NCBI RefSeq assembly: GCF_016433145.1
Contig: NC_058133.1
Span: forward strand, 478,672,689 to 478,736,688
Origin: Gracilinanus agilis
Taxonomy: Eukaryota
Direction of reading: 5' to 3'
Length of the DNA: 64,000 nt
Shown here: positions 1-64,000 of the stretch, one piece after another
How the letters are laid out: the number at the start of each line of letters is the position of its first letter
Position numbering within the stretch: the first letter of the stretch is position 1
The notes under the pieces: generated by a model
Database searches by the model: none
What the model was told of the DNA's origin: nothing
What the model saw: only the letters and a program-made list of their open reading frames with translations
Position numbers and translations under genes: made by a program

Positions 1-429
1 TTCATTTTCACCACAATCTTGCAAGGTAGGCAAGGTTGTTTTTTATCCCCATTCTACCCATGAGAGAAATTCGTCTTGAGGTATATGGTGTGAGATGTTG
101 GTCTAAACCAATTGTTAATAGATTGTTTCCTGGTTTTTCCAACAGTTTTGTTGAAGAGAGTCCTTATCTTAGTAGGTGATTTCTTTGAGTTTACCAAAGT
201 TGATACTGCCATGTTTAACTGCTTCTGTATCAGAGTTAAGTGAAAAGAAGGCAGGAAAAGAATTTATACAATGATGGAAATAATATGGAAAGAAGCAATG
301 CTGAGATAATTGAGAATGCTGATCAGCACAATGACTAATCTTGATTTTCAGAAGATTGATGACAAAGCTGACTCCTCACATTTAGCAGAGTTCATAGACT
401 GGAGAAGACTAGAAAAGCTTTATTTTGCT

Positions 430-600
430 GAATTTAAATGTGACCTCAGATACTTACCCTGATTGCCTCTGTTTCCTTGTCTAAAAAATGAGCTGGAGAA
501 AGAAATGGGGAAGTATTCCAGTATCCCTGCCAAGAAAACCTCAAATTGGGTCACAAGGAGTTGGAATTGACTGAAAAATGACTGGTTGACAGCAACTTTT
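430..600 (+). mobile_element. MAR1-like SINE
   Basis: RTE-derived tail ggagaaagaaatggggaagtattccagtatccctgccaagaaaacc. Confidence 0.65.
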
Positions 601-784
601 GCTTCATTAGGCAGGCTTCTTTTTGGGGGAAGGAATAGGCATTGGTAGATAGTAATAGTGATGCAAAAAAAGAAAAGGATATGTAAAAAGTTTTTAAAGT
701 ACACAGGGAAAAAAACAGAAAGTTCAAAAGGAAGACAGGCAAGAGATTTTGCTTAAAATTGTGATAAGTTTAATACATACCCTT

Positions 785-980
785 TTTTTAACCCTTACCT
801 GCTATCTTAGAATTGATACTAAGTATTGATCCCAAAGCAGAAGAGTGGAAAGGGCTGGGCAGTTGAAGTTAAGTGATTTGCCCAGGGTCACACAGCCAGG
901 AAATATCTGAGGCCAGATTTGAAGTCAAATCTTCCCCACTCCAGGTCTGGTGCTCTATCCACCAAGCCACCTGACTACCC
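785..980 (-). mobile_element. SINE1_Mdo-like SINE
   Basis: ttttaacccttacc...gaagagtggaaagggctgggc...gcccagggtcacacagc. Confidence 0.75.
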
Positions 981-3900
981 CTCAATACATACTTAATAGA
1001 TTATATCTAGCAGAGGGTCATAGATTCATATGCTCTTCTCTTTTCTCATTTTATATACTGAAATGTTTGTGTTTGTTGATATTTTTGATGTTCACAATAA
1101 AAAATTTTAATATAAAAATGAGCATATATATAAAATTTAAATAAATTAAAATAAGTTTATAAAGAATATTAATAAATAATGATAAAATGAAATGAACTAA
1201 ATAAAATTTAATATGAAAATGAGCATATAATATAAAAATGAGATTATTTTTCTCTATTAAAGAATTTGTGGAAGATGTGTCTTACATTCCCTTGTGGTCA
1301 GTGGATTGGTTTATAGAATCCATTCTGGTCCTGGGGTAGGTCTGGATTGTGGCTCTTCTCTGTGACCAAAGCTGAGAGTCACTCTCTCTCTGTCTCATAT
1401 GTTGAGGCAAATGGGACATAGAGAGATCCAAGTGAATGTGGTGACCCAACGCAGGTGAAGCCTCAAGGAGTGTCCTCAACTAGACATGGAACTAAAGGTT
1501 AAATATTACCATAAACACAAAGAAACATTTTAGTCAAAACTGTACCTATTCATTCTCCCCTTCCTAACTTGGAAAGTCCCTAATATTTCATTCAATTAGA
1601 AATCAGATTATCTAATATTGTTGTTCCTTTAATTAATTGGCCTGATTTGATTGTTTTTAATGTATAAAAATACATCTCCCTCTTTCTCAGGGTCCAGTCC
1701 GAAGCTTAAGGAGGAGCTTGGTCCCAATTTGTTGGGCAATTGACATGCATTGCTTAATAAAATCAATATGATCAGAAGATCAAACCTTTGTTTCCTCAAT
1801 CATTTCATCTTTTGCTTGTTACATCAGGGCATCCTTGGGCAAGTCAGTCAACCATCTTCATCCTTGAAATCTGCTCTTCTTACTTTATCCAAAATATCTC
1901 CTGATCTCCTTCCTAGCCCTCGAGGATCTTTTCACGTGGAGGTTCAGTTGGCACTCAAACCCAAAACACCACAAGCACAGCTCATTATCTTCATTTTAAA
2001 TTTGCTTTCTTTTTCAGTTCTCTCCTTCCTTTGAGGGTTCTGTCATCCTTTCAGGTACCCTGGTTTGGAACTTCAGAGTCATTCTCAGCCTTCACCTACT
2101 ATATCTGGTCAAATCCTGTCAATTTTATTTCTATAGCATCCCTGGCCCCATCCCCTTTTTTCTCCTTTTAAATGGCTATCACTCTAATGTAGACCCTCCT
2201 CATTTCTCACCAGAACTATTGGAATATCTTTCTGATTGCTTACCTTGTCTGTCCAATGCCTTTATAGATTCTGTCTAATCCTTTCTTTATCCAGCTATTA
2301 AACTGGCATTCCTGAAGCATAGATCTGACCACTAGAGTTCAAGAGTCACCAGAGTTCAAGAAGCTCCAGTGTTTCTCTGTTGCTTCTAAAATCACATATA
2401 AAGCCATTTGTTTGGTATTTAATACTATTCAACAATCCTTTCTGAATGTTTCCTTGAATATGTCTGTCTGACTCCCTCTTTCTCTCTGTTTCTTTCTGTT
2501 TTTCTCTATATATGTCTGTCTCTATTTCTCTTCCTCTCTCTCTCTTTGTCTTTCTCTGTTTCTATCTTTATCTCTTTCTAACTCTGTCTCTATCTCTCTT
2601 CCTTTACTTTCACCTCCCCCTTCCTTTCCCTCACTGGACTTCTTTTTGATTGGAGAATCACAAGATATCTTCAGCCAATCCAAACACTTTCTGTCATCAC
2701 ACCTGTTCCTCCAAGAATATGTCTCATATAATCTAAAGTTTTGCATTGATTGGCTGCTTGAGTCTTGTTCTTATCTTAGCCACTTGATTTTTTTATTCAA
2801 TCAACAGTCTACCTTTATTTAAAAAAAAGATAGTATGTATATGAAAATATTCAACTTAATAAAATTTCATTTGGAAGCTAAAAGTGTCAGAGCCAGGACA
2901 AGATTTCATATGTGCTCATTCCAGATCATATTAGCCAATTTAGTAGAGATTCCTCCAACATTAAAAAAAATTGCTAGGTAACTGTTAAATCCACTGACTC
3001 CATGCAGAGGCCCAACTTAGCTAAGTTATATGCCATCATTCAGGTGGTGAAGATAGGATTTGAAACTAGTTATTCTGGTTCCTAGGGCAGCATTTTTCTT
3101 CAGCTGTCACATTATATAAAATAATTCCCATTCTAATGGACTCTTTCCTCATTCACTTTCCCTCTCCACTAAATTTCCATATCTCTTACATATATATTAT
3201 TTCCTGACTGTTCCCTGATAATATTACAGAATCATAGAATTTGATGGGGACCCCCAGGAGCCATTTGGTCTAAGATATACTTTGAAAGAAACCTTCTGTT
3301 TAATGACCTTCAAGGAGAGGAACCAATTGTCATTTGAGGGAACTGGTTCCAGTTTTGGCTGGCTCTATTTATTAGGAAGTTTTTCCTATTATCAAGCATT
3401 CCTTTGCCTCTTTATCTCTTCCACCCATTGCTCATGGCAGGCATAAATAGTACAAGTCTGATACCTCTTCCTCATACCCCACTCCTCAGATATTTGAATA
3501 CAGGTTAATGACATCCATGAACTTTTTTTCTCTTCTTACCAGCCATCCTCAAACTCATTCTTGAGTGACAGGAACTCTAGGTCCTTTCTCTTTTTAATTT
3601 CCCTCCTCTGAACATTATCCAGCTTCCCAATATTCTCCTCAAACTGTGGAGTTCAGAGTTGAACATAGTACTATCCTTATTCTGGAAGCTCTGCCTCTCA
3701 ATGTAGAACATTAGATATTTAGAGGTCCCATCAAGGTACTGACTCAAATTGAGATTGTAGCATATTTCAACTGCCATATTTTTTCTTCCAGAGCAAATGG
3801 TCTGTAACCAGTCCTCCTATATCTGGCATAATAGAAGAACTCCCCTTTATCAATTCTATTTCTCCTAAGAAAACCAAAACACACAAAACTTATGACTTGA

Positions 3901-4199
3901 AAAGGTTTTATTCTGAAGTATTTGTCCAACATCTGATGTTCTTGTAATCCAAGAGATGGCCTGAAGACTCAAGGATCCAGATCTTGCCTGCTAATAGAGG
4001 TCCCCATGGGGGATAAGTGTCCTCCAAAAATTCAAATACTACCAATAAATACCAAAAGGTGCCACCAAATAATTTACATAAATTAAATATCACTAAGATC
4101 TCAGGAACGCTAGACTCTGGGGAGATTGCTTCTGACTGTAGAATTCTTTTACTTGATCCATTTCTCTTTAAGATTCGTTGTCACAGGCTCCTTAGCCCC

Positions 4200-5535
4200 T
4201 CAGTTCAGCTCTGGATCATCTCTGTACTTTTGAACCCAGTCATCACTGGGGTTGGCACACACCTGCCGGCCCTTTTTGGTCTGGAAACTGTGGAGGAAAA
4301 GGAAAAGAGAGGAGATGAGAAGCCTAGGAGTTTTTTAGCTAGAGATGAACCAGAAGGTCTCTGTGCTTCCCTCTTCCCAACTTTCTCTTTATTTCTGGAA
4401 GGGATTAAGAAACACTCTCTTCTTTCTGAAACCTCATCAGGCTCATTGAGTCTAACTTTTGCTTTCTAGAGACATCCCCAGGAGAGATTATCTCAGTCTC
4501 TCCTTCCTGCCCTCAGATTCCTGTTGCTTCAGTTTATCCCTCTCCATTGGGAGGAGTTTCTCCTATCTTGCTCCTGGGAGAAGCAAATTTTGATATAGGA
4601 CTTACATGGGCTTTTGCTCTCCCTTGTATCCACAGTTGAGTTGCCCGATCTATACATTCTGCTAAATTGCCAAATGGCCCCATTTCCTCTTCCATCATCT
4701 CTCCCTAAGGGGACTAAAGTAAGTAGATACTCACACCACAGCTGGTTGAGAGCACAAGATGCTGGTCTCATAAAAGTCTGTCACAAATTTCCTAGGAATC
4801 TGTTTTCTGACATAAGAGAAGCAGCAGGATATAGGAGAATCAGAGCCCACTGTAAAAAAAAAAGGGGGGGGGGGAGTCGTGAGATTAGGACAGTCATATG
4901 TTCATACTATACATTCCTTAGATGCTGACCTACTCTTAGAGACATGCTTTTCTTCTGGCATAGTAGGGATGTCACCGCTCATGTTTCCCCTTAAGTGTCA
5001 GGTGTGATTCTCTGTGTATGGAGAGGAATCAGACCTGCTAATCCCATTCCCATCCATGCAAAAAAAAAAACAGGAAGAATTAGAGCCAGATGGGATGTCA
5101 GAGATCTACTCATCCAGTTCTTGACTTTTAAAGAGGAAGATTCTTGTCACAAGGGTAGTTAATGGCAGTCAGAACTAGAACCTAGCTAACCTAGCTGACC
5201 AGGCTATTGCTCTTTCCATCTCTTGTCCTGTCTTGATCTTACATGTTATATGCTAGTTAAGCAAATACTGTCAAAAGCACGTTGTTGCTTTCAAGTTCAA
5301 AAGGCATAAACCTTTCTGGTCCTGCTCCTCCCTTTCGGTCCTCCTTCTCTCCACTCTCACCAGATCTCATGATCTGACTGGGCTCACTCTCTGTCAGAGC
5401 TCTGTGCTACTTATGATCACAGCCTGGGCACATCCACAGAAAGCAGGAGAAAACTCACTTACTTGGTGCAGAAGATGCCAGAGAGGTGAACGCCATGACC
5501 ATAAGGATGGAGAGGGCAGCCACAGAGACTTTCAT
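4200..5535 (-). CDS. CCL4: CCL4-like CC chemokine, copy 1 (most divergent), 91 aa
   Basis: Exons 5463-5535, 4735-4849, 4200-4287 (73+115+88 nt), GT-AG introns. Protein [91 protein letters not shown]. Four Cys, CC motif. TATA 5624-5629, AATAAA 3907-3912. Confidence 0.93.
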
Positions 5536-5599
5536 GGTCCTGAGAGAAGAGAGGTTGGAGGAACAGAGCATAAGTTAAGAGGCTCTGGAGGTCTGTGTC

Positions 5600-5880
5600 T
5601 CTGTCTCATGTTTGGGACCTCTCTTTATAAGGGCCTCTGGGAATATCCAGAAAGATCAATGGAACAGAAAAGGAGTGGAAATTCCAGGGTTGAGCTGATG
5701 TCATGGTGGAAATTGGAAACTGAAAAGTGAGCCCAGGAAATGTAAGTCTGGTGCTAAAGACTGAGGTTCTCTTCCCCAATGCAGTTTCATCATGGGGGAA
5801 AGAGGAGGAGGGATAGAGAAAGGAGAAATGTATGTGTGGTAGAGTGGCAAAGGTGCTGAGGGGGAAGTGGTGAGCTTATA
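5600..5880 (-). promoter_or_regulatory. Copy 1 proximal promoter
   Basis: TATA 5624-5629; kB-like GGAAATTCC 5677-5685; CRE-like TGATGTCA 5696-5703; ISRE GAAACTGAAA 5716-5725; ETS CAGGAAAT ~5734; RUNX TGTGGT 5835-5840; PU.1-like GGGGAAGTG ~5861. Confidence 0.75.
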
Positions 5881-8399
5881 ACAGCAACCAAGACAAAGGA
5901 AATATGCAAAATTGAATTAAAAGGAGAGCTTAGTCGACCATTGTTTTGGAGGCATCTTCAACATGACCTTCATACTTTTTGGATATCATAACTGCCTAGA
6001 GCCTAAGATTACAGATTGAGAGCTATTAGGGATCTAGATGATTTAGCTCAACACCTTCATTTTCTAGCTAAGGAAACTGTGGCCCAGAGAAGTGACTTAT
6101 CCAAGGTTCCACCAGGAGTCAGAAGCAGATCTTGGATATGGTCTCCAGTCTGCAGGCTCTACATCTTTCCACTCCATACAGAGAAAACACCTATGGTCTT
6201 ATGATGAGCCCCGTGGAAATTTCTTGTGGAAATGGTGGTCAGAGCAGGAACAGACAATGAGTATTCCTAGTCTTGGTTCATTCTTTTATCTACCTTCTTA
6301 TATATTACTATTAGGATATATTTGGACAGCTTTTTAAGTCTATTAACATCAATTCGTTTCATCCTCACAATAATCCTGTGAAGTAGGCAAGGGTGGCGTT
6401 CTTATCCACAATTTCTTTATGGGGAAATGAAGATAGAGTGTCAGAGATAAAGCTCTAGACTTGAAGACAAGAAGACCTGGCTGGGTTCCTATCTCTAAAT
6501 TTTACTAGATATGTGATGTTTAGCCTCACAGGCAACACACAAAAGAGGACCTGTAGAAAATTGCTATAAAATTGTCATGTGTTGTTATTATAAAGTGTCT
6601 TGTCCAAGTTTGAAAAACTAGTGAGTAACTGATTCAGCCTCAGACTTTGTGACCTCAGTCAGGGTTATAACTGTGACGAACACTCTCATAGGGAGGAAGC
6701 AGTGAGATTCTCTAATGGGAGTGTGGGTATGAAATAATGGCTAAAATGATTAGGTATTGGTTAATACAACACCCTCATGAATAAATGCCTTTTTTTGAAA
6801 AATGAAAATAAAGTTCACTCCAAATCAATAAAACCAGATGTAGAGAGATGATAAAAATAGCAAATGGCCCTGAATGAATTCAGGAATGGTTGTGACAGGA
6901 AAGACATCTCTTTCTATTTTCTTCCCTTTTGCTTATGACAATACTTTTCATATCTAGTCCTGAGGTCTCATTGAAGGATTTTGTAGTTTGTAGTGTAATA
7001 TGCTGGTCTAAGTCTGATTTCTGCCTAATCACCTTCCAGTTTTTTCAGAACTTTCCATCAAATACAGAATCCTTCCCCACATAGATGATGGTCTTGGGTT
7101 AGCAAAACTCTCTTTTGCTATTGTCAGAAGCTTCTGATTCAGAATGAAGTAAATGAAACCAGAAGAACTGCTGCAATGACTATGATATTATAGATGAAAG
7201 TAACTTTGAACAATTCAAGAATGCTGGTCACTGCAGTGACCAATCATCCCATCAGAAGACCAAAGATAAAGAAAGTTTCTTCTCTTTGATCAGGTAGGTG
7301 ATGGGCTAGAAGCACCAAATAATACAAGTCTTTTTAGTCATGGTCAAGGTTTTGGATTGCCATGTTAATTATATTTAATATGTCATGAAAGGGTTTCTTT
7401 TGGGAAGTGGTAGAAAATGATAGTAATCCAAAAAAGAACAAAAGAGCATGAATGAAAAAAAACACAGAGGAGAACAGAAAGGACAGATTAAGATACCAGA
7501 AATTAGGGGAATTGGCCTACTATTGTGATAAACTTAATAAATATTTTAAAATAAACTATTCAGCTGAAGTTCACAGATTCAGACACCCTCTTCTTTTCTG
7601 TTCTTTGTATTTTATATTCAGATGTGAATATTCATTAGTATTTTAATGTTCAACATAAAAAGAAACATTTTATAGGCTATGAGAGTCATCACAATTTTTT
7701 GGCACAAAAGAAATTAGGAGAGACACTATGGCATAAGTTTGATAATAACTCCCTTATGGCCAGTGTTTTGGTTTGTAAAACTTTTCATGTCTTGGTATAG
7801 ACTTGGACTGTAGTTCTTCTCTGTGGTCAGGGCTTCCTCTCCCTCCCTGGGATGAGAGTCACAAGTCACTCTCCCTCTCTCATCCTCAGTGTCCTGATGT
7901 CTAAATGAGGATACCTAGGACATAGAGAGATGCAAGCATGGGTAGAAACAAAATAAAGGCCAAAGGCACAGAGAGAATGTTTTCAAAGAGAAAGGGAAAA
8001 GGGTTAATGTCATGGCAAACCCTCAAAACATCTTAATCAGACTTCCATTGGAAGGAGCAATGTTGTCTGAACCCTCGGAGAGGGAAGGAAAAGAGAAGGA
8101 AAGAAGGTCTCACTACATTCTCCTGAGCCAAGACCAATGTGGGAGGAAGAAATCAGCCTGGGTTCTGGGATTTTCCCTTAAAAGTAGGAAGCAAAAAAGG
8201 ACTTCTTGTTTCATTGAGTTTCACTGAGAAATGGGATCCCACTCTCATAGCAAGTCAGGCCAGATTTTGTGGGTTTCCTGCCCTTTCTTCTCTTGTATGG
8301 GTCATGTGCTATATTGGGTAGAGGAGGGATGAGATTAAAATCCTGCCTCTGACATTTATAAACAGGATACTCCTGACAAGTCACTCAATCATGTTTGTC

Positions 8400-9075
8400 C
8401 TTGAAATGCCCTCACTCTTCTCCATAATCCTTAAAATCCTCTGATCTCCTTTCTGAGCCCCACTTCCACATCACCAACTGCCTGGATAAACACTTCACCT
8501 GGAGGTCCCATTACCATTATGAACCCAACATACTCCAAGCAGAACTCATTATCTTCCTTCCAAATCCAGCTTCCTTTTCAGTTCCACTCTCTAGAGTTTT
8601 CCTCAACCTTTCTTCCCCTATATCCAGGCACTTATCAAATCTTGGTTAACTTTCCCGTAATAGATTCTCCTGAACCATTTCCTTTTCTCCACTGAAATGG
8701 CCACCAAGCTAATAAAGTAACTCCTCATCTCTCTCCTAGACTCAGAATATCTTTCTGTTTGGTCTCCTTGCCCTCTCCAAGCTCTCAACTCCCCAGTTTT
8801 CTTCAAGTCTCTCCTCAAGTGCTACCTCCTAGAAGAAGCCATTCCGGATTCCCCCAATAGTTGATATTCCTCCTTGCCCCCTGGAATTTCTTTATATTAA
8901 ATTCTTCAGTAAAGTTTAAAATATATTTCTCTGGCTCCATGTTGTTTTCTTCCATCGGACCATGTTCCAAAAGTCTTTCAGGGTTGATTATCACATTTAT
9001 ATCTCTGGACCCTCACCACCTAGCACAATGCTAAGTATAGAATAGTCACTTAATAAAAGCTTATTGAATTTCAAT
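8400..9075 (+). mobile_element. L2 LINE 3' fragments
   Basis: L2-like body and terminal tagcacaatgctaagtatagaatagtcacttaataaaagcttattga. Confidence 0.6.
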
Positions 9076-11183
9076 GAATGTTGTAGGGAAGGTAGCTCTC
9101 CTACATGGAAGATAGGTTTTATTGACCTCACTGTTCCTGCCAGCCCTGCATTTCTCTAATTCTACAACGTGCTCAAGAAACTATATATAATGATAGTAAC
9201 CAACTTTGGCCCATAGTTGATTTGTTTTTTTTTTAAACCCTTAACTTCTGTGTATTGGCTCCTAGGTGGAAGAGTGGTAAGGGTGGGCAATGGGGGTCAA
9301 GTGACTTGCCCAGGGTCACACACCCATAGAAGAGTTGAAAAAGTGGAAATTTGGAGATGTGGAACATTGGATAAACTGCCCAACATGGTTTTTGATGTGT
9401 TGATAAGTTTTGCTGAAGTTATCTCCCTTCATTTTAAAATATTTGTTGCAAGGGATGACTCATTGGGTATAAAACATTCAGAAATGAGCCATGTTAAAAA
9501 TATCTTAACAAAAATAGAATTAACTTGTAAAAAGAGAGCAAGAAAAATACAGACACATTCTTTGCACATCTCCATTGTTTCTGGGGCCATGAAAAGCCTC
9601 TCACATTTTTAGAGATTCACTGTCACACCCTGTAATGGCCATTCTGGTCTAAAAGAGTAGATTACATGCTGGTATTGAAATCAGAGAGCTATGTTTGAAT
9701 CCTGTCTTGAACACGTCCTGGCTTTATATTCATGGGAAAATCAATTAATCTCATATTTTTTTTCTCTTCAACAACTTTGTGCTGTGGGGAGTGAAAGGAA
9801 AATGATAACATCATTCACAAACACCACCTGCCAATAAAACACAACAAAAATAGCAAAGAATAATAACCATTTCCTCAATAAAACCATTTACAATTTAAAA
9901 AGCATGCTCTTCTGCCCTTATTATATCATGTTTGTCTCAGTGTAGTATTAAGGGGCAACCAAGATAGAAAGGTTGAATGAATTGCCAAAGATCACACAGT
10001 TATTGTATGGCAGAATCCAAGAGGAAATGTCGAAGACAAGTGGATGCCTTTTAGGAACTTAGTTCATGATCCTCATCACAATCCTGTGAGGTTGCACGTT
10101 AGCAAGTAATATCATACCCCTAGGACAAATTGAGAGCTGGAGACATAAATAAGTGACAAGGCTTGAAGGCTTACTATTGTAAAAAAAATGTGTTCATATA
10201 TATGTATATATGATATACATTTTTGTATGTGTGCATATGTGTATATATATGCAACTGAAATGCATAGATTCAAATTCTCTCTTCTTTTCTCTTTGTATAT
10301 TAAAAGATTGATGTGTGTTGATATTTTAGTGTTGAAAACAAAAAAAGAAAATAGTTTCGGGCTATGAAGGTCACAGCAATTTTTCTGTATCAAAGAAACT
10401 GGAGGAGAAATCACTCCACAAGTCTGGAAACCATTCTCATATGACGCCTGGCTTGTCTTGGAGAACTCTGCCTTGCCCTGGCATAAGCCCCGTCTGTGGC
10501 TTTTGGGCTTCCCCTTCCCCTCTGCACTGAGAATCACAAGTCACCCTCCCACACTCAGCCTCTGTGACCTCAGTGAATTGAGGTACAAAGGACAGAGACC
10601 CAAGTGTAGGAAAGGACCCAATAAAGGTTGATGCCACAGAGACAGTGTCCTCCAAGAGACAGGGATTTAGGGTTAATCATTGTCATATCTGGACTGTAGG
10701 AAACCATGGTGCTGCTTCAACTCTGGGAGTGGGGGGAGGTAGAGAAGGAAATGTGTGTCGCTACAGTCTCTTGCCTCATACAAAAATAGGCAGGAGGAAA
10801 TGAGACTGAGGTCTTGTAGGCTCCCTTAGCAGCAAGAAGAAAGAGAGAACATATGCTTTCTCCCCTGAGTTTCAGTTAGAAATGGGGATCCCACTGAGAG
10901 GACAAGACTGACCGGATTTTGTGGATTTCCAAGGAGATCAGACAGCAGGCTATAACTTACTTTAGTAGGGACAGAGTGACTTGATTGATTTTTCTAAATC
11001 TTCATCCTAACCTTACAAAAAATGCAGAAACACTAAATATAAATGCTTTTGCTTTTGTTTGTTGCTGTTGTTTTTTAATCTAAAGCTGGAATAAGAACAC
11101 CAGTCTTGTGATTTGAAATTGAAATTGGCCAATTTATTCTAGATTTCTCTTCCAACAACAAAAATGCTTTTAAAATTGCTGTT

Positions 11184-11396
11184 GGGGGCAGCTGGGTGGC
11201 TCAGTGGATTGAGAGCCAGACCTAGAGATGGGAGGTCCTGGGTTCAAATCTGACCTCAGACACTTCCTAACTATTTGACTTTGGGCAAGTCACTTACTGT
11301 CCATTGCCTAGCCCTTACTGTTCTTCTGCCTTGGAACCAATACTTTGTATTGGTTCTAGGACAGACGGTAAGGGTTTTTTAAAAAAATAAAATAAA
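11184..11396 (+). mobile_element. SINE1_Mdo-like SINE, full length
   Basis: gggggcagctgggtggctcagtggattgagagcc to ggtaagggtttttt, A-tail, flanking ttgctgtt duplication. Confidence 0.85.
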
Positions 11397-11784
11397 GTTG
11401 CTGTTAAGCCCTTTGAATTCAAGAGACCCAGAATGAGTAAACAACTCCCCATGGTTACAGCTTTATAAAGCCAGAATTTGAACACAGGCAATCTGACTCC
11501 AAATAAAAGTATATTTTTCTGGTGTTGTGCTTTTTGAGAAAATACCCATTCTGATTAAACCTTTTCCAGTTTTCTCTCTCTTTCTCCTTCACTTTCCTTG
11601 GTTCCTTGGAAAAACTCCTAAGCAATAGCTATTTTATGCCCATACCCTGACAACATCACAGAATCACAGAATTTGAGTTTTTGAAGGGACTGCACTCATC
11701 TACTCCAAAAAGTGCTTGAAAGAAACCCCCACTATTACACCTCTGAAAGGGGCCACTTAGCTTCTATTTAAAGGCCACCATAGC

Positions 11785-12040
11785 TTGAGGCTGTTGTTCA
11801 GTCAGTTTTAGTCATGTCTAACTCTTCATAACCCCATTTGGGGGTTTTTTGGGAGGGATATTGGAATGGTTTGCATTTCCTTTTCCAGCTCATTTTATAA
11901 ATGAGGAACTAATGCAAACAGGGTTGTGTCTTGCCCAGAGTCACACAGCTAGAAGTGTCTGAGGCCAGATTTAAATTCAATATGAACCCTCTGGATTCAA
12001 AGCTCATTGCTCTATCTATTGCTGCACCACTTAGCTGCCC
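11785..12040 (-). mobile_element. MAR1-like SINE
   Basis: Reverse-complement MAR1 tail and core. Confidence 0.7.
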
Positions 12041-12815
12041 ATAGTTTAATTGTTAAGGATTTTTTCTTAATGTCAGGCCTAAATTAACCTTCCTACAAAT
12101 GCTGCCTACTATCCCATGTTCTATCCTTGGGCCAGTGAGCACAAATCTACATTCTTCCAAAGGAGAGATCTTCTAATACTAAAAGGCAGAAATCCTGTCT
12201 GACCTAGGTCTTCTATTCTCTCTGCTCACCATCTATAGTTTCTTCAACTCAACTCTAGGCACCTCACATCCTTGGCTGCCTTCGTCTTCTCAACAGAGAA
12301 GATGTGATTTTTGGCTTCCCTATCAACCTGTTGGCTCAAAGTGAGATGACAATCCACTGAACCCCCAGGGATTTTACAAAAATTTTGTTGGTTTAATGAT
12401 ACCACACCAATCTAGTATGAACATAACAGAATTCCATCTCCTAAATCCCTCTTCCCCAAGAACACTGAAACAACAGTGAGAAGATATGGTTTTAGAAAGT
12501 TTTATTCTGAAATCTTTGTCCAATAGACATCTGTGGAATCCATCAGGCAACCCCTGGACTCTAAGGAACAGAGGCTAGGTTGCTAATAGAAGTCCCCATA
12601 GGGGAAAAGTATCTTCCAGAAGTGGAATAGTACAAATAAATAAGTAAATCTGCTACCAAATAATTTACATAAGTTAAATATCACAGATAAAAATTAATTA
12701 TAATGGAGGAAAATATCTCAGAAAGGCTGAAGTCTCCAAAATTGTTTCTGACTATGGAATTCCTTAGCTTGGTCCATGTCCCTTGAAGATTCATAAGCCA
12801 AGGGCCCTGAACCCC

Positions 12816-14171
12816 TCAGTTCAGCTCCAATTCCTCCATATAGGTCTGAACCCAGTCATCACTGGGGTTGGCACACACCTGACGGCCTCTTTTGGTCTGG
12901 AACCTATGGAAGAGAAGAAGGGAGATAAGAGATCAAGTAGCTTTTCAGCTGGAGGTAGAGATGTTTATGTCTCCCTCAACCCTCATGTCTAGCACTGACA
13001 ACTTCCTGCATATCTCTGGCGGACCTAAGGGACAATTCTCACCTCTAGCAACATCTCTCAAGTCCTTCCGAGTTAATCAGGTTCTCTCTGAAGACCTGTC
13101 CAGTGGGGAGTCTCTAAAGAAGCCTGATCTTGGCATTAAATTCTCATCACTTCACTTTTCCTCTCCTCCTTCAATAAGTAGCTCCCACCTTGCTCCATGG
13201 AGAACTAAACCTTGGCCAAAGTTGACCAATGTGACTTCTTTCCCTTGTAACCAGGGTCCCACCTGAGTTGTCTCATTTATCTATTAGACCAAATTGCAGA
13301 ATGGCCCCATTTACTCTTTCCTTCCTCTCTCCTTGTATCCCCTAAAGAAATTCAGGGAGTAGATAGATACTCACACCACAGCTGGCTGAGAACACAGGCT
13401 GCTGGTCTCATAATAGTCTATCACAAATTTTCTGTGGATCTGTTGGCTGACATAGGAGAAGCAGCAGGAGGTGGGAGGGTCAGAGCCCACTGTAAAGAAA
13501 GAGGAGACATGAGATTAGGAAAGTCATTGTTCCCACTCTACATTCCTTAGCTATTGCCTGTATCCCAGGGACAAGTTCTGTGTCAGGCACACTGGAGATG
13601 TGATCCCTCATGGCTCCCTTATCCTGCTTCTCTCCAGCACTAGGTAGGATTCTCTCTGTGCCTGGAGAAGATTCAGACTTGCTGTTCTCATCCTCATATG
13701 GAATATTTGGAGAAAACCTGAAGTGTGGGAGCTAGAAGAGATATCAAAAATCTACCCATCTAATTCCACTCACCTGATGGAAATCACATGAGTATGTTGT
13801 GGGAAAGTCTGAAGGAGAACTTAGCTAGTTGAAGAACTCATGCTACTGCCCTTCCAGCTCCTTTCTCTTGCTTTGATCTTACTTAATAACTACTATATAC
13901 TGTTAAGGGCACTGTAATGTTTTCAAGTCCAAAAGACATAGAAATGCTCCCTGTTTTTGTTCTTGCCTTTCAGTCTTTCCCCTCCTGAATCACAACAGAT
14001 ATCCATGATCAGACCAGGCTCATCTTCTATCAGGGTTCTGTGTAGCATATGATCAGAAGCTGGGCACAGACACAGAGGGCAGGAGAAAGCTCACTTACTT
14101 GGTGCAGAAGATGCCAGAGAGCTGAAGACCATGACCATGAGGATGGAGAGGGCAGCCACAGAAACCTTCAT
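12816..14171 (-). CDS. CCL4: CCL4-like CC chemokine, copy 2, 91 aa
   Basis: Exons 14099-14171, 13375-13489, 12816-12903. [91 protein letters not shown]; the [28 protein letters not shown] and LELN motifs are typical of CCL4. TATA 14260-14265, AATAAA 12501-12506. Confidence 0.95.
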
Positions 14172-14239
14172 GATCCTGAGAGGAGAGAGGTGTCGGAGGA
14201 GCAGAGCACACACAAAGGGACTCTGGAGGTCTGTGTCTG

Positions 14240-14520
14240 TCTCACGCTTGGACTCTCTCTTTATAGGGGTTTCTAGGAGTACCCAGAGGGAAAGAAGAAA
14301 CATAAAAGGAGTGGAAATTCCAGGGTAGAGGTGAGGTCATGATGGCAATAGGAAACTGTAAAGGGAACCCAGGAAGTGTAAGTTTAGTATCAAGGCTGAG
14401 GTTCTCTTCCTCAATGCAGTTTCATCATGGGAGAAAGGGGAGGGAGGAGAGAGAGGAGAGAAATGCGCGTATGGTGGGGTAGCATGGGTGCTAAGGGGGA
14501 AGTGGTGAGGTTATGATAGC
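14240..14520 (-). promoter_or_regulatory. Copy 2 proximal promoter
   Basis: TATA 14260-14265; GGAAATTCC 14313-14321; TGAGGTCA 14332-14339; ISRE altered to GAAACTGTAA; ETS CAGGAAGT 14370-14377. Confidence 0.72.
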
Positions 14521-15424
14521 AGCAGAGACAGAAGAAATATCTAAAACTGAATTCAAAAGAGTTTTGTTGACCATTAATCTGAAACAGTATTCAACATGAT
14601 CTTCATTCTGCTTTGATATCACAACTACCTAGATTTTAGGGCTGTGGATTGAGAATTAGAAGGCTAGTAGAGGATTTCATTCAATTACCTCATTTTCCAT
14701 CTAAAGAAATTGTGGCTCAGAAAGAAGTTACTTGTCCAGAGTCAGACTGGTAGTCAAAAGCAAATCCTGTATATCGTGTGCTGACTCCACCTCGTTATAC
14801 ACGGAGAACAGTCCATATGGAAGAACCTTCAAGGGCACTCATGGTTAATTTTTATGCAAATAGTGGCCATGGGCAGATCCAAGAAATGAAATCTACTCGT
14901 CTTGGCCTATCCCCATGTCTGCTCTTTTGTGTGACAATATTAATCGCATATAATACTTTAAAGATAAAAAACTTTGACACTTCATATCATTTCATCTTCA
15001 CACCAACATTATGAAGTAGGCAAGTCTGATATTCTTTTCTTTAAATTTTATTCATGAGAAAAATGTTATCAGAAAAGAGAGACTTGACACATAGTAAATA
15101 CAGCTCTAGGCTTGAAGTCGGGAGGATCTGGATTCAAGTCTCATCTCTGAATCTTACCAGCTATATGATCCTTAACCTTACAGTACCCTGAGCCAATATA
15201 GCTAGTAAGTGTCTGATCTAGATTTGCACTCAGGTCTCTCTGACGTCTAGCATCACACTCTATCCACTGTACCACCTAGTCACCCTCTTTGTATACTGAA
15301 ACGTTCATATTTGTTGATATTTAATATCGATATTTGTAGTAAAAAAAAAGAAAAATATATGAAGTGTGAGAGTCCTGGCAATTTTAGAGACACTGACCTA
15401 AGTATGAATATCACTCTTAAGTTA

Positions 15425-15552
15425 AATGGTATATAATATAATATAATATAGTATGGTATAATATAATTTTGTATGGTATAATATAATATAATATAATATA
15501 ATATAATATAATATAATATAATATAATATAATATAATATAATATAATATAAT
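15425..15552. repeat. (AATAT)n microsatellite
   Basis: Directly visible pentamer array. Confidence 0.95.
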
Positions 15553-18067
15553 ATGTAGTTCTTAACTATCTTAATGTAAGTTTGGACTGTGGCTTTCAGT
15601 GGCCAAAGCTTTCTTTTCTTCCCTGTTCTCCCTCTCTCATTCTTACTGATACCTAAAGTGAGGTCCATGAGATATAGAGAGATCCAAGGGAATATGGGGA
15701 ACCAATACAGACGGAAGCCACAGAGAATATGCCCTCAAAATGAACAAGAATGAAAGGTGCAATGAACAGAAACATCTCAGACACACCTCTGCTGGAAGGG
15801 TGGTGCCCTGGGAAAGGAGAGGAAAAGAGGTCTCACTACATTCTCTTGGCTCAAGAAGGAAGAGGAAGAGGAAACCACACCGAGGTCTAGGATTTTCCCT
15901 TAGCAGTAGGGAGCAAAAGAGGACTTCCTCTTTATCCCTTAAGTTTTGATCAAAAATGGGTATCCCACTCCCATGACAAGTCAGCTCAGATCTGGTGGAT
16001 TTCCTACTCTTTTCCCCTCCAGCAGAGGTAGTATTTTGTAGTAGAAAAGGGAATGAACTTAGAAGTCAGGAAAGCTTAATCCTGCCTTTGATACTTACCA
16101 ACAGTGTTCCTGGGGAGGTCACTTACTCATTCTCATCCTTTAAATACTATTAATTTCCTTCTGTAATCTCTTAAATTCTCTGAGTTTCACTGAATTTAAT
16201 CATTTAAAATTCATTTTTCATTTAAAAATCTTAGTTCCAAGGGATAAGGATAAGAGACATTCAGAAACAAAGGGAGCAAATTATCCTTCAACAACAATAG
16301 AATTAAATTGCAAAAGGAGACTGAGAAAAGTGCAGGCACATGTTCTGGACTTGTCTTTTTTATTTCTGGGGCCATTTTGAGAGCCTCTCAACTCTTAGGG
16401 ATATAAAAGCATTCACTCTCTATTCACTGTAGTGACCTTCTCAGTCAAGCCTGGTAAAGCAGACAGCATGGTGGCATGGAAATCATGGAACAGCTTTTGA
16501 ATCATACCTTGGACACTCATGCTCATAGGAAAATTAATTAATCTCTCAGAGTCCATTTCCTCATCCATCAAATGGGGACAATAATATTCCCTCTTCCCAC
16601 TTCACATAGGTAGTTGAGAGAAAAGTGCTTTGAAGACTTGCAAAACCCTTCAAAAACATTTTAGGAACAAGATTTCTGGACCACAGGATCAAGAATTTGG
16701 AGTTAGAAGGATCCTTAGAAGGCATCAAGTCCTCACAAAGTCTTTCAAATCTCCCTTGGGATTTTATCTCCCCAACAACCCTTGGCAGCAGGCAGTACAG
16801 GGAAAATTATAATACTACCCAGGACTACTACCCACTAATAAAAAATGACATATATTAACTATTAATCAACAGTCATTGCCTCACTAAAGCCCTTGACAAT
16901 TTAAAAAACATATTCTTTTGCCCTGGTATCTCACGTAAGCCTAGAAAGATTGAATGAATTGCCCAAGATCACACAGTTAATGCATGGCAGGGTCCTAGTG
17001 GGAATACCAAGGAAGACTGGATTATTTCAGGAATTTATACATACAATAGTTCATGGTCCTCACCATAATCCTGTGAGGTGACATGGCAGCAGGTAGTATC
17101 CTTCCTATATGACAAAGTACAAATGAGACAAACAGGTGACAGGGATTTGTCCGAGGCTTTGTATTAATTCACCATCCCCCTAGATTTCCTGTCTTCTATG
17201 GTAGAAAGTGTCATTTCCATGTTAGAGTTGGGAGAAACTAAATAAAGTACATTTATTAGTGATTTGAGCAAGGACATTCAGCCAGAGCTTCTGACATCTC
17301 AAAGAGAACCAAAGGGACAATGGGGAAGAGGAGGGGACAGAAAGAGATGAAGGGAGTCTATTGGGATGAGTTGGGTCTATCAGTGGAGATTGTAGGGTAG
17401 AGGACCAAGAGGTGGAAATGACCTTAGTGTTTTACCTCTCAGCAAGGAGGCCAGTGTCAGTGGAAGAAAAATATATGGAGGATAGTAAAATATTAAAACA
17501 GTAGGAAAGAAGGAGTCAGAGTGTTAAAGGCTTAAAAAGTCAGAGAATTTTATGTTCTATCCTGGAAGTGATAGGGAGCCACTGTAGTTTATTAAGTAGT
17601 GAGGTGACATGGTCAGACCAATTCTTTGGGAAGATCACATTGCCAGCTGAGGGAAGGATGGAGTAGAATGGGGGAATGTGGGAAAAGGAGATCAATCAAT
17701 AGGATATCATTACTTTAATTGATAAAGTCTGAGGATGAATTTTCTTGTTCTGCAGTTTAACCTTACTAAAATGCAGGCACTTAATTTTGTTTCATTCTCA
17801 AGCTAGAAAGTGTCTGAACTAAGACAAGAATTTGAATTTTGTGACTTGAAATTTTCTTATTGGTCAGTTTACTCTAAGTTTCTCTTTCATTTAAAAATAT
17901 ATTACTATTCTTGTTATATACACTGAATCCATCTAGATGTTTGGAATAGGTTAAGTGACTTGCCCGTGATCATACCAGTAGTGCCAGGATTTCTAGACAC
18001 TCTGATCCTAAATCAAGCTTCTTCTCTTCTGCCACAACTTAAAATAACTCATTCTCATTATTTTCCT

Positions 18068-18413
18068 NNNNNNNNNNNNNNNNNNNNNNNNNNNNNNNNN
18101 NNNNNNNNNNNNNNNNNNNNNNNNNNNNNNNNNNNNNNNNNNNNNNNNNNNNNNNNNNNNNNNNNNNNNNNNNNNNNNNNNNNNNNNNNNNNNNNNNNNN
18201 NNNNNNNNNNNNNNNNNNNNNNNNNNNNNNNNNNNNNNNNNNNNNNNNNNNNNNNNNNNNNNNNNNNNNNNNNNNNNNNNNNNNNNNNNNNNNNNNNNNN
18301 NNNNNNNNNNNNNNNNNNNNNNNNNNNNNNNNNNNNNNNNNNNNNNNNNNNNNNNNNNNNNNNNNNNNNNNNNNNNNNNNNNNNNNNNNNNNNNNNNNNN
18401 NNNNNNNNNNNNN
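18068..18413. other. Assembly gap (346 N)
   Basis: N run. Confidence 1.
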
Positions 18414-18494
18414 TGTCTCTAGCATTTCCTTACAATTGCCATCAGATAACTATTCTTAAGCCTATACTTTAACAATATAACAGAATCAAAGAAC

Positions 18495-18735
18495 TTTTTT
18501 ATGTAAAGCACTGGACTTGGATTCAGGAAGAATTATCTTCCTGATTTCAAATCTAGCTTCAAACATTTACTAACTGTGCGACCCTGGACAAGTCACATAA
18601 CCCTGTTTGTCTCGGTTTCTTGTCTAAGCTGACCTAGAAAAGGAAATGGCAAACCACTCCAGTATCTATGCAAGAAAACCTTAAAAAAGTTGATGAAGAG
18701 TTAGATATTATTGAAATGACTCAACAACAACAAAA
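18495..18735 (+). mobile_element. MAR1-like SINE (paralogous to 30580)
   Basis: gaaaaggaaatggcaaaccactccagtatctatgcaagaaaacc. Confidence 0.7.
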
Positions 18736-19758
18736 ACAACATAGTCATCTATTCCAAAAAGGTAACTGAAAAAAAAAATCCCCCCTATCACAACCTTTAT
18801 AAATGGTCACCAAGTCTCAGTTTAAAGACCTCCAAGGGAGAGGCAATCATATTCCAGTTTGGACAGGTATAATTATTAAGAATTTTTTCCTATTGTCAAA
18901 TCTAAATTTATATGCTCACAAATTCCACCTCTACCCTTGGTGCTATCCTTGAGTTCCAAAGAGCCCAAATCTATACTATTTCACAGGACATACCATTTAG
19001 AACTTGAGGATTTGAATCATGCCTGACCTGAGTCTTCTCTTCTCCCCACTAATCAATCCCTCTAGTCCCTTCGCTTCATCCTCTTGGGGTTCTAGACACC
19101 TCATGTTCTTGGCTGCCTTCCTCTGAACATTCTCCAGTTTCCCTATATTCTTCTTAAACTGTGGGTACCAGAAATGACCACAATACTTATCAGTTTGGTT
19201 TCCTCAGATAAGAACAGTAGGACTATTGCCCCTTGATTCCAGGAACCTTGCTTCTCCACAGAGAAGATGTCATTTTTGGCTTACCCATCAACCTACTGAC
19301 TCAAAGTGAGATGGAAGCCCACCTAACCCACAGAGCTATTACAGAAACTTTGTTGTCTAATGTTGTCACACCCATCTGGTATGATAACAGCACAACTCCC
19401 ACTTCCCAACCCTCATGCTCAAGAACATTGAAACCACAACAAATAGATATGGTTTTTAAATTTTATTCTGAAATTTTTGTTCATTAGACATTCATTGAAT
19501 ACATCAGGTTACTCAAAGAACTTTAAGAAAGAGAGACTAGGCTGGTAATGGAGGTCCCCATAGGGGACAGATGTCTTCCAGAAGTGCAAATAGTATGAAA
19601 CAATACCCAGAGCTGCCACCAAATAATTTACATTATTTACATAAATTTACATGAATCTTATAGATAAAAAGGAGTTATAATGGGGGAGAAGTCTTATGAC
19701 TGTGGGATTAGTTTGGTCCCTGTCTTTTTAAAGTTCATTGGCTAAGGTCCTGAGCCCC

Positions 19759-21428
19759 TCAGTTCAGCTCCAGTTCCTCCATGTAGGTCTGAACCCAGTC
19801 ATCACTGGGGTTGGCACATACTTGACGGCCTCTTTTGGTCTGGAACCTATAAAGAGAAGAGGGGAGATGAGAGGTCAAGGAGCTTTTCAGCTTGAGGTAG
19901 AAATGTTTCTCTGTGGTTCCCCCCACCCCAACCCAAGTCTAGTTCTGACAACTTCCTGCATACCTCTGGAGAATCTTAAAGGACAATCCTCATCTCTTAA
20001 CATCTCTCAAGTCTTATAAATCAATTATTTTCTCTGGTGACCTATCCAGTAGGAAGTTTGTCAAGAAAACTTGACTTGGTATAAAATTCCTGTGGCTTCA
20101 GTTTTTCTCTCCCCCTTGCATGAGTAGCTCTCATCTTGCTCTATGGAGAACTAAACCTTAGCCAGGAGCCCCCTGTGTGACTTCTTTCCCTTATAACCAG
20201 AGTTACACCTGAGTTGTCTCATTTATCTATTAGACCAAGTTGCAGAATGGCCCCATTTACTCTTTCTTCCTCTCTCCTTATATCCCCTAAAGAGATTCAG
20301 GGAGTAGATAAATACTCACACCACAGCTGGCTGGGAACACAGGCTGCTGGTCTCATAATAGTCTATCACAAATTTTCTGTGGATCTGTTGGCTGACATAG
20401 GAGAAGCAGCAAGAGGTGGGAGGGTCAGAGCCCACTGTAAAGAAAGAGGAGGCATGAGATTAGGAAGGTCATTGTTCCTACCCTCCAGTCCTTAGCTGTT
20501 GCATATCCCAGGAACAAGCTCTGTGTCAGGCACACTGGAGATGTGACCCCTCATGGCTCCCTTATCCTGCTTCCCTCCAGTACCAGGTGGGATTCTCAGT
20601 GTGCCTGGAGAAGGATCAGGCTTGTTGTTCTCATCCCTATTGAGAATATTTGGAAGAAACCTGAAGCATGGGAGCTAGAAAAGATGTCAGAGATCTAGCC
20701 ATCTAATTCCTACTTTTTGTCAAGAAGCCACTTGCTAGAAATTACATGGATATGTTGCGAGAAAGCCTGGATAAGGATTAAATCAGACACTGAACACAGT
20801 CTAATGCCCTTTCTGCTCTCTTCTGCCTTTAGCTTACACCTTAACCAGAATATACTGTCAAGGACATTGTAATGTTTTCTTTTTTTTCTTTCTCTTCTTG
20901 TTTTTTTTTTTTTACTATTTGTTGATTTTATTTTAAGACTTCTATAATTATTTGTTCTTGTCCTTACTCTGAACCAAAGTTCTCTAAGTCCTACCAATTG
21001 CTCCTAGCTTTGCCTTCTGCTGCCAACATATTATATCTAATCCATATACTATATGGCAACTCTTCATGTTAGTCACACACAGACCCAAATCTTCTCTTTT
21101 TCACATTAAACATCCCGACTTCTTTCAACTCATTTTTGTTTGGTATGGCACCCAATCTTCTTTCCATCTTGCATGGTAATGTTTTCAAGTCCAAAAGGCA
21201 TAGAAATTCTTCTTGTTCCTACTCCTCCTTTTCAGTGTTCCTCCCTCCCCAGAAGATCTCTAGGATCAGACTAAGCTTATCTCCTATCAGGGTTCCATAC
21301 AGTTTATGACCAGAGCCTGGGCACAATCACAGAAAATCAGAAAAAGCTCACTTACGTGGTGCAGAAGATGCCAGACTGCTGAAGGCCATGACCATGAGGA
21401 TGGAGAGAGTAGCCACAGAAACCTTCAT
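19759..21428 (-). CDS. CCL4: CCL4-like CC chemokine, copy 3, 91 aa
   Basis: Exons 21356-21428, 20320-20434, 19759-19846. [95 protein letters not shown] 21519-21524, AATAAA 19462-19467. Intron 1 is enlarged by an insertion. Confidence 0.95.
20880..21175 (-). mobile_element. Polyadenylated retro-insertion (old L3/CR1-derived sequence) in intron 1 of copy 3
   Basis: TSD gtaatgttttc at 20869-20879 and 21176-21186 (15 bp with one mismatch). A-rich tail at 20880-20915, AATAAA at 20927-20932. The empty site is visible in copy 4 (aaggacatggtaatgttttcaagtcc, ~32953-32978). Confidence 0.85.
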
Positions 21429-21499
21429 GATTCTGAAAGAAGAGAGATGTTGCAGGAGCAGAGCACAATGTAAGAGACTCTGGATATCTGTGACTGTGC

Positions 21500-21770
21500 C
21501 TCATGCTTGGATTCTGTTTTTATAGGAGTTTGTAGGAATATCCAGCGAGAAAGAAGGAACATGAAAGAGGTGGAAATTCCTGGGTAAAACTGACATCATG
21601 GTAGGAGTAGGAAACTGAAAAGCAAACCCAGGAAATGTAAAGCTGTTAGTAGGGAGTAAAGTTCTCTTCCTCAGCATAATTTCATCATGGGGGGAAATGG
21701 AGGGGAAAGAGAGAGAAATGTGGGGTGGTAAGGGTGCTAAAGGGGAAGTGGTAAATTTGAGCTAGAAGCA
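21500..21770 (-). promoter_or_regulatory. Copy 3 proximal promoter
   Basis: TATA 21519-21524; GGAAATTCC 21572-21580; TGACATCA 21591-21598; ISRE 21611-21620; ETS CAGGAAAT. Confidence 0.72.
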
Positions 21771-22868
21771 GAGACAGATGAAACACATCCAAAACTAAAT
21801 CAGAAGGAGTGTTTTGTTCACCATTGATATGGAGGTGTCTTCAACAATATCGTAACTGCCTAGATCTTAGAATTACAGATTGAGAGCTAGAAAGACCCTT
21901 AGTGTTCTCGCCCAACACTTTAATTTTCTAGCTAAAGAAACTGTGGCCCAAAGAGAACTGACTTGCCCAAGATCGTGTAGTAGTCAGAAGCAGATCTTAG
22001 ATATGGTCCCAGGTCTGCTGACTCCATATATTTATATTTGCTGAGAATAGAACATATGAGGAACCACCTAAGGTCCATTAAGGGGCACTCATGGGCAATG
22101 TGCAAATGGTGGCCATGGGAAGGTCCATGAGATGAGGACTCCTAGATATGGCCCAACCTTATGTCTGCTGTGATGATATTAACAACTTCCATTTATATAA
22201 CATTTTAAGGATAAAGATTTTGATGTTGATAATCTCATTTCATCTTCACATCAATCTTATAAAGAAGGCAACTTTGGTCTTCTCCTCTCTAGTTTATTTA
22301 TGACAAAATGGAGACTTGACATATAGTGAATAGAACCCTAAGCTTGAAACTAGGAAGAACTGGGTTCAAGTCCCATCTCTGAAACTTACTAGCTATGAGA
22401 TCTTCTATCTCACAGTACCACCAGTCAACACTCTAATTAGATGATTTATAGAACAGTTGCTATATAATTACCAGTTATTATTAAATTGCTTATTTAACCT
22501 TTAATAACCAGGAAGTGGCAGATTCAAGATTTGACCTTAGACCATTTGACTTCCGACAGTTTTACAAACTATGAGGCACACACTATGGGAGAGGAGAAAA
22601 CATGAGAGCCTCTCAGGGGGACGTGCATATAAAACAATGACTAGAATTATGGAATATTTTTTTAGTTCACAACCATTACATATGCATCCTTTTTTATCCA
22701 AGAAAAATTAAATTTATGTGAAAGAAGAGAAAAAAATTATTGGGGGGGGAGATAGAGATGTATTTGAATACAATGTTACTATTTAATGGGTTCAGAAGTG
22801 GTGAGGTAGAACAGGAATCTCCTTCAATTTTTCTGGAATTTATGAAATACAATTTTTCTATCCAGATT

Positions 22869-23560
22869 TGGAGTCAGCAGATGTGGGACCAGATAGATCT
22901 GCCTCTGATTACTGGTATGACCTTAGATAAGTTACTTCTCTCTGGATCATAGTGTTTCTTTAAACTCTTGTCTTCTGTCTTAGAATCAATATCAATAATA
23001 ATAATAATAATCAATATTAAGTACTGGTTACATGCCAAAAGAATAGTAAAGGCTATGCAATTGGGGGTAAGTGACTTGCCTAGAGTCACAGAGCTAGGAA
23101 GTGGATGAAGCCTAATTTGAATCCAGGACCTCCCCTCTCTAAGTCTGGCTCTCTATCCACCAGAGCACCTAGCTGCTCTTAGAGCATAGTTTTTTAGATA
23201 TAAAATGAGGGTGTGGATCTATATAAGTTAGGACCTTTGTGGTTCTAAAAGTATAGTCCTAACATCTAAGCGGTTATGATATCAAAATCGCAGTAAGGTC
23301 ATACTGAATACTTCAGATCAATGGTGAACAAACTCTCCTTCCTATTAGTTTTCTACTTGGTTTTTCGGTCTCTGCTACCATCTCAAGTTTACCACTTCCC
23401 CCTCAGTCCCTTTGTCACCCAACTACGCACACATTTCTCCTCTCTCCAGCCACCCTCTTCTTTTCTCCATGATGAACCTGCCTGAAGAAGAGAACCTCAG
23501 CCCTAGACACCAGCCTTACATTTCCTGGGTTCATTTTCAGTTTCCAACTCCCACCCTGAC
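22869..23560 (+). repeat. Inverted duplicate of the CCL4 upstream promoter region (interrupted by a SINE)
   Basis: Reverse-complement similarity to 21596-22026, e.g. tggagtcagcagatgtgggacc vs ggtcccaggtctgctgactcca, and catttcctgggttcattttcagtttccaactcc. Confidence 0.85.
22960..23180 (-). mobile_element. SINE1_Mdo-like SINE inside the inverted promoter copy
   Basis: Characteristic body; absent from the paralog at 36201-36660. Confidence 0.7.
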
Positions 23561-24229
23561 CCATGGAACACCCTGTGGTACATGGTGTGAGATTTTGGTC
23601 TATGCTTGATTTCTGTCTGACATTTTCAATGTTTCTAATAGTTTTGGTCATATACAGAATGCTGACCCAAGTGGGTGATGCCTTTGGGTTTACTAAACAC
23701 TGCACTGCTATGTTCACATGCTTCTATTTCTGAAAGAAATGAACAAAACCTGGAGAAGAACCAGTAAGTGGCTAAAAGTATTGTCAATGAAAAAAAAATT
23801 CAAACCAGGCTAGAATGCTGATCACTACAATAAGTAATCATTCTATCCAAAAACTGATGTGAAAGCATGCTTCTCACCTTTTCAAGGGCAGGTGATAGAC
23901 TACAGTTGACAAATGAGGCAATATTTTGCTTTGTTTTGCTTGGTTATACACAATTTGTTATATAGGAGAATTTCTTTGGGGCAACTGATAGCAATGTAGA
24001 AAAAAAGGAGGGATAAAGAAAAATACATCAATGAAAAATTGAGGGGGGAAAAGAATACAAAAGAGCAAAAAAAAATTCTAGAAAGGGACCCAAACAAGCT
24101 AGGAACTTTATTTACCATTATCAAAAACTTAATGTATAACTAAAAATACCAAACTATATTCAGTAAATGTTTACAAATTCATACACCTTTTTTCTGTTCT
24201 TTATGTATTCTCTGTTGTTCATTCATGTT

Positions 24230-24810
24230 GTTGTGGGGCAGGGATTGAGGTGAACCATTGGGGTTTGAGATGGGTACCCTTTGCAAGAATGCAAGACTCC
24301 ATAACTTAGCTTAGAAATAAAAAGAGAAATTTATTCATTGAAAGGTCATGTTGAATTTGACTGGGAGGATAGCATAGATGGGATGCTACCTCCTAGAGGG
24401 GATATGTTCTGGGTCTTTTATACTCTTACAAAAACAGGGATAATAATGTGACTGAAAATGGAATGAGGTAGGGCAGGAGTGGGGGGATTTTTGTTATCTG
24501 ACAGGGGGTGAGCCTCATAGTCTAGGGGGTAAGTAGATGTCTTAGATACAACCAGATGGAATCAAAGCATAATCTGGAGGTATATCTCTGTATCCATCTT
24601 GGAATCTAGGGGAGAATTCAAGGAGAATCTTTCTCTCAGGGGTCTTTCCTTATCATAAGTCTTTGATGTCCAGGTAAACCCTTTCCTCAACAGTAACAAG
24701 AACACAAGGAAGGAAAGGAATTTTCCTGCTTCCAGTCTGACCTGAAGCACTTTTATAATTTGGGGAGGACAAAGAGAAACCCAGAGGCCCATGCCAATGT
24801 CAGGCATGCA
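24230..24810 (-). mobile_element. Probable solo ERV LTR
   Basis: Minus-strand TATAAAAG 24415-24422, hairpin ~24363-24392, AATAAA 24330-24335. Interrupts a sequence that is contiguous in paralogous units. TSD not resolved. Confidence 0.5.
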
Positions 24811-24814
24811 TGGC

Positions 24815-25015
24815 CCTATTTGGTGTTTTCTTGGCAGAGATACTAGAGTATTGCCATTTTCTTCTCCAGCTCATTTTACAGACTAGAAAATTCAGGTAAA
24901 CAGGGTTAAATAATTTGCCTAGGGTCACATAGCTAGTAAGTATCTGAGATCAGATTTGAACTCAAGTCTTTCTGACTTCAGATATGGTGCTCTATCTACT
25001 ATACCATCTAGCCAC
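24815..25015 (-). mobile_element. MAR1-like SINE
   Basis: tttggtgttttcttggcagagatactagagtattgccattttcttctccagc. Confidence 0.65.
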
Positions 25016-25600
25016 CCTCTTTGTCTATCAAAATGTTTATATTTGTTGATATTTTGATGTTCATAATAAAAAGAAAAAACGTATAATGTGTGAGATAGCA
25101 ATTTTGGAGATACTATGACAAAAATTTGGATATGACTCTCTTATGGTCAATGGCTTCCTTTGTAGAACCCAAACTTGTCTTAATATAGGTTTAGACTGTG
25201 GTTCTTCTCTGTGGCCAGGGCTTCCTCTTCCTTCCTGTGTTGAGTCATAGGGTCTTTCTCCTTCTTTCATCCTCAGTGTCCTGATATTTAAACTAATACA
25301 CATGGAATATAGAGAGATCCAAGGGAATATGGGGAACCAATGTAGACAGAAACCACACAGACTATGTCCCCCAAAAGTCAGAGAATTAATAGTGCAATGC
25401 TATAGGAAAACCACAGAAACCTCTTAATCAGACCTTCATTGGAACTGTGGGACACTGGGAAAGGAAGGGAAAGGAGACAGAAAGGAGGTCTCACTACATT
25501 CTCCTGAGTCAAGAAGGAAGAGGAAAGAGGAGAACAGATTGGGATCTAGGATTCTCCCTTTGCAGTAGGAAGCAAAGGACTTGCTTCTCCCTTAAGTTTC

Positions 25601-28046
25601 TTTTTTTTTTTAATCTTACAACAGGCCATATTTTTACTCTCATGCAGCTGGCTAAAAGGTTCAGAGAATCCTGCTATGCTTAAAGTATATATTGAATTAA
25701 TTAATTTGGAGGAAATCAACAAATTATAGAATCCATTTCTCTACCTCTTCATTTGCCACAAATGATATAAAAGCCGCATTTAGTTAAGTCTTTTGCAAGT
25801 ATTCATTATAAGCTCTGCCATAAAGATTGGCCAAGCAAGCATCCCATAAAATTTTTCTTGTTGCCATTGGACAATGAATCCAATTCATTTGCTTATAAGC
25901 CTTAGCTGTGGCTTCCTATCGTTCACTAGTTTCATTCAGAGCAACAATATGAAGAAGAACATGACTTGGGTCATCCATTTAGCATGTCAAAGTGTTCAAT
26001 GGATGATAATCTCATGTTTAAAGTACCAACAGTTGTTTGTAGATGGTGTTTCTTTGCCTCTTCTTCCCCCTTCCAAACTGAGGGATTTTAATGGGTTGTC
26101 ATAGGTAAATAATATAATAGCCTCCTCCTAGGGATGAGCCTCCATGCACTCACTTCAGTTGGTCTTCCAAAGAAAGCTTCTCTCTAGGGCTGTACCAAAG
26201 AACCTGCCACAGCTTGTTCTGCAGGAGCGGCTTTCAAAAACTTAGGGTCACTTCCACACCACTGAACTTGTGGACAGCTCATGAATTAATGTATTATAAA
26301 TGTAAGCTTTTGTAAAGCATTTAATTATTGATAAGATACTAAATCTTCACTGCTCTAGTTGTTTCTGAGTGTTCTGGCCTCCGGGTTACCCTGACAGAGC
26401 AATGAATTCATAAAATGAAAAGAATTAGGAGTAGGTGCATTGTCTTTTGTCCCATGAGGCTTCTTCTTTGTAGCAGGGATGAATCTATACATCTTAACTT
26501 TCTTAACATCCTTAGCTTATACCTCATGACATGGTCTGCAAACCAGGAAAAAAGAGAAAAAAGAAAAAAAGCTAATTGGTCACTTTTGATTTTCATCCTT
26601 TCAATTATCTTTTAAGTCAGACTTGATATAAGGAACAAAAAAAAGTATGAATTTAATTTTAACTAACCTTTTATTCTCCCTAATTATCCGTTCATTTGGA
26701 CTGGCCTTAAGACTGTCTTTTTTTCACTGGAGTCTTTAAGAGGTCAGAAAAACACTGACAAAATGAAGACAAATAACATGCTACTTCTGAGAGGATTTCA
26801 CTGTATTCAGCAGTAGTCAGTTTTACAAGCTTTTTTTTTACCATTCCAAAATGAAAAAAAGTCATATAAAAATATAAAAGAGTCTCATCTTTCTTTTCTC
26901 TAGAAATTGGGCCCAATTATCAATAAAAGTATTTAAACTTCAAATTAACCCCCAATCAAAAAATCCAATGTGTAGAACTGGGTCTTTTTAATAGCCAATG
27001 TGCAATATAATAAATAGAATTTACTTAAAAAACAGTAGACCTCATTTATAAATGTTATGCTCTGTGGTGGTTCACCATAGTAATAGACCTATTGCGATTT
27101 TCTTGATATGTTGTAGAATCTTTAATAATTAGCAAAAATGTAGAAATCCATTCAATCAGTCACTCAAACAAGCAAGAGAGCATTTATGCATCCATCATTT
27201 TCTGGATCATTGGTAACCTGTGCATATTTTTCCCTGATGACTTTGCCTCCTTGTATCACAAGGCCCAGCTCACTCATTTTCACCTCAATGGCAGTACCTT
27301 TGGTAATGAAACCCAAAGTTGTATATAGTGGGGACAAGGGATTCTTCTTCACATCATGTATGGGTAGACAAAAAGTGGCTTTAAGTTCAGGGTGAGTTAC
27401 ATGAGCCTTATTAAAGCACAAACTCATTGGTCTAATAAATCTTTCATATTTTGATGGTTTTCAAGGAAAACCATCCCCAACAAAGCAGACTTTAGTAGCC
27501 ATTCTCTTCCAAGTCTTCTTCTTCCTCCTTCCTGTACAAATAACCTTTAACACTTCTGCTTCTCCCTGGGCATGAACCTTTGGCAAAGGCACTTCCCATT
27601 TACCAGCTTTCTCTTTTCATTTTTATTTAGTCATGTTGGAAAGGACTTTGGCTCAGAACTGTCCATCTCTGTCCAGAAGATATGCAGGCACTGCTCCTTG
27701 GGGAGTTTTTCATCGTTTTTTCGCTTGGTATTTCTCTTTTCATGCATCTTGATGCTTTTTTTTCATTTGCATCTTCTCAGCATGACATTGTTTGGGGAAA
27801 GTTTGGCCTTTAGACTTATCATTTTCGTTGCTTTCTTTGACATTTGTGAGCTTCATGGCTTCCTTTCTTTCTCTTTTTCTCATGGTAATCCAAGTGGTAG
27901 CCATTCTGCTTTCGGTGTAATTCTATATATTTGTTCTGTGGCATGACAACGGCTCTGTGCCAGTCAAGAGGCCGCTGAAATTGCTCCCAAAATTAAGACC
28001 CTCCAATGAGAGCAAATGAATCCCCACGAGCCGGAAAAGAAAAGGG
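25601..28046 (-). pseudogene. NSA2: NSA2 processed pseudogene: 5'UTR, intronless disabled CDS 27164-27944, ~1.55 kb 3'UTR, poly(A)
   Basis: Starts [27 protein letters not shown] and ends [16 protein letters not shown]...[21 protein letters not shown]. No introns, several frameshifts. Poly(A) as T-run 25601-25611. 14-bp TSD ctcccttaagtttc at 25587-25600 and 28047-28060. Confidence 0.96.
25780..26290 (-). mobile_element. RTE-clade LINE 5' fragment (APE endonuclease N-terminus) inside the NSA2 retrocopy 3'UTR
   Basis: Degenerate TVGTLNMR and IVALNETSER.EATAK motifs on the minus strand. Confidence 0.55.
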
Positions 28047-30139
28047 CTCCCTTAAGTTTCAATCATAAATGTCCATGGCAATTCTGCTCAGATCCTATGA
28101 ATTTCCTGCCCTTTTCCCTTCTAGCAGAGATAGTGTGTTGTAGTGAACTTATAATCAAGGAGGCTGAGATTTAAATTCTGCCTTTGAGACTTAACAACAA
28201 ACAGTGTTCCTGAGGAGGTCATTCACTCATTCTTATCCTTTAAGCACTGTTAATTTCCTTCCGTAATCCCTTAAATTCTCCGAGTTTTACTGAACTTTTT
28301 CATTTAAAATTCATTTTTCATTTAAAAATCTTAGTTCCAAGGGATAAAGACAAGAGCCATTCAGAAACGAAGGGAATGAACTATCCTTCAACAACAATAG
28401 AATTAAACTGCAAAGGGAGATTGAGAAAAGTGCAGGCACATACATGTTCTGGACTTCTCTTTGTATGTCTGGGGCCATTTTGAGAGCCTCTCAACTCTTA
28501 GGGATATGAAAGCATTCACCCTCATTCACTGTCGTACCTTTCCAGTCTGGTAAAGCAGACAGCATGGTAGTATGGAAATCATGGACTAGTTTTTGAATCA
28601 TACCTTGGACACTTCCTAACTGTATGGCCATAACTGATCTCTCAGAGTCTGTTTCCTTATCCATCAAATGGGGATAATAATACTCCCTCTCCCTGCTTCA
28701 CATAGGTAGTTGAGAGAAAAGTGCTTTGAAGACTTGTAAAACCCTTCAAAAACATTTTAGGAACAGGATTTCCGGACCACAGGATCAAGAATTTGGAGCT
28801 AGAAGGAACCTTAGAGGACATCAAGTCCACTAAGGTGACTAAGTTTCCTCACAAAGTCTTTCAAATGTCCCTTGGGATTTTATCTCCCCAACAACCCTTG
28901 GCAGCAGGCAGTACAGGGAAAATGATAATACTAGCCAGGACCACTACCCACTAATAAAAAAGGACACATATTAACTATTAATCAGCAGTCATTGCCTCAC
29001 TAAAGCCCTTGACAGTTTAAAAACATATTCTTTTGCCCTGGTATCTCATGTAAGCCTAGAAAGGTTGAATGAATTGCCCAAGATCACACATGCATGGCAG
29101 AGTCTAAATGGAAGTGCCAAGGAAGACTGGATTAGTTCAGGAATTTACACATACAGTAGTTCAGGGTCCTCACCACAATCCTGAGAGGTGGTATAACAGC
29201 AGGTAATGTCATACCCATAGGACAAATGAGGAACTTGAATCACAAAGAAATGACGGGGCTTTGACCAAAGCTTTCCTCCTAGGTTTCCTGTCTTCTGGGG
29301 CAGAAAGTGCTATCACCACATTAGAGTTGGGAAAAACTAAAGTATAGCTATTCATGATTAGTCCAAGGCCATTCAGCCAGAGCTTCAGACAGCTCAGAGG
29401 GAACTAAAGGGACAGTGGGGAATAGGAGGCAGAGGGACGTGAAGGGAGTCAACTGAGGCAAGTTGGGTATCCCAGTTGAGAATGTAGAGCAGAAGACCAA
29501 CAGGTGGAAGTGACCTCTGCATCTTGTGGGAGGAACAGCAAAGAGGCCAGTGTCTCTGGATGATAGAATGCGTGGAGGCAGCAAAGTGTTAGAAAACTGG
29601 GAAGGTAGGAAGGAGACAGGGTTTCAAAAAGAGGATTTTATATTTTATCCTAGAGGTAATAGGGAGCCACTGGAATTTACTGAGTAGGAGCATCAGGAAG
29701 GTCATGTTGACAGCTGACTGAAGGATGGAGTGGAAAGGGGAGAATGTGAGGAAAGGAGATCAGCTAAGAGGACATCATTATGTTAAGTGATAAAGGATGA
29801 AGATGAATCTTCTTACTCTGCAACTTAACTTTACAAAGATAGAAACAATGAAAACAAATGAGTTAACAATTTTGTAAAATTCTAAAACTAGAAAGTGTCT
29901 GAATTAGGACAAGAATTTGAATCTTGCCACTTGAAGTCTGTATCGGTCAGTTTACTATAGGTTTCTCCTTCACTGAAAAACATGATTTTACTATTCTGGT
30001 TAAATATACTGAATCCATCTAGATATTTTGAGTAAGTGACTTGCTCATGGTTATACCAGTAATGTCAGGATTTGAACTTGGCCACTGATGTAAAATTGAG
30101 CATTTTCTTTCCTGCCAAACCTTTTTTAAGTTAATTTTC

Positions 30140-30335
30140 TTTTTAAAACATTATCTTCCATCTTAAAATCAAGATTATATATTAGTTCCAAGGTAGAAGA
30201 GTGGTAAAGGCTAAGCAATGTGGGTTACATGACTTGCCCGGGATCACAAAGTTAGGAAGTATCTGATACCAGATTTGAACCCAGGACCTCTCATCTCTAG
30301 TCCTGGCTCTCAATCCACTGAGCCATCTAGCTTCC
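30140..30335 (-). mobile_element. SINE1_Mdo-like SINE followed by a CT microsatellite (to ~30455)
   Basis: gttccaaggtagaagagtggtaaaggctaagc...gagccatctagct. Confidence 0.75.
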
Positions 30336-30579
30336 TTTGAAATTATTCCTATTCTGATTACAACTTTCTTCTCTCTCTCTGTCTCTCTGACTCTCTGTCT
30401 CTTTCTCTCTGTCTGTCTCTCTGACTCTCTGTCTCTTCTGTCTCTGTGTCTCTCCCTCCTACACTCTTCTTCCCACCCTTCTTCCATCTTCTCTAATATT
30501 ACCTTATAACTGCTATGAAATAGCTATTTTTAGCCTATAGGCTGACAATATTACAGAATCAAAGAATATTTTACTCTTG

Positions 30580-30830
30580 GAGCAGATAAGTAGCAGAGTG
30601 GATAAAGTGCTGGGCCTGGAGTCCAGAAGACTCATCTACCTGACTTCAAATCTGTCCTCAAACACTTACTAGCCAGGCAAGTCACTTTATCCTGTTTACC
30701 ACAGTTTCCTCATTTGCCAAATGAGTTGGAAAGAAAATGCAAACCACGCCAGTATCTATGCCAAGAAATCTCCAAATGGGATCTTGAAGAGTTGGATATG
30801 ACTGAAATGACTCAATAGCAACAATATAGT
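30580..30830 (+). mobile_element. MAR1-like SINE
   Basis: ggaaagaaaatgcaaaccacgccagtatctatgccaagaaatc. Confidence 0.7.
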
Positions 30831-31844
30831 CATTTATACCTAAAGGTAACTGAAAAAAATTCCCCATTATCACATCCTTTGTTTAAAGACCTCCAAGGGA
30901 AAGGGAACTAACTACAACTTGAGACAACCCATTCCAGTTTGGGCAGGCATAATTGTTAAGAATGTTTTCCTAATGTTGAGTCTAAATTTAGATCTTCACA
31001 AATTTCACCTCTTGGATCTATCCTTGGACCCCAGAGAGCACAAATCGACACTATTTCATAGGACAAATCTTCCAGTACTTGGAGAAAAGAATCATACTTG
31101 ACCTAGGTCTTCTTTTCTCCCCACTAGCCACCCTTAGTTCCTTCACCTCATCTTCTAGTGACTCTAGATACCTAATGTTCTTGGATGCTTTCCTCTTCCA
31201 GCTTCCCAATAGTCTTCTTAAACTGTGGATAACAAAATGACTACCATACTACCATTTGGTCTTTTTAGACCTGAAGAATAGGACTGTTGCCTCTCTTTTA
31301 CTAGAAGCTTGCTTCTCAACACAGGAAAACATTTCATTTTTGGCTTACCCATTGCCCTGCTGATTCAAAGTGAGATGGCAGTCCAGCTAACCCACAGAGC
31401 TATTATAGAAACTTGGTTGTCTAATACTGCCACACCCATCTGATTTAAAAATAGAACTCCAACTCCCCCAACACCTCATCTCCAAAGAACATGGAAAACA
31501 GAGTAAAAATATATGATTTTAAAACTTTTTTTTATTTTGGAATCTTTGTCCATTAGACATTCATAGAATCCAGTAGGCAACCCAAAGGATTCTAAGGAAA
31601 AGAGAATAGGCTGGTAATGAGGGTCCCCACTAGGGACAAATGTCTTCCAGAAGTGCAAATAGTGCAATCAAATACCCAAAGCTGCTACAAAATAATTTAA
31701 ATGAACTAAATATCACAGATAAAAAGGAATTATAATGGGGAGAAGATCTCAGGAAAGCTGGAGTCACAGAGATTAAATCTGACTGCAGAATTTCTTAGCT
31801 TGGTCTGTGTTCCATGAGGATTAATTGGCAAGGTCCTGAGCCTC

Positions 31845-33216
31845 TCAGTTCAGCTCCAGTTCCTCCATATAGGTCTGAACCCAGGCATCACTGGGGTTGG
31901 CACACAACTGACGGCCTCTCTTGGTCTGGAACCTGTGAAGGATGAAGGGAGAAGATAAGAGGCCAAGGATCTTTTCAGCTGTAGGTAGAGATGTTTCTTT
32001 ATGTCCCTTTATACCCCATGTCTAGCACTGAAAACTTCTTGCATACCTCTGGAGGACCTTAATGGACAATCCTCATCTCTAACAACATCTCTCAAGTCTT
32101 ATAACTCAATTAGGTTTTCTCTAAAGACCTATCTGGTAGGAAGTTTGTCAAGAAAACTTGACTTGGTTTTAAATTCCTGTAGCTTCAGTTTTCCTCTTCC
32201 CCTTGCATGAGTAGTTTTCACCTTGCTCCACGGAGAACTAAACCTTGGCCAGGGGCCCCCTGTGTGATTTCTTTCCCTTATTATCAGGGTCTCACCTGAG
32301 TTGTCTCATTTATCTATTAGACCAAGTTGCAGAATGGTCCCATTTACTCTTTCTTCCTCTCTCCTTATATCCCCTAAAGAGATTCAGGGTACAGTAGATA
32401 GATACTCACACCACAGCTGGCTGGGAACACAGGCTGCTGGTCTCATAATAGTCTGTCACAAATTTTCTGTGGATCTGTTGGCTGACATAGGAGAAGCAGC
32501 AAGAGGTGGGAGGGTCAGAGCCCACTGTAAAGAAAGAGGAGGCATGAGATTAGGAAGGTCATTGTTCCTACCCTCCAGTCCTTAGCTGTTGCACATCCCA
32601 GGGACAAGCTCTGTGTCAGGCACACTGGAGATGTGACCCCTCATGACTCCTTTATCCTGCTTCCCTCCAGTACCAGGTGGGATTCTCAGTATGCCTGGAG
32701 AAGGATCAGGCTTGTTGTTCTCATCCCTATTGAGAATATTTGGAAGAAACCTGAAGCATAGGAGCTAGAAGAGATGTCAGAGATCTAGCCATCTAATTCC
32801 TACTTTCTGTCAAGAAGCCACTTGCTAGAAATCTCATGGGTATTTAGCAGCTGAGCCAGAATAGGAACTTAGGCAGACACAGAACTCAGGCTACTGTCCT
32901 TTCTTCTCTCATCTCCTGCTTTGATTTTAAATGAAAACAAACATATACTATCAAGGACATGGTAATGTTTTCAAGTCCAAAAGGTGTAGAAACCTTTATG
33001 TTCCTGCTCATCCCTTTCAGTTCTCTCCCTCCCCAATCACAACAGATCCCTGTGATCAGACTAGGTTATCTCCTATAAGGACTCTGTCCGACTAAGATCA
33101 AAGGCTGGGCACAGTCACAGAGGGCAGGAGAGAGCTTACTTACTTGGTACAGAAGATGCCAGAGAGCTGAAGGCCATGACCATGAGGATGGAGAGGGCAG
33201 CCACAGAGACCTTCAT
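31845..33216 (-). CDS. CCL4: CCL4-like CC chemokine, copy 4, 91 aa
   Basis: Exons 33144-33216, 32410-32524, 31845-31932. [95 protein letters not shown] 33307-33312, AATAAA 31531-31536. Confidence 0.95.
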
Positions 33217-33289
33217 GATCCTGAGAGGAGAGAGGTATCAGAGGAGCAGAGAACAAACTAAGAGACCCTGCAGATCTGTGTCTCTGTCT

Positions 33290-33560
33290 CACACCTGGAC
33301 CCTTTCTTTATAGGGGTTTCTAGGAGTACCCAGAAAGAAAGAAGGAACATTAAAGGTATGGAAATTCCAGGGTAGAGCTGATGTCATGATGACAGTAGAA
33401 AACTGTAAAGTGAACCCAGAAAACGTAAGGCTGGTTGACAAGGGCTGAGGTTCTCTTTCTCAGGGCAATTTCATCATGGGAGAAAGGCGGGGAGAGATAA
33501 AGGAGAAATGCAGAATGGCAAAGGTGCTAAGGGGGAAGTGGTAAACTTGAGTTAGAAGAG
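33290..33560 (-). promoter_or_regulatory. Copy 4 proximal promoter
   Basis: TATA 33307-33312; GGAAATTCC 33360-33368; TGATGTCA 33379-33386; ISRE altered (AAAACTGTAA); ETS altered (CAGAAAAC). Confidence 0.72.
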
Positions 33561-34204
33561 ACACATGAAACAGATGCAAAACTAAGTCAAAATGAGGATT
33601 TTGTTGATCATTGACATGGAGGAATATTCAGCCTGACCTTCAGATTGCTTTTTTTTATATATATATCTTAACTGATCTTGGGTTTGTAAATTGAGAGTTA
33701 GAAGGGTCCAAGGTAGTTTAAGTTCAATAAACTCATTTTCCAGCTCAAAAAACTGTGGCCCATAGAGAAGTGACTTGTCCAAAACTACACAGGTAGTCCA
33801 AAGCTGATCCTGAATATGGTCCCAGGTCTGCTGACTCTATGTCTCTCTTTTTTTTTTAAACCCTAACCTTCTGTCTTAAAATCAATATTATGTATACTGT
33901 ATGGGGTTAGGCAATGGAGGGTCGATCTGCCCAGGGTCACACAGCTAAGAAGTGTTTGAGGCCAGATTTAAACCTAGGACCTGTTCTGCTCCTCTAACAA
34001 CTCTCTCCTTTCAGGATCATGAAAGTTTATCCAAGTTTTAATAACCAAGAAGTGACTGGTTCAGGATTCAAGTCTCTAGACCTGGTTTTCAATCCACCTA
34101 GATGCCTTCACTACATCTTTAGACTCATGGAGAATAGTACCTATGGAAGAACCACCAATGATCCTTCAAGGGCTCTCATGGACAATTTTTTGTACAAATG
34201 GTGG

Positions 34205-35258
34205 TCATGAATAGGTGGTTGTTGTCCTTTATATTCAGAGAAATAAAATGATGTCACTATGTCAGAGTCAATGATCAGCATGTCTAACTGGCTGATGTGA
34301 TTAATATGAGCTCAGAAGGCTTTAGCACAGGTTGGGCACAAAAGGCCTGTGTGATCATTTAAGTTGGAAATGTCTCTAAATTTGCACATTTTGTGTTTCT
34401 TTTGTGTTGCTCATAAAGCACAGTACTTTCTGTAATGCGTCATGCTATGCAGGATGTCCTGTGCCAGTGTTTCTCATGTCTCTCAATCAATACTAAAAAG
34501 AGAGACCTCGAAAGTGTTCCTGTATTCCTTCTCTGACCTTGTGTGACTTTTTCATTAAATAGTCTTTTAGGCAAACATATGCTTGGCATTCCAAATTACC
34601 AGCCCATTGGAGATGTGCTCTCTGCAGTAAGGTTTGAATGCTTGATGGTTTAGCTCAGGAAAGGACCTCAGTGTCCCATATGTTATCTTGCCAGGTGGTC
34701 TTCAGAATCTTCCCAAGATAATTCAAATGGAAGTGACTCAGTTTCCTGGCATGGCAGTGGTGTATCGTCCAGGCTTCACAGGTATAGAACAATGAGGATA
34801 GTAAAATGGCTCTGTAACCCTTCAGTTTGGTAGGCAGTCTAATACGTCTTCTCTCTCACCCTTTCCTTCAGAGCCTCCAAACACTGAGCTAGCTCTAGCG
34901 ATGCATGCATGAACCTCTTCATCTCTGTGGACATCCCTAGAAAATATTCTGCCATGCTAAGTGAACTTAACCATAGCATTCAAATTTCTCCATTCGCAAT
35001 AACCAATGGTCCATGGATGGATGGTGTCATGTTGGCTGATAAGAACCTGTTTTCCTGGTGTTGATTGTCAGACAAAAAAATGAGTACAAACAGAAAAGAA
35101 TCAGTCCATCTTCTGTTGTATCTCAGTCTCCGATGCTGCACTGAGTGCATAATCATCTGCAAATACAGCTTCATGAAATGAGGAGTCCTGTCTTGGTTCA
35201 GCCCTATGTCTTCTTTCTTGTGTGATAATACTAACCACTTCCACTTGTACAACACTCT
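34205..35258 (-). mobile_element. RTE-clade LINE 3' portion (decayed RT)
   Basis: FADD at 35152-35163, CLTINTRK and DTEVLS.AKPSSIQTLLQRAHLQWAG motifs, with many stops and frameshifts. Confidence 0.85.
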
Positions 35259-35275
35259 AAGGATACAAAAGGTTT

Positions 35276-35480
35276 GGGTTTTTTAAAAAAAAAACAAAAC
35301 TTGCCTTCTGTCTTAGAATTAATAGTAAGTATTGGTTCCAAGGCAGAAAAGCAGTAAGGGCTAGGCAATGGGAGTTAAGTGATTTGCCCAGGATCACACA
35401 GCTACATCTGAAGCTAGATTTGAACCCAGGACCCCCCATCTCCAGGCCTGGCTCTCTCTCCATTGAGTCATCGAACTTTC
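35276..35480 (-). mobile_element. SINE1_Mdo-like SINE abutting the RTE
   Basis: Characteristic body. Confidence 0.75.
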
Positions 35481-36200
35481 CTAAGGATATGAAAGATTTT
35501 GACATATATTCTCTCATTTTATATTTGCATCAACCTCAAGAAGTAAATAGTTTTGTTATTTCCAGTTTATTTATGATGAAATGGAGGCTTGCAGTATAGT
35601 GGAAAGAGCCCTAGGTTTGAAGTAAAAAAGATCTGGGTTCAAGGCTCATATCTGAAAATTACTAATTCTCATAGAATCTGCAGTCAATATTCTATTCAGA
35701 TGATTTGTAATACAGTTGCCATATTATTATCATTATACCAGTTATTCTTTATTAAAACTTTTTAATTAAACTTTTTAAATTAAAAAACCAATACTATATT
35801 TTGGTTCCAAGGCAGAAGAGTTATACCAATTATTATTAAGTGGCTTATCTACATTTTAATAACCAAGTCACAGACTTCAGGATTCAACCTGAGGTCTTGA
35901 CTTCAGGCAGAGTTTTACAAATTATGGAGGGAGCAAACCCTCATGGGAGAGGAGTCAACATGAGAGCCTGTGGGGAGGAGTGTAGATATGAAACAACTAG
36001 AATTATGGGACATTTTTAAGGACCAACTATCACAAATACAACCATTCTTTTGAAGGAAAATGAATGTCAAAGAAGAGAAAACAAGATATGGAGGGAAGAT
36101 GGAGATATATATGAATACAATGTTACTATTTAAAGGGTTAGGACAGTTATATCCACTGTTTTCCCTGCAATTTGTGAGATATAATTTTCCTCTATAAATT

Positions 36201-36660
36201 TGGAATCAGCAGATGTGACCAGATCCAGGATCTGCCTCCAACTATTGGTGTAACTTGGACAAGTTACTTCTCTCTGGGTCAGTTTCTTTAGTTGTAAAAT
36301 GATGGTGTTTGATTAAATAACTAAGGGCCATTCTAGTTCAAAATCTACAGTTCTACAGTCTAGACAATTATCCTGTCAAAGCTGTTTGAGGATCATGTTG
36401 ACTATTTCTCTGAATTGATAATCAGCATAACTCTTTCCTATTTGTTTTTGTATTTGTTTCATCTACTCTATCTCTGATGCTATTTCAAGTTCACCACTTT
36501 CCCCTCTTCCCCCTTGTCACTACACATACATTTCTCCTCTCTCTATCCAGCCTCCTCTTTTCTCCACAATGAAACTGTACTAGGGAAGAAAACCTCAGCC
36601 CTCAATACCAGCCTTCCATTTCGGGGCTCATTTTTCAGTTTCCAACTCCTACCATGACAC
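36201..36660 (+). repeat. Inverted duplicate of the CCL4 upstream promoter region
   Basis: Reverse-complement similarity to 33384-33840; paralogous to 22869-23560 with the same breakpoint at ccatgac. Confidence 0.85.
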
Positions 36661-38427
36661 ATGGAGCTTCTCGTGGTATATGGTGTGAGACACTGGTCTA
36701 AGCTTGATTTTTGTCTGACTACTGCTTTCCAATTTCCAATTCCAAAACAGAATGCTGACCCAGGTGGGGGATTTTTTTGAGGTTTGCCTAACACCCTGCT
36801 GTTATGCTGACATGCTTCCATTCCAGAATAAAGTCAATAGAACCGAGAAAAAAAAACTGATGCGATGAGAAAAATATTGTAGATGGGAACAATTTTGAAT
36901 GACTTGAGAATGCTGATTACTGCAGTGATAAATCATTCTCTCAGAAACCTGAAGACTAAGAATAAGAATGAGCATAAGCATAAGAAAGATTAAGCACAGG
37001 AGACCTTTAGACTAACCTCTTTGGGCACAAATGTGATAGACTACAGGTACCAAATGAGGTAAACATTTTCAGCTAGGGTCATTTTTTCTTCATTGTACAC
37101 AATTTCTTTGGGAAAACCTGTAGAAATTGGTGAGTAGTGATAGGAATTACAAAAAGAAAAAGAAAGAGCATTAATGAAAAAGACAGGGAAAAAGAACACA
37201 AAAGAGCAGAAGGAATTTCAGAAGGGAACACAAACAAGCAAAGGATTACTTACTATTTTGACAAATAATATATACCTTAAAAAATCTATATTCAGTAGAA
37301 ATTCACAAGTTCACATAACCTCCTCTTTTCTGTTCTTTGCATATTGAAACATGTGTGTTTACATTTTTAATTTAATAACAAAATTAAATAATAAATAATT
37401 TTTATTATAATAAAACATATAATAAAAAAGGAAAAAATTATAATATATGAAGGTCCTGGCAATGTTTTTGTACAAAAGAAATTGAGAGATGCTATGGCAT
37501 AGATTTAGAAATCACTCTTTTACAGCCAGTGGTTGAGTTTGCAGAATGCAGCCTGGTCTTAATATTGTTGGCTTGATTGTGTCTCTTCTCTGTGGCTAGG
37601 GCTTCCTCTCTTTCCCTGTGCTCAGAACCTTATGTCACTATTCTTCACTCATATTCAATGCCTCTATGCCTTAATTAAGACACACAGGGCATGGAGATAG
37701 AAGGGATTAAGGGGAATCATTATAGACAGAATCCACAGAGAGAACACCCTCAAAGGCACAGAAAATTAAAGGTTCAATGCTACAGTAAGCTCATGGAAAC
37801 ATCTTAGTCAGACATCCGCTGGAAGGAACTATGGTGTTGTCTGAATCCTGGGAGAAGAACAGAAAAGACAAGGAGAGGAAGTCTTATTATATTCTCTTGA
37901 CCTGAGAAGGAAGAGGGAGGAGGAAATCAAAGTGGAGTCTAGTATTCTCCCTCAGTAATAGGAAGCAAAAGAGAACTTCTTTCTCTATTGAGTTCCAGTC
38001 AGAAATGAGGATCCCACTCACATGATGTCAGGCCAGATTTTGCAGAGTTCTTGATCTTCTCCACTTCTTTTTTTTTCCTCCAACAGAGGTAGTATGGTGC
38101 AGTGGATATAGAGCACTAAACTTAAGAGTTAGGGAGGCTAAGGTTCAAATTCTGCATCTGATATCTGACTAGCAACCAGGGTATATCTAGACAAAGCAAA
38201 CAACATCCTCACCCTTCAAATGCTTTCACTTTCCTTCCCAAATCCCTTGTTTCCTTATATCCTTCCTTAGCCCCACTTCCACATCACCAGATAGTTTGTG
38301 AATCTCTTCACATTGAGGTCCAGTTAACAGTGGAACCCAACATACTCCAAGCAAAGCTCATTTTCTTCCCCTTAAACCCATCTTCTTTTTCAATTCCCTC
38401 TTTCCTTTAGAATTCCATCATTCTACT

Positions 38428-38697
38428 ACAGAGGAAGAACTGTGGGAGCAGAAACACAGAAGAAAAACAACTACTCAAACACATGCGTGGGTAGGGATAT
38501 GATTGGGGATGTAGACTCTAAGCAATCACCCTAGTGCAAATATCAATAATATGGAAATAGGTCTTGATCAATGATACATGTAAAACCCAGTGGAATTGTG
38601 TATTGGTTACAGCAGGGAGGTGGGAAAGAACATGAATCATGCAACCATGGAAAAATATTCTAAATTAAGTAAATAAAATTTTTCAATAAAATAAAAG
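38428..38697 (+). mobile_element. L1 (L1_Mdo-like) 3' end
   Basis: Opossum-type L1 3'UTR (gaaataggtcttgatcaatgatacatgtaaaacccagtgg) with A-rich tail. Confidence 0.8.
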
Positions 38698-39214
38698 CAT
38701 CCCATCAATCTTTTGGATTCATAAGTTTGAAACTTCAGAGTCATCCTCAACTCTTCATTCACTTATATCCAGTCAATTGCTAAGTTTGGAGGTGGATTTT
38801 TTTGCTTCTTTTCACATCTCCTACACTGTCCCCTTTTCTCCTCTTAAATGACAATCAACCTGGACAAGGTTTTCATCATCTCTCACCTCAGCTCTTGTGA
38901 TAGCTTTCTGGGTGGTCCCCTTGTCACTCCAGTCTCTCCTCTATCCAATCCATTCTCCAAAGAGCTGTGAAATTGATATGTCTCAAGCATATGTCTGATC
39001 ACATCACTCATCTCTTCAAGAAGCTCCAGTGTTTCTCATACCATTCCATATTTTTATTTTGGATCTTTGAAAAGGCATCCCTTATGAAAGGATCCCTTTT
39101 TTTCCCTCCACCTCTTTCAATTCCCACTCCCTTCAGAGCTCTGTTCAAACACCATCTCCTACAAGAAATTATTCCTGATTCCCCCAAGAGTTAGTGTTAC
39201 TCTCTACTCCCATA

Positions 39215-39420
39215 TTTTTTAACCCTTACCTTCTATTTTAGAATCAATACTAAGTATCAATTCTGAGTCAGAAAAGTGATAAGTGCTAGGAAATCGGGGT
39301 TAAATGACTTTCCCAGGGTTGCACACAACAGTTAGGAAGTATCTCTGAGGTCAGACCTAAAGCCAGTATCTCCCATCTCTAGCTTGCCTCTCAATCCACT
39401 GAGCCACCTTGATGCTCCTC
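39215..39420 (-). mobile_element. SINE1_Mdo-like SINE
   Basis: Characteristic body. Confidence 0.7.
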
Positions 39421-41452
39421 ACCCCCTATAATTATTGTGAATTGATTTTGTAAATAGATTTTTAAATTTACTTCTCTAGATCCATGTTGTTTCTTTCCAT
39501 TGGACTATATTCCATTGGGCTACAAAGTCTTTCAGGGTAAGAATTGTTTCATTTTTTCTTTGGGCCCTTCTGACCCATGTCAGCACAGAGCTTAGCAGGT
39601 AGTCATCACTTAATAAAATGTTATTCCTAAAAACAGCCACTTGAAAGACTTAATATGTAAACTATATATTAAAACATATACGTGTGTGCGTATGTGAGTG
39701 TGTATGTATAACATATTCCAGTAAATTCATGAAATAAAAGAACCTGTGCTTTGGGGGAAAAAAAACTTATTCAATTCCAGTGAATGTTGTAGAGGGGATG
39801 TTGTCCTGGGTGGAAGATTGAACTTCAATGTTTCCTGCCAGCCCTGCATTTCTCTAATTCTACACTTGCTCAAGAAACTATATATACCCAATGATAGTAA
39901 CAAACCTTGGCCCCATAGAAGAGCTGAGAAAATGCACCGACACTCTTCAGTTGCAGAGATGGGGACTTGGAAGTATGGAACACTGTAGAAACTGTCAGAC
40001 ATAATTAATGTATTGGCGAATTTTGCTGAACTGTTTCCCCTTTTGTTTTAATATATTTGTTGCAAGAGATAAGAACCCTTCTGCCCCTTTCAAATATTCC
40101 CTGAGATTTTCCCTCCCCAGCAACCTGGTACAGAAGGCAGTGTGGGAAGAATGATAGCAGAGCCAACAAACACCACTAATTAAGGGGGAGGAAAATCAAC
40201 AACAAAATATAATAAAGAACCATTACCTCAATAAAGCTCTTTAAAGTTTTAGAAGTATGTTCGTCTGTCCCTATCATCTCATATAAGACTCAAGGCGGCC
40301 TTAAGAGACAGCCAGGATAGAAAGGTTGAATGAATTGCCCAAGAACCCACAGTTAACGCATGTCAGAGCCCAAGTGGGAATGCCAAGGCAGATTGAAAGC
40401 ACTTCAGGAAATTATACATAGAGTAGTACTTCATGGTCCTTACCACAGCCCAGTGAGATGGCAGGTTAGCAGATGCTGTCATGCCTAGATGACAAATTAG
40501 GAACTTGAGACAAAAAGAGGTGACCGGACTTTGTTCAAGGCTTTTGCATTAACTCACTATTCTGTCTTCTAGGCTAAAAAGTGCTTTCTCCATGTCAGAG
40601 TTGGGAAAAACTAAAGTACAGTTATAATTGACTTGTCTAAGGACATTCAACTAGAGCTTCTGATGTCTCAGAGGGAACCAAAGGGACAGCGGGGAAGAGC
40701 AGGGGCCGGAGATGTGAAAGGATTCAGTTGGGAAAAATTGGGTCTCTGAGTTGAAAATGCTGCAGGGCAGAGGACCAAGAGGTAGAAATCATCCCACTAT
40801 TTTGTGGGAAGAACAGCGCTGGATGGAAAAAGTGTAGAAACAGCCAAGTGTTCAAAAACTGGGAATATAAGAAGGTGAAAGGGTGTAAAGGGCTTGAAAA
40901 GTCAAAAAGAGAATTTTACATTGGATCCTGGAGGGGATAGGGAGTTTATGGAACAGGGCGCTGATAGGATCCAACTGGTTTTTTAGAAAGATCATTTTGA
41001 CAACTCAGTGGAGGAGAGAGTAAAATGGGGAGAAATGTGAGGGAAGGAGATCAGCCAACACGGGACCATTTACTTTAATTGCAATATGGTTTAATTGGAT
41101 TTTCTTAGTCTATAATTGAATCTCCCAAAAATGGAGGCACAATGAAATTAATTATTAATTACTATTATTTTTGAAGCTAGGAAGAATCTGAGCCAGGACA
41201 AGAATTCAAGACTTGTTGTTTGACATTCAAATTAGCCAGTTTAGTATAGGTATCACCATCAAAAAAGCATGATTTTTTAGATGATTAAATACCCTACATT
41301 TTTCTAAAGGTTCAGAGTAGGTATATGACTTGCCCACAATCATTGCAGGTAGAGAAGCCAGGATTTTAACTCAGGCACTCTGACTCCAAATTAAACATTT
41401 TCTTTGTTGTGATACCTTTTGAAATAATCCCCTTTTTAAAATCAACTTTTTT

Positions 41453-41639
41453 GGGGGCAGCTGGGTAGCTCAGTGGATTGAAAGTCAGGCCCAGAGACAG
41501 CAAGTCCTGGGTTAAAAAAAAAAAAAAAGTCCTGGCCTCAGACACTTCCCAGCTGTGTGACCCTGGACAAGTCACTTGACCCCCATTGCCTACTCTTACC
41601 ACTCTTCTGCCTTAGAACCAATACTCAGTATTGACTCCA
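41453..41639 (+). mobile_element. SINE1_Mdo-like SINE cut by a gap
   Basis: gggggcagctgggtagctcagtggattgaaag head. Confidence 0.8.
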
Positions 41640-41828
41640 NNNNNNNNNNNNNNNNNNNNNNNNNNNNNNNNNNNNNNNNNNNNNNNNNNNNNNNNNNNNN
41701 NNNNNNNNNNNNNNNNNNNNNNNNNNNNNNNNNNNNNNNNNNNNNNNNNNNNNNNNNNNNNNNNNNNNNNNNNNNNNNNNNNNNNNNNNNNNNNNNNNNN
41801 NNNNNNNNNNNNNNNNNNNNNNNNNNNN
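41640..41828. other. Assembly gap (189 N)
   Basis: N run. Confidence 1.
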
Positions 41829-43153
41829 CTAATGATTCTTGGTACAATTCATATGAAGTATCTATTTGTGTCCCATACTCTGACAATATCCCAGAATCAA
41901 AGAATTTGAGTTTTCAAAGGAACCATAGTCATTTACTCCAAAAAGTGAATGAAAGGAGCAGCTAGGTAGCACAATGGATAGAGCATTAGGTTTGGAGTTG
42001 GAAGGATCTGCATTCAAATTTAGTCTCAGATACTTTTTGTCTGTGTGTGACCCTGGGCAAGTCATTTAACCCTGATTGCTTAGCCCTTACCACTCGTCTA
42101 TCTTACAATTGATACTAAAATAAAAGGTAAGGGTTAAAAACTGACTAAAAGAAATCCCCACTATTACATGTTTTGTAGGTGACACCCAGCCTCTGTTTAA
42201 ACACCTCCAAGAAAGGAGAAATCATTCAGAGCTGGAAGCAGTTCATTCCAGTTTGGAGATCTATAATCAGTTTTTCCTGGTGTCAAGTCTAAATTTATCT
42301 CCTCGCAATGCCATCCATTACTCCTGATTCTGTCCTTGGGGTCCCAAAAGAACAAATCTACCCTCTTCCAAAGGACAGACCTTCTGATACTTAAAGACAG
42401 AAATCATGTCTGACCTGAGTCTTCTCTTCTCTCCATTAAACATCTCAAGGTCCTTCAACTCATCCTCTTGTGACAAGGCATTTTAAGTCTTTAGTTGCCT
42501 CCTCTTCCCATTTTCCAGCTTCCCAAAGGTCTTCATTAATTGTAGTTCCCAAAACTGACCAAAATATTCTGCATATTGCCTGACCAGATCCTACAACAGT
42601 AGCACTATTGCCTCTCTATTCCTGGAAGCTTGCTTTTCAACACAATTTTTTTTTCCGGCTTCCCCATCACCCTGCTGACTCAAAGTGAAATGACCATCCA
42701 CTGAACCCCCAGAGCTCTTACAGAAACATTGTCTACTGAGGTCACACCCTTCTCACATGAAAATGTAGAACCCTTCTCCCCAATCTCTTTTCCCTTGAGA
42801 AAACAGAAACCATGATGAAAAGATACGGCTTTAAAATGTTTTATTCTGAAGTCTTTTTCCAAAAGATGTTCATCAAATTCAGCAGGTAGCCCTAGCACTC
42901 AAAAGAATGTACGCTTGGTTACTACTAGGAGTCCCCATGGGGGACAGATATCCTCTAGAAGTGCAAATTGTGCCAATAAATATCCAAAACTGCCACCAAT
43001 AACTTAAATAAATTAGATCTCACTGGCAAAGTGAATTATTATGTGAATTATGATTAGTAAATCTTCAGTCCTGGGAGATTTCATCCAAGAGCAGAGTTTT
43101 TTTGGTTTGGATCCTTTTTCTTTAGGATTCATTGATCAGGGCCCCTGAGCTCC

Positions 43154-44465
43154 TCAGTTCAGCTCCAAGTCCTCCACGTAAGTCTGAACCCAGGCATCAC
43201 TGGGGTTGGCACACACTTGTCGGCCCTTTTTGGTCTGGAACCTGTAGATTGAGAGATGGAGAGATGAGGCCAAGGAATTTTACACCTGGAGATGAAGGAT
43301 GGTTCTCTATGTTCCCCCCACTCACTTGACTGACAACTTCCTGCGGATTTCTGGAAGGGCTTAAGGGACAATTTGCACCTTTTGAATCAATCATTCCCCT
43401 TTCTAGTGATCTCTCCAATAAGAAGTCCTTTCTGAAGCCTCATTCCTAGCCTCAAGCTCTTCTTCCCTCAAATTAACACTAACCCTCAGGGGAGAATAAT
43501 TTTCATTTTACTCCTTGGAGACCAAACCTTGGTCTGGGGCTCCATGGACTTTCTCTTCCCTTGTAGCCAGGTTTCATCTCTGTCTGGTGCCTGATCTACT
43601 CATTTGTCCAAGTTGCCAAATGACTCTATTTCCTCTTTCCATCATTTCTCTCTATATTTTCTAGAAACAGTGACTAGGTAGATACTCACACCACTGCTGG
43701 TTGAGAGCACAGGCTGCTGGTCTCATAATAGTCTGTCACAAATCTTCTGGGGATCTGCTGGCTGACATAGGAGAAGCAGCAGGAGGTGGGAGGGTCAGAG
43801 CCCACTGTAGAGAAAAGGGAAGAGTCATTATTAGAGTTGTATGTTCATACTATATATTCCTCAGGTGCTAACTGTATCCTGAGGAAATGTTTCCTATTAG
43901 GCATAATGTGGAGTTTTCCTTCATATTTCCCTTCCCCTGGTTTGTTCTATGCCATTCTCACTATGTATGGAGGAGCATAAGATGTTCCCATTCCATAGAG
44001 GATCCATGGAGAAAATAATAAACATCAGAGCTGCATGGGATGTCAGAGATCAGCCCATCCAACTTCTGCCTTTTGTTGAGAAAAGCACTTTCCACAAGGG
44101 TATTTAGTGGTAGAAGAGAATTAGGACCTGATTGGATTAGAACCTAGTCTAGTCCCCTTTCTGCTCTCTTTTCCTATCTTGAACTTTGAAGTTAAACAGC
44201 ATAAACTGTCCAGAACATGTTCATGCTTTCAAATCCAATCTACCTTCCACCTGCTCTTCCCTTCCAGTCCTCCCTCTCCCGACCCTCACCAGATCCTCAT
44301 GATCTAACTAGCCTTACTCCCTGTCAGGATTCTGTCTCACCAATGACCAGAGCCTGGGGACGGACACAGAGGGAAGGAGAAGGCTCACTTACTTGGTGCA
44401 GAAGATGCCAGAGAACTAAAGACCATGACCACGAGGATGGAGAGGGCAGCCACAGAGACCTTCAT
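43154..44465 (-). CDS. CCL4: CCL4-like CC chemokine, copy 5, 91 aa
   Basis: Exons 44393-44465, 43690-43804, 43154-43241. [95 protein letters not shown] 44554-44559, AATAAA 42840-42845. Confidence 0.95.
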
Positions 44466-44539
44466 GATCCTGAGAAGAAAGAGGTGTTGAAGGAGCAGAG
44501 CACAAGCAGAGGCTTCAGAAGTCTGTGTCTCTGTCTCAT

Positions 44540-44810
44540 GCTTGGACCCTCTCTTTATATGGGCTTCAGAAAGCAACTGGAGGAACAGAAACGGAATGGA
44601 AATTTTGGGGTGAATTTGATGTCATGGTGAGAGTTGGAAACTGAAAGATGAGTTTAGGAAATACAAAGCCAGTGCAGAGGGCTGAGATTCTCTTCCCCGG
44701 CGTGGTGTAGTTTCATCATGGGAGAAAATGGAAGGTGGGTGGAGAAAGGTGAAATGTGTATGTGGCAGGGTGACGGGGTGCTGAGGGGGGAAGTGGTGAA
44801 TTTGACATAG
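44540..44810 (-). promoter_or_regulatory. Copy 5 proximal promoter
   Basis: TATA 44554-44559; kB altered to GGAAATTTT 44598-44606; TGATGTCA 44617-44624; ISRE 44637-44646. Confidence 0.72.
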
Positions 44811-45224
44811 CAACAGAGACTAACAAAAAATACGCAAAACTAATAGGAAGGAGAGTTAGTTGGTGACTGACTTAAAAGAGTGTTCAGTGTAACATTCATA
44901 ATACTTTGATATAACTTCCTATATCTTAGGACTGTAGATTTAGAGATAGAAGAACCATTAAAGATCCTTTAATCCAACTTCCTCCCATTACACGTAAGGA
45001 AACTGATGACTCTTTCAGGTCTCACAGGTAACGAGAAGCAGATCCTGGATCTACTGACTCTACATCTTTCCACTTGCATCTCAAGGAGACTAGTCTATTC
45101 AGAGGAACAATGTTTAGTCTTTTCATGACTCCTCTGGAAGTGGTTGGTGCAAATGATAGCAATAAGAAGGATTGCAAAGAGAATGATGATTGCTCTACTT
45201 GATCCCATTTCTGTGTCTGCCTTC

Positions 45225-45775
45225 TTTTTTTTTTAACCCTTTACTTCCTGTTTTAGAATTGATACTACGTATTGGTCCCAAGGCAAAACACAAGTAAGGG
45301 CTAGACAATAGGAGTTAAGTGACTTGCCCAGGGTCACACAGTTAGAACATATTTGAGGACAGATTGGTACTCAGTACCTCCTAAATTCAGTCCTGTCTCT
45401 CTACCTGCTGAGCTACCCTTGTGTCTGCCTTCTTATCTAATGATATGAACATTATTCCATGCTCTAAATTTCCAAAGGACCTTCACATCTATCATGTCAT
45501 TTAATCTTTGTCATATCTTTAAAGTAGTTGGGATTGGCATTATTATCTCCATTTCATTCATTAAAAAACAGACTTGGGGAAACTAAGGTGGCTCAGGGGA
45601 TAGAGAACCAGACCAGGAGATGGGAAATTCTAGGTTCAAATCTGCCCTCAGACACTTCCTAGCTATTTAACTCAAGGCAAAGTGCTTAATCCCAACTGTC
45701 TAGCCTTTACCACTCTTCTGCTTTGGTACCTATACTTGTACTGATTCTAAGACAGAGAGTAAGGGTTTAAAAAAA
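45225..45775. mobile_element. Two SINE1_Mdo-like SINEs (45225-45425 minus, 45567-45775 plus)
   Basis: Characteristic bodies in opposite orientations. Confidence 0.7.
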
Positions 45776-46329
45776 TGAGATGTCATGGGAAAACTTGGGT
45801 TCTGGCCCCATCTCTGAAAATTAATTTATATGTGACTTTAAGCCTCACATGATTCTCAGGCCAAACTCTTGAAGATTTCAACCAGTTGCTAATATGATTT
45901 GGCAGTAGTTTCCTTATTAATGAAATGACAGACTAGAACCAGAATCCGAAAATCATAACATGGTGATAAGGGGAAAAAACACCTAAACAGACTCTGTCCT
46001 CAATGGGTTTGCTTTTTAATGGGTATACATCTGTATTATATCCTTTACAGGATGGTTGTAAGGCTCAACTACAACAATATTTAAGAGTTTTGAAAACTTT
46101 AAAACATAAATGCCATCTATTATTATAAATAAATATCATTTATTATTAGAAGTGCCAAATTTGTTATTAATGTCATTAATAATGCCATCAATTGCTTAGA
46201 AATATTATATATTATTAAATGATTTGTCCATATTTAAACATATTAAGTGGCAAAAGCAAGATTAACTTAAGGTCTTCTGATCTTAAGTCTGAGTTTCCCA
46301 GTTATGGGTAACCTCCCCTCACCTAATTA

Positions 46330-47110
46330 TGAGGGCATGAGATCCTTCAGGGGAGAAATTTTAGATGCAAAACAGTGACCAGAATGATTGGATATGGGAT
46401 ATTCTCAAGTACAGCTTTTTCCTCTATTGATAAAAGAAAGTTCATATTAGCCAACAAAGCAAGATGTAAAGAAGATAGATGCTGATTTAACCAAAGTGTT
46501 AATGGAGAGATTCAGAACTAGTTGGATGGCTTAACTCAAAGAGTATTCCTTAATGGTCCAAAATGAACATATCAGGAAGTCTATAGGATAGTACCTTAGG
46601 AATATATGCTTGGCTTTGTACTATTTAATGCTGTTATCATTAGCTTGGATAAATGCATAGAGAGCATGCTCTTTAAATTTGCAAATAACAGCAAGCTAAG
46701 AAGGATAGCTAAATATTCAGTGTCAGAGTCAGGATTTGGTCAGAGTCTAAGAATGTGAAATTCAAAAAGGATAATTAAAGTCATGCACTTTAAACAATTT
46801 CACATGTACAGGAGAGATTAGACAAAAGTTCTGAAAAGATGAATGTTTTAGTACCAGTTCAATGCAAGCCTGCTGTGAGATATGGCAACCAAAAAAAACT
46901 AAGATAATTTTGTGCTGAATTAAGAAGGGGATGGCTTCCAAAATTAAGGATGTTATAGTTTCTCTGTACTCTATCCTCATCAGATCTCGCCTGGCAAATT
47001 CTGTTCAGATCTGGGTGCCTCATTTATTGTCACTGATAAACTTACAAATGTTCAGTAGAGGTCAACCAGGATGGTGAAGGGTAGTCTTGAATCCATGTCA
47101 TGAGGATAGG
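46330..47110 (+). mobile_element. L3/CR1 LINE fragment
   Basis: Degenerate match to the CR1 RT region (aaatttgcaaataacagcaagctaagaagg ~ KFADDTKLG) and to the downstream ctctgtactctatcctcatcagatctcgcctgg...ttcagatctgggtgcctca segment. Confidence 0.75.
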
Positions 47111-48170
47111 TTTCCTCTAACCAAACCAACACTTTTGTCCTTCATTCTTCATCATTCTATTCTATTTTTCAAGGATCTTCCCAAAAACAATGAGATCATC
47201 AAGATACACCAATACTTCTAAGTAGTTCATAACTCCAGCTACTTTCTCCATTAGTCTTTGGGAAAAAGCAAATGCCCACCAGATACCTTAGAGAATAAGT
47301 TCAACATGGAAAAAAAATCCAACTGGAGAGGTAAAAGCGGTCTTCTTGTCTTCTTCCACCATAGAAACCTGCTAGCAGTCACTGCATAAGCAACATTAAG
47401 AACTACTGGATGCCTAACAGAACCCAGGGCATAGTGTACTGATCCACTTTGGAAGTTTTGCAATGCAAATAGTCTCTAAGGCTCTCTGATGATGCTATCA
47501 GTAAAAAAGTCTTTGAGATGGTCTCTGAGTTCACCCATCAGTGATAAAGGGATATTCCTCGATCACTCCTGGATTCAGTGAGTTGAATCCTATAAGTTGC
47601 TTCTAAGTCCCGTCTCGTATCCCATTCATGTTTTGATAGTACACTTGCTCTTTTATTCAATTTCTGTCTCAACCAATTCTTCCATTATTCTGATGTTGTC
47701 TTCAACAAGTAGATATCTCATGATGTTCACTATCACCACTTGCCTCTGTTTTCCCATAGATTTCTGCATAGACTGCATGGATGGTCAAAGTGGGTCAATC
47801 TTGGATCCCTATTTGTTGTGGTTCCTGATAGCATCTTAACTGAAATGGGATTGATGGTGATCAGTGCTTGACACTCCAGTAATCTGGACATCTGAAAGCC
47901 ACCAACCTTTATCCTATTGCCATCCATTTCCTTGGGAAATTTCAAGCTTACTTTGATATATCTCAGATATAGATAGTTTTTGCTACTCAGTCTTCCAAGT
48001 CCAAGCCCTTTCAAAGACTCTGAAGACATTTTTCTTAAATGTCTTTTCTTGAATGTCAATTCAAGAAAATAATCCCTTGTACACCAATTTGGATCATCAT
48101 CAGTACCTTCTACACCCTCAGTCTTCACTAAAACCTCCATGTGGACTTCCATAAGTAAAGGTCTAATGGG
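47110..48170 (-). mobile_element. Ty3/Gypsy LTR-retrotransposon pol fossil (protease to RT)
   Basis: Minus-strand translation across frameshifts gives YLYLRYIKVSLKFPKE (protease region), SKHEWD, ELRDHLKD, DQYTMP, EEDKKTAFTSPVGF and QRLMEKVAGVMNYLEVLVYLDDLIVFGK. YLDD is at 47195-47206. Confidence 0.85.
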
Positions 48171-48489
48171 CCCATCAGAAGAAATGAAAACTAAGAAGCT
48201 ATTTATCAATTGGAGAATGGCTGATTATAATGGAATATTAATGTGCCATAAGAAAAGACAAAAGAAGTAGTTTCAAATAAACCTGGGAAAAGATATATAA
48301 ACTGATTATGAATGAAGTAAACTGAACAAAGAGAATAATTTATTCAATAATAATCATACTGGAAAGACTTAAGGAATCTGATCAAAATACAGATTAATCA
48401 TAATTCCAGAAGACTGATGAAGAAGCATGTTACCTTCATAATGGAGAGATGATGAACTCAATTTGCAGGATATGGTATATCTATATTTT

Positions 48490-48688
48490 TTCTTAAACCC
48501 TTACCTTCTGTTTTGGAGTCAATACTGTGAATCGGCTCCAAGGCAGAAGAGAGGTAAGAGCTAGGCCATGGGGATTAAGTGACTTGCCCAGGGTCACACA
48601 GCTGGGAAGTGTCTGAGGTTAGATTTGAACCCAGGACCTCCTGTTTCTAGCCCTGACTCTCAGTCCACTGAACCACCCAGCTGCCCCC
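48490..48688 (-). mobile_element. SINE1_Mdo-like SINE
   Basis: Ends gaaccacccagctgcccc. Confidence 0.8.
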
Positions 48689-49319
48689 TATATCTACATT
48701 TTTTAATGTGGCCAGTATGAGAATTTGTTTCCCTAGACCATCCTTATTTGTTATAAGGGGATTGTTTTTTTTTATTTTTCAATAGAAAGAGGAGATAGGG
48801 AAGGTTTAGAAAATAAGTATTTATCTTTCAAAAAAATAAATAAGAAGGAAATAAACCCATAAGAATCAGCACTGAAATCACACATTCTATTTTTAAGAGG
48901 TGAAGAGAGCCCCTTCCTTGGCCTCATTTCCTTTTCCTGATACTAGTCCTGTAGATTTCAGTTTCTGCATGGGGGCTGCACTCTCCTTTATTAATATATC
49001 TGAATTATATTTGAATATCTTTGTGATTAGTTCCGCCTTTCCAGCGGTTGCCTATTAGTGCTGTTTGTATATCAGGACAGTGAAGTCTCCATCTCCTTGT
49101 TTCCATTCCTTTTCCACTTCAAATAGTTTATGTTTCTCTATCCTGTCCTCAGTTACACCATCACAAGGTTGCCTCAAGACTCCTATTTTGATCTCTGGAT
49201 TCCTATTATGGTGGCCTTGCCTAGGTAGCCCATGCATCTGAAGATGCTTTGATCTAGTTGTGGATGGAGCTTCCCAATAGGAATCCTTCCTAATCACTGT
49301 GTAACTTCACACACACACA

Positions 49320-49875
49320 CACGCTCCTAACATGCCACCCTGGTGCTTTCCTGGTATTTTAGGTCTCTTTCAAATCTAGGCCATTTTCTACTCATCTGCC
49401 AACGTGATTTTCCTATGTGACTCACTACCCAAATCAATAAACTACCATGGCTCCCTATTACCTCCAAAATCAAATATAAAATCTTAAACCCTTCACAATC
49501 TTCCTACACTGATGGTCTCACACTTAACTCTTCATGTATTCTACTATCCTTCTTCCTGATTCCTCACAGATGCTACATTTTCCAGCTCAATTCCTTTTCA
49601 TTAGCTATCTTCCATGCCTGGAATGCTGTCCCTCCTGGGCTCTGCCTCCTGGCTTCTCTGTCTTCCTTCAAGACTCAGCACAAATTCCATCTTATGCAAG
49701 AAGCCTTTCCTACTCAACTTTATATAGTCTATTTGTACATAGCTGTTTGCATATTATCTCCTCCATTGGATTATCAGTTCCATGACAGCAAGAAGTATTT
49801 TTGCTTTTCTTTGGACCTCCAGGTCTTGTCACTGTGCCTAGCACATAGTAGGTGCTTAAATAAATGCTTGATGAC
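49320..49875 (+). mobile_element. L2 LINE 3' end
   Basis: Terminal tgcctagcacatagtaggtgcttaaataaatgcttg. Confidence 0.7.
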
Positions 49876-51039
49876 TAGATGGAAGGATTCTGTAGAAGCT
49901 CTTGTCTACTCAACTGCATCATTTTTAGTTCACTGCATCAAAAGCCTGGTCCTTCTTCAGGCTTGACTTCCCCTCTCTCTAATCTCTTCGTTAATATAGA
50001 ATTCATTTATATTACAAAAGTAAAGGGATTTCTGTCACCCAGCCCCCATCTACCCATCCAACTCTCCTTGCTGAAATGTTGATTCAATGAATGGAGGAAA
50101 TACTTGTTTTAGTTTCAGCACCTAACAAATACTTCTCAAGTTGTTGCACATAAATTCACAATGTGATGTTAAGCTTGGCAGACCTCAGGCCCCCTACCAG
50201 CTCTTAAGCCATTAGACCTCCATTGGCATGTCCTTCTTTTCTAGGTTAGAAGCCTAGGTATCTGTCTAGGTGATACGATGGACAGAGCAAAGACTCTAGA
50301 TGACCTGAGTTCTAATCTTCCTAGAAACACTAACTATGTGACTAGGCAATTTATTTAGTCTCACTTTCCTCATTTATAAAATGGCAATAATAAGAGCACC
50401 TACTTTGTAGAGTTATTGTTATTAAATGAGATTGTATTAAATATACATGTGTATATGTAATATAAAGGGCTTAGTCAGCTTTAACGTGTAATATTGGGGT
50501 TAGCTATTTTAATGGCTTCCTCATGATTGATCCAAGGAAGGCTTGAAGCCTTTTCAAAGATTTATAAATCCAGCCAGTGGCATCCCTCTGCTATGCTCTA
50601 TTTGATCCTGGTCTTGCTTCTAGAAGTATTTCTCTGTCTGGTACAGTGGACCTAGCTTTGGCCTGACCCATAGCAAAGAGATCCCTTTTTCATATGAGTT
50701 TTAAATCCTACTCATAAGAGGATTCCCTCTTTCTGGTAGGAGATCCAACTTCCTGGCTACCAGACAGCTCCTCCCTGCTGTGCTATCTTGAATGAATGCC
50801 ATTTTTATCTAGAATAATTCTTGCTCAGAAGAGATATGCAGATCAGTTCCTAGGTATCTGTTCCAACTCTAATTATATCTAATATCTATCTAAATTCTTT
50901 TTTTGTTGTTGTTATTATGAACTTTAAAAAACGAAAAAACATAAGCACTTCCTCATGAGATGCATAGAAATAGAAGGTTGAGACACTAAGTTGAAATTCA
51001 TGAAACTACAAGTCTCTGTTTTGTATTTCTTGGTTTGTT

Positions 51040-51240
51040 TTTTTTTTAACCCTTACATTTTGTCTTTGAATCAATACTGTATATTGGTTCCAAGGCAGAA
51101 GAGTGGTAAGGGCTAGGCAATGGAAGCTAAGGGACTTGCCCAGGGTCACACAGCTGGAAAGTGTCCAAGTCCAGATTTGAACCTAGGACTTCCCGTCTCT
51201 GTGCCTGGCTCTTAATCCACTGAGCCATCTAGCTGCCTCC
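51040..51240 (-). mobile_element. SINE1_Mdo-like SINE
   Basis: Characteristic body. Confidence 0.8.
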
Positions 51241-51251
51241 TGGGTTTTGTT

Positions 51252-51256
<5 letters not shown>

Positions 51257-51326
<70 letters not shown>
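51257..51326. repeat. (TG)n microsatellite
   Basis: Directly visible. Confidence 0.95.
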
Positions 51327-51332
<6 letters not shown>

Positions 51333-51619
51333 AGGTTATGTCAAATTTAACACAGTAGTTTCTGTTTGTATAATCCATTTCTGAATCTTCTCTTTTCTTC
51401 TGTATATTTTTTTAAATTATCAATGTTGTTTCTTTCTTTTTCCACTATTTCCCACTCCCTCTCATGACCCTCTCTTCCCACCTCCCCACACGGAAAAGTT
51501 CTCCCTTATGACAAATAAGTACAATCAAGCAAAAGTATACTTTGGATGTGACTCAAAATGTATGTCTTCTTCTGAATCTATAACTCATCACCTCTCTGCC
51601 AATTTTTTTCTTTCTTTCC

Positions 51620-52145
51620 TTTTTTTAAATTTTATTTTTTTAGAAAAATTTTCCATGGTTACATGATTCATGTTCTTACTTATCTCTTCACCCTCTCAAT
51701 CCCACTTCCCTAATAGCCGACATGCATTTCCACTGTGTCATTGATCAAGACCTATTTCCATATTATTGATAGTTGTACTAGGGTGTTCATTTCGAGTCTA
51801 CATTCCCAATCATGTCTGCCTCAACCCATGTGTTCAAGCAGTTGCTTTTCTTCTGTGTTTCCACTCCTGTAGTTCTTCCTCTGAATGTGGGTAGTGTTCT
51901 TTTCCGTAAATCCCTCAGAACTGTCCTGGGTCATTGCATTGCTGCTAGTACAGAAGTCCACCACATTCTATTTTACCACAATGTATCAGTCTCTGTGTAC
52001 AATGTTCTCCTGGTTCTGCTCCTTTCACTCTGCGTCAATTCCTGGAAGTCATTCCAGTTCACATGGAATTCCTCCAGTTCATTATTCCTTTGAGCACAAT
52101 AGTATTCCATCACCAACAGATACCACCATTTGTTCATCCTCAGGG
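51620..52145 (-). mobile_element. L1 (L1_Mdo-like) 3' end
   Basis: Reverse complement of the same 3'UTR plus ORF2 end; T-rich tail at ~51620. Confidence 0.8.
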
Positions 52146-52287
52146 TTCTGGAGTCATTGAAAGGTTATAGTGTTGTAGAATTATAGTCTTTAATTCTTTG
52201 ACAGTTTCCTTTATGATGCTTTATACTATATACATATATATGTATATGAATGTGTGTTAAACACTCCAGAGAAGGGAGAGAGAATGA

Positions 52288-52478
52288 NNNNNNNNNNNNN
52301 NNNNNNNNNNNNNNNNNNNNNNNNNNNNNNNNNNNNNNNNNNNNNNNNNNNNNNNNNNNNNNNNNNNNNNNNNNNNNNNNNNNNNNNNNNNNNNNNNNNN
52401 NNNNNNNNNNNNNNNNNNNNNNNNNNNNNNNNNNNNNNNNNNNNNNNNNNNNNNNNNNNNNNNNNNNNNNNNNNNNNN
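52288..52478. other. Assembly gap (191 N)
   Basis: N run. Confidence 1.
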
Positions 52479-53651
52479 CTTATATAGTCGGTTTTCACCA
52501 CTCCTCCCAGGACTCTCTGATTGGACAGGCTTAACTTCCAGACATGTCACCCATCTCATAAGGACTTCCGCCAGTCCCTTTTATTCACACAAGCACTTGG
52601 AGTCATGAGATTTCTGACATCCTGCATAGTTTCCATGTGTAACCAGTCAAAGGGTGGCGCTGATATCAATCTAGAATGGTTTTTTCAAACTGAATAAGGG
52701 AGTACAATTTATATTAAATTCACACTGATTGGACCATTTTTTCTATGTGGTTGTCCATGACTTCCTTTTCTTCTTTTTGAGAACTGTCTATTATATCCTT
52801 TGATCATTTATCTATTAAGAAATAGCTCTTGTTATATATTTGAATCAATTCCCTATAGATCTTAGATGTGAGATCTTTACCAAAAAATATTTACTGCAAA
52901 GATTCCTTCCTTCCCAGTTAACAGTTTCATTTTTAATATTTTAACTATTAATAATCAATGCTGTCCTTTTCATTCCTTGTAATAATCTCTCCTCCTTGTT
53001 TAATTAAGAATTTTCTCCCCTCCATTTCTAGTTGTGATAAATATCTCCTTCTCTTTCCTTTAATTTGTTTATGATATGACCTTTTTCATTACAATATGCA
53101 ACCATTTGAGATTTGAGGTATCTAAGTGATTCAGTGGATGGAGCATTGAACTTGGAGTCAGGGAAACTTGCATTCAAATCTTGCCTCAGACACTTATTAG
53201 CTGAGTAAAATCACTGAGCAAATCGCTTGATCTTTCTTTGCCTTAGTTTCCTGATCTGTAAAATGAGGATAATAATAGCACCTATCTCCCACTGTTGTTT
53301 GATGATCAAATGATATAAAGTGCTTTGCAAACCTTAAAATACTATATAAATACTAGCTATTGTTATGGTCTATAATGTGAAATGTTCATTTACACTCCAT
53401 TTATGCCAGACTGCTCTATTGCTTTCCCAGAAGTTTTTACTGAGTCTCCATCTGGTTTCCTTGGGTTTATTGTATATTGTATTACTACATTTAATTGCTT
53501 CTGATCCAGAGTGAAGTCAACAAAAGCAGAAGGAAAAAATGCATACAATGGCTACAGTCATGTAAAAGGGTAGAGGGACCTTGAGAGACTTAAGAACACT
53601 GGCCAATGCAATTGCCAAGCATGTTATCAGAAAAATGATGATGCATGTTAT

Positions 53652-54530
53652 CCATGATTAGGCAGAGAAGTGATAGAATAGAAGAGTGAGAAGAAATATG
53701 CATTTTTAGACAAGCCAAGGTGCTTAACTCTGCCTTTTAGTTACAAGAGAAGACTTCTTTTGGAGGAGGAATGAGAATTGGTGTATGGAGAAATGAGGCA
53801 AAAAGAAAAGAAAAAAATTAAAGAGGGGAAACAAGATGGCAATTCGATACATTTGTGATAGTTTAACATGCATTTTAAGAAGAAAAATATAGTGGAAATT
53901 CAGTTTCATATTCCATCATCTTTTCTGTTCTTTATATAATGAAACATTCATGTTTATTGATTGTGTAAAATGTATAACAAAAAAGAGAATTTTTTAAAAG
54001 TATAAGTGGGGCAGGGGTGATGACAATTTTCATACTATATATATACATATATATATATTACAATATATAATATAGAAAACATTTCCATGNCCATGATTAG
54101 GCAGAGAAGTGATAGAATAGAAGAGTGAGAAGAAATATGCATTTTTAGACAAGCCAAGGTGCTTAACTCTGCCTTTTGGTTACAAGAGAAGACTTCTTTT
54201 GGAGGAGGAATGAGAATTGGTGTATGGAGAAATGAGGCAAAAAGAAAAGAAAAAAATTAAAGAGGGGAAACAAGATGGCAATTCGATACATTTATGATAG
54301 TTTAACATGCATTTTAAGAAGAAAAATATAGTGGAAATTCAGTTTCATATTCCATCATCTTTTCTGTTCTTTATATAATGAAACATTCATGTTTATTGAT
54401 TGTGTAAAATGTATAACAAAAAAGAGAATTTTTTAAAAGTATAAGTGGGGCAGGGGTGATGACAATTTTCATACTATATATATACATATATATATATAAT
54501 ACAATATAGAATATAGAAAACATTTCCATG
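53652..54530. repeat. ~439-bp direct duplication across a single N (54090)
   Basis: 53652-54089 vs 54091-54530 are near-identical, differing by a few SNVs and an indel. Confidence 0.9.
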
Positions 54531-56391
54531 AGGCCAGTGATTTAAATTGCAAAATCCTAGCTTTTCATGTTATTGTTTTGAACTATGAGCTGAGAGTCTA
54601 AAGTTGTCTCTTTCTCCCTTTCTGCCTCTTTCTCTCTGTCTCTCTCTGTCACTGTCTGTGTCTCTTTGTCTCTCTTTCTCTGCCTCAATGTCCTGATGCC
54701 AAAATTGAGGCACCTGGAACATAGATCTTGGGTTGGGGGTAGAGGGGAGGACCCAAAACAAACTGTAACCACAGAGTGTTCTTACAAAGTCAGAGAACTC
54801 GAGATTAAACCCTAGAACAATGCCACAGAGGCATCTTAGTCAAATCTGGACTGGAGGGAACTTGGTTCTTTCTGACTCTAGGACCAGGAGTAGTCCTACA
54901 TAGAAGGAAAGATCTCATCTCATTCTCCTGTTCCATGCTGGGAGAAAGAAAACAGCCTCAGGCTAAGATTCCCACTCAGCACCAGGAAGCAAGAGATGAC
55001 TTCTGTTTTTATCCTTGAGTTTCAGTCAAAAATTAAAATAGCAAGGCTGGCCAAATTTGGTGGATTTCCTGCCCTTTTCCCCTCAATCAGAGGTAGTGGT
55101 TAAAGGCTGAACTTAGACTAAGATTCATATCCTGCCACTGATACTAACTGGATGTATCTATGAAAGTCACTTAATGTCTCTGTACCTAAGGTATAATAGG
55201 GATAATAAGTATATAAAATAGGGATAATAATAAGCCCTGGCAAGTCCCTCAGTGGGTTCTGAGGTTCAAATGAGATAATCTAAGTAATGAAAGTTCTTTG
55301 CAAACTTTAGATCACTTTGTGAATGTCAGTCATGCTTGGTATTGGTGTTGTTGCTGTTATTACATAGGAGAAGAAAGTAAAGGAACATGATTACCCAGTC
55401 CCAGACCAATCTACTACAATGCAACTAAAGTTCTAAGATAATCATTTCCATTTCCTCCAACTCCTTTCCATTTTACACATCTGGATATCCAGTCTAGAGC
55501 TCACTATCCCCATTTTATGGCTCTACATTATAGAAAGGAGAATGAATTTGCCCAAGATCATAAAACATTAAAAGTGATGGATTTGGAAACCATCTTGATG
55601 AAGAAGAAGCACCAGATTGGGAGTCAGAGGAACTAGGCTAGAACTTGACTTCTGCCACTGTGTGTCAGACCTCTTTACTCAAATATCTAATAGATATCTT
55701 AAACTCAACATATTCAAAACAGAATCCATTATCTTTCCTCTTCCAGACCAACTCCTTACTTTTGTCAAAAGTATCATCTTTCTAGTCACCAAAGTTCTCA
55801 AAGGTAGAGTCATCCTCAACTTTTCATTCACCATATCTGATCATTTGCTACATTTTTCATAATATCTTTTTCACTGTCTCCTCTCTGAGCACACAACCAC
55901 CACCTTCCTTTAGGTCTTCATCTTGGAATTGTTGTGAGGAAATCAAACTGTAGACTTTAAATTCCTTAGAAATGTGACTTCTTTAGTATAAGGTCATTAT
56001 ACTTTAAAACCCAGAAGGGACCCTGGAGGCTATATATTCCAATACTGCCCTTTGATCTTACTTACCAGGTACTTTCACATTTGCCATGGGTGTTTTTATC
56101 ATCCTTACAATAATCCAGTGAGGCATATAGTGTAGGAGAAAATGAACCACAACAAAATCAACAAATAATAAAAATTAATAATAATAAGTACAACATCCAC
56201 CATTTGTAAAGCTCTTTACAATTAAAAATATTTATTCATGGCATCATAGATTTAGAGTTCTATAGGACTTCAAAAGTCATTTCATCCTACTCTTTCATTT
56301 TGTGGATGAGGAAACTAAGGATCAGAGACATTAAATTACTTTCCCAAGTTCACATAGATACACTCTCACTCCCTACCACACACAGAATAAC

Positions 56392-56640
56392 TTTTTTAAA
56401 ACCTTTACCTTCTGTCTTAGAATCAATTCTTTTAAAATTAATTAATTAATTAATTAAAAACCTTACCTTCTATCTTAGAATCAATACTGAGAATTGGTTC
56501 CAAGGTTGGTCAGTAAGGGTTAAGTGACTTTCCCAGGGTCACACAGATAGGAAGTATCTGAGGCCAGAGTTGAGCCCAGGACCTTCCATCTTTAAGCCTG
56601 GCTCTCTATCCATTGAGCCACCCAGCTGCCCCCTTAGTTA
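56392..56640 (-). mobile_element. SINE1_Mdo-like SINE with duplicated 3' end
   Basis: Two tandem aaaacct(t)accttct(g/a)tcttagaatcaat segments. Confidence 0.7.
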
Positions 56641-57894
56641 ATTCTAAGATAGAAGAGAAGCAAGAGCTGGGCAATTAGAACTAAAGGTTTCTGAGGTTAG
56701 GCAAAAGAAAAAGATTGGGTAACTTGCCCAATATCATATTGTTGGTCAATGATAAAAGCAGAACTTGGATCTCTAATAAAACTTTATACTTTTCCAAACA
56801 ATTGGTCCTTATAGCAATTCTGTGTTGTAATGTGATAGCAGGTAACACTGCATCAAGTTAGAAAACTAAGACAACAAAATGTGACAGAAATCGAGCAAGG
56901 TCACATATTGGATTCATGAATAGACTTGTAATGAAAATCTAGGTCATTTACCCTCTAATCTAAAGCTTTCTAGCCCCATCTCATAAATGGGAAAAACAAA
57001 AGTACAAAAATTACCCAGAGTCATGTAGCAAAAGCCTCTGACAATAACTCAGGTGGGCTCCAGGGGAAGGGGTCCAGGGAACTGATTGTGAAGTAGTTCA
57101 TCAGTTGAGGATCTAACCTATAGGACCAAGCACAGAAGGACCTTTTAGGCTAGTCCCCTTTGTTTTATCCATGAGGAAAAGGAAGACCAGAGAGGGGGTA
57201 ATTACTCTGGAAGGTGGCAAAAGCAGAGTTCAAACTCAGGTACTTTCATGTCAAATCCAGTTCTCTTTCCTCTATAAAATGTGTGGTTCCTAGAAGAGTG
57301 TAAGCTCTTTGTTGTATCTCTACTTCCTAGTACATCATCCAACAACTCATAGCCACATAAAATTTATGGTATAGAATTGGACTGAAAGGATCTGACTTTT
57401 CAGGTTGAGTTAGGGATGCTAGAGCCTAGGAATATTTTATCACTTGGCTGTCTGCTAGGTTTTGAGTAGGAGGTCCTTTTACCAAACAAAGGTGAGGGTT
57501 ATATCAGTCTCAGAGCACAATGGTATTTCTAAGACCCTAACATGGTATTAGCAATTCTTGATCCTGCTACTCAATGCCCAGGTGACCTTAGGCAAATCAT
57601 TTATCTTCTCTGGACCTCAGTTTCCTCCCCTGTAAAATGAGAAAGTTGGATCTGATGAGTGCTAAGGCATCAAAAATATAAAAAAGGAAGAGAGTAGAGT
57701 TTACAATGAGAGCCTTGGAAGTAAGAAGAAGATGAAGAAATAAGAGGCTAAGGAAGGGTGGTCAGAGAGGCAGAAAATTCAGGGTAGAACAAGGTTAGAG
57801 AAGCCAAAGGAGGCAACAAGCCAATATTCATGCCAGGAGGAGCTGGTGATCAATAATGTTAAAAGCTATACAAAGGTCAAAAAGAATAAGGACT

Positions 57895-58095
57895 GGGGTC
57901 AGCTGGGCTGCTCAGTGGGTTGAGAGCCAGATCTAGAGATGGGAGGTCCTAGGTTCAAAGCTGGCCTCAGATACTTCCAAGCTGTGTGACCCTGGGCAAG
58001 TCACTTAATTCCCCATTGCCTAGCCTTTACCACTCTTTTGCCTTGGAACCAATATGCAGTATTGATTATAAGGTAAGGGCTTAAAAAAAAAGGAA
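57895..58095 (+). mobile_element. SINE1_Mdo-like SINE
   Basis: Head gtcagctgggctgctcagtgggttgagagcc, A tail. Confidence 0.8.
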
Positions 58096-59994
58096 GAAGG
58101 GTTGAGGAAAATATAAAGAATTTAGCAATTAAATCCTTCCTCTTAGACCCCAAACCCTTCTTCCCACAGACTACAATGAACCCCCCTCACTATTTTCTGA
58201 ATCGTGATGAAGCATTTTCCATTTCCTTTTTTTTTTGTCTTCCTCAATTCATTCATGGCACCTCTCAGAATATGAATCACGAGTAAGATGGGGGTGACCC
58301 TAAAAAGTGAGTCAGGAGGAGTAATTGGTGATCAGTATTTCCAGTAAGACTGAGGGAGACTCAGGTTCCATTCTGATGTTTGGCTGAGAGTTTTGGCATG
58401 GACTTGAGCTATCAATAGGGAAGAAAAATGGAGGGGATATCCCAGGATATGATGTCTTCTCCAAAGAGAGACAAAAACCATTTAGATGAAATGACCAAAA
58501 TTGGAAAGAAAATCATAATGCTTAAGTTGGAATTAAATTTCTTTTGGTACCTACCTAACCCCAGTCTTCCTTCCACTCTAACCTTCCATCTTTAGTTTCT
58601 TCCTATTTCTCGGATCCTTTTTTGTTACCTATAAAAGTTACTCAGACCTTCTCCTTTTTTTTATTTTTTAAATTAGTGTATTTTTAAATTTGTGCATACT
58701 TTTATAATCTGTCCCTCCTAATGCCTCCTAACTGAACCCAAAAAAGGCCATGAAATAAAATTTTCATCATAAATATACATAGTCTTCTGACACATTTGAC
58801 CATTATTAAATTTATCACCTCTCTGACAGGAGGTGAGAGTCACATTTTATCTGCAGGCTTCTAGTCTTGAAGTTTATCACTGGCGTTGACCAGAGTTTGA
58901 AAGTCTTTCAAAGTTATTTTTCTCTATGATATTATTGTCACTGTATGAATTGCTCACTTTGCTTTGCATCAATTCATAGAGGTCTTTTCAGGTTCCTCTG
59001 AAATTATATTCCCATTCCCTATGGCATAATAATATTCCATTATATTCACATGCCTTAATTTTTTTTAGTAATTCGCCATTAGGAGGATATTCCTTCTGGG
59101 AGAAAAGAACATGTTTGTTATTATGAAAAGAATTGCTATAAATATTTTTGTACATTTTGATCCTCTTCCTCTTTCTTTAGTATCTTTCAGGTATAATCCT
59201 AATAATGGCGTAGCTAGTCAAAGAGTATAAACATTTTATTGACCTTTTGGCCATAGTTCGGAATTGCTTTCCAGAATGGCTAGACCAACTCACAATACTT
59301 AGTGTGTCTATTTTCCTACAGCCCCTCCAACATTTGTAATTTGCCTTTTGTATCATCTTCGCCAGTCTGATGGGTGAGAAGAGGACCCTCAAAGTTGCCT
59401 AATTTGCATTTCTCTAACATAGCCTGGGGGTACAAGTACCTTAACTTCTCAGTGATCTAGGCAATCCCACAAGACTATAAAATGCAGAGTAGCTACTCTT
59501 CTGAGATGGTAGAATGAGTTTCATTACTTAGGAGTCCTGCACACCAGGGATATCATAGGGCTGGTCCAAAAAGTACTTCTTAGTCTGTAGAATAATATCA
59601 ACACAAATGTTTATTGAATAAATTTATGATTGAACGTCATTGCAATTGGTTGGCATGTTAGGCTGTTAAAGTTGATGGTCCAAACACATCTGGGATTGAT
59701 TATCCTGGGGCAAGTTCAAGTACTCAGGGCTGTCATTTATTTTGTTTTGTTTTATTGTATTTGTTTTGCTTTATTTTACACGGAGAGAAGGTACACTAGG
59801 TCAGACTTCAAAACCAGGTTGTCCTGACTTGAAGTCGTCTCTCACACATCCTAGCTTGACTCTAGGCAAGTCACTTAGCAACTCTCTAAAACTATCAATG
59901 GCTGAGAAGATGGTGACCTGCATTAACAGAGGCAGTTTCCTCACCCAGGAATTCTTTATACAAAAAAAAAAAATCCTAAGGCCAGTCCTTATCC

Positions 59995-60205
59995 CTATTC
60001 TTTTTTTTTTTCTATTTAACTTTTGTCTTCCATCTTCCAATCAATGCTGTGTATTGGTTCCAAGATAGAAAAGAGGTAAGGGCGAAGCAATGGAGGTTAA
60101 GTCACTTGCCCAGGATCTCATAGCTAGGAAATGTCTGAGGTCAGATTTGAACCCAGGACCCCTGTCTCTATGCCTTGCTCTTGATCCACTGAGCCATCTA
60201 GCTAC
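59995..60205 (-). mobile_element. SINE1_Mdo-like SINE
   Basis: Characteristic body. Confidence 0.75.
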
Positions 60206-60379
60206 CCCCTCCCCATCCCTCTTCTAAGGAAGATTAAAATCTTGACCTAGATTTTTCCATCTCCCTTTCCCTTATTCCTCCACCCCCAATCTTCACTTTC
60301 CCTATTTTAGTTCTCTCTCTTTCTCTCTCTCAGGTGGGGAAATTAATGTTGCTTATTTGGTCCCAAGACTCTGGGGTAT

Positions 60380-60790
60380 CCCCATATTGTGGTCAGAACC
60401 ATCACATGGGACATCAAAAATTCTAATTCCTTAGAAAGGAAACTGCAACCGGACAGTCCATATATAGCTCTACTCTCAGGAGGAGGAACTGACTATTAAT
60501 AGTGACCGCCTGACACCCTTCTCCATGACTTATTAGAAAAGCTCATTTCCCCCTTCTACCTCCTCCCTCCACAACTCTTTCCCCATCACCCTAGTTCTTT
60601 TGAAACTTCAAAAACCGAATGAGTAGCTGAGGGTATTGCTATTCTTAGATATTTGGAGCCACGTGGGCACATAGGGTGCCCCTTGGTTGTGTAAGTGGCA
60701 TCATGACATCAACCTTACTAAGAAAATTTCCATGTTCCAATCTCCCCTCACCTCTCCTATCCACTATAAAAAGAAGCTGGGCACAGAGCA
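60380..60790 (+). promoter_or_regulatory. CCL3-like proximal promoter
   Basis: TATAAA 60765-60770; kB-like GAAAATTTCC 60722-60731; CRE-like TGACATCA 60704-60711; C/EBP-like TTGTGTAA ~60687; RUNX TGTGGT ~60388. Confidence 0.7.
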
Positions 60791-60884
60791 GGGCACAGAG
60801 GGAGCCAGGGAACTCAGAACTCACAAGACTCTCCCAACTGAAGGGTTTATCACCTGCCTGAAACTCCTTCTCTTCACCAACATC

Positions 60885-62569
60885 ATGAAAAGTTCTGTGG
60901 CTGTCCTCTCTGTCCTCATCATGGCCATTGCCTTCTGCTCTCAGGTCTCTTCATTTTTATCAGGTCAGTCTGTTTTCCCTTCTCCTTTTTTAAAACCATT
61001 CCCCTATTTCTAATCAGGAGGAGAGATGATTTTGAGGAGACAGAGACTGGAGTACCACATCTATGACTTGTGGACCGAAATTATTATGTGAAAGTATAGC
61101 TTGAAACCCACCCAGGGTTTTGAAATGGCTTGGACCATTCTTCAATATGCTTCTCTCTCCAAAATGGGGAATCTCCTAGTAACTCCTCAGACACAGGATT
61201 GGGTCCTCACCATAACCCTAGGAAGGAGTTATTATTGTTATGATACCCATTTAACAGATTAGAAAAGTAAGTTTCAGAATGAGTTAAGTAACTTGCCCAG
61301 AGACATAAAGTTCACAAGTTTCTGAGGTTGGAGTCAAAGCAAAGCTCCGTTCACTATGCCAGAGTACCACTCACGAGAAAGAAGGAAAAGGAAAGATGCC
61401 CCCTGTCATTCCCAATCTTCTCTGCTCTTTCCACATCTATCTCTCTGAGCCCAGAAGTGTTAAGTCATTCTATCCCCACTTATTCTGCTACAGAATGATG
61501 TAGACCTCACGGTGTTTCTTCCCTTACAGTTGGGGCTGACACTCCCAGTGCCTGCTGCTTCTCTTATACCTCCCGGAGGATCCCTCCAGCATTTTTGGTG
61601 GATTTTTATGAGACCAGTAGCAAATGCTCCAAGTCAGCCATCATGTGAGTAATGGTGCTAATGACCATGTTTGGGGAAGAGAGGCAAGGGTTGTGTGGGC
61701 AGAGGCTTCCAGGGTGTGTGTGTGGGGAGAAAAAAATTCCTTCGTGTCTAAGCATGAAAAAAGTAGTTTGCAGCTAAAATAAAATGAGGAGAAATTCAGC
61801 CAGGGCTCCTGGAAAAAAAAAAAAAAAAACTTCCACTTGCCCCATGATTCTGAGGCATTGGGGCTGGTGCTCTAGTTGAGCATAAGGGAGAAATAGAAAA
61901 TTTTAAAAAGAGATTCATGGCTTCTATCTTGGGATGTTATAGATAGAGGGACAGTTTGAAGCTATTGTCATTAGAGGATGAGGGAGAGGGAGAAGAAAAC
62001 AAAAAGGAGAGACCAAAGTTTCATGGAGCAATAGTTCTCCAGTTTTTTTTTATCTTAGAACCACTTCACATTCCTAAAAATTATTGGGGACCCCAAAGAT
62101 TAATTATTTATATTTGTCTATTTTTACCATACTAGAAACTTTAAGTATCTTAGTATTTTTATGAAAATTTTGAAAGGGACTTAGGGACTTCTAAGGGTTC
62201 CCTGCATTATACTGTGGGAACCACTGCACCAAAAAATAGATATGGGTTGTAAGAATGAGCCCCGCAAAAAGGAGAATGAGCCTGAGCTGCCTCTGGTATG
62301 AGAGAGCCATATAAATCCAGATCTGATGGAAATGTCCTCTTCTTTCTCCAGAAGTTGAATTTCTCAATTTTTAATCTTTTTACTTCTTGTGCCACAGATT
62401 CATCACCAAAAAGGGCTATCAAGCCTGTGCCGACCCTAGGGAGCCATGGGTCCAGAAGAATATCAAAAACTTGGAAGCATTGAAGAAAGAAGTCAAGTTC
62501 TTACCAAGTGGAACTCCAAGGAACCAGAACCAGGAAAGTGTCTCTACCATGACGATGACAACTGAATGA
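60885..62569 (+). CDS. CCL3: CCL3-like CC chemokine with C-terminal extension, 121 aa as assembled
   Basis: Exons 60885-60963, 61530-61644, 62398-62569 (79+115+172 nt), GT-AG. MKSSVAVLSVLIMAIAFCSQVSSFLSVGADTPSACCFSYTSRRIPPAFLVDFYETSSKCSKSAIIFITKKGYQACADPREPWVQKNIKNLEALKKEVKFLPSGTPRNQNQESVSTMTMTTE. GADTP.ACCFSYTSR is CCL3-like, and the divergent orientation to CCL4 matches eutherians. AATAAA at 62856 and 62875. Exact orthology is less certain than family membership. Confidence 0.85.
62029..62226. mobile_element. hAT/Charlie-type MITE in intron 2 of the CCL3-like gene
   Basis: Imperfect terminal inverted repeats caatagttctcc / gggaaccactg; internal taaaaattattggggaccccaaaga resembles Charlie MITEs. 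Confidence 0.5.
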
Positions 62570-63639
62570 AGATAACCCTAACTTTTATGACTCCAGCTGT
62601 CTTCTGGAATGTTCCCTGACTTTAATTTAAAATACTCGATCATATTTAATGTTTATAATTTATTTCCAGTGTTGACTTGTGTTATTTATTGGACATTTGT
62701 GGCCGTTCTCACCCTCCATTTCCCTGACTCTTCTCCATCACATTGATGGCTAATCTCATGGTGCTAGTATTTGTATGATATTGTGACAAAGTGACTATTT
62801 CTCCTGAATATCTACTATGAGCCATGGCTTTCTTTAACCCAAAACCCTTAAAGAGAATAAAGATGTATTTTTAAAATAAATAAAGCTGCATTGGATTAAC
62901 TGTGAAGTTATCTTTTATTTCTTTTTCTAATGGAACGTTGAACAAATTGCTTCACCTTCCTGAGCCTTGATTTACTCATATGTAAAATAAAAGTACTGGA
63001 CTGGATTGTTTTCCCTGGTCACAGGTCTGCTTCAATGTCTTCACTTTGTAAAATGACGGTTATTAGACTAAATTTCTTCCCTTTCCAAAGGTTTCAGTTT
63101 CCTCGTCTGGAATATGCAGGTGTTGGACCACATGGTTCCTGAGATCCCTTCTAGCTCTTCATTGATGAGTCTAAAATCCAGCCCTTTTCCTCTCTCTGCA
63201 GCTGCCTCTAAGTTTCCAATTGAAACTGCTCCTGCTGAAATGGGCAGAAGAGTTAGAGAAGAAAATGCAATGAGGTTGGGAGCATTTTCTGAGGATATCC
63301 CTAAGGATCACAGAGAGAGTAGATATAGGGGCTGAGAAAGAGTCTTGAAATTTGAAAGCATGATGAGTATAGAAAAAGGAAATTCTATGAGCTCTCCTAG
63401 GAAAGAAAAACTCAGAATGGGATGAATTGCTCACCTTGATGTGTTTCTGTTTCTAGAACTCTGTCTTCCAAGGAAGACAGCCAGTGCTTAGCCAACCCCA
63501 AAGAGGTCTGGGTCCAAAGATTGCCATTTAGCTAAAACAGGAAAACAAGTAAGGTATGCACCGAGCCCCCCAACTTTCCCCCACACCCCTAAAAAGCAAC
63601 TCTACACAAATGCTAAATGTTTTGCAGAAGAAATCTGGA

Positions 63640-63800
63640 TTTTTTTTATAATCCTTACTTTCTAAAGCAGAAGAGTGGTAAGGGCTAGGCAACTGGGGTT
63701 AAGTGACTTGCCCAGAGTCACACAATTAAGAAGGGTCTGAGCAGATTTGAGCCCAAGTCCTTGCAACTCCAAGCCTGACACTCTATTCACTGTGCTAACT
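63640..63800 (-). mobile_element. SINE1_Mdo-like SINE
   Basis: gcagaagagtggtaagggctaggcaactggggttaagtgacttgccc. Confidence 0.7.
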
Positions 63801-63819
63801 AGTTGCTCTATATATCTAG

Positions 63820-64000
63820 TTTCTTTCTTTTTTAAAAATTTAAGTTTATTTATTTAATTCATTTGGAATATTTTCCCATGGTTCCATGATTCATGCTCTT
63901 TCCCTTCCCTCCTCTCACCCCCGTCCCTTAGCCAATGAGCAATTCCACTGGGTTTTACATGTATCATTTATCAAGACCAATTTCCATATTATTGATATTT
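63820..64000 (-). mobile_element. L1 3' end running off the window
   Basis: catggttccatgattcatg...ccactgggttttacatgtatcatttatcaagacc. Confidence 0.75.

Follow-up and report, generated by a model that had tools for sequence, protein, structure and literature searches.

A deeply conserved YRY-triloop hairpin in the 3'UTR of therian CCL4, a probable Regnase-1/Roquin decay element

The window, by which we mean the whole 64,000-nucleotide stretch of Gracilinanus agilis contig NC_058133.1 that was analysed, contains five tandem CCL4-like genes on its minus strand and a CCL3-like gene on the plus strand, near 61.5-62.6 kb. CCL4 (MIP-1beta), a ligand of CCR5, ranks among the major inflammatory chemokines. 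Each of the five CCL4-like copies has three exons with canonical splice sites and an intact reading frame of 91 amino acids, and a protein search found the proteins of copies 3 and 5 to be identical to two Gracilinanus agilis C-C motif chemokine 4-like proteins. The 3'UTRs of these opossum paralogues are approximately 70-73% identical to each other, with a mean column identity of 74%, and share a common layout in which a short hairpin lies 3' of the AUUUA cluster, at a distance of 187-211 nt from the stop codon. Between the hairpin and AAUAAA lie about 87-89 nt in each of the five opossum copies, a nearly constant spacing, and 63-74 nt in the eutherians examined. Coordinates of all features are given in Table 1.

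Table 1. Positions in the window of the CCL4-like first exons, 3'UTRs and hairpins, and of the CCL3-like hairpin. Hairpins are written 5' to 3' on the mRNA strand.
Feature	Position	Strand	Remarks
CCL4-like copy 1, exon 1 start	5535	-	
CCL4-like copy 2, exon 1 start	14171	-	
CCL4-like copy 3, exon 1 start	21428	-	
CCL4-like copy 4, exon 1 start	33216	-	
CCL4-like copy 5, exon 1 start	44465	-	
Copy 1 3'UTR	3907..4202	-	stop codon 4200-4202, AAUAAA 3907-3912, AUUUA motifs 4046-4088
Copy 2 3'UTR, stop codon to AAUAAA	12501..12818	-	AUUUA motifs 12637-12679
Copy 3 3'UTR, stop codon to AAUAAA	19462..19761	-	
Copy 4 3'UTR, stop codon to AAUAAA	31531..31847	-	
Copy 5 3'UTR, stop codon to AAUAAA	42840..43156	-	
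Copy 1 hairpin, UCCCC-CAU-GGGGA	4001..4013	-	5 bp; A/C at the sixth position unpaired; pairing probability 0.97-0.99 in the full-UTR fold
Copy 2 hairpin, UCCCC-UAU-GGGGA	12593..12605	-	5 bp; pairing probability 0.82-0.97 in the full-UTR fold
Copy 3 hairpin, GUCCCC-UAU-GGGGAC	19554..19568	-	6 Watson-Crick bp; pairing probability 0.98-1.00
Copy 4 altered hairpin, GUCCCU-AGU-GGGGAC	31623..31637	-	U·G closing pair, non-YRY loop; pairing probability 0.67-0.84
Copy 5 hairpin, GUCCCC-CAU-GGGGAC	42931..42945	-	6 Watson-Crick bp; pairing probability 0.98-1.00
CCL3-like 3'UTR hairpin, CCAUCA-CAU-UGAUGG	62735..62749	+	6 Watson-Crick bp, CAU triloop; pair probability 0.64

The pattern TCCCCYRYGGGGA has exactly four matches in the window, all on the minus (mRNA) strand (4001-4013, 12593-12605, 19555-19567 and 42932-42944). 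Window shuffles give an expectation of 0.01 such matches, although the four cannot be counted as independent events, because the copies in the window are paralogues; conservation across species is the real test. An earlier sequence-only reading of this stretch had placed the same four hairpins on the mRNA strand, with a six-pair stem in copies 3 and 5, and had located them between the AU-rich element and AATAAA in UTRs that are otherwise clearly diverged. Mapping of the UTRs and the identity between them bear out all of these points. That reading had also held that the stem is kept while the loop only alternates between CAU and UAU, which is true of copies 1, 2, 3 and 5 but not of copy 4, which it had omitted and whose core reads UCCCU-AGU-GGGGA.

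Two candidate RNA runs with coverage over positions 3700-5600 were rejected as evidence of transcription, as their reads covered introns, were about 94% identical to the window and had loose ends at GATC junctions, as found in Hi-C data. These runs are genomic DNA of a related species that is approximately 6% diverged. In the DNA of this relative, the hairpin of copy 1 is unchanged, as are about 10 nt to either side of it.

In order to compare the element between species, we retrieved CCL4 loci from 11 other non-primate mammals by a protein search for CCL4 orthologues, primates being left out. The comparison comprised 16 therian 3'UTRs (the five opossum copies, one from the Tasmanian devil, two Dromiciops paralogues and eight from eutherians), representing three marsupial and eight eutherian species. 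The hairpin is found in all 16 of these UTRs, in altered form in opossum copy 4, and always at the same relative position. Besides Gracilinanus agilis, its marsupial carriers are the Tasmanian devil and both Dromiciops paralogues, and its eutherian carriers are rat, Mus pahari, rabbit, zebra/horse, elephant, mink, a molossid bat and a shrew. The sequence-only reading had named a lack of conservation in eutherians as an outcome that would speak against its proposal; the hairpin is present in all eight eutherian species examined, and that of rabbit is letter-for-letter equal to the sequence which the same reading had proposed for human CCL4. The CCL4 UTR of one bird, the pigeon, contains no block homologous to the hairpin and no YRY triloop that is predicted to form.

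Within the 16-UTR alignment, the 13-nt hairpin is the best conserved window of its length between marsupials and eutherians, with an identity of 0.886 as compared to a UTR mean of 0.33; the next-best windows correspond to the poly(A) signal (0.61) and the AU-rich core (0.58). Parsimony reconstruction assigns 0.77 changes per site to the hairpin versus 2.68 in other well-aligned columns, which is the lowest value among the 86 fully occupied windows and means that the hairpin evolves 3.5-fold slower than the remaining UTR.

A tree of the 16 UTRs groups opossum copy 5 with the devil sequence and Dromiciops 1, and opossum copies 2-4 with Dromiciops 2. This topology, taken from a tree without support values, suggests that the hairpin has been held in separate paralogue lineages since before the split between American and Australasian marsupials, and likewise that the tandem CCL4 array is older than this split. 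As a separate observation, a second match to CCCC-N3-GGGG lies about 2.9 kb upstream of equid CCL4 (zebra/horse; positions 90-100 and 84-94 of the fetched loci).

The secondary structure was analysed in an alignment of 54 columns that includes the hairpin with its 20-nt flanks in the 16 sequences. RNAalifold predicts the six-pair hairpin as the sole consensus structure, and 97.9% of the alignment cells are paired in it, a fraction that drops to 37-66% when the 3' partner is shifted by one to three columns. Six substitutions have occurred in the five core pairs, and all six preserve pairing. The murid ancestor underwent a double change from C-G to U-A in the third pair, an independent double change of the same kind took place in the second pair of Dromiciops copy 2, and single C to U changes produced a U·G pair, which is the third pair in the devil and the closing pair in opossum copy 4. 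At the sixth position, most marsupials have G-C, eutherians have G·U, and mink has A-U. Both G-to-A changes in the 3' arm face a C-to-U change in the 5' arm, which by a rough estimate would happen in about 1 of 16 cases under random placement. The wobble pairs would fit only an RNA of the sense strand, and neither an antisense transcript nor a DNA palindrome.

The observed covariation score or percentage paired was reached in 5 of 500 shuffles, and the observed number of double-changed pairs in 89 of 500, only two independent double changes being seen. In the covariation analysis that the sequence-only reading had proposed, compensatory and wobble changes do keep the stem, and formal covariation support is modest. 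As we read these alignments, the structural case is built on conservation together with pairing-preserving change, and not on covariation statistics alone. When complete UTRs are folded, the hairpin is part of the minimum free energy (MFE) structure in 12 of 16 cases, with pair probabilities of 0.67-1.00. In rabbit it falls outside the MFE structure, yet its pairs have probabilities of about 0.9, and in zebra, elephant and bat it loses to long-range alternatives, with a probability of 0.00-0.29. Global folds of 300 nt are weak evidence and would count little for or against the hairpin. A competing pairing with an upstream segment (GGACA...UGUCC), which is available in some eutherians, was rejected as it is not conserved in marsupials. 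On the comparative evidence, we conclude that the CCL4 element is a genuine and strongly constrained RNA hairpin.

The rules for recognition of such hairpins by Roquin have been described in PMC6294493. The TNF-derived Roquin CDE, as quoted there, consists of a YRY triloop, three Y-R pairs in the upper stem and a 3' purine stack, and its recognition is essentially shape-specific, with stability and sequence of the stem being unimportant. Stems of 6-8 bp perform best and those of 5 bp are weaker, conserved CDEs strongly favour U at loop position 3 (with a preference for YAU in CSF3), and a single CDE causes modest repression of a reporter (PMC6294493). Regnase-1 targets the same class of elements, YRY triloop stem-loops in the 3'UTR, according to PMC13732794 and PMC11197792. 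The general premise of the sequence-only reading, that Roquin and Regnase-1 recognise stems with Py-Pu-Py triloops in cytokine 3'UTRs, agrees with PMC6294493 and PMC13732794; its reservation that the CCL4 stem is more GC-rich than a classic CDE carries no weight, given that stem stability and sequence are unimportant for recognition.

The CCL4 hairpins follow these rules closely. Fifteen of the 16 sequences have a CAU or UAU loop, the AGU loop of opossum copy 4 being the sole exception, and U occupies loop position 3 in all 16, as in high-confidence CDEs. Only pyrimidines make up the 5' arm and only purines the 3' arm. The upper stem consists of three C-G pairs, with U-A as the third from the loop in murids, in 14 of the 16 sequences; devil and copy 4 have a U·G pair among the three. 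The stem has 5-6 Watson-Crick pairs, and up to 7 pairs with wobbles in eutherians, as compared to the approximately 5-8 bp of CDE stems. Folding probability, for which high-confidence CDEs (Braun et al. 2018) are required to exceed 5%, is above 0.05 in 15 of 16 UTRs and 0.00 in zebra. Evolutionary conservation, a further mark of high-confidence CDEs, extends here across therians. By its sequence, the CCL4 hairpin conforms to the original TNF-derived CDE consensus. It also agrees with the definition of a Regnase-1 stem-loop, as a YRY triloop located in the 3'UTR, 187-211 nt past the stop codon. The U-rich hexaloop that defines the ADE is absent, as the CCL4 loop has three nucleotides, and a scan of the copy 1 UTR against Rfam 15 returned no model matching the hairpin, even at E values up to 10.

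The relaxed CDE pattern of Braun et al. 2018 (6-8 bp, no G·U, YRN) is a narrower net for these sequences. Opossum copies 3 and 5, both Dromiciops paralogues and mink fit it, and opossum copies 1 and 2 (5 bp), devil (internal U·G) and most eutherians (G·U as sixth pair) fall outside. CCL4, CCL3 and CCL4L2 are absent from the target tables of PMC6294493; for CCL4 this is probably because most eutherian stems, with 5 bp and a G·U pair, miss the relaxed search pattern.

Copy 4 is the only one of the 16 therian sequences with a loop outside the YRY consensus, and its AGU loop can alternatively be read as a pentaloop. Since a wobble closing pair, a pentaloop or the loss of Y at loop position 1 weakens a CDE (PMC6294493), the copy 4 hairpin is predicted to be weakened or inactive. 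Its reading frame is still intact, and this copy may represent a natural variant with weakened decay.

Published work on mouse Ccl4 connects the gene to Regnase-1. The smartSHAPE study of 2021 (PMC11197792) used in-vivo SHAPE data to predict a YRY stem-loop in mouse Ccl4, found that a reporter with this stem-loop is repressed by Regnase-1 in HeLa cells, and observed raised Ccl4 in Reg1 knockout macrophages (iBMDMs) after LPS. Ccl4 mRNA is also raised in M-Mcpip1-/- mice, which carry a myeloid knockout of Mcpip1 (PMC5721545), and CCL4 is listed among Regnase-1 targets in a review (PMC13316391). In TTP iCLIP, Ccl4 ranks among the top 3'UTR targets (PMC5009735), in agreement with a parallel action of the adjacent AU-rich element. 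The published mouse element is very probably the orthologue of the opossum hairpin, since folding of the rat and Mus pahari UTRs predicts this hairpin and no other YRY triloop with at least 4 bp. Our literature searches found no Roquin binding or CLIP data on CCL4 and no discussion of the deep conservation of its hairpin; two further papers, PMC9440930 (nucleolar decay) and PMC11026697 (MCPIP1, stellate cells), mention CCL4 and have nothing on the hairpin.

We consider it likely that the CCL4 hairpin is a constitutive-decay-type element, read by Regnase-1/Roquin, that keeps CCL4 expression short-lived together with the AU-rich element. In the proposed mechanism, 13-15 nt of the CCL4 mRNA fold into a stem of 5-6 bp with a pyrimidine 5' arm, a purine 3' arm and a C/U-A-U triloop. 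The endonuclease Regnase-1 would recognise the shape of this triloop hairpin and cut the mRNA while it is translated, and the ROQ domain of Roquin-1/2 would recognise the hairpin and recruit CCR4-NOT deadenylation and decapping. The hairpin would act jointly with the upstream AU-rich element bound by TTP, resulting in short-lived CCL4 expression. By extension from mouse and from the consensus, the opossum hairpins would be bound by Regnase-1/Roquin as well. The proposal of a candidate Roquin/Regnase-1 decay element, with which the sequence-only reading had started, thereby gains support from the fit to the consensus, from conservation and from the mouse Ccl4 reporter of PMC11197792.

Structural conservation by itself names no reader protein, and the hairpin could be a selected RNA structure that is read by another stem-loop-binding factor, such as an Arid5a-type stabiliser competing with Regnase-1, or a translational repressor. 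The latter would explain why translation of Ccl4 mRNA is held back in resting macrophages until LPS relieves the repression (PMC4063670), and the absence of CCL4 from the Roquin target tables of PMC6294493 also speaks for another reader. We regard another reader as rather unlikely, as loop and stem match the YRY/CDE rules closely and the Ccl4 YRY stem-loop reporter responds to Regnase-1 (PMC11197792). Roquin and Regnase-1 are themselves able to repress translation, so that the two readings overlap.

It is improbable that the constraint acts on the primary sequence, either as a site for a microRNA or a single-strand RNA-binding protein or as a DNA palindrome for a dimeric transcription factor. 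As most stem positions do not vary, they are uninformative on pairing, and TCCCC-N3-GGGGA is a DNA palindrome whose palindromy would also survive a double change from C-G to T-A. The double changes in murids and Dromiciops would destroy a seed or a linear motif, yet pairing is kept in both. The U·G pairs of devil and copy 4 and the G·U sixth pair of eutherians break DNA palindromy and antisense pairing while keeping pairing in the sense RNA, and the loss of pairing upon a shift of the 3' partner (from 98% to the range given above) also argues for a fold. Individual DNA sites, namely NF-kB, EBF and AP-2-like motifs, were rejected because the order and spacing of their half-sites do not fit, and the wobble pairs favour RNA.

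Finally, the non-independence of the four paralogous window copies would be compatible with a motif that has no function and is repeated through recent duplication or gene conversion, but with paralogue UTRs only about 70% identical, the hairpin kept in eutherians and, among marsupials, in at least two paralogue lineages whose members from different species cluster together, and its 3.5-fold slower evolution, the comparative data effectively refute this reading, to which we assign next to no probability.

The proposed decay-type element in the CCL4 genes has a possible counterpart in the CCL3-like gene of the window. A hairpin with a CAU triloop is located between the AU-rich region of that gene and AAUAAA, and its stem is unrelated to the CCL4 stem. 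Shuffling the dinucleotides of the CCL3-like UTR 5000 times yields such a hairpin in 62 cases (about 1.2%), and only six such hairpins are found on both strands of the whole window. In Dromiciops gliroides, a third CCL4-like gene has an internal 3'UTR deletion of about 230 nt, through which both the AU-rich element and the hairpin are gone (locus positions 17184-17260); the distal UTR and AAUAAA are retained despite the deletion.

We tentatively raise the possibility, which we regard as somewhat doubtful, that the succession of AU-rich element, YAU-triloop hairpin and poly(A) signal forms a module ancestral to the MIP-1 (CCL3/CCL4) family, more than approximately 160 million years old, and that the degraded marsupial copies are escape variants. 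If this were the case, the CCL3-like gene would have kept the shape of the hairpin while the sequence of its stem changed completely, and opossum copy 4 and the third Dromiciops gene would have subfunctionalised the array by means of mRNA stability, not protein sequence.

The most constrained piece of the therian CCL4 3'UTR is a YRY-triloop hairpin. Its conservation gives evolutionary backing to what has been a single reporter-level claim of Ccl4 as a direct target of Regnase-1, and shows exactly which nucleotides to mutate. The marsupial array offers natural variants, including U-A for C-G swaps, wobble pairs, a non-YRY loop and a full deletion, that are useful for testing the recognition rules of Regnase-1 and Roquin. 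The class of element is well described and the mouse Ccl4 target has been published (PMC11197792); new here are the therian-wide depth of conservation, the compensatory changes, the loss variants in marsupials and the CAU-triloop hairpin of the CCL3-like gene. The result adds to known biology rather than establishing a new kind of element.

Among known systems, the closest is the mouse Ccl4 stem-loop of PMC11197792, which belongs to the same gene family and is likewise a YRY triloop stem-loop in the 3'UTR. The murid form, UGUCUCC-CAU-GGAGAUG in rat and Mus pahari, has U-A where the opossum stem has C-G. Stem-rescue mutants in that study concern the Reg1 element and not the Ccl4 hairpin, and its scope includes neither Roquin nor deep conservation. 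The TNF CDE shares with the CCL4 hairpin a YRY triloop, a C-G closing pair, a Y-R upper stem, a 3' purine stack, a stem of 5-8 bp and a location in a cytokine 3'UTR near an AU-rich element; it differs in having a UGU loop and a stem rich in U-A, whereas CCL4 has a C/U-A-U loop and a stem made almost entirely of C-G pairs. The stem-loop destabilising element/CDE of CSF3 (G-CSF) is similar in its YAU-type triloop and as a single hairpin beside an AU-rich element in the mRNA of a myeloid cytokine, but its closing pair is A-U and its stem sequence is unrelated. The ADE of Ox40 is also a 3'UTR hairpin recognised by Roquin (PMC5603727), and is set apart from the CCL4 element by a U-rich hexaloop in place of the triloop.

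What the first reader, a model, noticed from the sequence alone, without database searches (positions are those of the whole stretch)
22869..23560. Inverted copy of the CCL4 promoter ~1.5-2 kb upstream of copy 3: shadow enhancer or relic of a lost head-to-head gene
Seen: reverse-complement copy of 21596-22026 containing the PU.1-like site, ETS (catttcctgg 23519-23528) and an intact ISRE (TTTCAGTTTC 23535-23544). It breaks at the CRE, so it lacks kB, TATA and any exon. The homologous position in unit 1 (~6950-6970) joins the two flanks without it. Established: enhancer motifs work in either orientation. Inference: duplicated promoter-proximal motifs may act as an enhancer or drive a divergent non-coding RNA, or mark a deleted plus-strand chemokine. 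It also forms a long inverted repeat that could favour rearrangement.
Basis: partly seen in the sequence, partly recalled or inferred. Interest (0 to 1): 0.7.

Follow-up and report, generated by a model that had tools for sequence, protein, structure and literature searches.

The report
Inverted partial copy of CCL4 promoter
About 1.4-2.1 kb upstream of one opossum CCL4-like chemokine gene lies an old back-to-front copy of part of that gene's own promoter; it looks like a scar of DNA repair or replication rather than the remains of a lost gene, and there is only weak evidence that it still regulates anything.

Summary
Window 22867-23560 is a reverse-complement copy of the distal promoter of CCL4-like copy 3 (21596-22036). 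Identity is about 71% and the BLAST E-value is 1e-29. The copy stops inside the CRE and lacks the kB site, the TATA box and all exons.

- The same arm, with the same breakpoint and flank, sits upstream of copy 4 (36198-36659), so it predates the split of units 3 and 4.
- Arm 3 is split by a later 220-bp SINE (22963-23182).
- The inner third of the copied segment is itself an old SINE fragment.
- Units 0 and 1 both have a clean empty site.

No chemokine exon relic lies downstream of either arm, and the arms do not resemble the CCL3-like promoter. The lost head-to-head gene reading is therefore unlikely. The best fit is a fold-back or template-switch inverted micro-duplication with an 830-bp spacer.

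The arms as a whole diverge like their surroundings (K2P 0.34 against 0.32-0.42). The outer 190 bp, which carries the motifs, is better kept (82% against 67%), but this is only suggestive (scan p = 0.11). Arm 4 has lost its ETS site. The longest perfect arm-to-source match is 16 nt, so present-day rearrangement risk is negligible.

No read data or cross-species data could be obtained.

The parts
21596..22036 (-). Source segment: distal promoter of CCL4-like copy 3, running from inside the CRE upstream. Its distal ~190 nt is an old MIR-type SINE fragment.
   Evidence: for the alignment. One search shows weak hits (E 1e-5) of the distal part to dispersed SINE copies in the window. The MIR core was recognised from my own knowledge.
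21426..21598 (-). Core and proximal promoter of copy 3 that was NOT copied: CRE tgacatca 21591-21598, kB ggaaattcc 21572-21580, TATA 21518-21524, ATG 21428-21426.
   Evidence: Sequence. The exon 1 ORF ([16 protein letters not shown]...) is. Exon 2 matches CCL4 (1hum, E 3e-18) and Pfam IL8.
22037..22866 (.). Non-duplicated spacer (830 bp) between the source and the inverted arm. It is homologous to unit 1 6181-6957, unit 2 14828-15196 and unit 4 35482-36197.
22867..22962 (+). Arm 3, inner part (SINE-derived portion of the copied segment).
   Evidence: The left junction is at 22866/22867.
22963..23182 (-). Later SINE insertion that splits arm 3. It is absent from arm 4 and flanked by a ~16-nt target-site duplication (22946-22962 / 23183-23198).
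   Evidence: Many copies of this repeat occur in the window. The alignment gap against arm 4 and the promoters is. The duplication was read.
23183..23560 (+). Arm 3, outer part. It carries the PU.1-like site 23392-23401, CCATGATGAACC 23467-23478, GAAGAAGAGAAC 23484-23495, the ETS site 23519-23528 and the ISRE/EICE-like TTTTCAGTTTCC 23534-23545. It ends inside the CRE (TGAC, 23557-23560).
23368..23560 (+). Best-kept block of the arm. Arm 3 vs arm 4 identity is 82.4% here against 67.4% for the inner half.
23561..24216 (.). Right flank. It is shared with unit 4 (36660-37345), unit 1 (6958-7618) and unit 0 (56-429), and contains no chemokine exon.
36198..36659 (+). Arm 4: the same inverted promoter copy upstream of CCL4-like copy 4, with the same breakpoint and flank. 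Its ETS site is destroyed (CATTT-CGGGG), its PU.1 core is altered (CTTTCC) and its ISRE is intact.
6957..6958 (.). Empty site in unit 1: the left and right flanks abut with no arm between them.
55..56 (.). Empty site in unit 0 (approximate): the flank ACCCATGAG... follows sequence that is not arm-like.

Best explanation
The feature is an old local inverted micro-duplication. About 470 bp of the distal CCL4-like promoter, from inside the CRE upstream, was copied in reverse and inserted about 830 bp further upstream. This happened in the ancestor of array units 2-4, after that lineage had separated from units 0 and 1. The layout is source, single-copy spacer, inverted copy, then resumption of the original flank. 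That is the layout expected when a broken or stalled 3' end folds back on its own strand, primes synthesis for a few hundred bases, and is then rejoined to the other end (fold-back or template-switch repair). The arm was inherited by units 3 and 4. In unit 2 it was removed by a larger deletion. It never had a gene attached. Since then it has mostly drifted: it was hit by a SINE in unit 3 and lost its ETS site in unit 4. At most there is weak residual constraint on the outer ETS/IRF motif block. Shown here: the structure, its presence in two units, the empty sites, the absence of exons and the divergence figures. Inferred: the repair mechanism, the direction of the event (insertion rather than precise deletion) and the lack of function.
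For: The arm aligns end to end with all five promoters and stops at one shared point inside the CRE in both units. Arm 4 at 36198-36659 has a homologous spacer and flank. Units 0 and 1 have clean empty sites. No target-site duplication flanks the arm, and the only copies in the window are the five promoters and the two arms, so it is not a transposon. No exon relic lies in the intergenic regions, and there is no similarity to the CCL3-like promoter. K2P between units 3 and 4 is 0.344 for the arm, 0.315 for the spacer, 0.349 for the distal promoter and 0.40-0.42 for the flank. Relative-rate tests of arm against resident promoter are not significant over the whole segment. Arm-to-promoter distances (0.35-0.47) fall between the unit 3/4 distance (0.32-0.41) and the unit 1 vs 3/4 distance (0.50-0.58). 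Unit 2 is as close to unit 3 as unit 4 is, and lacks the equivalent of 22428-24929. In human fold-back inverted duplications, spacers of 766 bp and more are the rule (PMC3907307). Replicative template switching can produce inverted inserted segments (PMC9199198).
Against: The promoter tree places both arms outside a P1-P4 clade with 91/91 support. Taken at face value this makes the arm older than the unit 1 split and would require a precise loss in units 0 and 1. I attribute it to gene conversion among the direct-repeat promoters: P1-P3 K2P is 0.32 while the adjacent spacer is 0.54. That attribution is an inference. The outer 190 bp of the arm is the best-conserved 193-column stretch of the 2-kb alignment between units 3 and 4 (80.8%), and arm 3 keeps three of its four ETS/IRF-type motifs. 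Both points fit some retained function. Microhomology at the junctions cannot be established after this much divergence. Fold-back events described in the literature are large chromosomal rearrangements, not 0.5-kb insertions.
Confidence: 0.6

Rival explanations
1. The arm is a working promoter-derived enhancer (a redundant or shadow copy of the ETS/PU.1-IRF module) that boosts induction of copies 3 and 4 in myeloid cells. It acts independently of orientation and needs no core promoter of its own.
For: Arm 3 keeps the PU.1-like, ETS and ISRE/EICE-like sites, and both arms keep TTTTCAGTTTCCAACTCC exactly. In the outer block arm 3 vs arm 4 is 82.4% identical, the highest of all 21 pairs in that block, against 67.4% in the inner half (p = 0.0004) and against spacer plus far flank (OR 1.6, p = 0.013). 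The best window of the 2-kb alignment is 23369-23566. The arm has persisted in two units.
Against: The scan-corrected p is 0.11. SINE-derived 100-nt windows reach the same 0.78 identity. The link between promoter-invariant columns and arm identity (OR ~2) is matched in the SINE part and in an intron control (OR 1.6-2.1 and 1.7). Arm 4 has lost the ETS site and altered two other sites, and arm 3 has lost the GGAA core of the second site. Whole-arm divergence equals that of its neighbours. The conserved plateau runs on into a flank that is also conserved in units lacking the arm. No chromatin or RNA data are available.
Confidence: 0.25
2. The arm is ancestral to the whole array, older than the unit 1 split, and was precisely lost from units 0 and 1 by slippage between weak direct repeats. 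This is the same structure with a different history.
For: The tree places the arms outside P1-P4 with 91/91 support. The left flank end and the arm's outer end are weakly similar (about 11-12 of 19-21 nt), so a deletion between them would leave what is seen in unit 1.
Against: It needs an exact excision of one arm. Arm-to-promoter distances (0.35-0.47) are smaller than the neutral distances between unit 1 and units 3/4 (0.50-0.58). The promoters show signs of conversion: P1-P3 is 0.32 against 0.54 in the adjacent spacer, and the P1-P3 relative-rate result is asymmetric. That makes the tree an unreliable guide.
Confidence: 0.12
3. The arm is the promoter relic of a plus-strand chemokine gene (a head-to-head partner, CCL4- or CCL3-like) whose kB site, TATA box and exons were later deleted.
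For: CCL4 copy 5 and the CCL3-like gene are head-to-head in this window. From my own knowledge, the same arrangement holds in humans, where CCL3L/CCL4L duplicate as pairs.
Against: The flank past the arm is contiguous with the left flank in units 0 and 1. No exon relic was found at E below about 0.01. The arm clusters with the CCL4-type promoters and has no significant match to the CCL3-like upstream region. The breakpoint is identical in units 3 and 4.
Confidence: 0.04
4. The two arms are independent insertions of a transposable element that also contributed the promoter segment, or they are an assembly artefact.
For: The inner third of the copied segment is SINE-derived.
Against: The non-SINE 300 nt is copied contiguously with the SINE part and with the same internal junction. 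No target-site duplication is present and there are no other copies in the window. Two copies 73% identical to each other, with homologous flanks, cannot be a misassembly.
Confidence: 0.02

Closest known systems
Fold-back inverted duplications with a single-copy spacer (Hermetz et al. 2014, PMC3907307)
   Same: The order is the same: source, non-duplicated spacer, inverted copy. The 830-bp spacer lies within the reported range (766 bp to 70 kb) and within typical resection lengths. Short inverted homology is possible at the inner junction.
   Different: The reported events are megabase-scale, pass through a dicentric chromosome and end in terminal deletions. Here only about 0.47 kb was copied and the original flank resumes, so synthesis must have stopped and the end been rejoined locally.
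Replicative template switching (FoSTeS/MMBIR) with inserted inverted segments (review PMC9199198)
   Same: A short inverted segment copied from nearby sequence has been inserted at a junction, and a 5-11 nt overlap is possible at the outer junction (23550-23560).
   Different: Microhomology cannot be verified after roughly 0.35-0.4 substitutions per site. No accompanying copy-number junction was identified at the arm itself.
Shadow or redundant enhancers, and promoters acting as enhancers (Epromoters); own knowledge
   Same: A second copy of the gene's own ETS/IRF motif cluster lies within 2 kb of the promoter. Enhancers work in either orientation.
   Different: There is no evidence of activity. 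Motifs are partly decayed in arm 4, and conservation is only marginally above background.
Human CCL3-CCL4 head-to-head pair and the CCL3L/CCL4L segmental duplications (own knowledge); marsupial CCL4-family expansions (PMC4662006)
   Same: The gene family and cluster are the same. The array is tandemly expanded, and a head-to-head CCL4/CCL3 pair sits at the array's end (copy 5 and the gene at 60885-62569).
   Different: The arm is not a second gene of a pair. It is a promoter fragment with no core promoter and no exons.

Membership tests
Local inverted duplication by fold-back or template switching | Inverted copy of adjacent sequence, separated from its source by a non-duplicated spacer | tested here: met
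   Source 21596-22036, spacer 22037-22866, arm 22867-23560. The spacer is single-copy within the unit.
Local inverted duplication by fold-back or template switching | Paralogous or orthologous empty site showing that the flanks were once contiguous | tested here: met
   Unit 1 at 6957/6958 and unit 0 at about 55/56.
Local inverted duplication by fold-back or template switching | Microhomology at the breakpoints | tested here: inconclusive
   Positions 23550-23560 fit both the promoter (CCACCATGAC) and the unit 0/1 flank. The inner junction shows 6 of 10 matches beyond the arm. The sequences are too diverged to judge.
Transposable element insertion | Target-site duplication and multiple dispersed copies | tested here: not met
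   No duplication flanks 22867-23560. Within the window only the five promoters and two arms match the non-SINE part. A genome-wide count could not be made.
Transcriptional enhancer (shadow or promoter-derived) | Cluster of binding motifs for the relevant factors | tested here: met
   Arm 3 has the PU.1-like, ETS and ISRE/EICE-like sites intact. Arm 4 keeps only the ISRE fully intact. Motif names rest on consensus knowledge, not on binding data.
Transcriptional enhancer (shadow or promoter-derived) | Sequence constraint above the neutral background | tested here: inconclusive
   Whole-arm K2P is 0.344 against 0.315-0.417 for neighbours. The outer block is 82% identical against 67-75% elsewhere, with nominal p = 0.013 and scan p = 0.11. 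Controls show a similar site-level effect.
Transcriptional enhancer (shadow or promoter-derived) | Open chromatin, factor occupancy, eRNA and reporter activity | not testable with these tools
No epigenomic data are on hand.
Divergent promoter or pseudogene relic of a head-to-head chemokine gene | Core promoter (TATA or Inr, with kB and CRE) at the end of the arm | tested here: not met
   Homology stops inside the CRE. The flank has no TATA conserved between units 3 and 4: GGTACATGG against GGTATATGG.
Divergent promoter or pseudogene relic of a head-to-head chemokine gene | Exon remnants downstream on the plus strand | tested here: not met
   tblastn with exon 2 and exon 3 of copy 3 and exon 2 of the CCL3-like gene against 22040-28050 and 33850-42140 gave only noise hits, with E of about 0.1 or worse. 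The exon 1 query was cut in the wrong frame and is not informative.
Recombinogenic long inverted repeat | Long, near-identical arms with a short spacer | tested here: not met
   The arms are 71% identical, the longest exact run is 16 nt, the spacer is 830 bp, and a 220-bp SINE sits in one arm.

The most novel reading that the evidence does not exclude
A regulatory module was born by a local inverted duplication of promoter-proximal sequence. On this reading the outer ~190-270 bp (23368-23640, and 36471-36720 in unit 4) is a conserved ETS/PU.1-IRF enhancer serving CCL4-like copies 3 and 4. Its redundancy with the resident distal promoter would have relaxed constraint on the latter: P3 and P4 share a 13-14 nt deletion and diverge at the neutral rate, while the arms stay closer to P1.
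Probability: 0.2. Interest if true: 0.55.

Novelty: new member of a known kind. Interest (0 to 1): 0.25.

Why it matters
If the arm is only a scar, it is a clean, datable example of a small fold-back-type inverted duplication. It is fixed inside an expanding immune gene array and comes with paralogous empty sites. That makes it useful for reconstructing how the marsupial CCL4 array grew, and it shows that such palindrome-like structures can persist for tens of millions of years. If the outer block is active, it would be a worked example of enhancer origin by duplication of a gene's own promoter motifs, and of regulatory differences between near-identical chemokine paralogues. In either case the reading that a gene was lost here can be set aside.

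Tried and rejected
Nothing can be said here about transcription or chromatin.
- Cross-species comparison: no tool here holds marsupial genomes.
- Promoter-invariant columns predicting arm 3 = arm 4: nominally significant (80% vs 68%, p = 0.007). I rejected it as evidence of selection because the same odds ratio appears in the SINE-derived part and in intron 2, and mild gamma rate variation predicts 77% vs 65%. The intron 1 control was unusable because copy 3 aligns poorly there.
- CpG decay as the cause of rate differences: rejected. The whole region is CpG-depleted, with observed/expected of about 0.1.
- Recent gene conversion from the adjacent promoter into the arm: rejected. Arm 3 vs P3 is 76% in the proximal block, no higher than against the other promoters.
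- CCL3-type origin of the arm: rejected.
- Literature searches for the CCL4 promoter architecture found no open paper describing the elements. The motif names (CRE, kB, PU.1, ETS, ISRE/EICE) therefore rest on consensus knowledge.
- The N runs (18068-18413, 41640-41828, 52288-52478) were left untouched.

Full report
CONTEXT. The window holds five CCL4-like genes on the minus strand. Their exon 2 CC motifs are at 4826, 13466, 20411, 32501 and 43781. One CCL3-like gene lies on the plus strand, with exon 2 at about 61553. Exon 2 of copy 3 matches human CCL4 best (1hum, E 3e-18, against CCL3 at 5e-13), and exons 2 and 3 match Pfam IL8. Earlier notes of this scan call the genome an opossum. Copy 3 has its ATG at 21428-21426, TATA at 21518-21524, a kB-like ggaaattcc at 21572-21580 and the CRE tgacatca at 21591-21598.

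The repeat finder gives four collinear inverted pairs linking 21596-22036 to 22859-23559, at 75-82% identity. BLAST gives E 1e-29 for 21596-21834 against 23559-23311, and the arm also matches the other four promoters in inverted orientation (E 1e-27 to 1e-51). In 7-way alignments the arm follows the promoters column by column from GGAGTCAGCAGA to ...CCACCATGAC and then departs inside the CRE. Unit 1 joins the two flanks without the arm: 6114-6957 matches 21979-22865, 6982-7618 matches 23574-24216, and local alignment puts the two flanks in direct contact at 6957/6958. Unit 0, at the window's start, also runs from non-arm sequence straight into the flank.

- The same arm lies upstream of copy 4, at 36198-36659. 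It has the same breakpoint, and its spacer (35482-36197) and flank (36660-37345) are homologous to those of unit 3. The event is therefore older than the split of units 3 and 4.
- Arm 3 is interrupted by a 220-bp SINE (22963-23182) with a decayed target-site duplication of about 16 nt. Arm 4 lacks this SINE.
- The inner ~190 nt of the copied segment is an old MIR-type SINE fragment that all five promoters share. I recognise the core from my own knowledge. The tool support is weak but significant hits to dispersed SINE copies in the window (E 1e-5). The remaining ~300 nt is not SINE sequence and was copied contiguously with the SINE part.

ORIGIN. The arm has no target-site duplication, and the window holds no copies beyond the promoters and the two arms. 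The flank beyond the arm is the sequence that abuts the left flank in units 0 and 1. This is what a templated insertion of about 470 bp looks like.

The order is source, 830-bp single-copy spacer, inverted copy, original flank. That order fits a 3' end at about 22866 folding back, priming at about 22036 and copying leftward to about 21596, followed by rejoining at about 23561. Sequenced human fold-back duplications always show such a spacer, 766 bp or longer (PMC3907307). Replicative template switching is likewise known to insert inverted segments (PMC9199198).

The mechanism is inferred. A possible overlap of 5-11 nt at 23550-23560 and partial matches at the inner junction cannot be judged after this much divergence.

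TIMING. Intergenic K2P distances are as follows:
- Unit 1 vs units 3/4: 0.50-0.58 in spacer and flank.
- Unit 3 vs unit 4: 0.32-0.42.
- Unit 2 vs unit 3: 0.26-0.30.
- Arm to promoters: 0.35-0.47.
- Arm 3 to arm 4: 0.344.

These figures place the insertion after units 0 and 1 branched off and before units 2-4 radiated. Unit 2 lacks the equivalent of 22428-24929, a deletion that would have removed its arm.

Two further points bear on the history. P3 and P4 share a 13-14 nt deletion that the arms, P1, P2 and P5 all lack. The promoter tree is close to a star and places the arms outside P1-P4 with 91/91 support. I put this down to conversion among the direct-repeat promoters. P1-P3 is 0.32 while the neighbouring spacer is 0.54, and the relative-rate result for P1-P3 in the inner block is asymmetric. 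Because that is an inference, I keep the alternative history (arm ancestral to the array, precisely lost in units 0 and 1) at about 0.12.

NOT A LOST GENE. tblastn with the window's own exon 2 and exon 3 peptides and the CCL3-like exon 2 found only noise in 22040-28050, 33850-42140, 6170-12280 and 45080-60500. The exon 1 query was cut in the wrong frame and does not count. The CCL3-like gene has its own CRE, kB-like site and TATA upstream of its ATG at 60885, but no significant similarity to the non-SINE part of the arms. A lost gene would also require a deletion that ended exactly at the old insertion boundary.

FUNCTION.
As a whole, the arm has diverged between units 3 and 4 like its surroundings. 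K2P is 0.344 for the arm, 0.315 for the spacer, 0.349 for the resident distal promoter and 0.40-0.42 for the flank. Arm and resident promoter evolve at indistinguishable rates over the whole segment.

Promoter-invariant columns are better kept between the arms (80% vs 68%, p = 0.007). However, the same odds ratio of about 2 appears in the SINE-derived part and in an intron control, so this is not evidence of selection. The region is uniformly CpG-poor, which rules out CpG decay as the cause.

The one positive signal is regional. The outer 190 bp (23368-23560, from the PU.1-like site to the ISRE-like site) is 82.4% identical between the arms. That is the highest of all 21 pairs in that block, against 67.4% for the inner half (p = 0.0004). 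It is also the best 193-column window of the 2-kb alignment between units 3 and 4. Against this:
- The scan-corrected p is 0.11.
- SINE-derived 100-nt windows reach similar identity.
- The plateau continues about 75 nt into a flank that is also well kept in units without the arm.

At motif level, arm 3 keeps three of four ETS/IRF-type sites and arm 4 keeps about two. Only TTTTCAGTTTCC is intact in both arms. The real promoters P2 and P4 have themselves lost sites. My reading is mostly drift, with weak constraint on the outer block possible (0.2-0.25).

REARRANGEMENT RISK. Arm and source are 71% identical. The longest exact run is 16 nt, the spacer is 830 bp and a SINE sits in one arm. From my own knowledge, this is far below what homologous recombination or cruciform extrusion needs. 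The repeat has also survived in two units.

No marsupial genomes can be searched here. Motif names rest on consensus knowledge, because the literature searches found no open description of the CCL4 promoter elements. PMC4662006 reports CCL4-related expansions in marsupials. The N runs were left alone.

VERDICT. It is an ordinary kind of structural relic in an interesting place. The lost-gene reading is disfavoured and the enhancer reading remains open but weak.

Noticed in passing
window 53652-54530: A 440-bp segment is tandemly duplicated at 98.9% identity (53652-54089 / 54091-54530) in the CCL4-CCL3 intergenic region. It is far younger than anything else in the array.
   Followed up: no
window 19251-25600 vs 31312-37994: Divergence between units 3 and 4 rises stepwise away from the gene. 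K2P is 0.16 in the gene body, 0.20 downstream, 0.26 in the proximal promoter and 0.32-0.42 upstream. This suggests gene conversion or later homogenisation confined to the transcribed parts of copies 2-4.
   Followed up: partly
window 21690-21710 (P3) and 33480-33500 (P4), approximate: P3 and P4 share a 13-14 nt deletion in the CA/CT-rich tract of the distal promoter. P1, P2, P5 and both inverted arms lack it.
   Followed up: partly
window 23575-23640; also 36672-36740, 6985-7050 and 75-140: The flank next to the insertion site (GGTAYATGGTGTGAGAT..TGGTCTAAGCTTGATTTCTG, then ACAGAATGCTGACCCA) is unusually well kept in four units, including the two that lack the arm. Its nature is unknown.
   Followed up: no
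window 45218-45785: Two SINE copies lie head to head and form a 570-bp self-complementary stretch just upstream of copy 5's promoter.
   Followed up: no
window 60690-60890: The CCL3-like gene has the same proximal layout as the CCL4 copies: CATCATGACATCA (CRE), AAAATTTCC (kB-like) and CTATAAAAAG (TATA) upstream of its ATG at 60885. There is no alignable similarity further upstream.
   Followed up: partly
window 20440-21340 (intron 1 of copy 3): Intron 1 of copy 3 aligns poorly with the other four copies (52-68% against 69-82% among the others). It includes an A-rich stretch around 20713-21003, so there has probably been an insertion or rearrangement inside the intron.
   Followed up: no
window 14828-15429 vs 22078-25153: Unit 2 lacks the equivalent of 22428-24929, about 2.5 kb. 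The junction lies between two SINE fragments in opposite orientation.
   Followed up: partly
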